A stretch of DNA of 48,993 bases from contig QPMI01000321.1 in NCBI GenBank assembly GCA_004431415.1, forward strand, positions 1-48,993. Direction: 5' to 3'. The notes under the pieces are model-generated. The model had not been told where the DNA came from. It did no database searches and worked only from the letters and a program-made list of their open reading frames with translations. Of this stretch, positions 1 through 48,993 are shown one piece after another. The stretch's first letter is position 1; every line of letters starts with the position of its first letter. Source of the DNA: Cyanophora paradoxa CCMP329. Lineage: Eukaryota > Plantae > Glaucophyta. The position numbers were made by a program, and so were the translations under genes.

Positions 1-753
1 GCGCTTCCCCGAGCTGCCGGAGGTCGCGCCGCCGCTGCCGCTGACGCTGGTGCCGCTGCCGGCCTCCTACCACGACCTCGTCGTCAAGTACGAGCGCGCC
101 AAGTGCTCCAAGTGCTCCAAGGCGCGCCCCCGCCTCGTCCCCGTCGCCCGCTTCATTGCTTTTTGGCTGACGCGCGCTGGCGCGCAGGTGCCGCCGCGGC
201 CGGCGCTGTGCCTGCTGTGCGGGGTGCTGGTCTGCCAGGGGAGCGCCTGCTGCCGCGACCTCTACGGCGAGGCCGCCGCGGTATGCCCCCGCCCCAGCCC
301 CCCTCCCCTCCTCTCTGACGGGGCGGGGGGCAGCACTCGCGGGCGTGCGGTGCGGGGACGGCCCTCTTCGTCGTCCTCAAGGCGAGCGCCCCCCGCCCGC
401 CCGCCCGCCGCCGGCTGAGGCGGGGCCGCAGTACACGTCGACGCTGCTGATCCGGGAGCGGCGGCACGCCTGGTGGAACTCCGTCTTCATCGACGACCAC
501 GGTGCCCGCCCCGCCTCCACCCCGCCCGCCCCCGCCCGAGCCGCCGCCGGGCAGGGGAGGAGGACTACAAGAACAGGCGGGGCGTGCCCCTCCACCTCGT
601 GCGCCCCCGCCCCCCGCCCCCCTCCCACCCCCTCACGCCCCTCAGATCGGGGACCGGGTGGAGCACCTGGCGCGGCTGGTCGCGGGGCACGCGCTCGACC
701 ACGACGCGCGCGTCCTCGAGCAGAGCTCCCGCCGCGAGACCCTCCTCCTCTAG
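1..753 (+). CDS. 3' part of a UBR1/PRT6-type N-recognin E3 ubiquitin ligase (PRT6_C-like C-terminal domain); 5'-truncated, 5 introns
   Basis: Hand-spliced: ..LVPLPASYHDLVVKYERAKCSKCSK|VPPRPALCLLCGVLVCQGSACC..|HSRACGAGTALFVVLK|YTSTLLIRERRHAWWNSVFIDDHG|EEDYKNRRGVPLHL|..ETLLL*. The ALCLxCG, HxxxCG and DxxGEED..RRGxPLxL motifs are typical of UBR C-termini. TAG at 751-753. Confidence 0.88.
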
Positions 754-1245
754 ATCGAGCGCCCCCCGGCCCCGGAGCCCTCGCTCGCGAAGTCGGCCCG
801 GCCTTGCAGCTCTAGTCACTGCGTAGTAATTTTGTGAGCATGCAAAAGTTCTGGTCACCCGGGTCCCAGTTTTCCCATGGTCGGGTCGATATTCTCACGC
901 CGTCGATCCGATGATCGGCATGGGCATCGACTGCGCACGCACATGCATTCGAGTCGACGTCGGCATACAAGCTCAGCTTAGCTACTCGAAATTCAAAGCC
1001 TTCAAGGCTTGAAGCCCGCTCGCGCTTTTGAACTTGCATGCAACCGGACGCAGAAACATGATCAGGCTATTCAGGGCCCGAAGGCCAGGGGAACAGAAGC
1101 AGGGTCAGAATGTGACTGCGGTTGGGCATGCCATCGGGTTCGAAGAGCGAGGGAAAGAGTGGGAGGGGAAGGGGGTCCGGCCCTAGCGCTAGCCTAGCCG
1201 GGATCGAGAGACAGGGAGTTCAGGACTCGAAGGGGGACGGGGGCC

Positions 1246-3713
1246 TCAGGCGAACTGGCCCTCCTCGCCCGCCTCGGCGTCCCCCGCGGGGTCGCCCTCG
1301 CCCCCGCTCCCCGGCTTGCGCCGCCACACGCGCACGAGCCGGTACCCCAGGCCCCCCAGCAGCGCCGCCCCTGCCGCCCGTCCCTGCCTCTCAGGCGCCG
1401 CCGAGCAGTCGGGCGGGAAGGGGCGGCGGGGTGGCACCGGCGAGGCTGCCGACGACGGCGCCGGCGATCGCCCCGGCGCTCGGGGCTGTGCACCGGGCGG
1501 CGGCCCCCGCGTGAGCGGCAGCGGGGCCGGGCCGGGCCGATGGACAGCGACGGAGGGACGGCACCGGAGGTGGTCGAGGCGAGGAGGGCGCCGAGGGCTC
1601 CCCAGGGGGCTCTCCGGGCCCCGACCGCGCCGCCCCGCCCGGGCCCGGCCGGCCCGCCCCGCCCTCGCCCCGCCCGGCGCCGGGCTCCGGCACGTCCACT
1701 CTGGCGGCCGCCGGCGTCAGCGGCGCCGGCGGGCCGGGGCGGGGCGGGGCCAGGGTCGAGGCGCGCGGGGGCGGGTGATGCGGGTGCCGAGGGCGAGGGC
1801 GTAGGGGATCCCGTAGGACGGCTCCTCCGTCGACCCTTCGCCCCGGCCCCCTCAGCCGGCGGCCGGCCGGCGGGCGGGAGGGCCACGGGGAGGGCGCGGC
1901 GGAGCGGACCGGAGACGAGGACGTACAGGTCGAAGGCGAGGGTCCGGTTCTCCGCCCACGCCGCCCCCGCACCTGCCCCGCCCCGTCGGGCCCCACGGGG
2001 CGCCGGAGGGGGCGCAGGGGCGAGGGCCGGCGGGCCTCGAAGCCGAGGATCCTGCCGGAGCGGGCCGGGAGGAAGAGGGAGGGCGGGGCGCCCCCGCCGC
2101 GCCCCCGGGCCCCGGCACTGCCCGAGCCCCCCGGCGCGCTCAGGCGGGGGCCTGCCGGCTCGGGGCGGGGCGGGACGGGGCGGGCGGACGGGTGGCGGAG
2201 CCGGCGGCGGAGGCCTGGCCCTCCCCGTCGAAGAGGCGCACCGAAAACTCCTGAGGCCGCCCGCCTCAGCGCCGGCCGGGGGCCCGCCCGGGGCGGGGCG
2301 GGGCGGGGCGGGGCGGGGCGGGGCTCGCGGTGGGGTCGTCGCAGCGGGCGGAGGCGTTGAAGCGGGCGGCGAGGCCCTCCGTGGCGTTCGCGGCGGGGAG
2401 CAGGGGCGGGAGAGCGCAGGCGAGGCCCCCGCAGTCGAGCAGGCAGCCGGCGGGGGCGAGGGCCGAGCTGCACGCCTCGGGCTGCAGCGGCACGGACGCC
2501 GCCACGGCCGCCTCGGGCAGCAGCGCGCCGGCCGCCGCGCCCGCCTCCACGGGGAACTCCCGCGTCCGCACCTGCCCCCCGCCCGGCGGCCTTGGCAGGG
2601 AGGCGGGCGGGGCGCGAGGGGCGGGGGCGGGCCTCGAGGAAGGGGGGGGCGCCGGAGGCGTTACGGGCGACGGCGACGGCGAAGTAGCGCTCCGAGGCGG
2701 CCGCGAGCTCCGTGAGGCGGGGCGGGCTCAGCACGCCGGCCAGCGTCGCCGGCACCCCCACGCCCACCACCTGCCGGCGGCTCGGGCCGGCGGGGCAGGC
2801 TGGGCGGGCGGGCGGGCGGGGCGCGTGCCTGCACGAGGCGGCGCGGGTACGCCGGCTCGTCCCGGTACAGGAGCAGGTCGAGGGCCTGGCCCGCCCTGCG
2901 CCGCGCCGGAGCCCGCGCGCCTCAGAGTCGGAGCAGCGGGGGCCTGCAAGCGGGCCGCGCACCGCGGGGTGTCGACGAGGGACCCCCGCCACGTAAATGT
3001 GACCGGCTCGCCCGTTCTGCGCGCGCGGCGAGGCGCTCGCAGAGGCGCGGGCAGCGCGGCCGCGCGCGCGCGCGCGCGCCTGAGGCGCGAGTTCGCGTCG
3101 GGGGTCATGATGCGCAGCGCCTCCGTGTCTGCCGCCGCCGCCCGCCTGAGCGCAAGACGGGGAGGGCGCCGGGCTCGCGGGCGGCCGCGCCTGCGCAGAG
3201 CGACGCGTTGGAGGCGGTGATGGAGAAGCCCGTGCACGTGAAGATGTCCGCGATCGGGCTGCACGCGCGCTGCGTCGTGCACCTGCGCGATGCCGCGTCA
3301 GCCCCAAGGGCCGCCCGCGGCCGCCCGGCGCCGGATCCGGGAGCGCGCTTTGCTTCTCGAGGAGTGAGCATCGCCCTAGCACGACTATAGAAGACAGAAT
3401 GCATAACAACAAACTGCTCCCGCGTACTTTCGCCCCGCGTGCCGACTGGGGAGAGCCTCGGCGCGCACCATTTGCAGCCACCGCCAGGCGAAGCCAGAGA
3501 CGCCGCGGTCGTGGCGACGCAAGCGCTGCAGCTGCTCCAAAGCGCACCGCACGTCTGCGCATGGCTTGGCAGAGCCAGCGCGAGAAACGCCAGAAGAAGC
3601 GCCAAGGAGAGGGAGCTCCCCCCCGCACTGCCCCTCCGTCAGCCGCAGGCGCGAGCGCCGGGGCGGGCGAGGGGCCGGGGCTCTCACCGCGCCAAGGAGA
3701 GGGCGCGGTTCAT
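1246..3713 (-). CDS. Type I membrane protein with signal peptide, N-terminal PSI-like Cys-rich domain and C-terminal TM helix (multi-exon)
   Basis: ATG at 3713 (MNRALSLAR|AGGSSLSLALLLAFLALALPSHAQ), then TCGALWSSCSACV..GCKW|CTTQRAC..FTC..LC (PSI-like Cys spacing). Near the C-terminus AIAGAVVGSLAG..AALLGGLGY is followed by the basic stretch RLVRVWRRK. TGA at 1246-1248. Internal exon boundaries only partly resolved. Confidence 0.65.
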
Positions 3714-3880
3714 CGAAGCCTGCCGGGCGTTGCGGCAGTTAGTCGCGCGAAGCGCGTAGGAGGTTTATTCGAGCCTGCTGCGCACCGGACAGCGGTCGAC
3801 CATCGCGGTGCAGCGCTAGCCCGACAGAGGCGGGTGAGACCGAGTGTACCCTTCGAATTCCTTTCGGCGCAGTCAGTCGG

Positions 3881-6306
3881 ATGAAGACCGCTGTCCTTCT
3901 CCTCGCCCTCGTGGCGGTTGCCTCCGCCGCCACGTTCTCTGTGCCGCTCAAGCGCAAGGGATGGGGCGACGCGAAGGCCGCTGAGGTTGGCCCCCTATTG
4001 CGTACGAGCTCCGAGCTCCCAGTTCAGAGCCGGCGCGCAGGAGTACGTCAAGCGGATCGCCGCCATGCAGCAAGGGGCGAGCAATGAGGCGCCCGAGCTG
4101 GCCGTGCGTGCCCTCTGCGGTCAGGCGTCCTCTCGTCGGCGGCGCACTGACCGCGCCGGCCGCGCAGCTCAAGAATTTCCAGGATGCCCGTGCGTATGCT
4201 GCCATCCGCCGCGAGTGCTTGAATACTGACGCCGCGCCGTGCCGGCATCAAAGAGTTCTATGGCGAGCTCGGTATGCATGCGTAGTCACCTGCTGTTTCG
4301 CGCGCGAGACCGGACGGGCCTGACCGCCGCCGCAGCGATCGGCACGCCGCCGCAGAAGTTCGAGGTGCGCGCCGGCGGCCGCGCCGGCAGCCCTTCTCGC
4401 CCTCGCCCGTGATGACCGCTCGCGCCTCGCGCGTGCGGCCGGTCAGGTCCTCTTCGACACGGGCAGCTCGTGCGCCCCTCCCATATTCTCGCTCGGGCCA
4501 CGCCGCCGCTGAGGCGGCTGCGGCAGCAACCTGTGGGTGCCCTCGGTGCAGTGCCGCTCGCCGCAGTGCCTCCTCCACAAGCGCTACGACAGCAAGGCAG
4601 CGCCCCTCACCGCCGCCGCCGCGGCCGCGCGCCATGACCTTCGGCCGGCAGGCCAGCACGACGTACGAGGCCGACGGCACGCCGGTGGACGTGCAGGCAA
4701 GGCGCCGGCGCCGACGCGCGCGGCCCCCGGGGCGGCTGAGGCGGGGCGGGGGGCGGGCAGTACGGGAGCGGGGCGATCCAGGGCTTCCTCTCGAAGGACG
4801 CGGTCGCGGTGGCCGGCCTCGAGGTCAAGGACCAGGTCTTCGGCGAGGCGCGCCCCGCCCCGCCCCCGCCCGCCCCGGCCCCGCCCCGGCCCCGCCCTCG
4901 CCCTCGCCGGCCCGCCCTGAGCCGGCGCGGCAGGTCACCAGGGAGAAGGGCGCGCGCCCGCCGGCGCCGGCCGCCCCGGGCACCCCGGCAGAGCGCTGAG
5001 GGTTGGGGATTGGGAGCGCAGGGATCAGCTTCCTCATGTCCCGCTTCGACGGCCTCGTCGGCCCGCCCGACCCCGCCCCTTCCCGCCCCCGGCGCCTCAC
5101 CCCCGCCGCAGGCATGGCCTACCCCGCCATCTCCAAGGACGAGGTCACGCCCCTGTTCGACAACATGATGGACCAGAAGCTCCTCGACCAGAACGGCCCG
5201 CCCCGCCCCCGCGCTCTGCTGACCCCCTCTGACCATGTACCCCCAGTGTTCAGCTTCTACCTGACGCGGGACCCCGGCGCCGACGGCTCCTCCCTCATCT
5301 TCGGCGGTGCAGTCCGCGCCGGGGCGCCGGGGTACCCCCGCCCGACGCCCCCGCCCGCAGGGGTGAACCCGAAGTACGCGGTGGAGCCCTTCACGTACCA
5401 CAAGGCGCCGGCCGCCGCCGCCCGTACCCCCCGGCGGGCCCCCTCTGAGGGGCCCGCAGGTGGTGGAGAAGTCGTACTGGCTGATCGGCATGGACGGGGT
5501 CTCGGTGGGGGGCAAGACGGTGACCAAGGGGGAGGGCCGCGCGGTCGTCGACACGGGCACCTCGCTCATCGTCGGGCCCCGCGACGCCGTCGGCCCCATC
5601 GCCGCCGCCGTCCAGGCACCCCGCCCTGCCCCCTGCCCCTCTCGCCCGCCCCTACCCTCACCCCCTCGCCTCGCCCCGCAGGTCAAGCCCGACTGCTCGA
5701 ACCTCGATGTGGGCCCCCGCCCCGCGCCTCCGCCCCTCGGGCCGGGGAGCTGAGGGGGCGCAGGACCTGCCGGAGCTCTCCTTCAAGCTGGGCGGGAAGG
5801 AGTACAAGCTGACGCCCCAGGAGTACGTCCTCAAGGTCCGCCCCGCGCCCACGGAGGCGGCGCCGGCGGCGGCGGCGGCCGACGCCGGCGGGGTCCCAGG
5901 TCTCCGTCCTCTTCCGCACGCAGTGCCTGCTCGGCCTCATGCCCATGGAGTCCGCCCCGCCCGCGCCGGGCCCTGCCGCGCCCCGTGCCCACGCCGCGGC
6001 GCCCTCGCCCCGCAGCCTGCCGCCCCAGCTCGCCAACACCTGGATCCTCGGTGCGCTCCGCCCCGCCCCGCCCCGCCCCCGGCCCGCGCCGCCCGGCCCT
6101 CCCTCTCCTCGCTGACGCCGCCCGCCGCCGCCGCGCAGGCGACGTCTTCCTGCGCGCCTACTACACCGTGCGAGCCGGGGCCCGGGCCTGGCGGGGCGGG
6201 GCCCTCGCGGCCGCGGCCGCGGGCGCCCGCCGACGCGTACGTCGCCCCGCGCGCGCAGGTCTTCGACCGCGCCGCGGACCAGGTCGGGTTCGCTAAGGCC
6301 GTCTGA
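3881..6306 (+). CDS. Cathepsin D/pepsin-family (A1) aspartic protease, 21 exons
   Basis: Signal peptide [52 protein letters not shown], YGSG flap, FDGLVGMAY, second catalytic AVVDTGTSL, WILGDVFLRAYYTVFD..VGFAKAV*. Twenty short introns traced in frame. No plant-specific insert. Confidence 0.96.
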
Positions 6307-6640
6307 GCGGCCTGCCCTCCTTCGCAATCCGGATCCGGAGCTTGGGGAGGCGGAGCCCCGACAGTTAACGTTGCATGCGCACCTTATACGTGGGGTGGCC
6401 CCGCCAGTACCGCGACCCGCCGATTCGGCCTGTGCCTTGTACAGAAAGATGTACAGACAGTAAACGTTGCTCCCTCTCTTGTTCAGGGCACGTTGAGCCG
6501 AAACGGTGGGTCGAACCGGGGTACGCGTACGGAGATAGCGCGGCCAGCAGAGCGGAGCGCTAGTAGTACTGCTACCGAGTCGCGATAAGCGTGGCGGGAG
6601 TGCAGGGAACGCCTCGCAGAGCGGGTCGGGGCTCGCCGGG

Positions 6641-8477
6641 ATGGCACTCGATCGAAGCGGCGAGCTGGTGGCCGCGGCGGTCCTCGCGGTCGCCCTCGCT
6701 GCAACCTGGCAAGCCGTATCGACCGCCGTGCCCGCTCCGTACATGGTTCGCTCCCCGTCGCACTTCGGCAGCGTGGGCCGACAGCGCTGCCGCCGGCAGG
6801 ACGAGCAGTTCCACGCCTCGCAGACGCAGCGGTACTTCAAGGGCCATTTCTTCGTATGGGACCCGATGATCACGACGTTCCCCGGCCTGTGCGCACGGCG
6901 CCAGCGCGTCTCCGGTCGATGACGCCGCAGCAGGTACGGGTTCGGGCTGGCCGTCGCACGCGCCGCGGACGCGCTGCTGCCGTCCTGGGTGCTCGGAGAA
7001 GGCGCGGATCCCTGCGACGTACGCGTGCTCCGCGCGACCAACGCGCTCTTCGGCCTCGCCTGCTACTGGCTCTTCGCCGCCCTCTGCCGGTCCGTGCGGG
7101 CGCCTGCGTCTGCCCCCGCCGCCTCACGCGCCGGCAGGGAGCTGCACCCTACTGCGCCGGCGCCGGCGCCGGCGCTGCGGGCGCTGGCGATGTCCCTCTA
7201 CCCGCTCCACTTCTTCTTCCTGGGGCTCTACTACACCGACGCCGGCGCCGCCTTCTTCGCCCTCCTCTGCTACCTCCTCAGCCTCCGCGACCGACACGCA
7301 GCATCCGCCCTCGTGCGCGGCGCCCTCGCTAGCGCTCCGCCGCGCCGCCGCGCCGGCCGGACGGGTCGGCGCAGGCCGGCGCCGCGGCGATCGCCTTCCG
7401 CCAGACGAACGCGGTCTGGGTGCGGCGCGGCGGGCTCGCGCGGGCCCCGCACCCGCTCCGCCGCCCCGCCGACGAGCCCGCCTCAGGTCGCCTTCGTGGC
7501 GGCGTGCGCGGCGCTGCGGGCCGCCGAGCGCCTCGCCGCCAAGGAGGCGGGGGGAGCAAGCCCGGCGGCTCGCTGCTTGGCGAGCTGCGCCGGGCGCTGC
7601 GGCAGGCTGCGCGGCGACCGGGGCCGGTGCTGGGCCCCGCCCTCTGGCAGGCCCCCGCGCTGGCCGCCTTCGCCGCCTTCGTCGCCTGGAACGGCGCCGT
7701 CGTCGTCGGTCCGCCCCGCCCCGCCCCTCCGCCAGGCCCGCGCGCGTCCCAGCGCGGCCGGGCCGGCGCAGGGGACCGGGGGAACCACCGGCCGGGCCTC
7801 CACCTCGCCCAGCTCTGCTACGGCTCCGCCGCCCTCCTCGCCGCCCTCGCGCCCCTCGCCGCCCCCGGCCCCCTCCTCCCCGCCCTCCGCGCCTGCCTGC
7901 GGCCCCGCCCCGCCGCCGCCGCCCTCCTCCTCACGCCCCTCGCCTACGTCGCGGTCACGCGCTTCGGGTGCGCCCGCCCCCGCCCCGCCCGGCGGGCCGG
8001 GGGGCCGGCTGGAGCGAGGCGCAGGGCGCCGCACGCGTTCATCCTGGCGGACAACCGGCACTTCACCTTCTACCTCTGGCGCCGCCTCCTCGCCCCCGCC
8101 GGCGGCCTCCTCGCCGCCGCCTACGCCGCCGCCGCCCTCCTCCTCTGGCACCTCCTCCGCCCCGGTGCCCGCGCCCCGCCCGCCGGCCCCGCCCCGCGCG
8201 GCCGACGCGCGGGGCGCTCGCAGGGCTCACGCCGCTGCGGGCGGCGCTGCTGCTGGCGGCGGGGGCGGCGACGGTGGCCCCCTCGCCCCTCCTCGAGCTC
8301 CGCTACTTCTCCGTCCCCGCCCTCCTCTGCCTCGCCCACCTGCCCCCGCCCCCCACCCCCCGCGCCGCCCTCCCCGCCCTCGCCGCCTACGGCGCCGTCG
8401 ACGCGGCGGCCCTCGCCCTCTTCCTCCTCCGGCCCTTCTCCTGGCCCGATGGCTCCGTCGCCCGCTTCATGTGGTAG
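6641..8477 (+). CDS. ALG10: Dol-P-Glc:Glc2Man9GlcNAc2-PP-Dol alpha-1,2-glucosyltransferase (ALG10/DIE2)
   Basis: VPAPYM|DEQFHASQTQRY, WDPMITTFPGL, LYYTD, FRQTNAVW, WNGAVVVGDRGNH..HLAQL, H.FILADNRHFTFYLWRR, LLELRYF, FLLRPFSW..ARFMW* are hallmark ALG10 motifs. Confidence 0.95.
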
Positions 8478-8668
8478 CGCCGCAAGCGCGAAGCCCGGAG
8501 CGCCCCCGCCGCTTGCGCTGCGCCGAGGGAAGCTGGACCGCTTGCGCTGCTTGCGGAATGTGGGCTGGGGCTGGTGGGTGCGCGGATGGGCGAAAGAAAT
8601 AGGATTCTGTACAGGACACAAGGGGATCTGAACGAAGCTAAGGGATCTAAGCAGATGAGAGCAACGCA

Positions 8669-9083
8669 TCAGCCTGTAACTTTCCTCTTCTGCGTGCTGA
8701 TGTAGAGAACTGCGCGAGGTGGTCGGCGGGCCGGCGGTGCACGCGGCGGGCGGGAGGCGCCGAGCAGCGCACCGTTGTTGCCGCGAATGAACGCATCGCC
8801 GTATTTGTTTTTCAGCTGGCCGTTCACGTACTCCTCGGTCTGCTCCATCGCGATGTTCATGTAGCCATCCAGGCACGCCAGCACGCCTGCAATCCGCCAA
8901 GCAGGCTCGGCGAGTTAGCGAACTGCTCGCGCATCGCACGCCTCGCGGTGCTCGTGGCCGGCGCAGCGAGGGCGGGGGCGAACCTCGGTAGTCGACGCCG
9001 TTGTTGAGCTTCACGACCACCGGGCGACCCACAACGCCCTTCAGGAAGTCGGAAGGCGTCCTCTTCGCGCCGGAGGCCGACAT
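8669..9083 (-). CDS. LSM6: U6 snRNA-associated Sm-like protein LSm6 (2 introns)
   Basis: MSASGAKRTPSDFLKGVVGRPVVVKLNNGVDYRG|VLACLDGYMNIAMEQTEEYVNGQLKNKYGDAFIRGNN|VLYISTQKRKVTG*. Confidence 0.96.
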
Positions 9084-9180
9084 GTTTACACTGTACCCGT
9101 GCGCGGTCGTCGAAGTCGCTCGACTGTCGGAGAACTTGGAGGCGCGCGGGGGCTAGGAATCGAGCTAGCTAGCAGGGGCG
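9084..9180. promoter_or_regulatory. Short divergent spacer LSM6/thiE (probable bidirectional promoter)
   Basis: 97 bp between opposed start codons. Confidence 0.55.
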
Positions 9181-10472
9181 ATGGCGTCGCCGCCGCGGTC
9201 GACGTTGGCACTGAAGAAGCCGCCGCTCGATCTTCGAGTGTACTTAGTTACAGACAGGAAGGTGCACCGCTACAGCTCGCTAACCACCGGCTTTCGATCT
9301 GATACCGGCCGTTGCAGCTCTCCGGCGCCAAGCCGATAGCTGAAGTCGTCCGCGCGGCGATCCAGGGCGGCGTGACAATCGGTGCGCGACGGCGCAGATC
9401 TGGACACTAGGAGAAAAAGTGCAGCTGTCAACTGGCATTAGACCGCGCTGCAGGCGCTGTGCGCCTGCAACCGGCGCGCGAGTAGCGCGTTAAGGTTTAC
9501 GTTCGGGCTTGCACGCAGTTCAGTACAGGGACAAGGACGTGTCCACACGCGTCATGTGCGACACCGCGGCGGAGCTGCTGGCCGTATGCCGCGAGCACGG
9601 CGTCCCCTTCCTCGTGCGCGGGGCGCCGCCGGCCGCGGCCGCGCCTGAACGTTCGCGGGGCCGGGCCGACGCCTCCGCAGATCAACGACCGCATCGACGT
9701 CGCGCTCGCGGTGGGCGCCGACGGCGTGCACGTCGTGCGCCCCGGGACCCCGCGGGCTCTCTCGGGGCGCCGGGGGCCTGACGCGGGAGGGGCCAGGGCC
9801 AGGACGACATGCCGCTGGACCTGGTGAGGCGGATCCTGCCGCCCCACATGGTCGTCGGCTGCTCCACCAAGACCATCACCCAGGCCCGCCTCGCCCAGGA
9901 GATGGTCCGCCCCCTCCCGCCCGCCGGCCCCCCCGCGCGGGGCCGAGCGGGGGGGTGGGGCAGGGGGCGGACTACCTCGGCGTCGGGGCGGTCTTCGGGA
10001 CCACGTCGAAGGCCGACACGAGCGTCGTCGGCGTCGAGCGCATCGGCGAGATCGCCTCGGCGCGCCCCGCCCCGCCCCTCTCCCCCCGCCCCCGCCGCGC
10101 CGGGCCGCTGATCATGACGCATGGGTGGGGGCAGCGGATCGTCATACCCGTCGTCGGCATCGGAGGCATCTCGGCCAAGAACGCCGCCGACGTCGTCCTC
10201 GCAGGCGCCAAGGTCCGCCGCCCCGCCCCTCCCGCGGCGCCTCGGTGACGCGGGGCGCAGGGCGTGGCGGTCATCAGCGCAGTAATCAACGTGCCCGCGC
10301 AACTAGACCCCTACGAGGCCGCCAAGCACCTCAGGTCAGCAAAGCCGGCGCCCCGCCCCGGAGAGCCGGCGCCCCGCGCGACTCTGACTCCCGCCCGCCG
10401 GCGCGCAGGAGCGTCGTCGACACGGCGGCGGCGTCGCGGACGCGGCCCGTGAGCATACCGGATATCGGGTAG
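9181..10472 (+). CDS. thiE: Thiamine-phosphate synthase (ThiE/TMP-TENI), stand-alone
   Basis: [83 protein letters not shown]. ATG 9181, TAG 10470-10472. Confidence 0.93.
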
Positions 10473-10858
10473 CGCAGGGCGGGGGCGAGTTGCTTATGAT
10501 TAGATCTAGATGAGAGAAGCTCGCGTATTGCGTAGACGATATTCAGGCATGCAGATAATATCTTAGAAGGAATCTTGTGCAGTTCTTCCGGCGCCTTCGG
10601 CAGCGAAGAGTGACGCGACAGCGCTGGTGGACCAAGCGACTGCACGGAAGTCAAACAAAAAAGCTGTTGGCTGTTGACGAACTGTGCCTAGCTAGAGGGC
10701 GACCAAAACAGAAGGGAAGGGGGCCGGCCCGACCAGGGGCCTCACGGAGGGGGCGAGGCGGGGCGGGGGAGCTAGCGGGAGTCGGCGGGAGCGGCGGGGC
10801 GCGCTCGCGGTGGGGGGCGGGCGGGGCCCGGGGCAGCGGGGGGGGCGGCGGCGGGGGG

Positions 10859-12179
10859 CTACGCGGTGAGGAAGGCGGTGCCGGAGAAGGCGACGGAGGA
10901 CTGGAGCTTCTCGGAGAGAGCGATCTGGGTCTTCGTGAGGGACGCGAGGTACGTCACCATCAGCAGGTCCTGCGCCCCGTCGCTGTCAGCGCCCGGGCCG
11001 GCCGGCGGCGGGCGGCGCGGCGGGCGCGGACCTGCAGGCCGTTGTTGAAGATCTTCTCGAACGACTCGCGGCTAAGCTTCGGCACCGACTGCACCGCCTC
11101 CCACAGGAACCGCCCGACCTGCGCATCCCCTTTCCGCTTGCCGGCCTGCGCACGGCCCCAGTCAGCGCCGCGGCCGAGAAAGCAAAGAGGCGGCGGCGGC
11201 GGCGCACGATGACGTCGTCGATGTACGCGAGGACGGTGTCCAGCATGGACACGAGCTTCCGGACGCACGCCTCCATCGCCTCCAGGTTGTCCAGCGGCGC
11301 GATCGAGTTCGCCCGTGCGTCGCCAACGCCCTTGTTGATGGCGTCCACTGCAGCAAGCGTGAGCACGGGCTGCGCGGGGCCAGGGCACCGTTGCTCACAT
11401 GCGACACGCTCCATCTCGCCGGTCTTCAGTTCCGCCTTCACGCGGCTGAAAGCCTGCCCGAAAGGCCTGTCGCCCACGCCGAAACTGCGGCGAGCAGAGG
11501 AAAAGAAAGAGACAATGGCATCAGGGGTGTCGCAGCTGGCCGGGGAGGCGGGAACTCACGCCGAGGACATGTATGCCATCATGCCGACGCTGTCGCTCTT
11601 GAGCGAAGTGTCAACCATGAGGAGCACAGGGTTCGCGCATTCGCCCTGGTAGAACTGGTGGATGAGCGCGGTCTTGTCGTCTATCACGTCGCCCGTCGCA
11701 TACCTGGACGCGCGGGGTCGAGCGGCCTCGATCAGAACAAAGCTTCCAGCTGAGAGTGCGAGCGCGCGGCGGCCGGCCGGCCGCAAGGAGCGCGGGACGC
11801 GGGGAGGGAGGCGCACCAGCCGATGATCGCCTCCTTCTGATTCACGCGCTGGTGCAGCTCGAAAAGGTTCTTGTGGAACTCAATGTCCACCGCAACCTAA
11901 CACGGCGGAAAGAGTCGGTGAGCCGGGCGCGAATCGAAGGACGGCCCGCGGCGATCGGCAGCAGCGCACATTGTCGCCCAGCTCGGTGTGCGGGACCGGG
12001 AAGCTGTTCGTTATTTCCAACTGGCCGTCCACCATATAGCCGAGTAGCGTGCCGATGACTCGCTCCTGCTGCTCCGCCCGGCGCATGAAGTGGTCCACCA
12101 CGTTGAACAGAACGAGCGGGTGGATGCGGCACGGATGCGACTCCCGGCCGCTCGTTGCGGCGAGAAAGCTGCTCGCCAT
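10859..12179 (-). CDS. EIF3F: Eukaryotic translation initiation factor 3 subunit F (MPN domain)
   Basis: [86 protein letters not shown]. ATG at 12179, TAG at 10859-10861. Confidence 0.92.
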
Positions 12180-12242
12180 GGCGGCTGGATCCTGCTGCCC
12201 GGGGGTACGGCCTGCTCGAACGCACCCGTACCCCTGCACACG
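12180..12242. promoter_or_regulatory. Very short divergent spacer EIF3F/COX19 (probable bidirectional promoter)
   Basis: 63 bp between the two opposed start codons. Confidence 0.6.
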
Positions 12243-12637
12243 ATGGCCACGCCGGCCTTCCGCGGCGCCGGGCCGTCGCCACCTGAGCGCGGAAGCTTCC
12301 CGCTAGACCACCTGCAGGAGTGCGCCGCGTTGACGAAGGCGTTCCTCCAGTGCCTCCAGCGGAACAACGGCGTCCAGGTGCGCTGTCGCGAGGAGGCCAA
12401 GAAGTACTTCCAGTGCCGGATGGACAAGTGAACTTACCCCCAGTCGCCGCGCCGCGCCGCGGCTGAGCGCGTCACCGCAGCGGCCTGATGGCGAAGGAGG
12501 AGTTCGAGAGCTTAGGGTTCGGGAAGAACGAGTCGCTTGTCGACCCGGCAGAGGAATCGCACAAGGAGGCAGAGGGCTTCGTGCCCGGGATGGCGGTTCG
12601 TCGGCGCCGCGCGTACGTTCCTCTGCAGGGCGCCTGA
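12243..12637 (+). CDS. COX19: Cytochrome c oxidase assembly protein COX19 (twin CX9C), 1 intron
   Basis: PPERGSFPLDHLQEC-x9-C..C-x9-CRMDN|GLMAKEEFESLGF. Intron 12428-12480, TGA 12635-12637. Confidence 0.93.
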
Positions 12638-12994
12638 CGTGCGCCCTTGCGCTGCCGTAGAGAGCAAGGGAGATCCGGAAGCAGAAGGGAGGCTGAGCGG
12701 GGGTCCACGGCCGGCACAGGCCCACAGCCGTCGCGGTCGGAACGTGCTTGACGTCACGAGCCGACCGAGCTCTCGCACAGCCGGCGTGCACTCGCCGGAT
12801 TGCCCAGCGCGACGCGGCCCCGCTGCCCCCGTGCGGAACCGCGTCTCCTCTGCGCTGCCTCCCGCGGATGCGTCCGATCCGCCGTCCCGGCGTTCCCGCT
12901 ACCGCCCGCCCTCCCCGTCTGCGCAAGTGCGCTTTGTATAGTTTCTTTCGTAGTACGATAGGACTCGGGAGAGGTGGTGGAGGGCTCGGGCGGG

Positions 12995-15979
12995 TTACGG
13001 GGCGTGGGGCCGGGCGACGGGGAGGAGGGGCCCGCGGCCGGGGGGTGGCGGGTGCTCCTTCTCGCCGACGAGGCGGCCCACGATGTGGCGGAACGCCAGG
13101 GGCGTGACGCACAGCGTCAGCGCGGCGGTGCCGGCGAGCAGGAGGTACACGTTGCGGGACATGAGCCCGAGGCGCACGCCGCGGCTCGCCAGCACGAAGC
13201 TGAACTCGCCCACCTGAGACACGTCAGCGGGGCGGTGCCGGCGAGGAGAGCGTGCGGCGCGGGCCTGGGCGATGGCAATGGACACTGCGACGGCGTGGCG
13301 CCGCGAGTAGCCGAAGATCTGCGCCGGTTGGGGCTCGGGCCTAGCGGGAGCCGACTCGGGGCGGGGCGGGCGGGGCGGGGCGCCTTGACGATGAAGAACG
13401 CGACGAGGATCTTGCTGCAGAGGACCTGCAGCGGGGTAAGAGGGGGATGAGGGGCGAGGCGATCGGGGCGCGCGCACGGAGAAGACGAGGAGGAGGAGGA
13501 GGCCCTTGTGAGCGTACAGGAACCGCACGTCGATCCTGGGGCGCCGGCCTCGCTCGGGGGCCCGGGGGCCGGGGCCGGGGGCGGGGGCGGGCGGCGCACA
13601 GCATGCCGATGCAGACGAAGAACATGCTCCCGAAGATGTCCCGCAGCGGCGCGATCTGCCGCAGCGTGTCCGACGCCGCCTGCGGGGGAGTTGAGGGGGG
13701 AAGACGAGGCCCCGGGGGTGCCCCCCGCCTCGGAGTGGATGCAGAGGCCCGCCACGAAGGCGCCCTGGGAGGGGGAGGCGCAGGGGATGAGCGGGGGCGG
13801 GGGGGCGGGCACGGGTTGGCGGGGCGCGGGGACCATCTCGACGCCTGCGGGCGGCGTCAGGGGCGCAGCAAAGGAGGGATAGGGGGAGGGCGCACCGAGG
13901 CCGAGGTGCTCGGTGACGAGGGCGACCCCGAGGCAGAGCACCTGCGGGGGAGCGCTCGGGAGGGGGTACGTTGGGAGGGGGAGGGGTGGGGTGGAGGCGG
14001 ACCACGACGACGAGGAGGAAGAGCTCCTGGGAGCGGTCCTGGCTCCGCGCCACGAACCGGAGGAGGCCTGCCGGCCGGCGGGGCGGGGGCGTCAGAGACG
14101 ATGGCGGGGGCCGGGGCCCGGGTGCAGACGGGGGATGAGGAGGGAGCCGGCGGCGGCGGCGGCGGCGGCGAAGAGGGCGAAGGTGTAGAGCTCGCGCAGC
14201 AGCGCCCTGCGGCCCCCGCTCGGGCGCCGGCGCGAGGAGGCGGGCGGGGGGCGGGGCGGGCGGGCGCACGGGAGGACGTCGCCGTGGGCGGCGAGGGCGG
14301 GGAAGGCTGCGGGGCGGTCAGCGGGCTGCGGGGTCGGGCGCGGCGGAGCGCGGGGCGGGGGGCGGGCCGGCGAGGACGAGGCCGACGGAGAAGTCCTGGA
14401 CGACGAGCATGCCGAGCATGACGCGCCCGTGCACGCTCCCCACCGCCCCCCGCTCCATCAGGCACTTCACCACCACCGCCGTCGACGAGAGCGAGAGGCA
14501 CGCCCCCAGCGCCAGGCCCTCCCGCCCCGTCCCCACCAGGCCCCCCAGGGTCGCCAGCGCCAGCGTCAGCAGCTGCGAGCGAAGTCAGCCGAGGGCGACG
14601 GGAGGCGGGGGGGCCGGGGGCGGGCCGTGGTGACGGCCATCTGGAGGAGGCCGCCCCCGATCGCCACCGAGCCCACCCGCCTGATGTCCCTGGCCGGGGG
14701 CTCGCGGGATGCGGGTGGTACGCCGTTCTGGGCCGGGGGGGCGGGGGTACCGGAGGGAGAAGTCGACCCCGATTGCGAATAGTAGAAATGCGACGCCGAA
14801 CTGGGCCAGCGACTCCACCTGCCCCGCCCCGCGTCACGGGAGACGGGAGGGGGCCGGGCGGGCGGAGGGCGCGGGCCTGGGCGTGGGCCTTGATGATGCC
14901 GTACCCGCCGGGCCCGATGGCGACGCCGCTCCAGAGGTAGCCGACGAGGGCCGGCTGCCCGAAGTGCACCGCCACCAGGCCCCCGACGGCGGCGGCGGCG
15001 AGCACCTGTCGCCGCCCCGCCGCCTGAGCGGGGCGGGGCGGGGCCGGGGCGGGGCGGGGCGGGGCGGGCCTGGACGAGGTCGACGACGAAGACGGCCTCG
15101 GCCTGCTCGACCTCCGCGATGTGCTCCGTGATGTTCAGCCGCCGCAGCGCCGCCGTGCTCTCCTCCCCGAAGCTCAGCAGGCCCCCCAGCCCTGCCGCCC
15201 CCGCCCCGCCCCCTCGGCCCCCGCCCTCCCCCCGCCCCCGGCCCCCAGCCCCCGCGTCCCCGGCGAACCGCCCGGAACGGCCGTCTGCGGCTTCGGCTCC
15301 TCCGGGGGGTACAGCAGGCTCGGGTCAGGGTGCGCGAACTCTTTCTTGAGCCGCTCGAACTCGTCCTGCGACCTGCGGTGCGGGCGCTCGCAGGCTCCTG
15401 GGGGCGGGTGGGACGGCGTAGGGCCGCACGAGATGTCCCCATGGGCAAGGGCCTGCTGAAGCTTGGCCATCTCCCCCGTGAACCACGACTTGAACTCGTC
15501 CAGCTTCTGCGTGCTGCGCGAGGCCGGTCACCCCCGCGGTGCGCGGCGGAGATCGCGCGCAATTATTTTGTTTTGCAGGGCGCGCATGCGTACGTCTTGC
15601 TTCGCAGCGCGTGGATGCTCGTCATGTTGCCATCGCCCGCCTTCGCGGCACTGCGGCCGGGCGCGGGTTCTTCCGGTGCCGCTGTGTCTACTGGCGGATC
15701 GCTGCTTGCGGATGCGCTATCGTCCACTTCCTGCTGCAAGGACGCTTGCGCCCTGTCATCCGGCTCGGTCTCGCTTCCAGACTCGAGCTGCTCGCTCTCC
15801 TCGCGCAGCGGATGCGTCTCGACGGGCTTTTGACTGTGCGTTTCGACGGGTTTTTGACTCCTCGTCGGGCGTATACCGAGCGCTTCCGTGCAAATTACAA
15901 AGGTGAAGAAGGCAAGCGCAGCGAAAAGTCGGAGGCTCCGGCAGGGGAGCCTGCGACTGCACGGCCGCGTCGCTTGCAT
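12995..15979 (-). CDS. CPA2-family cation/H+ antiporter (KEA4-6/TMCO3-like) with N-terminal hydrophobic segment and coiled-coil-like region
   Basis: GQPALVGYLWSGVAIGPGG, VESLAQFGVAFLLFAIGVDFS, GACLSLSSTAVVVKCL, GRVMLGMLVVQD, EMGAFVAGL, LRDIFGSMFFVCIGM, AIAQVGEFSFVLASR, YLLLAGTAALTLCVTP. Start ATG at 15979 inferred. Confidence 0.88.
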
Positions 15980-16452
15980 GGTCGCGCGGCCGCTGAGCGC
16001 TGGTGGGCCGTGGTAGCTAGCTATCGGCTCATCGCGCTCGTCGCTCACTCCGAACCACCCCGTCCCTAACGGTCCTGGCGGTCGGCTATGGGTTTAAGGT
16101 ACTACTAAACCGCACAGACAAGCGCCTGGAGCGTCCCGTTAGGAAGAGTGCGGTTTGCTGGGGGTACAGTCTACTGCCCAACCAAGCCCAAGCAGCCACC
16201 AGTTGCGGATCCAGACACGCGGGAGCCCCCCGAGCAGCTGTTAAGTAGTTAAACTCCCAGCGGTCACTGTTCCCGAGCGTTTTGTCGCCTGGCTAGCGCG
16301 CTTCGAGGAATTCGGCGGAGGAGCGAGCAGGAGCCGCAGCGATGCCTGCGTGAGTGACGCTGATTCGGCCGCTGCCCAAATTTTGATGCTTTCCAGCGCC
16401 GCCGCTCTGGCTCTGAGCTCCGCCGCGCAGGAGAGGCGGCGGCGCACGGCAC

Positions 16453-18308
16453 ATGCCGCCGGGGGCGATTCCGCATGGCATCTTTATGGCGTCCCAGTTC
16501 AGGAGGCTACCAGGCGTTGAGTCGTACGAACAGCCCATGCGATCCAAGCACGCGTCGCAAACCATATCCTTTCTGCCCCCGTCAAACTTCGAGTGCCGCG
16601 CCGCGCACCTCCCCGCCGCGCACCTCGACCGCGTGGCGGCACAGCGACGGGAGGCTGGTGAGCGAGTTGCAACGGAACCTGGAGCAGATCACGAGCGCGT
16701 CGCTCATGCAGCCGGACTTCATCCAGCAGGCCGCCATGGACGCCATCCCGGGGATCGACGCCGAGGCCCGCCCCGCGCCCCGTCCCGCCGCTTCCTGCCG
16801 GCACGGGCCGGTCTGAGGCGCGGGGCGCAGTTCCCGAGGGCGCGGGTGGGGGCGGCGGAGGAGCCGGATCGCGTGGAGGCGATCCTGCGGGGCCGGGAGG
16901 AGGGCGGCGAGGGCTCCCACCTTCTCTTCCCCCGCATCGTCGCCGCCATCGCCGCCGCCTCCGCTTCCGCCCCGCCCCCGGTGCGCCCCGAGCCGCCCCC
17001 CACCCCGCCCCCGCCCCGCCCGACGCGCCCCGCGCGCCTGCAGAAGGCGGGTGCGGGGAAGGGCGGGGGGCGGGGCGGGGATGCGGGGACGGGGGCGCGG
17101 GGGGGCGGAGCGGGGCGGGCGGGGACGTGCTCTCCGCCATGGAGCTCGAGGTCTTCAAGGGTGCGCCCCGCAGGGCCCCCGCGCCCCGCCCCGCCCCCCC
17201 GCCCCGCCCGAGCGCCGCGGCGCGCAGCGAACGAGGAGGCGGCGCGGGCCGGCGGCAGCGAGCAGGACCGGCTCCTCGACGAGGACGGCGCGCCCCCGCC
17301 CGCCCCGCCCCGCCCCGCCCCGCCCCGCCCTGCCCCGCTCCGGTCGCTGACGGGGCGGGGCGGGCAGGGCGGGGCCGGAGGGGCGGGCACACTCGCCGGT
17401 GATCATCTGGCGGCCGACGGCGCAGGTCCGGCTCGCCTCCAACCTGCCTCCCGACATCCAGCGCCTCATCGAGCGCGACACCGCCCCGCCTGGCCCGCAC
17501 CGCCACGCCCGCCCCGGCCCTGCCCGCGCCCCGTGACTCCGCACGCAGCCGCCTCGACGGCGCGCTCGCCGCCGCGGGGGCCGCACTCGCACTCGGGGCG
17601 GTGAGCGCGTCGGAGGAGGCGTTCGGGGCGGGCCGGGGCCTCGGGGCGGCGCACGGAGCGGCGCCCGCGCACCTTCCCCCCCGTCGACAGCTCCTTCACG
17701 CATATGGAGCGAAGGCGCGCCCCCCCCCCCCCCCCCCCTCCCCCCCCCTCCTCGCCGCCGCCCTGCCGGCGCCAACGGGCGCGGCTCCGCAGGAGAAAGC
17801 CGGTGCAGACGTACGGCGCGCGCTGGTACATCCCGGCGCAGCAGTGCGCACGCTCCTGCTGGCGGCGCGGGCGCGGGCCGCGATGCGAGGCGGGCGGGGC
17901 GGGGCGCAGGTGGCAGGCGTACAGCGAGGGCAGCGGCGCCTCGCTGCAGCACGGCTCCCGCGACGAGGGTCCGCCCCGCCCCGCCCCGCCCTCCGAGCCG
18001 CCCCGTTCCGCGCGCGGCGTGGGGCGCCGACGGCGGGGTCGGGGCCGGGGGCAGACGAGGCGCTGAAGGTGATGGAGGCGAAGGGGGCGGCCCTGGAGCA
18101 CGAGATCGCCGGCCTCTTCTCCTCCAAGATGTACTTCGAGTGCGCCCCGCGAGCGAGGGCGAGGCGGCGGGGGCGGGGGCGGGGCGGGGCGGGTGGGTGA
18201 CGGGGGCGGGGGCGCAGCTACCTGAAGAGGAACGGGCAGCGGGTGCCCCACTTCCTCAAGGGCCTCGCCGACGACCCCCAGCACGCCGGCGCCCCCGCCC
18301 GCGCCTGA
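16453..18308 (+). CDS. Uncharacterised multi-exon protein
   Basis: Coding-like exons bounded by typical splice sites: LVSELQRNLEQITSASLMQPDFIQQAAMDAIPGIDAE, RKPVQTYGARWYIPAQQW, EIAGLFSSKMYFDYLKRNGQRVPHFLKGL..*. Stop TGA 18306-18308. The true start may lie upstream (~16088-16350). Confidence 0.6.
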
Positions 18309-18773
18309 CGCCCCGCCCCGCCCCGCGCCCCCTCCCCCTCCTCCCCTCCGCCCCCCCACCTCGCAATTTACGGATCCACAAATCGAATCCGATCAAACCT
18401 CTTGAACTGGGAGATCTAGATCTAGACCTCGGGTTCGCCGAGTCGCGTATACGCACGTGCACGTGTCGGGCGAAGCGCCGGCGCGTCATAATCATGATAT
18501 CGATCAGCTGCATGCAGCGGCCGTCCCGGCAGGCGGCTGCGGCCGCCGGGCGCGCGCAAGCTAGGTTTCGCGGTGCCGCGCGATTCGATGCATATGCAAA
18601 AGCTGAATTTCGCGGGGGTGGGTAGAGGGTTTGATCCGGGACTGGTTTACCCGGGCCACCAAAAAAAGCAGCGACGCATGCGCAGCTAGCAGCTCGCATT
18701 CCAGCGCGTGAAACTGCTTTCCAGCGCTCGCGCGCATCCAACGCTTGCGCGCTTCCAGCGCTTGCGCCCGGCG

Positions 18774-21556
18774 ATGGGAGCGGGCGCCAGCCACGTTGAC
18801 GAGCAGGATTCCAAGCCGGCGAAGAAACCGAAGCGTGCCTTGCAGCGTAACTGGAGCACTTACGTCGCAAACGAGGCGGGGACGACCGAGAATGAGAATC
18901 CGGTGCCCACGCAGGACGGCGGCGGCGCTCAAATGGACGGTGCGCGCGGCGGGAATCTCGCATGCCAGCGCCGACATTGCATCTCATTGCAGTACACAAC
19001 CGCAGACGAGGCGCTGGGCGCTTCGCTCGACGTGCGCGACCGAAGCTCTTGATCTCCGCCCCGCGCTGCAGCGCTGACCCGCGCTGACGTCGGCCCGCGC
19101 CGCGCTAGATCCCGATGCAAGGGAGCCTGTTCTTCCGCGACCCGAAGACGAACGCGTGGACGCTGCGGCGAGTCATCCAGCTAGGTCCCGCCCTCGCCGT
19201 CCTCGACAAGTGCGCCGGCGCCCGCAGGCCGGCAGCGCGCGAGCGCGCGTGCGCGACACGACGGCCGACGGGGGCTGCAGGCACGACGTACCGCTGGGGT
19301 GCGTGGAGATCGCCGCCGTGGATTCCGTGCGCATCTTCGGTGTCGGGCGACGCGGCCTGAAACTCCTTGTCGAGCCGGGCGCCTACTTCCAGCGCCGCCG
19401 CATCAAGTTCGTCGCCATCAGCCGCCGCGACGCCGCCTGGTAAGCTCCCGCCCCGCCCCGCCCCGCGCACGCCGGCGCCCTGGCGCCCCGGGGCCCGCGT
19501 GCAGCTGACGGCGCCGGCCGCAGGTGGGCCGTCTCGATCCTTCGCTGGCGCGACCGCTTCCGGGCAGCGGCGCTCTCGCCCCGTGGGCCCGCGCCGTACA
19601 ACGACGCTGCGGAGGAGCCGCCGGCCGCGCCGCCGCCGCCGCTGGCGCCGGCGCGCTCGGCATCGTCTCAGGGGGAGCCCGAGTGGCGGGACCCGCGCGA
19701 GGTCCGCCCGCGTGCCGCCCTTCTGCGCGCGCCGCCCCGCGCCGAGCGGCGCGCAGGTGTTGGAGAGCCTGCACCCGCCGGCGGAGCCGCCCGTGCAGCT
19801 GCTTCTCACCCTCGCCCGCGTGCGTCCCGCGCGCCCCGCCGCCGCCCGGCCGCGGGCGACGGGGCGCAGCTGCTGCGCTCGGCGGCGGCGAGCCGCGAGT
19901 GGGTGCGCAAGTTCGTCGACCTCGACGCGGAGTCCGGTGCCGGCCCCGCCCGCCCCGCCGCCCGCCCCCGCGAGCCCGGGCGGCGCGCGCAGGGCGGCCG
20001 GCGCCGGGGGCGGGGCGGGGCGGTCTCGTGCGGGCTCGGCCTCCTCGCCGGCCTCCTCCTCTCCGCCGAGCGCCGCCACCGGTGCCGCCCCCGCCCCCGC
20101 GGCCCTCCTCACCCGGGCGCCCCCTCTGACCCCGCGCCGCGGCGCCCCCAGGCCCGAGATGCCGCACCTATCGCGCGAGCGCGCCCTCGCCGCCGCCCTC
20201 GTCGCTCTCCTCCACCACCCGTGCCCGCCCCGCCTCCCCGCCCGCCCCGGCCCCCGCCAGCCCCCGACGCCGGCCGGCGCGGGCCGCAGGAGACGGCGAG
20301 CGCGGTGGCGCGCTCGCCCACGCCGGACGCCGCCGCCGCCGAGTGGCGCCTCCTCTCGTGCCGCCCCGCCCGCCCCGCCGCCGGCGCCGCGCTGGGCAAG
20401 CGACGGGGCGGGGCGGGGGGGCAGGTCGCGCTCGGGGCCGGTGGTGGCGGCCACCCTCGAGGCGCTCGCCGCCGCCTGCGCCGACGGGCCCACCGGCTTC
20501 GCGTCCGCCCCGCCCCTCCCCCCGGCCGCCCCTGCCGCCCGCCCCCTCCCGCCCTCCCTCACGCCCCGCAGGCGCGTCGTGGCCGGCATGGCGCAGGCGG
20601 GGCAGGCGCGCAGCCCGGCGCCCCCGCTCCGCCCCGCGGGGCGGCTCTCACGAGAAGCCGGCGCAGAGCCTCGCCCCCGTGACGGCCTTCGTCCGCCCCT
20701 CGGCCCCTTTCCCCGTCATGGTGCCCCCCCCCCTCCCCCCCCCTCCCCCCCCAACCCCCCCCCCCCCCCACCCCTCCTTCGCCGGGGCCGACACGGGCCT
20801 TGGGCGGCAGACGGCGGCGCTGCTGCTGCTCGAGGCGCTGTGCCGGGCGGCGGCCGCCTCGCGGGACCCGCGCACCTGCTCCTGGCTCCGGCGCGAGATC
20901 GCCGCGGCGCCCTCCGACCTACCCCGCGCCCTCCTCGTGCGCCCACCCCCCCCTCCAGCGCGCGCCTGGAGCCCCCCGAACCAAATCGGCTCGCAGGCGC
21001 TGGAGGCAGCGCGGGTGCCCGGGGCGGGCCCGGGGAGGGGCCGGGGCCCGGGGCGGCGCCCGGGCCGCCCCCGCCTCGCCTTCCCGCCCTCGCCGACTTC
21101 GCGGGGCTCGCCGCTCCGGCCCCGGGCGCCCGGGCGCCGGCCCGGGCCCGCCCCCCGCACCCTCTCCGAGCTCGCCGCCGCCATCGAGGCGCACGCGCCG
21201 CTGCAGCCGTCCCCGGGCCCTCCGTGCCGTGCGCGCGCCCCGCGGGGCGGGCCCGCCGCCGCGGACCTCAGGCGGGGCCGGCAGGGGCCCCTGGGCCACG
21301 TGGAGGTCGCGCAGCGCCTCCTCGCCGCCCTCGCCGCCTCCCCCGCCGAGTGCGCGCCCCCCGCCCCGCCCCGCGCCCCGGAACCGCGGGGGCGGGGCGG
21401 CTGAGCCCTCGGGGGAACGGGCGGCAGGCCGGGGGCTGGCCGTGGGGCGCCCTCCCCGCCCTGCTGCGGGCGCTCGAGCTCGAGGCCGGGGCCCTCCCCG
21501 CGCCCGCCCGCCCGCACCTGCACCCCGCCGCCTCCGCGCCCCGCCCCCAGACGTAG
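18774..21556 (+). CDS. Predicted N-myristoylated protein with PH-like domain followed by a Leu/Ala-rich helical region
   Basis: Starts MGAGAS (MGxxxS). Exons IPMQGSLFFRDPKTNAWTLRRVIQLGPALAVLDK|HDVPLGCVEI..IKFVAISRRDAAW|WAVSIL follow the PH-fold pattern including the C-terminal helix Trp. Likely stop TAG 21554-21556; 3' exons uncertain. Confidence 0.6.
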
Positions 21557-22571
21557 CGACCCCGCCCCCAAAGTAGAGGCCGTGCTGTGCCCCCTGCAAG
21601 ATCTAGATCTAGAGCCGGCTGCTAGGCCGCAGCGGTCGGAGCGGAATTCGAATGCGAGCGGTGAGGCGGTTTTGCCAGTCGCATGCGCAGGTTAACGTTT
21701 GATGACGAAACTCGAATCGGCGAGCTCAAGGAACGGGTGAGCATGCGCCCGCCGGAAGGGGGAGGGGGGGGGGGGGGGGGGCAATCCGCAGAGGCGGAGT
21801 GAAAGATGCCCGCGCGCCGCGGCGCGACACTGTGACACGCGCTGCACACTCAGATGCGATGCATTCACATTCGAACTCCTAAGATCTAGAACTCCTAAAT
21901 CCTAAATCATTGAATGCGGGTTCGGCTCCAAAAAATACGAAAGATAATTTAGCACGATAAAATGCATCCAGCAAAAAAACACCAGGATAGGTATACGTAG
22001 GACTTGAAAAATGTAAAGAGGTATAAGCCACGTGCACATCATTCAATGATAGATCGTAAGCTTGAAGGGACGCGTGAAAGACGATCGGGGATAGTTGAGA
22101 AATCAACACCAGAAAATCGGGTGTCGCAAAGGACTCAAAGCCACGGGGCTTCTCGAGCGTGAAGCTCCATTCAAACCCTTAACATACGCTATTAGTTATA
22201 GAAAAGACCGAAGACCTCATGAACGACATTCATATCTACAGGTATCTGCAACGAGGGGGAAAGCCTGCATAGTGATACGTAAAGCTCAACGTAAGAAGAC
22301 ACCTTAGGATGCAATTGCAATGCTGAAAACACTCTGTGACATGCTGATGAAACGTGCTCTCATAAATTAAGCTAAAAAAATGGAACTGCGAGAGCTAGCG
22401 GAAAGGAACTGCTACTAGTACTTGTAGACTCTACACTACGCAATTGCGAGATTGACATCGGTTGCGCAGAAATCTCTACAGGGGAACGTGAAAGGTGGCT
22501 GGGCCGCGGGGCGGGCGAGGCTCGCGGGGGGGCCTCGGGCCCCCCCCCCAGCCCTTCGCCGGGGGCCGGCC

Positions 22572-23401
22572 TCAGTAGATGCCGGCGCCGGCGGAAGGAA
22601 AGCTCGGGTGCGAGGGGAACGGCGCCGCGGGGCGGGGGCCGCCGGTGGAGGGGCGCGGGGCGGCGGAGAAGCCGGCGAGGGCGAGCTGCGCCAGGAACTG
22701 CTGCTGAAACGCGAACTCGGCCTCCGCCGCCGACTGCGCCGCCAGCCGCCGGTCCGCCAGCAGCGCCGCGAACTGCCGCCGGCGTACGCGTCGGGCCTCG
22801 AGCGCGGCGCCGCGGGGCGGGGGCGGGGGCGGAGGCGGGGGCGCACCTCCTCCTCCGAGACGGTGCGGACCTCGGGGCGGCTGTAGCCCTTGCCCGACGG
22901 GGAGCCGACGACGATGCACGCCGCGCCGATGCCGCGCGACGCCGCGAGGACGGCGTCGAAGAGGCGCTCCTGGGAAGGCAGGGCGAGGGTCGGCGAGACG
23001 AGCGCGAAGAGGGCGCGCCCGGGGTGCGAGGCTGCCAAGGCGCGGAGGTCGAGCGGGAGGCGGCCGTCGGAGAGGCGCGCCGGCGGCTCCTCGGGCTCCT
23101 GGCGGAGGGCCTCCCCGATTCGGGCAAGGGCGCCTTCGCGGCAGCCCGGGACGGACTGGACGCGGTAGCCCTCGCCGCTGGCGACGAGGACGCCGCCGAG
23201 GCGGGCGGCGTCGAGGAGGGGCCGGAGGCGCCAGGAGCGGGCGAGGGTCTCGAGGGCCGAGGTGTTGCCGACCTGCGCGCGAGGGGCCGCGTCGGCGGGG
23301 GACCCGAGGGCGAGGACGGGGAGGCGGGGAACGACGTACGAGGTAGAGCGTGATCTCGCGCCCCGCATCGCCCTCGCGCTCCCCCGCCTGCGCATGCGCC
23401 G

Positions 23402-23458
<57 letters not shown>

Positions 23459-25018
23459 GCCGCCGCTGACCGTGCATCACGAGGGCGCACTGCAGGCCGC
23501 GCGAGACGCGCACGAGGAGCTCGAGGGCGGCGTGCACGGGCTGCACCGCGGGGGCCGCCGCGGCGACGGCGAGCGAAGCCTGCTCGACGGCGCGGAGCGA
23601 GGCGGAGGCGGCGTCCTGCTCGGGGGACTCGCCGGCGGCGAGGACGGCGCGCAGGGTGCCGAGGGCGTCGGCGAGGAGGCGGATGCGCCCGTGCCAGTCG
23701 ATCTGCTCGCCCAGCGGGACGAGGCTCGTAGAGACGGCCAGGATCGCCTCCGCCGCCACCGTCCCCGCCGCCTCCAGCGTGCGCAACGTCCGCACCAGCG
23801 CCCCGCGCGAATCCACGGGGAGCGAGAGGATACCACGCAGCTCGCTCGACGCGAGGCCCAGCGCGCGGTGCGGCTCGCGCCCGCCCCCGCCGGCCGCGCC
23901 ATGGCCGTGCCCCCCGCCCCCCGCCCTGGGCGTCGGCGAGGTCGACTTGGGCGAGTTGGGCGGCGTCGTGTGCCAGAAGATGCAGTTCTTCCCGAACACG
24001 CAGAAGCCCTCCTGCGCGCACCGCATGGTCTGCATTAAAAGGCGCCCCGTAAAATAGACGAGACATAAAATCGCGGGCACCTTGTAGAATCGGGTGCAAG
24101 GCCTACGACGAACAGCCAGGATTAGAAGAAGCCGCCGCCAGACACGATACGAATCCGCGGGCACCTTAGTTTCTGCTTGTAGAACGAGGCGGCTGGGCGC
24201 TGCTCCTCCTCAGAATGGGCGAAATAGCAGTCTGGGGGAAGAAGTCAAAATTGCTATTTTAAACCCTGCAGTACTCGCAAAGCTCACCTTCCGAACTGTT
24301 CGTTGTTGATGCGAGAGCAAGAACATGTCAGAAAGACGGCAGAGCGAGAAGCCCACGGCCGCCGGGCGACAGGACTAGAGGACTAGAGGCGGTCAAACTT
24401 CTACGAGCGGGGATGACGCACGAGTGCTTGCACTCTTGCCGGACGAAGCGCTGCCGGAGCGTGAGTGCGAGTGCTTGCAATATTAAGATACATCCATACA
24501 CAGGGCTCTTTCACGCACATGCTTGCACAAAACGGTCTTGCAGGAGGGGCCTTTCGGGCAGAAAGCGCGCTTCTGCATGTGGATGCACGGCCCGGCGCTC
24601 GCCGAAGCGATGAGGTCGCTCTTTGAAGGCCGTGCATCTTGCAGTTGGCAAGATCCAGACAGGTCCGAGTCCGAGCCCGTGCTGTGCGTCCGCCCGCCGT
24701 TCAGACTGCTGTGGTGGCCATCACTGCAGTCGCTCACGCCGTCCAGACCGAGGCCCAGGTCGACAATCTGCGCCAGACGCTCTGGTCACCAACCGGCACC
24801 TAATCGTTCCGCGCGCGAGGAAGGCTCTTCGGCGCCCAGGCCTTGCGCGTGCGCCGCGAAAGTGGGCGTACCTGTGCAGAGGAAAATGGAAGGGAGTGCG
24901 ATGCGCCAACGCTGTTGGCCGACGAGCTCGAGGTCTTCGACAGGAGGTCACTCGCCTCGATGACAGCGCTGATGTCGGAAGCATGCGAGGCGGGCCACAG
25001 GGCCATGTCAAGGCCCAT
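22572..25018 (-). CDS. Tandem CCCH zinc-finger protein with poly-Q tract
   Basis: Hand-spliced: ..KTVLCKH|RFVRQECKHS|SE|DCYFAHSEEEQR..KLR|PCTRFYK|EGFCVFGKNCIFWH (C-x8-C-x6-C-x3-H and C-x8-C-x5-C-x3-H), then a helical region and Q18. Start ATG 25018 or 25006 inferred; stop 22572 tentative. Confidence 0.75.
23403..23456. repeat. (CTG)18 / (CAG)18 microsatellite encoding poly-Gln
   Basis: Pure CTG run on the + strand, read as Q18 in the minus-strand CCCH gene frame. Confidence 0.95.
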
Positions 25019-25302
25019 CGTGCTTGTGGTCTGCAGGGGCGGTCCCCGCGCGCAGTATTCGAGGCGCTGCAGCCGCTGCTGCCGAGACTGGTTCTTGCGC
25101 AGGTGCACGTGGTGGTCGTACGCGTACGTATCAGGTATACACGCTAGCGCTTTTCCTGCCACCGTCCGGACTGCTGCGCGCACCTATACTCTGCAATCTG
25201 TTAGGCGAGTCCAAGGCGACACGATCATCGGATATCGATGGGTTTGTCGGTGAAGTTGTCGCCTCGCGCTCCGGCCGGCCGCGACCGGCCCAGCCTGCCA
25301 GG

Positions 25303-25325
25303 TGCGAGGGGCTAGACAGGCCGGT
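25303..25325 (+). repeat. Left 23-bp terminal inverted repeat
   Basis: Perfect reverse complement of 37512-37534; followed by a degenerate direct copy AGGGGTATGACAGGCCGG at 25330-25347. Confidence 0.85.
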
Positions 25326-26260
25326 TATCAGGGGTATGACAGGCCGGAAACCCTCTTTTCCAGATGTCCCAGAACTGTATGATTTTAAAAAAGGAGTTCG
25401 CGGTGTCTGAGGGGCTTCGTTTGTGCAAAAGCATGGAGCATTATACGACTAGACCCGATATCTTTGCAGCCAGGCGGCGTCTATGAACTGGGCTCCGTAT
25501 GGTCGACCTTGCAACCACGCACAAGCGCTAGCACGCAGTTCTGGGCGCCGCAAGCAGCTGCGACATGAGGCGCAGGCCAAAACGCAACGTTTCAGCTAGT
25601 TAGCCCGCCGCTTAGAGTGACGACGTCGACAGGCGGCCGCAAGGGGGGTACGCATTGCAGTCAGCAAGCACGACGTCACTCTGCGCCCGCAGACCGTCGG
25701 ACTCTGCAGGCGCAGCGCTAGCACCGCACGTGAGCAGCTGTGCGGCCGGCCGCACGCATGTGATCGTGAGCAGCTCTGCTTGAAAATCGCGAGCTCGTTA
25801 TGATTAGCAGCTATAGGACGCGGAGCGGCAAGCGCACTATAGAGCTAGAACAAGTATACAGCATAAGGAATCTATATTAGCTACACGCGCGCATTTGCCG
25901 CCCTCTCGCTCGCGTGTGCACGTACGCGTGGTCATTTGACCACACAGCATGCGCAGCATATGCATATCGCGCAGCTGCAGCTGCAACTTGCAACCGAGAG
26001 CCGGACACTTAGCAGCTCATCTAACACTGTGAGTCGCCTTACTTTGAAGCTACATAAACTGCCTAACTTGCTCGCAGCGCTAATCCAATCGCTCTCTGTG
26101 GCGTGTGGCCAATTGGCCACACAGCAGCTGAACAGAGAAGCGAGCCTTTTCACGGCGCAACGCGATCAACCGGCGAACGAAAGCGCATGCCGGTACTAAT
26201 TGCATACTTTCCTTGCTTCCTTCTCTTAAAAACCCATCAGCAGCGGGCCCGCCCCCCTCT

Positions 26261-29200
26261 CCCTGCCCCCCGGCCGCCCCGCAACCAGGTACCCCCCTTG
26301 GGCGCTCCCGGCCGGGGTCCCCCCCTAGGCTCGGCCCCTCGGGCGCGCTAGCGGCGGGCCCCGCGCGCCGTCGCCGTCGCTTTAATCCTGACATCGAATT
26401 CTCGGCCGCAGTGAGCCCGCCCCTGCCCCCGGCCGCCCCGCAACCAGGTACCCCCTTGGGCGCTGCCGGCCGGGGTCCCCCCTAGGCTCGGCCCCTCGGG
26501 CGCGCTAGCGGCGGGCCCCGCGCGCCGTCGCCGTCGCTTTAATCCTGACATCGAATTCTCGGCCGCAGTGAGCCCGCCCCCTGCCCCCCGGCCGCCCGCA
26601 ACCAGGTACCCCCTTGGGCGCTCCCGGCCGGGGTCCCCGCCTAGGCTCGGCCCTCGGGCGCGCTAGCGGCGGGCCCCGCGCGCCGTCGCCGTCGCTTTAA
26701 TCCTGACATCGAATTCTCGGCCGCAGTGAGCCCGCCCCTGCCCCCCGGCCGCCCCGCAACCAGGTACCCCCTTGGGCGCTCCCGGCCGGGTCCCCCCTAG
26801 GCTCGGCCCCTCGGGCGCGCTAGCGGCGGGCCCCGCGCGCCGTCGCCGTCGCTTTAATCCTGACATCGAATTCTCGGCCGCAGTGAGCCCGCCCCCTGCC
26901 CCCCGGCCGCCCCGCAACCAGGTACCCCCTTGGGCGCTCCCGGCCGGGGTCCCCCCTAGGCTCGGCCCCTCGGGCGCGCTAGCGGCGGGCCCCGCGCGCC
27001 GTCGCCGTCGCTTTAATCCTGACATCGAATTCTCGGCCGCAGTGAGCCCGCCCCTGCCCCCGGCCGCCCCGCAACCAGGTACCCCCTTGGGCGCTGCCGG
27101 CCGGGGTCCCCCCTAGGCTCGGCCCCTCGGGCGCGCTAGCGGCGGGCCCCGCGCGCCGTCGCCGTCGCTTTAATCCTGACATCGAATTCTCGGCCGCAGT
27201 GAGCCCGCCCCCTGCCCCCGGCCGCCCCGCAACCAGGTACCCCCCTTGGGCGCTCCGGCCGGGGTCCCCCCTAGGCTCGGCCCTCGGGCGCGCTAGCGGC
27301 GGGCCCCGCGCGCCGTCGCCGTCGCTTTAATCCTGACATCGAATTCTCGGCCGCAGTGAGCCCGCCCCTGCCCCCCGGCCGCCCCGCAACCAGGTACCCC
27401 CCTTGGGCGCTCCCGGCCGGGGTCCCCCCTAGGCTCGGCCCTCGGGCGCGCTAGCGGCGGGCCCCGCGCGCCGTCGCCGTCGCTTTAATCCTGACATCGA
27501 ATTCTCGGCCGCAGTGAGCCCGCCCCCTGCCCCCCGGCCGCCCCGCAACCAGGTACCCCCTTGGGCGCTGCCGGCCGGGGTCCCCCCTAGGCTCGGCCCC
27601 TCGGGCGCGCTAGCGGCGGGCCCCGCGCGCCGTCGCCGTCGCTTTAATCCTGACATCGAATTCTCGGCCGCAGTGAGCCCGCCCCTGCCCCCCGGCCGCC
27701 CGCAACCAGGTACCCCCTTGGGCGCTCCCGGCCGGGGTCCCCCCTAGGCTCGGCCCTCGGGCGCGCTAGCGGCGGGCCCCGCGCGCCGTCGCCGTCGCTT
27801 TAATCCTGACATCGAATTCTCGGCCGCAGTGAGCCCGCCCCCTGCCCCCGGCCGCCCCGCAACCAGGTACCCCCTTGGGCGCTCCCGGCCGGGGTCCCCC
27901 CTAGGCTCGGCCCTCGGGCGCGCTAGCGGCGGGCCCCGCGCGCCGTCGCCGTCGCTTTAATCCTGACATCGAATTCTCGGCCGCAGTGAGCCCGCCCCTG
28001 CCCCCGGCCGCCCCGCAACCAGGTACCCCCCTTGGGCGCTCCCGGCCGGGGTCCCCCCTAGGCTCGGCCCCTCGGGCGCGCTAGCGGCGGGCCCCGCGCG
28101 CCGTCGCCGTCGCTTTAATCCTGACATCGAATTCTCGGCCGCAGTGAGCCCGCCCCTGCCCCCGGCCGCCCCGCAACCAGGTACCCCCTTGGGCGCTGCC
28201 GGCCGGGGTCCCCCCTAGGCTCGGCCCCTCGGGCGCGCTAGCGGCGGGCCCCGCGCGCCGTCGCCGTCGCTTTAATCCTGACATCGAATTCTCGGCCGCA
28301 GTGAGCCCGCCCCCTGCCCCCCGGCCGCCCCGCAACCAGGTACCCCCTTGGGCGCTCCCGGCCGGGTCCCCCCTAGGCTCGGCCCCTCGGGCGCGCTAGC
28401 GGCGGGCCCCGCGCGCCGTCGCCGTCGCTTTAATCCTGACATCGAATTCTCGGCCGCAGTGAGCCCGCCCCTGCCCCCCGGCCGCCCCGCAACCAGGTAC
28501 CCCCTTGGGCGCTGCCGGCCGGGGTCCCCCCTAGGCTCGGCCCTCGGGCGCGCTAGCGGCGGGCCCCGCGCGCCGTCGCCGTCGCTTTAATCCTGACATC
28601 GAATTCTCGGCCGCAGTGAGCCCGCCCCTGCCCCCCGGCCGCCCCGCAACCAGGTACCCCCTTGGGCGCTCCCGGCCGGGTCCCCCCTAGGCTCGGCCCC
28701 TCGGGCGCGCTAGCGGCGGGCCCCGCGCGCCGTCGCCGTCGCTTTAATCCTGACATCGAATTCTCGGCCGCAGTGAGCCCGCCCCTGCCCCCCGGCCGCC
28801 CCGCAACCAGGTACCCCCTTGGGCGCTCCCGGCCGGGGTCCCCCCTAGGCTCGGCCCTCGGGCGCGCTAGCGGCGGGCCCCGCGCGCCGTCGCCGTCGCT
28901 TTAATCCTGACATCGAATTCTCGGCCGCAGTGAGCCCGCCCCTGCCCCCCGGCCGCCCCGCAACCAGGTACCCCCTTGGGCGCTCCCGGCCGGGGTCCCC
29001 CCTAGGCTCGGCCCCTCGGGCGCGCTAGCGGCGGGCCCGCGCGCCGTCGCCGTCGCTTTAATCCTGACATCGAATTCCCGGCCGCAGTGAGCCCGCCCCC
29101 TGCCCCCCGGCCGCCCCGCAACCAGGTACCCCCCTTGGGCGCTGCCGGCCGGGGTCCCCCCCTAGGCTCGGCCCCTCGGGCGCGCTAGCGGCGGGCCCCG

Positions 29201-32200
29201 CGCGCCGTCGCCGTCGCTTTAATCCTGACATCGAATTCTCGGCCGCAGTGAGCCCGCCCCCTGCCCCCCGGCCGCCCCGCAACCAGGTACCCCCTTGGGC
29301 GCTGCCGGCCGGGGTCCCCCCTAGGCTCGGCCCTCGGGCGCGCTAGCGGCGGGCCCCGCGCGCCGTCGCCGTCGCTTTAATCCTGACATCGAATTCTCGG
29401 CCGCAGTGAGCCCGCCCCCTGCCCCCCGGCCGCCCCGCAACCAGGTACCCCCTTGGGCGCTCCCGGCCGGGGTCCCCCCTAGGCTCGGCCCCTCGGGCGC
29501 GCTAGCGGCGGGCCCCGCGCGCCGTCGCCGTCGCTTTAATCCTGACATCGAATTCTCGGCCGCAGTGAGCCCGCCCCTGCCCCCCGGCCGCCCCGCAACC
29601 AGGTACCCCCCTTGGGCGCTGCCGGCCGGGGTCCCCCCTAGGCTCGGCCCCTCGGGCGCGCTAGCGGCGGGCCCCGCGCGCCGTCGCCGTCGCTTTAATC
29701 CTGACATCGAATTCTCGGCCGCAGTGAGCCCGCCCCCTGCCCCCCGGCCGCCCCGCAACCAGGTACCCCCTTGGGCGCTGCCGGCCGGGGTCCCCCCTAG
29801 GCTCGGCCCCTCGGGCGCGCTAGCGGCGGGCCCCGCGCGCCGTCGCCGTCGCTTTAATCCTGACATCGAATTCTCGGCCGCAGTGAGCCCGCCCCTGCCC
29901 CCCGGCCGCCCCGCAACCAGGTACCCCCTTGGGCGCTCCCGGCCGGGGTCCCCCCCTAGGCTCGGCCCCTCGGGCGCGCTAGCGGCGGGCCCCGCGCGCC
30001 GTCGCCGTCGCTTTAATCCTGACATCGAATTCTCGGCCGCAGTGAGCCCGCCCCCTGCCCCCCCGCCGCCCCGCAACCAGGTACCCCCCTTGGGCGCTCC
30101 CGGCCGGGGTCCCCCCTAGGCTCGGCCCCTCGGGCGCGCTAGCGGCGGGCCCCGCGCGCCGTCGCCGTCGCTTTAATCCTGACATCGAATTCTCGGCCGC
30201 AGTGAGCCCGCCCCTGCCCCCGGCCGCCCCGCAACCAGGTACCCCCTTGGGCGCTCCCGGCCGGGGTCCCCCCTAGGCTCGGCCCCTCGGGCGCGCTAGC
30301 GGCGGGCCCGCGCGCCGTCGCCGTCGCTTTAATCCTGACATCGAATTCTCGGCCGCAGTGAGCCCGCCCCTGCCCCCGGCCGCCCCGCAACCAGGTACCC
30401 CCCTTGGGCGCTGCCGGCCGGGGTCCCCCCTAGGCTCGGCCCCTCGGGCGCGCTAGCGGCGGGCCCCGCGCGCCGTCGCCGTCGCTTTAATCCTGACATC
30501 GAATTCTCGGCCGCAGTGAGCCCGCCCCCTGCCCCCGGCCGCCCCGCAACCAGGTACCCCCCTTGGGCGCTGCCGGCCGGGGTCCCCCCTAGGCTCGGCC
30601 CCTCGGGCGCGCTAGCGGCGGGCCCCGCGCGCCGTCGCCGTCGCTTTAATCCTGACATCGAATTCTCGGCCGCAGTGAGCCCGCCCCCTGCCCCCCGGCC
30701 GCCCCGCAACCAGGTACCCCCCTTGGGCGCTGCCGGCCGGGGTCCCCCCCTAGGCTCGGCCCCTCGGGCGCGCTAGCGGCGGGCCCCGCGCGCCGTCGCC
30801 GTCGCTTTAATCCTGACATCGAATTCTCGGCCGCAGTGAGCCCGCCCCCTGCCCCCCCGGCCGCCCCGCAACCAGGTACCCCCTTGGGCGCTGCCGGCCG
30901 GGGTCCCCCCTAGGCTCGGCCCCTCGGGCGCGCTAGCGGCGGGCCCCGCGCGCCGTCGCCGTCGCTTTAATCCTGACATCGAATTCTCGGCCGCAGTGAG
31001 CCCGCCCCTGCCCCCCGGCCGCCCCGCAACCAGGTACCCCTTGGGCGCTCCCGGCCGGGGTCCCCCCTAGGCTCGGCCCCTCGGGCGCGCTAGCGGCGGG
31101 CCCCGCGCGCCGTCGCCGTCGCTTTAATCCTGACATCGAATTCTCGGCCGCAGTGAGCCCGCCCCCTGCCCCCCGGCCGCCCCGCAACCAGGTACCCCCT
31201 TGGGCGCTCCCGGCCGGGGTCCCCCCTAGGCTCGGCCCCTCGGGCGCGCTAGCGGCGGGCCCGCGCGCCGTCGCCGTCGCTTTAATCCTGACATCGAATT
31301 CTCGGCCGCAGTGAGCCCGCCCCTGCCCCCCGGCCGCCCCGCAACCAGGTACCCCCTTGGGCGCTGCCGGCCGGGGTCCCCCCTAGGCTCGGCCCTCGGG
31401 CGCGCTAGCGGCGGGCCCGCGCGCCGTCGCCGTCGCTTTAATCCTGACATCGAATTCTCGGCCGCAGTGAGCCCGCCCCTGCCCCCGGCCGCCCCGCAAC
31501 CAGGTACCCCCTTGGGCGCTGCCGGCCGGGGTCCCCCCTAGGCTCGGCCCCTCGGGCGCGCTAGCGGCGGGCCCCGCGCGCCGTCGCCGTCGCTTTAATC
31601 CTGACATCGAATTCTCGGCCGCAGTGAGCCCGCCCCCTGCCCCCGGCCGCCCCGCAACCAGGTACCCCCTTGGGCGCTGCCGGCCGGGTCCCCCCTAGGC
31701 TCGGCCCCTCGGGCGCGCTAGCGGCGGGCCCCGCGCGCCGTCGCCGTCGCTTTAATCCTGACATCGAATTCTCGGCCGCAGTGAGCCCGCCCCCTGCCCC
31801 CCGGCCGCCCCGCAACCAGGTACCCCCTTGGGCGCTGCCGGCCGGGGTCCCCCCTAGGCTCGGCCCTCGGGCGCGCTAGCGGCGGGCCCGCGCGCCGTCG
31901 CCGTCGCTTTAATCCTGACATCGAATTCTCGGCCGCAGTGAGCCCGCCCCCTGCCCCCGGCCGCCCCGCAACCAGGTACCCCCTTGGGCGCTGCCGGCCG
32001 GGGTCCCCCCTAGGCTCGGCCCTCGGGCGCGCCAGCGGCGGGCCCCGCGCGCCGTCGCCGGCGCATTAGTCCTGACATCGAATTCTCGGCCGCAGTGAGC
32101 CCGCCCCCTGCCCCCCGGCCGCCCCGCAACCAGGTACCCCCCTTGGGCGCTCCCGGCCGGGGTCCCCCCCTAGGCTCGGCCCCTCGGGCGCGCCAGCGGC

Positions 32201-32256
32201 GGGCCCCGCGCGCCGTCGCCGTCGCTTTAATCCTGACATCGAATTCTCGGCCGCAG
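26261..32256 (+). repeat. Satellite A, ~158-161 bp unit, ~38 tandem copies
   Basis: Unit ..GCAACCAGGTACCCCCTTGGGCGC..CCTAGGCTCGGC..GCTAGCGG..GCTTTAATCCTGACATCGAATTCTCGGCCGCAGTGAGCCC.. repeated head to tail, with one EcoRI, KpnI, AvrII and NheI site in most units. Copy number estimated from length. Confidence 0.97.
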
Positions 32257-33276
32257 AGAGCCTCCCCCCCCCACCCACCCCTGCCCACCCCTCCGTTTAT
32301 GTTATGATGTGAATAATGTACGAGTGAACTCTCGACGACTTCAAGGCTTTTAAGTAGCTGGCTGACGGTGCCACTGTGGTCTGTCCTAGTGGAATCGTCC
32401 GGGCATGGAGCCGTCATTCACAGTATACGTGGGGGCACTAAGCAGCACTAGCTATATAGGCAGCACTAGGCAGCACTGTGGCACAAAATCTAATTACTAC
32501 ACGCGAGTTCCAGTGAATGGGTGATATATTAGGCTTATATTAGTCTTTATAAGCGATATACATGCTTATGTTGAGTGCTCATCGAGAGTCCAACCAAGGT
32601 CATTCATCATGATGACTGAGTTGGGTGATGATCAGTTGATGTGTTTGAGAGCTCGTTGAACGATTTATCGGATTTCCATTAAGCGGGAGGATATCCGAGC
32701 CCGATACATGGCATGTATTCTGAAAGCGCTTTTTATTGTCGTTCACATGATATGCTTGAGTCTTATTGATCTGAATTCCATCCAGAGATAATCAGCTATA
32801 AATGATCCAACCCCTCCTGTGCACCCCCCACAACCTCGAGGCCCGCCTCTTGCCTGCCGCCCGGAGACCTCGGCTCATCTTAAAGATTCGGCATCCTCGT
32901 TCATAGTATGTTGCTTTTCAGTGCTCCGATTCGGGCGCGGGGCCTGCCCTGGGGTGGCCAGGCGCGGTTCATCGGGCCCAACACCTCATGCGCCCCATCA
33001 CTACCTTGCAATTGAGGCGGGCCTTTCGTCTTGCGCCCGGGGCCCCGGGCTCATCTTCTACATTATATATCTCTGTTCCCCGTATTTTGTTTCGCAGCGC
33101 CTCGATTCAGTTGCGGGGCCTGCCCTAGTCGCATGAGAGCATGCGTTGCGGATGCGTTGTACTTTCATTGCATGCATATGCGTAGCGGATGCGGTGTTCA
33201 TGCTTTGCACATGCGTCGAACATGCGTACAGATGCTTTGTATTTTCCCTCTACATCTCATCTCTTGACGGAGAGCA
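32257..33276. other. AT-richer unique core between the two satellite arrays
   Basis: Sharp drop in GC relative to the flanking arrays; no convincing ORF. Confidence 0.8.
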
Positions 33277-36200
33277 CGGCCCGGGGCTCGCACCAGGGGT
33301 ACAGCGTTCAGGGGGCGGCGGGGGCAGGGGGGGAGGGTCCCTGCGCGCGCGGCGGTCAGACCCAGGCCATATTTAGAATCTCTATCCGTCGACGCGCGCT
33401 TGTAGGGCCCTCGCCGGGCCATCGGCTGGCGGGGAGCGCGGCCCGGGGCTCGCACCAGGGGTACCGGGTTCAGGGGGCGGCGGGGCAGGGGGGAGGGTCC
33501 CTGCGCGCGCGGCGGTCAGACCCAGGCCATATTTAGAATCTTTATCCGTCGACGCGCGCTTGTAGGGCCCTCGCCGGGCCATCGGCTGGCGGGGAGCGCG
33601 GCCCGGGGCTCGCACCAGGGGTACCGGGTTCAGGGGGCGGCGGGGGCAGGGGGGGTGGGTCCCTGCGCGCGCGGCGGTCAGACCCAGGCCATATTTAGAA
33701 TCGCTATCCGTCGACGCGCGCTTGTAGGGCCCTCGCCGGGCCATCGGCTGGCGGGGAGCGCGGCCCGGGGCTCGCACCAGGGGTACAGCGTTCAGGGGGC
33801 GGCGGGGGCAGGGGGTGGGTCCCTGCGTGCGCGGCGGTCAGACCCAGGCCATATTTAGAATCGCTATCCGTCGACGCGCGCGTGTAGGGCCCTCGCCGGG
33901 CCATCGGCTGGCGGGGAGCGCGGCCCGGGGCTCGCACCAGGGGTACCGGGTTCAGGGGGCGGCGGGGGCAGGGGGGAGGGTCCCTGCGCGCGCGGCGGTC
34001 AGACCCAGGCCATATTTAGAATCGCTATCCGTCGACGCGCGCGTGTAGGGCCCTCGCCGGGCCATCGGCTGGCGGGGAGCGCGGCCCGGGGCTCGCACCA
34101 GGGTACAGCGTTCAGGGGCGGCGGGGGCAGGGGGGTGGGTCCCTGCGCGCGCGGCGGTCAGACCCAGGCCATATTTAGAATTGCTATCCGTCGACGCGCG
34201 CTTGTAGGGCCCTCGCCGGGCCATCGGCTGGCGGGGAGCGCGGCCCGGGGCTCGCACCAGGGGTACCGGGTTCAGGGGGCGGCGGGGCAGGGGGGAGGGT
34301 CCCTGCGCGCGCGGCGGTCAGACCCAGGCCATATTTAGAATCTTTATCCGTCGACGCGCGCTTGTAGGGCCCTCGCCGGGCCATCGGCTGGCGGGGAGCG
34401 CGGCCCGGGGCTCGCACCAGGGGTACAGCGTTCAGGGGGCGGCGGGGGCAGGGGGGGAGGGTCCCTGCGCGCGCGGCGGTCAGACCCAGGCCATATTTAG
34501 AATCTCTATCCGTCGACGCGCGCTTGTAGGGCCCTCGCCGGGCCATCGGCTGGCGGGGAGCGCGGCCCGGGGCTCGCACCAGGGGTACCGGGTTCAGGGG
34601 GCGGCGGGGGCAGGGGGGGAGGGTCCCTGCGCGCGCGGCGGTCAGACCCAGGCCATATTTAGAATCTTTATCCGTCGACGCGCGCTTGTAGGGCCCTCGC
34701 CGGGCCATCGGCTGGCGGGGAGCGCGGCCCGGGGCTCGCACCAGGGGTACCGGGTTCAGGGGGCGGCGGGGGCAGGGGGGTGGGTCCCTGCGCGCGCGGC
34801 GGTCAGACCCAGGCCATATTTAGAATCGCTATCCGTCGACGCGCGCTTGTAGGGCCCTCGCCGGGCCATCGGCTGGCGGGGAGCGCGGCCCGGGGCTCGC
34901 ACCAGGGGTACAGCGTTCAGGGGGCGGCGGGGGCAGGGGTGGGTCCCTGCGTGCGCGGCGGTCAGACCCAGGCCATATTTAGAATCGCTATCCGTCGACG
35001 CGCGCGTGTAGGGCCCTCGCCGGGCCATCGGCTGGCGGGGAGCGCGGCCCGGGGCTCGCACCAGGGGTACCGGGTTCAGGGGGCGGCGGGGGCAGGGGGG
35101 AGGGTCCCTGCGCGCGCGGCGGTCAGACCCAGGCCATATTTAGAATCGCTATCCGTCGACGCGCGCGTGTAGGGCCCTCGCCGGGCCATCGGCTGGCGGG
35201 GAGCGCGGCCCGGGGCTCGCACCAGGGTACAGCGTTCAGGGGCGGCGGGGCAGGGGGGTGGGTCCCTGCACGCGCGGCGGTCAGACCCAGGCCATATTTA
35301 GAATCGCTATCCGTCGACGCGCGCTTGTAGGGCCCTCGCCGGGCCATCGGCTGGCGGGGAGCGCGGCCCGGGGCTCGCACCAGGGGTACCGGGTTCAGGG
35401 GGCGGCGGGGGCAGGGGGGAGGGTCCCTGCGCGCGCGGCGGTCAGACCCAGGCCATATTTAGAATCTTTATCCGTCGACGCGCGCTTGTAGGGCCCTCGC
35501 CGGGCCATCGGCTGGCGGGGAGCGCGGCCCGGGGCTCGCACCAGGGGTACAGCGTTCAGGGGCGGCGGGGCAGGGGGTGGGTCTCTGCGCGCGCGGCGGT
35601 CAGACCCAGGCCATATTTAGAATCGCTATCCGTCGACGCGCGCTTGTAGGGCCCTCGCCGGGCCATCGGCTGGCGGGGAGCGCGGCCCGGGGCTCGCACC
35701 AGGGGTACAGCGTTCAGGGGGCGGCGGGGGCAGGGGGTGGGTCCCTGCGCGCGCGGCGGTCAGACCCAGGCCATATTTAGAATCGCTATCCGTTGACGCG
35801 CGCTTGTAGGGCCCTCGCCGGGCCATCGGCTGGCGGGGAGCGCGGTCCGGGGCTCGCACCAGGGGTACAGCGTTCAGGGGGCGGCGGGGGCAGGGGGTGG
35901 GTCCCTGCGCGCGCGGCGGTCAGACCCAGGCCATATTTAGAATCGCTATCCGTCGACGCGCGCTTGTAGGGCCCTCGCCGGCCATCGGCTGGCGGGGAGC
36001 GCGGCCCGGGCTCGCACCAGGGGTACAGCGTTCAGGGGCGGCGGGGCAGGGGGTGGGTCTCTGCGCGCGCGGCGGTCAGACCCAGGCCATATTTAGAATC
36101 GCTATCCGTCGACGCGCGCTTGTAGGGCCCTCGCCGGGCCATCGGCTGGCGGGGAGCGCGGCCCGGGGCTCGCACCAGGGGTACCGGGTTCAGGGGGCGG

Positions 36201-36772
36201 CGGGGGCAGGGGGGAGGGTCCCTGCGCGCGCGGCGGTCAGACCCAGGCCATATTTAGAATCTTTATCCGTCGACGCGCGCTTATAGGGCCCTCGCCGGGC
36301 CATCGGCTGGCGGGGAGCGCGGCCGGGGCTCGCACCAGGGGTACAGCGTTCAGGGGGCGGCGGGGGCAGGGGGGTGGGTCCCTGCGCGCGCGGCGGTCAG
36401 ACCCAGGCCATATTTAGAATCGCTATCCGTCGACGCGCGCGTGTAGGGCCCTCGCCGGGCCATCGGCTGGCGGGGAGCGCGGCCCGGGGCTCGCACCAGG
36501 GGTACCGGGTTCAGGGGGCGGCGGGGGCAGGGGGAGGGTCCCTGCGCGCGCGGCGGTCAGACCCAGGCCATATTTAGAATCGCTATCCGTCGACGCGCGC
36601 TTGTAGGGCCCTCGCCGGGCCATCGGCTGGCGGGGAGCGCGGTCCGGGGCTCGCACCAGGGGTACAGCGTTCAGGGGCGGCGGGGGCAGGGGGTGGGTCC
36701 CTGCGCGCGCGGCGGTCAGACCCAGGCCATATTTAGAATCTCTATCCGTCGAAGCGCGCTTGTAGCGCCCTC
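33277..36772 (+). repeat. Satellite B, ~160 bp unit, ~22 tandem copies
   Basis: Unit ..GGCTCGCACCAGGGGTAC..GGTCAGACCCAGGCCATATTTAGAATCGCTATCCGTCGACGCGCGC..GGGCCCTCGCCGGGCCATCGGC.. repeated, with a SalI site in most units. Confidence 0.97.
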
Positions 36773-37511
36773 GGCGGCCTCGATGCGCGAGATTTGAGCA
36801 GCGCGCGAGCGCGCGGGCCGGCGCCCGGGAGCGCAATTGCAAGCGCGTTGCGCGCTCGCGCAACGGAAGCCATATCGCGATCGGCGGGAGCATTGCGCGG
36901 GTGCCGGTCGCGCGCGGGTTCTCACACTGGGCCTCGAGCTCGCGCTTGCCCGCAGTCGACGTCCGCGTGGCCCGGCGCAACTGCCACCTGTGAGCACGTG
37001 GCTCCGCTCGCGCGCTCGAGCTCGCCGCTCGCGCACAGCGCTCGCGCGCTCGCGGCGCAACAGCCAACTGTGTCGCTCGCTGAGGCTGGTTGGCTGGAAA
37101 CTGCTTCGATGCATGATGTATGAGCGCACCTTCTGCCTACCGAGCTCCCGGACGAATGCTGCCGGCTTGCCGAGGGGGGGGGGTGGCGGGGGGGTATCAG
37201 TTCTCGCCAGCTCCCGCAGCTGACGGGGACCGCGCCGGGCCCCAGCTTGTGGCTGCAAAAGAACGCATATGCGCCGCGCATGCACGCCTTGCTCGCTAGA
37301 CCCGCCGTAAGCGCCCCAGTGCTGAGCAGCACGCGGACGCCGCGACGTATATGGGATGACCACTGCTGGCGAGCTCCCGCGCATTTGCAATAGATGTACA
37401 GCATGCCATACACCACTCCTGCTTGCATATTTACGCCCCCTGCGCCCCGCACTCGATACACACACGGCATATACATACTTCATAGGATTGGCGCATTAGA
37501 ACGCTAGTATT

Positions 37512-37534
37512 ACCGGCCTGTCTAGCCCCTCGCA
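37512..37534 (-). repeat. Right 23-bp terminal inverted repeat, which includes the non-palindromic loop (37518-37534) of the giant palindrome
   Basis: ..GTATTACCGGC-CTGTCTAGCCCCTCGCA-GCCGGTAATAC.. Confidence 0.85.
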
Positions 37535-38277
37535 GCCGGTAATACTAGCGTTCTAATGCGCCAATCCTATGAAGTATGTATATGCCGTGTGTGTATCGAG
37601 TGCGGGGCGCAGGGGGCGTAAATATGCAAGCAGGAGTGGTGTATGGCATGCTGTACATCTATTGCAAATGCGCGGGAGCTCGCCAGCAGTGGTCATCCCA
37701 TATACGTCGCGGCGTCCGCGTGCTGCTCAGCACTGGGGCGCTTACGGCGGGTCTAGCGAGCAAGGCGTGCATGCGCGGCGCATATGCGTTCTTTTGCAGC
37801 CACAAGCTGGGGCCGGCGCGGTCCCCGTCAGCTGCGGGAGCTGGCGAGAACTGATACCCCCCGCCACCCCCCCCCCTCGGCAAGCCGGCAGCATTCGTCC
37901 GGGAGCTCGGTAGGCAGAAGGTGCGCTCATACATCATGCATCGAAGCAGTTTCCAGCCAACCAGCCTCAGCGAGCGACACAGTTGGCTGTTGCGCCGCGA
38001 GCGCGCGAGCGCTGTGCGCGAGCGGCGAGCTCGAGCGCGCGAGCGGAGCCACGTGCTCACAGGTGGCAGTTGCGCCGGGCCACGCGGACGTCGACTGCGG
38101 GCAAGCGCGAGCTCGAGGCCCAGTGTGAGAACCCGCGCGCGACCGGCACCCGCGCAATGCTCCCGCCGATCGCGATATGGCTTCCGTTGCGCGAGCGCGC
38201 AACGCGCTTGCAATTGCGCTCCCGGGCGCCGGCCCGCGCGCTCGCGCGCTGCTCAAATCTCGCGCATCGAGGCCCGC

Positions 38278-41200
38278 CGAGGGCGCTACAAGCGCGCTTC
38301 GACGGATAGAGATTCTAAATATGGCCTGGGTCTGACCGCCGCGCGCGCAGGACCCACCCCTGCCCCGCCGCCCCCTGAACGCTGTACCCCTGGTGCGAGC
38401 CCCGGACCGCGCTCCCCGCCAGCCGATGGCCCGGCGAGGGCCCTACAAGCGCGCGTCGACGGATAGCGATTCTAAATATGGCCTGGTCTGACCGCCGCGC
38501 GCGCAGGGACCCCCCCTGCCCCGCCGCCCCCTGAACCCGGTACCCTGGTGCGAGCCCCGGCCGCGCTCCCCGCCAGCCGATGGCCCGGCGAGGGCCCTAC
38601 ACGCGCGCGTCGACGGATAGCGATTCTAAATATGGCCTGGGTCTGACCGCCGCGCGCGCAGGGACCCACCCCCCTGCCCCGCCGCCCCTGAACGCTGTAC
38701 CCCTGGTGCGAGCCCGGGCCGCGCTCCCGCCAGCCGATGGCCCGGCGAGGGCCCTATAAGCGCGCGTCGACGGATAAAGATTCTAAATATGGCCTGGGTC
38801 TGACCGCCGCGCGCGCAGGACCCTCCCCCCCTGCCCCCGCCGCCCCCTGAACCCGGTACCCCTGGTGCGAGCCCCGGCCGCGCTCCCCGCCAGCCGATGG
38901 CCCGGCGAGGGCCCTACAAGCGCGCGTCGACGGATAGCGATTCTAAATATGGCCTGGGTCTGACCGCCGCGCGCGCAGAGACCCACCCCCTGCCCCGCCG
39001 CCCCCTGAACGCTGTACCCTGGTGCGAGCCCGGGCCGCGCTCCCCGCCAGCCGATGGCCCGGCGAGGGCCTACAAGCGCGCGTCGACGGATAGCGATTCT
39101 AAATATGGCCTGGGTCTGACCGCCGCGCGCGCAGGGACCCACCCCTGCCCCCGCCGCCCCCTGAACGCTGTACCCCTGGTGCGAGCCCCGGACCGCGCTC
39201 CCCGCCAGCCGATGGCCCGGCGAGGGCCCTACAAGCGCGCGTCAACGGATAGCGATTCTAAATATGGCCTGGGTCTGACCGCCGCGCGCGCAGGGACCCA
39301 CCCCCTGCCCCCGCCGCCCCCTGAACGCTGTACCCCTGGTGCGAGCCCCGGGCCGCGCTCCCCGCCAGCCGATGGCCCGGCGAGGGCCCTACAAGCGCGC
39401 GTCGACGGATAGCGATTCTAAATATGGCCTGGGTCTGACCGCCGCGCGCGCAGAGACCCACCCCCTGCCCCCGCCGCCCCCTGAACGCTGTACCCCTGGT
39501 GCGAGCCCCGGGCCGCGCTCCCCGCCAGCCGATGGCCCGGCGAGGGCCCTACAAGCGCGCGTCGACGGATAAAGATTCTAAATATGGCCTGGGTCTGACC
39601 GCCGCGCGCGCAGGGACCCTCCCCCCTGCCCCCGCCGCCCCCTGAACCGGTACCCCTGGTGCGAGCCCCGGGCCGCGCTCCCCGCCAGCCGATGGCCCGG
39701 CGAGGGCCCTACAAGCGCGCGTCGACGGATAGCGATTCTAAATATGGCCTGGGTCTGACCGCCGCGCGTGCAGGGACCCACCCCCCCTGCCCCCGCCGCC
39801 CCCTGAACGCTGTACCCCTGGTGCGAGCCCCGGGCCGCGCTCCCCGCCAGCCGATGGCCCGGCGAGGGCCCTACACGCGCGCGTCGACGGATAGCGATTC
39901 TAAATATGGCCTGGGTCTGACCGCCGCGCGCGCAGGGACCCTCCCCCCCTGCCCCCGCCGCCCCCTGAACCCGGTACCCCTGGTGCGAGCCCCGGGCCGC
40001 GCTCCCCGCCAGCCGATGGCCCGGCGAGGGCCCTACACGCGCGCGTCGACGGATAGCGATTCTAAATATGGCCTGGGTCTGACCGCCGCGCACGCAGGGA
40101 CCCACCCCTGCCCCGCCGCCCCTGAACGCTGTACCCCTGGTGCGAGCCCCGGGCCGCGCTCCCCGCCAGCCGATGGCCCGGCGAGGGCCCTACAAGCGCG
40201 CGTCGACGGATAGCGATTCTAAATATGGCCTGGGTCTGACCGCCGCGCGCGCAGGGACCCACCCCCCTGCCCCCGCCGCCCCTGAACCCGGTACCCCTGG
40301 TGCGAGCCCCGGGCCGCGCTCCCCGCCAGCCGATGGCCCGGCGAGGGCCCTACAAGCGCGCGTCGACGGATAAAGATTCTAAATATGGCCTGGGTCTGAC
40401 CGCCGCGCGCGCAGGGACCCTCCCCCCTGCCCCCGCCGCCCCTGAACCCGGTACCCTGGTGCGAGCCCCGGGCCGCGCTCCCCGCCAGCCGATGGCCCGG
40501 CGAGGGCCCTACAAGCGCGCGTCGACGGATAGAGATTCTAAATATGGCCTGGGTCTGACCGCCGCGCGCGCAGGGACCCTCCCCCCTGCCCCGCCGCCCC
40601 CTGAACGCTGTACCCTGGTGCGAGCCCCGGGCCGCGCTCCCCGCCAGCCGATGGCCCGGCGAGGGCCCTACAAGCGCGCGTCGACGGATAAAGATTCTAA
40701 ATATGGCCTGGGTCTGACCGCCGCGCGCGCAGGGACCCTCCCCCCTGCCCCCGCCGCCCCTGAACCCGGTACCCTGGTGCGAGCCCCGGGCCGCGCTCCC
40801 GCCAGCCGATGGCCCGGCGAGGGCCCTACAAGCGCGCGTCGACGGATAGCAATTCTAAATATGGCCTGGGTCTGACCGCCGCGCGCGCAGGACCCACCCC
40901 CCCTGCCCCCGCCGCCCCTGAACGCTGTACCCTGGTGCGAGCCCCGGGCCGCGCTCCCCGCCAGCCGATGGCCCGGCGAGGGCCCTACACGCGCGCGTCG
41001 ACGGATAGCGATTCTAAATATGGCCTGGGTCTGACCGCCGCGCGCGCAGGGACCCTCCCCCCTGCCCCGCCGCCCCCTGAACCCGGTACCCCTGGTGCGA
41101 GCCCCGGGCCGCGCTCCCCGCCAGCCGATGGCCCGGCGAGGGCCCTACACGCGCGCGTCGACGGATAGCGATTCTAAATATGGCCTGGGTCTGACCGCCG

Positions 41201-41748
41201 CGCACGCAGGGACCCACCCCCTGCCCCCCCGCCCCCTGAACGCTGTACCCCTGGTGCGAGCCCCGGGCCGCGCTCCCCGCCAGCCGATGGCCCGGCGAGG
41301 GCCTACAAGCGCGCGTCGACGGATAGCGATTCTAATATGGCCTGGGTCTGACCGCCGCGCGCGCAGGGACCCACCCCCCTGCCCCCGCCGCCCCCTGAAC
41401 CCGGTACCCCTGGTGCGAGCCCCGGGCCGCGCTCCCCGCCAGCCGATGGCCCGGCGAGGGCCCTACAAGCGCGCGTCGACGGATAAAGATTCTAAATATG
41501 GCCTGGGTCTGACCGCCGCGCGCGCAGGGACCTCCCCCCTGCCCCCGCCGCCCCCTGAACCCGGTACCCCTGGTGCGAGCCCCGGCCGCGCTCCCCGCCA
41601 GCCGATGGCCCGGCGAGGGCCTACAAGCGCGCGTCGACGGATAGAGATTCTAAATATGGCCTGGGTCTGACCGCCGCGCGCGCAGGGACCCTCCCCCCTG
41701 CCCCCGCCGCCCCTGAACGCTGTACCCCTGGTGCGAGCCCCGGGCCGT
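38278..41748 (-). repeat. Satellite B, mirrored copy
   Basis: Reverse complement of 33277-36772. Confidence 0.95.
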
Positions 41749-42757
41749 GCTCTCCGTCAAGAGATGAGATGTAGAGGGAAAATACAAGCATCTGTACGCA
41801 TGTTCGACGCATGTGCAAAGCATGAACACCGCATCCGCTACGCATATGCATGCAATGAAAGTACAACGCATCCGCAACGCATGCTCTCATGCGACTAGGG
41901 CAGGCCCGCAACTGAATCGAGGCGCTGCGAAACAAAATACGGGGAACAGAGATATATAATGTAGAAGATGAGCCCGGGCCCCGGGCGCAAGACGAAAGGC
42001 CCGCCTCAATTGCAAGGTAGTGATGGGGGCGCATGAGGTGTTGGGCCCGATGAACCGCGCCTGGCCACCCCAGGGCAGGCCCCGCGCCCGAATCGGAGCA
42101 CTGAAAAGCAACATACTATGAACGAGGATGCCGAATCTTTAAGATGAGCCGAGGTCTCCGGGCGGCAGGCAAGAGGCGGGCCTCGAGGTTGTGGGGGGGT
42201 GCACAGGAGGGGTTGGATCATTTATAGCTGATTATCTCTGGATGGAATTCAGATCAATAAGACTCAAGCATATCATGTGAACGACAATAAAAAGCGCTTT
42301 CAGAATACATGCCATGTATCGGGCTCGGATATCCTCCCGCTTAATGGAAATCCGATAAATCGTTCAACGAGCTCTCAAACACATCAACTGATCATCACCC
42401 AACTCAGTCATCATGATGAATGACCTTGGTTGGACTCTCGATGAGCACTCAACATAAGCATGTATATCGCTTATAAGACTAATATAAGCCTAATATATCA
42501 CCCATTCACTGGAACTCGCGTGTAGTAATTAGATTTTGTGCCACAGTGCTGCCTAGTGCTGCCTAATAGCTAGTGCTGCTTAGTGCCCCCACGTATACTG
42601 TGAATGACGGCTCCATGCCCGGACGATTCCACTAGGACAGACCACAGTGGCACCGTCAGCCAGCTACTTAAAAGCCTTGAAGTCGTCGAGAGTTACTCGT
42701 ACATTATTCACATCATAACATAAACGGAGGGTGGGCAGGGTGGGTGGGGGGGGAGGC

Positions 42758-45700
42758 TCTCTGCGCCGAGAATTCGATGTCAGATTAAAGCGACGGCGAC
42801 GGCGCGCGGCCCGCCGCTGGCGCGCCCGAGGGGCCGAGCCTAGGGGGGACCCCGGCCGGGAGCGCCCAAGGGGGTACCTGGTTGCGGGCGGCCGGGGGGC
42901 AGGGGCGGGCTCACTGCGGCGAGAATTCGATGTCAGGACTAATGCGCCGGCGACGGCGCGCGGGGCCCGCCGCTGGCGCGCCCGAGGGCCGAGCCTAGGG
43001 GGACCCCGGCCGCAGCGCCCAAGGGGGGTACCTGGTTGCGGGGCGGCCGGGGGGCAGGGGGCGGGCTCACTGCGGCCGAGATTCGATGTCAGGATTAAAG
43101 CGACGGCGACGGCGCGCGGGGCCCGCCGCTAGCGCGCCCGAGGGCCGAGCCTAGGGGGGGACCCCGGCCGGCAGCGCCCAAGGGGGGTACTGGTTGCGGG
43201 CGGCCGGGGGGCAGGGGCGGGCTCACTGCGCCGAGAATTCGATGTCAGGATTAAAGCGACGGCGACGGCGCGCGGGCCCGCCGCTAGCGCGCCCGAGGGG
43301 CCGAGCCTAGGGGGGACCCGGCCGGGAGCGCCCAAGGGGGTACCTGGTTGCGGGCGGCCGGGGGCAGGGGCGGGCTCACTGCGGCCGAGAATTCGATGTC
43401 AGGATTAAAGCGACGGCGACGGCGCGCGGGCCCGCCGCTAGCGCGCCGAGGGGCCGAGCCTAGGGGGGACCCCGGCCGGCAGCGCCAAGGGGGACCTGGT
43501 GCGGGCGGCCGGGGGCAGGGGCGGCTCACTGCGGCCGAGAATTCGATGTCAGGATTAAAGCGACGGCGACGGCGCGCGGGCCCGCCGCTAGCGCGCCCGA
43601 GGGCCGAGCTAGGGGGGACCCCGGCCGCAGCGCCCAAGGGGGTACCTGGTTGCGGGGCGGCCGGGGGGCAGGGGGCGGGCTCACTGCGGCCGAGAATTCG
43701 ATGTCAGGATTAAAGCGACGGCGACGGCGCGCGGGGCCCGCCGCTAGCGCGCCCGAGGGGCCGAGCCTAGGGGGGGACCCCGGCCGGGAGCGCCCAAGGG
43801 GGTACCTGGTTGCGGGGCGGCCGGGGGGCAGGGGCGGGCTCACTGCGCCGAGAATTCGATGTCAGGATTAAAGCGACGGCGACGGCGCGCGGGGCCCGCC
43901 GCTAGCGCGCCCGAGGGCCGAGCCTAGGGGGGACCCCGGCCGGGAGCGCCCAAGGGGTACCTGGTTGCGGGGCGGCCGGGGGGCAGGGGGCGGGCTCACT
44001 GCGGCCGAGAATTCGATGTCAGGATTAAAGCGACGGCGACGGCGCGCGGGGCCCGCCGCTAGCGCGCCCGAGGGGCCGAGCCTAGGGGGGACCCCGGCCG
44101 GCAGCGCCCAAGGGGGTACCTGGTTGCGGGGCGGCCGGGGGGCAGGGGGCGGGCTCACTGCGGCCGAGAATTCGATGTCAGGATTAAAGCGACGGCGACG
44201 GCGCGCGGGCCCGCCGCTAGCGCGCCCGAGGGGCCGAGCCTAGGGGGGGACCCGGCCGGCAGCGCCCAAGGGGGTACCTGGTTGCGGGGCGGCCGGGGGG
44301 CAGGGGGCGGGCTCACTGCGGCCGAGAATTCGATGTCAGGATTAAAGCGACGGCGACGGCGCGCGGGCCCGCCGCTAGCGCGCCCGAGGGGCCGAGCCTA
44401 GGGGGGACCCCGGCCGGCAGCGCCAAGGGGGGTACCTGGTTGCGGGGCGGCCGGGGGGCAGGGGGCGGGCTCACTGCGCCGAGAATTCGATGTCAGGATT
44501 AAAGCGACGGCGACGGCGCGCGGGGCCCGCCGCTAGCGCGCCCGAGGGGCCGAGCCTAGGGGGGGACCCGGCGGCAGCGCCCAAGGGGGGTACCTGGTTG
44601 CGGGGCGGCCGGGGGCAGGGGCGGGCTCACTGCGGCCGAGAATTCGATGTCAGGATTAAAGCGACGGCGACGGCGCGCGGGGCCGCCGCTAGCGCGCCCG
44701 AGGGGCCGAGCCTAGGGGGGACCCCGGCCGGAGCGCCCAAGGGGGTACCTGGTTGCGGGGCGGCCGGGGGCAGGGGGCGGGCTCACTGCGGCCGAGAATT
44801 CGATGTCAGGATTAAAGCGACGGCGACGGCGCGCGGGCCCGCCGCTAGCGCGCCCGAGGGGCCGAGCCTAGGGGGGGACCCCGGCCGGGAGCGCCCAAGG
44901 GGGGTACCTGGTTGCGGGGCGGCCGGGGGGCAGGGGGCGGGCTCACTGCGGCGAGAATTCGATGTCAGGATTAAAGCGACGGCGACGGCGCGCGGGGCCC
45001 GCCGCTAGCGCGCCCGAGGGGCCGAGCCTAGGGGGGGACCCCGGCCGGGAGCGCCCAAGGGGGTACCTGGTTGCGGGGCGGCCGGGGGGCAGGGGGCGGG
45101 CTCACTGCGGCCGAGAATTCGATGTCAGGATTAAAGCGACGGCGACGGCGCGCGGGGCCCGCCGCTAGCCGCGCCCGAGGGCCGAGCCTAGGGGGGACCC
45201 GGCCGGCAGCGCCAAGGGGGGTCCTGGTTGCGGGCGGCCGGGGGGCAGGGGCGGGCTCACTGCGGCGAGAATTCGATGTCAGGATTAAAGCGACGGCGAC
45301 GGCGCGCGGGGCCCGCCGCTAGCGCGCCCGAGGGGCCGAGCCTAGGGGGGACCCCGGCCGGCAGCGCCCAAGGGGGGTACCTGGTTGCGGGCGGCCGGGG
45401 GGGCAGGGGGCGGGCTCACTGCGGCCGAGAATTCGATGTCAGGATTAAAGCGACGGCGACGGCGCGCGGGGCCCGCCGCTAGCGCGCCCGAGGGCCGAGC
45501 CTAGGGGGGACCCCGGCCGGGAGCGCCCAAGGGGGTACCTGGTTGCGGGGCGGCCGGGGGCAGGGGGCGGGCTCACTGCGGCCGAGAATTCGATGTCAGG
45601 ATTAAAGCGACGGCGACGGCGCGCGGGGCCCGCCGCTAGCGCGCCCGAGGGGCCGAGCCTAGGGGGGACCCCGGCCGGCAGCGCCCAAGGGGGTACCTGG

Positions 45701-48700
45701 TTGCGGGGCGGCCGGGGGGCAGGGGGCGGGCTCACTGCGGCCGAGAATTCGATGTCAGGATTAAAGCGACGGCGACGGCGCGCGGGGCCCGCCGCTACGC
45801 GCCCGAGGGGCGAGCCTAGGGGGGACCCCGGCCGGCAGCGCCCAAGGGGGGTACCTGGTTGCGGGCGGCCGGGGGGCAGGGGGCGGGCTCACTGCGGCCG
45901 AGAATTCGATGTCAGGATTAAAGCGACGGCGACGGCGCGCGGGGCCCGCCGCTAGCGCGCCCGAGGGGCCGAGCCTAGGGGGGGACCCCGGCCGGGAGCG
46001 CCCAAGGGGGGTACCTGGTTGCGGGGCGGCCGGGGGGCAGGGGGCGGGCTCACTGCGGCCGAGAATTCGATGTCAGGATTAAAGCGACGGCGACGGCGCG
46101 CGGGGCCCGCCGCTAGCGCGCCCGAGGGGCCGAGCCTAGGGGGGGACCCCGGCCGGGAGCGCCCAAGGGGGGTACCTGGTTGCGGGGCGGCCGGGGGGGC
46201 AGGGGGCGGGCTCACTGCGGCCGAGAATTCGATGTCAGGATTAAAGCGACGGCGACGGCGCGCGGGGCCCGCCGCTAGCGCGCCCGAGGGGCCGAGCCTA
46301 GGGGGGGACCCCGGCCGGCAGCGCCCAAGGGGGGTACCTGGTTGCGGGGCGGCCGGGGGGGCAGGGGCGGGCTCACTGCGGCCGAGAATTCGATGTCAGG
46401 ATTAAAGCGACGGCGACGGCGCGCGGGGCCCGCCGCTAGCGCGCCCGAGGGGCCGAGCCTAGGGGGGGACCCCGGCCGGCAGCGCCCAAGGGGGTACCTG
46501 GTTGCGGGGCGGCCGGGGGGCAGGGGGCGGGCTCACTGCGGCCGAGAATTCGATGTCAGGATTAAAGCGACGGCGACGGCGCGCGGGGCCCGCCGCTAGC
46601 GCGCCCGAGGGGCCGAGCCTAGGGGGGACCCCGCCGGGAGCGCCCAAGGGGGGTACCTTGTTGCGGGGCGGCCGGGGGGCAGGGGCGGGCTCACTGCGGC
46701 CGAGAATTCGATGTCAGGATTAAAGCGACGGCGACGGCGCGCGGGGCCCGCCGCTAGCGCGCCCGAGGGGCCGAGCTAGGGGGACCCGCCGCAGCGCCAA
46801 GGGGGTACCTGGTTGCGGGGCGGCCGGGGGCAGGGGGCGGGCTCACTGCGGCCGAGAATTCGATGTCAGGATTAAAGCGACGGCGACGGCGCGCGGGGCC
46901 CGCCGCTAGCGCGCCCGAGGGGCCGAGCCTAGGGGGGGACCCCGGCCGGGAGCGCCCAAGGGGGGTACCTGGTTGCGGGGCGGCCGGGGGGCAGGGGGCG
47001 GGCTCACTGCGGCCGAGAATTCGATGTCAGGATTAAAGCGACGGCGACGGCGCGCGGGGCCCGCCGCTAGCGCGCCCGAGGGGCCGAGCCTAGGGGGGAC
47101 CCCGGCCGGGAGCGCCCAAGGGGGTACCTGGTTGCGGGGCGGCCGGGGGGCAGGGGGCGGGCTCACTGCGGCCGAGAATTCGATGTCAGGATTAAAGCGA
47201 CGGCGACGGCGCGCGGGGCCCGCCGCTAGCGCGCCCGAGGGGCCGAGCCTAGGGGGGGACCCCGGCCGGGAGCGCCCAAGGGGGGTACCTGGTTGCGGGG
47301 CGGCCGGGGGGCAGGGGGCGGGCTCACTGCGGCCGAGAATTCGATGTCAGGATTAAAGCGACGGCGACGGCGCGCGGGGCCCGCCGCTAGCGCGCCCGAG
47401 GGGCCGAGCCTAGGGGGGGACCCCGGCCGGCAGCGCCCAAGGGGGGTACCTGGTTGCGGGGCGGCCGGGGGGCAGGGGGCGGGCTCACTGCGGCCGAGAA
47501 TTCGATGTCAGGATTAAAGCGACGGCGACGGCGCGCGGGGCCCGCCGCTAGCGCGCCCGAGGGGCCGAGCCTAGGGGGGGACCCCGGCCGGGAGCGCCCA
47601 AGGGGGGTACCTGGTTGCGGGGCGGCCGGGGGGCAGGGGGCGGGCTCACTGCGGCCGAGAATTCGATGTCAGGATTAAAGCGACGGCGACGGCGCGCGGG
47701 GCCCGCCGCTAGCGCGCCCGAGGGGCCGAGCCTAGGGGGGGACCCCGGCCGGGAGCGCCCAAGGGGGGTACCTGGTTGCGGGGCGGCCGGGGGGCAGGGG
47801 GCGGGCTCACTGCGGCCGAGAATTCGATGTCAGGATTAAAGCGACGGCGACGGCGCGCGGGGCCCGCCGCTAGCGCGCCCGAGGGGCCGAGCCTAGGGGG
47901 GGACCCCGGCCGGCAGCGCCCAAGGGGGTACCTGGTTGCGGGGCGGCCGGGGGGCAGGGGGCGGGCTCACTGCGGCCGAGAATTCGATGTCAGGATTAAA
48001 GCGACGGCGACGGCGCGCGGGGCCCGCCGCTAGCGCGCCCGAGGGGCCGAGCCTAGGGGGGGACCCCGGCCGGGAGCGCCCAAGGGGGGTACCTGGTTGC
48101 GGGGCGGCCGGGGGCAGGGGGCGGGCTCACTGCGGCCGAGAATTCGATGTCAGGATTAAAGCGACGGCGACGGCGCGCGGGGCCCGCCGCTAGCGCGCCC
48201 GAGGGGCCGAGCCTAGGGGGGGACCCCGGCCGGGAGCGCCCAAGGGGGGTACCTGGTTGCGGGGCGGCCGGGGGGGCAGGGGGCGGGCTCACTGCGGCCG
48301 AGAATTCGATGTCAGGATTAAAGCGACGGCGACGGCGCGCGGGGCCCGCCGCTAGCGCGCCCGAGGGGCCGAGCCTAGGCGGGGACCCCGGCCGGGAGCG
48401 CCCAAGGGGGGTACCTGGTTGCGGGGCGGCCGGGGGGCAGGGGGCGGGCTCACTGCGGCCGAGAATTCGATGTCAGGATTAAAGCGACGGCGACGGCGCG
48501 CGGGGCCCGCCGCTAGCGCGCCCGAGGGGCCGAGCCTAGGGGGGGACCCCGGCCGGCAGCGCCCAAGGGGGTACCTGGTTGCGGGGCGGCCGGGGGGCAG
48601 GGGGCGGGCTCACTGCGGCCGAGAATTCGATGTCAGGATTAAAGCGACGGCGACGGCGCGCGGGGCCCGCCGCTAGCGCGCCCGAGGGGCCGAGCCTAGG

Positions 48701-48762
48701 GGGGGACCCCGGCCGGGAGCGCCCAAGGGGGGTACCTGGTTGCGGGGCGGCCGGGGGGCAGG
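42758..48762 (-). repeat. Satellite A, mirrored copy
   Basis: Reverse complement of 26261-32256. Confidence 0.95.
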
Positions 48763-48993
48763 GAGAGGGGGGCGGGCCCGCTGCTGATGGGTTTTTAAGA
48801 GAAGGAAGCAAGGAAAGTATGCAATTAGTACCGGCATGCGCTTTCGTTCGCCGGTTGATCGCGTTGCGCCGTGAAAAGGCTCGCTTCTCTGTTCAGCTGC
48901 TGTGTGGCCAATTGGCCACACGCCACAGAGAGCGATTGGATTAGCGCTGCGAGCAAGTTAGGCAGTTTATGTAGCTTCAAAGTAAGGCGACTC

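Follow-up and report, generated by a model that had tools for sequence, protein, structure and literature searches.

Several described systems share features with the locus analyzed here. The Tetris/DAIBAM foldback elements of Drosophila virilis are non-autonomous and consist of a flank domain, a tandem array of satellite-sized units, a unique middle, an inverted array and a second flank domain; they carry no ORF, generate target-site duplications (TSDs) of 8–10 bp, and their autonomous partner has not been found (PMC4079207). Galileo, an element of the P superfamily, contains tandem repeats in its long inverted arms, and terminal inverted repeats (TIRs) of about 26–31 bp with a second inner site belong to the same group (PMC3573991, PMC7776569, PMC10983969). 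The Mutator/Foldback elements FB, Tm1 and Phantom have composite TIRs with tandem motifs that are unequal in number between the two ends (PMC3169594). In Ac/Ds sister-chromatid transposition, double Ds and P hybrid-element insertion, a transposon end is cleanly joined to an inverted copy, and the resulting inverted duplications have been documented for Ac/Ds sister-chromatid transposition (PMC3239180). In Cyanophora paradoxa, DNA transposons are present and methylated (PMC12344493), and 11.5% of the genome is unclassified repeat (PMC6704402); our literature search returned nothing relevant on TIR transposons of Cyanophora. TIR elements of the retroviral-integrase type, including Ginger2, IS3EU, Polinton-like and Mu/Tn7-type elements, have TG...CA ends.

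We analyzed a window of 48,993 nt of C. paradoxa DNA, in which a sequence-only reading had proposed a foldback or satellite-carrying non-autonomous DNA transposon. The analysis supports this proposal, which is strengthened by the inverted homology of the two satellites described below. The locus is probably a non-autonomous foldback-type TIR transposon of C. paradoxa, of the cut-and-paste kind, the right end of which was cut at its tip and then ligated either to its own TIR or to that of a sister.

Termini, layout and insertion site

A perfect 23-bp inverted repeat is located at 25303–25325 (+) and 37512–37534 (−), and reaches 26 bp when one mismatch is allowed. The left TIR (25303–25328, + strand) begins with TG, and the right TIR (37509–37534, − strand) gives a CA-3′ end on the + strand. 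No further match to the 23-mer with up to three mismatches exists in the window, where 0.01 would be expected, and outside the satellites no exact inverted repeat between 24.1 and 37.5 kb is longer. The inverted repeat is unique in the window and not a product of chance. The 23-mer was also absent from viral, metagenome and prokaryote genome collections, which hold no C. paradoxa. At 25330–25347 (+), 23 bp inward, a degenerate direct copy of TIR bases 5–22 (15 of 18 identical) is a candidate second transposase-binding site; the right end has no counterpart. Both the terminal repeat and this inner copy had been noticed in the sequence-only reading and are confirmed. A hairpin between the left flank and the TIR was rejected (fold z = 0.13). 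The true terminus could be 25299, 25303 or 25307; the TG...CA ends are present given the terminus 25303/37534, and an AGGGG start at 25307, with a CG duplication inside a palindromic target as proposed in the sequence-only reading, may be an alternative.

The order of parts previously read from the letters was borne out as 0.96 kb of unique DNA, 38 units of satellite A, a 1-kb core, 22 units of satellite B and 0.76 kb of unique DNA. The left unique region (25348–26260; GC 0.56), which measures 958 bp with its TIR, has no Pfam match and no match in plasmids. The core (32271–33267; 997 bp) is AT-richer (GC 0.51). Within it, some 113 bp have long been duplicated in direct orientation (about 32838–32950 and 33014–33126); homology of this duplication to the satellites was rejected. 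For the right unique region (36778–37508; GC 0.66; 757 bp with its TIR), the stop-free frames of up to 255 aa have neither a Pfam match nor an exact database entry. The left unique region and the reverse-complemented right one show no homology (score 25; shuffle mean 24.6).

At 25303, host gene sequence gives way abruptly to the element. The host gene, with CCCH-type zinc-finger motifs (22572–25250, − strand; 5′ end approximate), is a paralogue of C. paradoxa tig00020848_g14537, and the element is located at its 5′ end or just upstream; the CCCH assignment comes from a visible C-x8-C-x5-C-x3-H motif, and Pfam gave no match on the exon pieces, compared one at a time. In the host flank, the perfect 9-bp palindrome CCTGCCAGG (25294–25302) abuts the left end and is a candidate for the left half of a TSD. 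Palindromic 9-mers of this kind occur at 0.5–0.8% of host positions. Neither the 7-mer nor the 8-mer immediately left of 25303 is a palindrome. Candidate TSDs of 1–12 bp were listed from the left flank only, the right flank being a mirror copy of the element, as shown below.

The 9-bp palindrome would suit the 9-bp TSD of a Mutator/Foldback element, the MULE TSD being 9–11 bp, with only the left copy visible here (PMC3169594). However, Tm1 has no target consensus, and MULE repeats begin near the termini, whereas about 0.75–0.95 kb of unrelated DNA intervenes here. A TSD of 6 or 10 bp would give a 3-nt GCC microhomology for the fold-back junction described below. The 6-bp version (GCCAGG) and the TG...CA ends would recall TIR elements of the retroviral-integrase type, which have TSDs of 4–6 bp and use an rve integrase, but this locus differs from them in its satellite-filled foldback layout and in having no integrase or capsid genes.

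Inverted satellite arrays with splice-like signals

Satellite A (26261–32270, + strand) consists of 38 units with a modal consensus of 159 bp and one main C/G variant site; given homopolymer under-calls, the true unit length is perhaps 161–162 bp. Satellite B (33268–36777, − strand) consists of 22 units (21.9 copies) with a consensus of 161 bp and four variant sites, and contains a 7-unit higher-order duplication. Satellite A aligned with reverse-complemented B with a score of 80, where 1000 shuffles averaged 25.6 and reached 48 at most, and the alignment was collinear with 51–74% identity by segment, while same-strand alignment gave nothing. This comparison shows that A and B are inverted homologues, so that the element has a degenerate Tetris/Foldback layout; the sequence-only reading had recognized two opposed arrays and overlooked their homology. 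The satellite A motif was not found in viral contigs, a collection without C. paradoxa. A G-quadruplex-type motif is present in each unit, but such motifs are common in the host (about 2 per kb on each strand), and a special role for it was rejected.

As in foldback elements, inverted tandem arrays surround a unique middle; long, highly similar inverted arms that include the outer flank domain were not found. Unlike in Tetris, the arrays have diverged to about 60–65% identity and attain a far greater length (6.0 and 3.5 kb, in a total of 12.2 kb), the flank domains are unrelated except for the 26-bp tip, the units carry splice-like signals, and mirror-arm DNA stands where the right copy of a TSD would lie.

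The sequence-only reading had also raised a centromere-like cassette, and the unit size of about 160 bp, the inverted nucleosome-sized arrays around the AT-richer 1-kb core and the 7-unit higher-order duplication fit this analogy. Some yeasts have inverted-repeat centromeres that resemble this array-core-array plan. The palindrome described below would then be the center of an isochromosome, and a large palindrome would be most easily stable with a centromere at its center. Beyond unit size and layout, no further positive evidence for such a cassette emerged; the locus directly adjoins gene-dense DNA and a gene 5′ end, it is only 12 kb long and GC-rich, and a centromere would not need 26-bp TIRs. 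We regard this reading as highly improbable.

For the splice-like signals, a model trained on 20 host introns was used, for which the host introns scored 2.3–16.8 bits on leave-one-out. Satellite A (+) has one acceptor per unit of 11.9 bits (equalled in 18 of 1000 shuffles), and satellite B (−) has one of 17.2 bits (equalled in 1 of 1000 shuffles). The per-unit acceptors are restricted to A(+) and B(−), that is, to converging strands, and the best donor lies at a homologous GTACCCC, 38 nt after the acceptor in A and 37 nt in B, which delimits an exon-like piece of 38 (possibly 39) nt in A and 37–38 nt in B. In addition, a branch-point-like TACTAAT, a pyrimidine tract and CAG close the left unique region directly before the first satellite A unit. 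Antisense host windows attain 11.9 bits in 0–29% of cases.

These signals could reflect two convergent spliced repeat genes, encoding proline-rich proteins or lncRNAs, with repeated exons of 37–39 nt and introns of about 120 nt, which would end in the shared core, the TIRs being a relic or the genes cargo. The 159-bp A unit is open in one frame. In B, however, the frame is lost because the exon-like piece is 37–38 nt, one frame carries a stop, and several variants alter amino acids; moreover, the array ORFs have no protein match, the A score is attained by antisense host windows as given above, and the TIRs and the junction at the TIR tip would be left unexplained. Such genes are very unlikely to account for the locus.

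Ten ORFs of the element, searched unspliced, had no Pfam match and no entry in an exact look-up, and Rfam gave no match within the element in a search of the whole window. Homologues were found neither for a satellite A/core ORF, in a search that covered proteins of 74–236 aa only, nor for a satellite B ORF among 1.84 billion representatives. In a metagenome scan with an aspartic protease, the sole find was a relative with 33% identity. No recognizable transposase is present among the ten ORFs by Pfam, and none of the unique parts exceeds 1 kb; the earlier statement that no enzyme is encoded holds to this extent. The element is probably non-coding, as had also been stated, but this part of the claim is weakened and not secure because every unit carries host-type acceptor and donor sites. 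In the foldback transposon that we favor, tandem amplification would probably have built up the arrays from an ancestral unit, about 160 bp long and resembling a host intron-exon-intron piece.

The palindrome at the right terminus

The most informative feature of the locus, overlooked in the sequence-only reading, is the fold-back junction at the right end. From 37535 to the end of the window at 48993, the sequence (− strand) is the reverse complement of 37517 back to 26031, and comprises the right unique region, satellite B, the core, satellite A and part of the left unique region. The right TIR is thus the apex of a palindrome with arms of at least 11.5 kb, and since 37535–48993 is a mirror copy and not host flank, the element has no right flank here and no TSD can be read. 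The two arms share 11,360 matches, with 12 substitutions and about 200 indels, mostly in homopolymers; unit numbers are equal and the variant order is nearly so, B being identical in 22 of 22 units and A differing at 2 of 38 diagnostic sites.

The complete right end (CA-3′) is joined cleanly to base 18 of an inverted right TIR, which leaves the outermost 17 nt of the right TIR (37518–37534) unpaired at the apex; the junction reads CTCGCA-GCCGGT. From the 49-kb length, about one in several thousand randomly placed fold-backs would be expected to come so close to the TIR tip, at a distance of a few bases. The exact mirror fusion at the right tip suggests, without proving, that an enzyme cut there recently.

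A purely technical origin of the mirror arm would leave the element real and say nothing about transposase activity. A PacBio fold-back from a molecule with a missing adapter or a self-primed molecule would have to have passed Canu trimming. The published assembly was made from RSII long reads with Canu v1.0 (PMC6704402). Gene numbering suggests that the window is a whole contig (probably tig00001355) and that it stops inside the mirror arm; the apex is then 11.5 kb away, near the 15-kb insert size. Nearly all non-homopolymer deletions fall in the mirror arm. On the other hand, the fold point is the TIR tip to the base, and toward the contig end gaps are more frequent in the first arm than in the mirror arm. 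Neither a SMRTbell adapter nor a telomere array is present at the apex, and both were rejected as its origin. Canu also trims hairpin reads unless other reads span the junction (PMC5411767). A technical fold-back is distinctly unlikely on this evidence.

The apparent end of the contig in the mirror arm would also be expected if the cassette were a natural chromosome end, closed covalently as a hairpin with a 17-nt loop and read through as a wrap-around inverted copy. The hairpin telomeres of Borrelia leave such a wrap-around signature in long reads. They complicate long-read assembly there, and no telomere repeat array occurs anywhere in the window. However, the 23-mer is also internal at 25303, like an insertion end, protelomerase hairpin loops are very short, and we know of no hairpin telomeres on eukaryotic nuclear chromosomes. 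We give this possibility hardly any weight.

Routes to the junction and biological meaning

For the foldback transposon with a rejoined right end, the TIRs would be bound by a transposase encoded elsewhere, which would have mediated insertion of the element at the CCCH-finger gene's 5′ end, and the right end would later have been cut at its tip. Three routes from that cut yield identical letters, and each requires a break at the TIR tip. The right end may have been joined into the TIR of a sister copy by sister-chromatid or hybrid-element insertion to give an inverted double element, a credible route, if short of even chances. A one-ended cut with the right end joined to its own opposite strand or to a sister end, as a hairpin or sister fusion, is slightly less probable, and the same weight falls on a fold-back molecule closed during library making. 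In contrast to Ac/Ds and P hybrid insertion, insertion here would have targeted base 18 of the element's own TIR, and the second copy's far end is absent from the assembly.

A more specific version of this explanation is a P-superfamily element, a Galileo-like foldback, of which one end had been cleaved. Cleavage by P transposase falls at the tip on the transferred strand and 17 bp into the TIR on the other. Joining of the 3′ end to the recessed 5′ end, either as a hairpin or through fusion of both replicated sister ends, would give a palindrome with a 17-nt spacer. The 17-nt 3′ extension is the P-element signature (PMC7776569, PMC10983969). The spacer is identical to the outermost 17 nt of the TIR and would need neither sequencing error nor microhomology. 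P elements prefer promoter regions, and this element is located at a gene 5′ end. A preference of P elements for the TIRs of other P elements as insertion sites was not counted as evidence here. The P termini are 5′-CA...TG-3′, that of Drosophila P being CATG, whereas the inverted match here starts with TG at 25303 and has TG...CA ends. The zebrafish Pdre2 likewise starts with CATACC (PMC10983969). When the terminus is shifted to the CA at 25299, the offset becomes 21 and not 17. In addition, the TSDs of P elements measure 7–8 bp, and the 7- and 8-bp candidates here are non-palindromic; the element has no transposase, that of P elements being a THAP/GTP-binding DDE enzyme, and no P-type ends in a glaucophyte were found in the literature searched. 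The identical junction would also result from a 6- or 10-bp TSD with the GCC microhomology, from insertion with the TIR as target, or from snap-back of TG/CA with one G dropped; in the mirror arm, two-base runs drop one base in 1.4% of cases. We consider a P element unlikely. It is unlikely, too, that the apex preserves an end which a transposase cut with a 17-nt stagger and which was then closed as a hairpin or sister fusion. In that case an undescribed transposase acting on TG...CA ends would show P-like long-stagger cleavage, or form a hairpin intermediate whose loop is 17 nt long; it would be active in a glaucophyte, and its substrate would be a giant foldback element with spliceable exon-intron satellite modules.

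Against the foldback transposon with a rejoined end, just one insertion was seen, searches of collections that hold no C. paradoxa gave neither a second copy nor an empty site or autonomous partner, the left and right flank domains are non-homologous, the splice-like signals may hint at transcribed gene modules, and the mirror arm is richer in short-run deletions than the first arm, as in a poorly covered or artefactual arm.

Glaucophyte transposons are nearly undescribed. Should the junction prove to be a read artefact, the contig's final 11.5 kb would be a duplicate, leaving an unusual non-autonomous element of an otherwise ordinary kind. If the favored explanation is true, a large satellite-carrying foldback element would exist in a deep branch of the Archaeplastida, and satellite arrays would have grown from an intron-exon-like unit within a transposon. 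A real junction would be evidence for recent transposase activity in the laboratory strain.

Ends and satellite arrays of the element

The feature at 25303-37534 is real, and the sequence-only reading of it, as a 12-kb element bounded by terminal inverted repeats (TIRs) and built from two opposed satellite arrays, was accurate overall. The perfect 23-bp repeat is present at 25303-25325 (plus strand) and 37512-37534 (minus strand), extends to 26 bp when one mismatch is allowed, and has no further match within the window with three mismatches or fewer (0.01 expected by chance). A degenerate inner copy, which is direct, starts at 25330 and matches at 15/18 bases, was confirmed at the left end only. 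Tandem Repeats Finder delimited satellite A at 26261-32270 (38 copies) and satellite B at 33268-36777 (21.9 copies), in agreement with the proposed layout of a left unique region (958 bp, GC 0.56), satellite A, a core (997 bp, GC 0.51), satellite B and a right unique region (757 bp, GC 0.66). No Rfam family was matched in the whole window, and ten ORFs from the element gave zero Pfam matches. The core contains an old direct duplication of ~113 bp with a period of ~176 (32838-33126), which is not related to the satellites, and smaller CATG-rich repeats lie at 33141-33231.

The consensus of satellite A (159 bp) and that of satellite B (161 bp) can be aligned collinearly once B is reverse-complemented, a relationship that the earlier reading had missed. 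This alignment scored 80, whereas 1000 dinucleotide shuffles averaged 25.6 and never exceeded 48; the same-strand alignment of A and B remained at the background level. Over the first 70 bases the identity was 74% and 73%, and over the remainder it was 51-56%. No relationship was observed between the left and right unique regions. In satellite B, units 9-15 are a second copy of units 2-8 (33428-35660), and this 7-unit higher-order duplication is a sign of recent unequal exchange within the array. The inverted homology of A and B gives a foldback layout, and the transposon interpretation put forward in the sequence-only reading is the best supported, and is moderately probable. Tetris elements consist of a flank domain, a tandem outer domain and a middle (PMC4079207), and the element resembles a decayed form of this layout.

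The host locus and neighboring genes

Protein matches identify the host as the glaucophyte Cyanophora paradoxa, not human. A read-through ORF from the gene next to the element recovered a protein of this species. Of the 373 residues encoded by its aspartic protease gene tig00001355_g8341, 366 were matched by exact 6-mers to exon pieces at 3.9-6.3 kb; with 20 GT/GC-AG introns, the full-length protein could be threaded onto the window. These introns (gene at 3986-6258) are 51-91 nt long with CTGAC/CTGAG branch points, and 8/20 use a GC instead of a GT donor, an unusually high share. Host genes are dense and intron-rich across 1-21560; of these, the protease alone has the backing of a database match. 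From translations read by eye, we take the genes there to include an E3-ligase-like C-terminus, an aspartic protease, an ALG10-like protein, LSm6, thiamine-phosphate synthase, eIF3f, COX19 and a KEA-type antiporter, together with three lineage-specific genes. The published assembly is haploid and was built from PacBio RSII reads of ~15-kb inserts with Canu v1.0 and polished with Quiver and Illumina data, and its supplement allows at most g8338-g8353 on tig00001355 (PMC6704402). Three of these, g8340, g8348 and g8349, are without database matches and coincide with lineage-specific genes in the window. The gene numbering and the placement of the unmatched genes suggest that the window probably spans contig tig00001355 in full.

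Next to the element is a gene on the minus strand that carries CCCH-type finger motifs (22572-25250); the element borders the 5' end of this gene or lies shortly upstream of it. The gene is a paralogue of tig00020848_g14537 and is 35-94% identical to it by exon. The predicted protein of this CCCH gene was not retrieved among proteins of 290-930 aa, so the gene model may be faulty, or the insertion may have damaged the 5' end of the gene. A (CTG)22 tract at 23403-23468 encodes poly-Gln in the frame of the gene and is missing from the paralogue's protein. Between two converging genes, an AT-richer intergenic stretch (21600-22500, GC 0.52) shows a strong AT skew, and no repeat shared with the element was found in it. 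In the left flank (25270-25289), TCCGGCC and ACCGGCC are inverted partners of the left end's two GGCCGG motifs. The energy of the resulting fold was no better than that of shuffles (z 0.13), and the pairing is probably due to chance.

Splice-like signals in the satellite units

A splice model was trained on the protease gene's 20 introns. In each unit it identified one acceptor with a branch point, confined to the two homologous strands, A(+) and B(-), which converge. The A(+) acceptor scored 11.9 bits, which was reached in 18/1000 shuffles, and the B(-) acceptor 17.2 bits, reached in 1/1000; the leave-one-out scores of the host introns were 2.3-16.8 bits. Since antisense host windows score 11.9 in 0-29% of cases, the signal is modest for A, whereas it is strong for B. 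The best donor, GTACCCC, is common to both satellites and lies 38 nt (A) or 37 nt (B) downstream, and TACTAAT, a pyrimidine tract and CAG stand ahead of the first A unit. Our reading is that the ancestral unit was taken from, or still acts as, an intron-exon-intron piece of the host. In A the exon-like stretch measures 38 or 39 nt and in B 37-38 nt, so that B would lose the reading frame. Protein coding by the arrays is unlikely; no protein relative of the array ORFs was found, one search covering only proteins of similar length.

The mirror arm and the junction at the TIR tip

The rest of the window after the element, 37535-48993, is a reverse-complemented copy of the stretch from 37517 down to 26031, a mirror that the sequence-only reading had missed. 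The alignment of the mirror arm to the first arm has 11,360 matches, 12 substitutions and 202 indels, 177 of which fall in runs of at least three. The mirror arm accounts for nearly all short-run deletions, and close to the contig end the gaps are fewer in the mirror arm than in the first; this error pattern favors none of the routes considered below. Each arm has 38 A units and 22 B units; the unit variants follow one another in identical order in 22/22 B units, and in A the order differs at 2/38 diagnostic sites. These results indicate either that a single molecule was read twice or that the duplication is very recent. The satellites at 38271-41756 and 42748-48763 are duplicates of the element's own arrays, and any other finding from 37535-48993 likewise duplicates the element.

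The 17-nt spacer between the arms is identical to the right TIR's outer 17 nt, indicating that the right end is complete (CA-3') and is followed directly by an inverted right TIR from base 18 onward. Nine TIR bases lie inside the arm, and the right TIR is therefore genuine and not a product of fold-back. Because the mirror arm occupies the right side in place of host DNA, no target-site duplication (TSD) is readable there, and 25299, 25303 and 25307 remain candidates for the terminus.

The TG...CA ends fit those of integrase-type elements and depart from the P superfamily in a defining feature; Drosophila P begins with CATG. Zebrafish Pdre2 begins with CATACC (PMC10983969). Conversely, P-element transposase makes its cut in the non-transferred strand 17 bp into the TIR (PMC7776569; PMC10983969), a stagger equal to the spacer length, and Galileo, a member of the P superfamily, carries tandem repeats in its arms (PMC3573991), as the element does in its arrays. 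A perfect 9-bp palindrome adjoins the left end and would suit the 9-bp TSD of Mutator/Foldback-type elements. It was alternatively proposed that the TIR begins at AGGGG within a palindromic target; the inner repeat likewise begins with AGGGG, and with this start the 17-nt argument falls away. Given these mixed features, the element is filed under the foldback type, with no family named, and works like a foldback-type non-autonomous TIR transposon.

A transposase encoded elsewhere would recognize the 26-bp ends, with the second left site helping, and would have inserted the element next to the CCCH gene. The fold-back point coincides exactly with the tip of the TIR. Chance alone would place a chimera within a few bases of the tip about once in several thousand, and a break at the element end is thus the likely cause. 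A 6-bp (GCCAGG) or 10-bp TSD would give 3-nt microhomology for an ordinary fold-back. Three routes would yield identical letters at the junction. In the first, the right end would have inserted into the TIR of a sister copy, forming a stable inverted double element, analogous to the sister-chromatid transposition known for Ac/Ds (PMC3239180); the contig would then break because a 12-kb inverted repeat exceeds the read length. In the second, a one-ended staggered cut would have been closed as a hairpin or via fusion of replicated sister ends. In the third, the broken end would have folded back during library making. Adapter sequence was absent from the junction, and Canu trims hairpin reads that have no spanning support (PMC5411767).

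The junction may thus record recent cleavage, and the element represents a large, decayed foldback layout in a host lineage whose transposons are almost undescribed.
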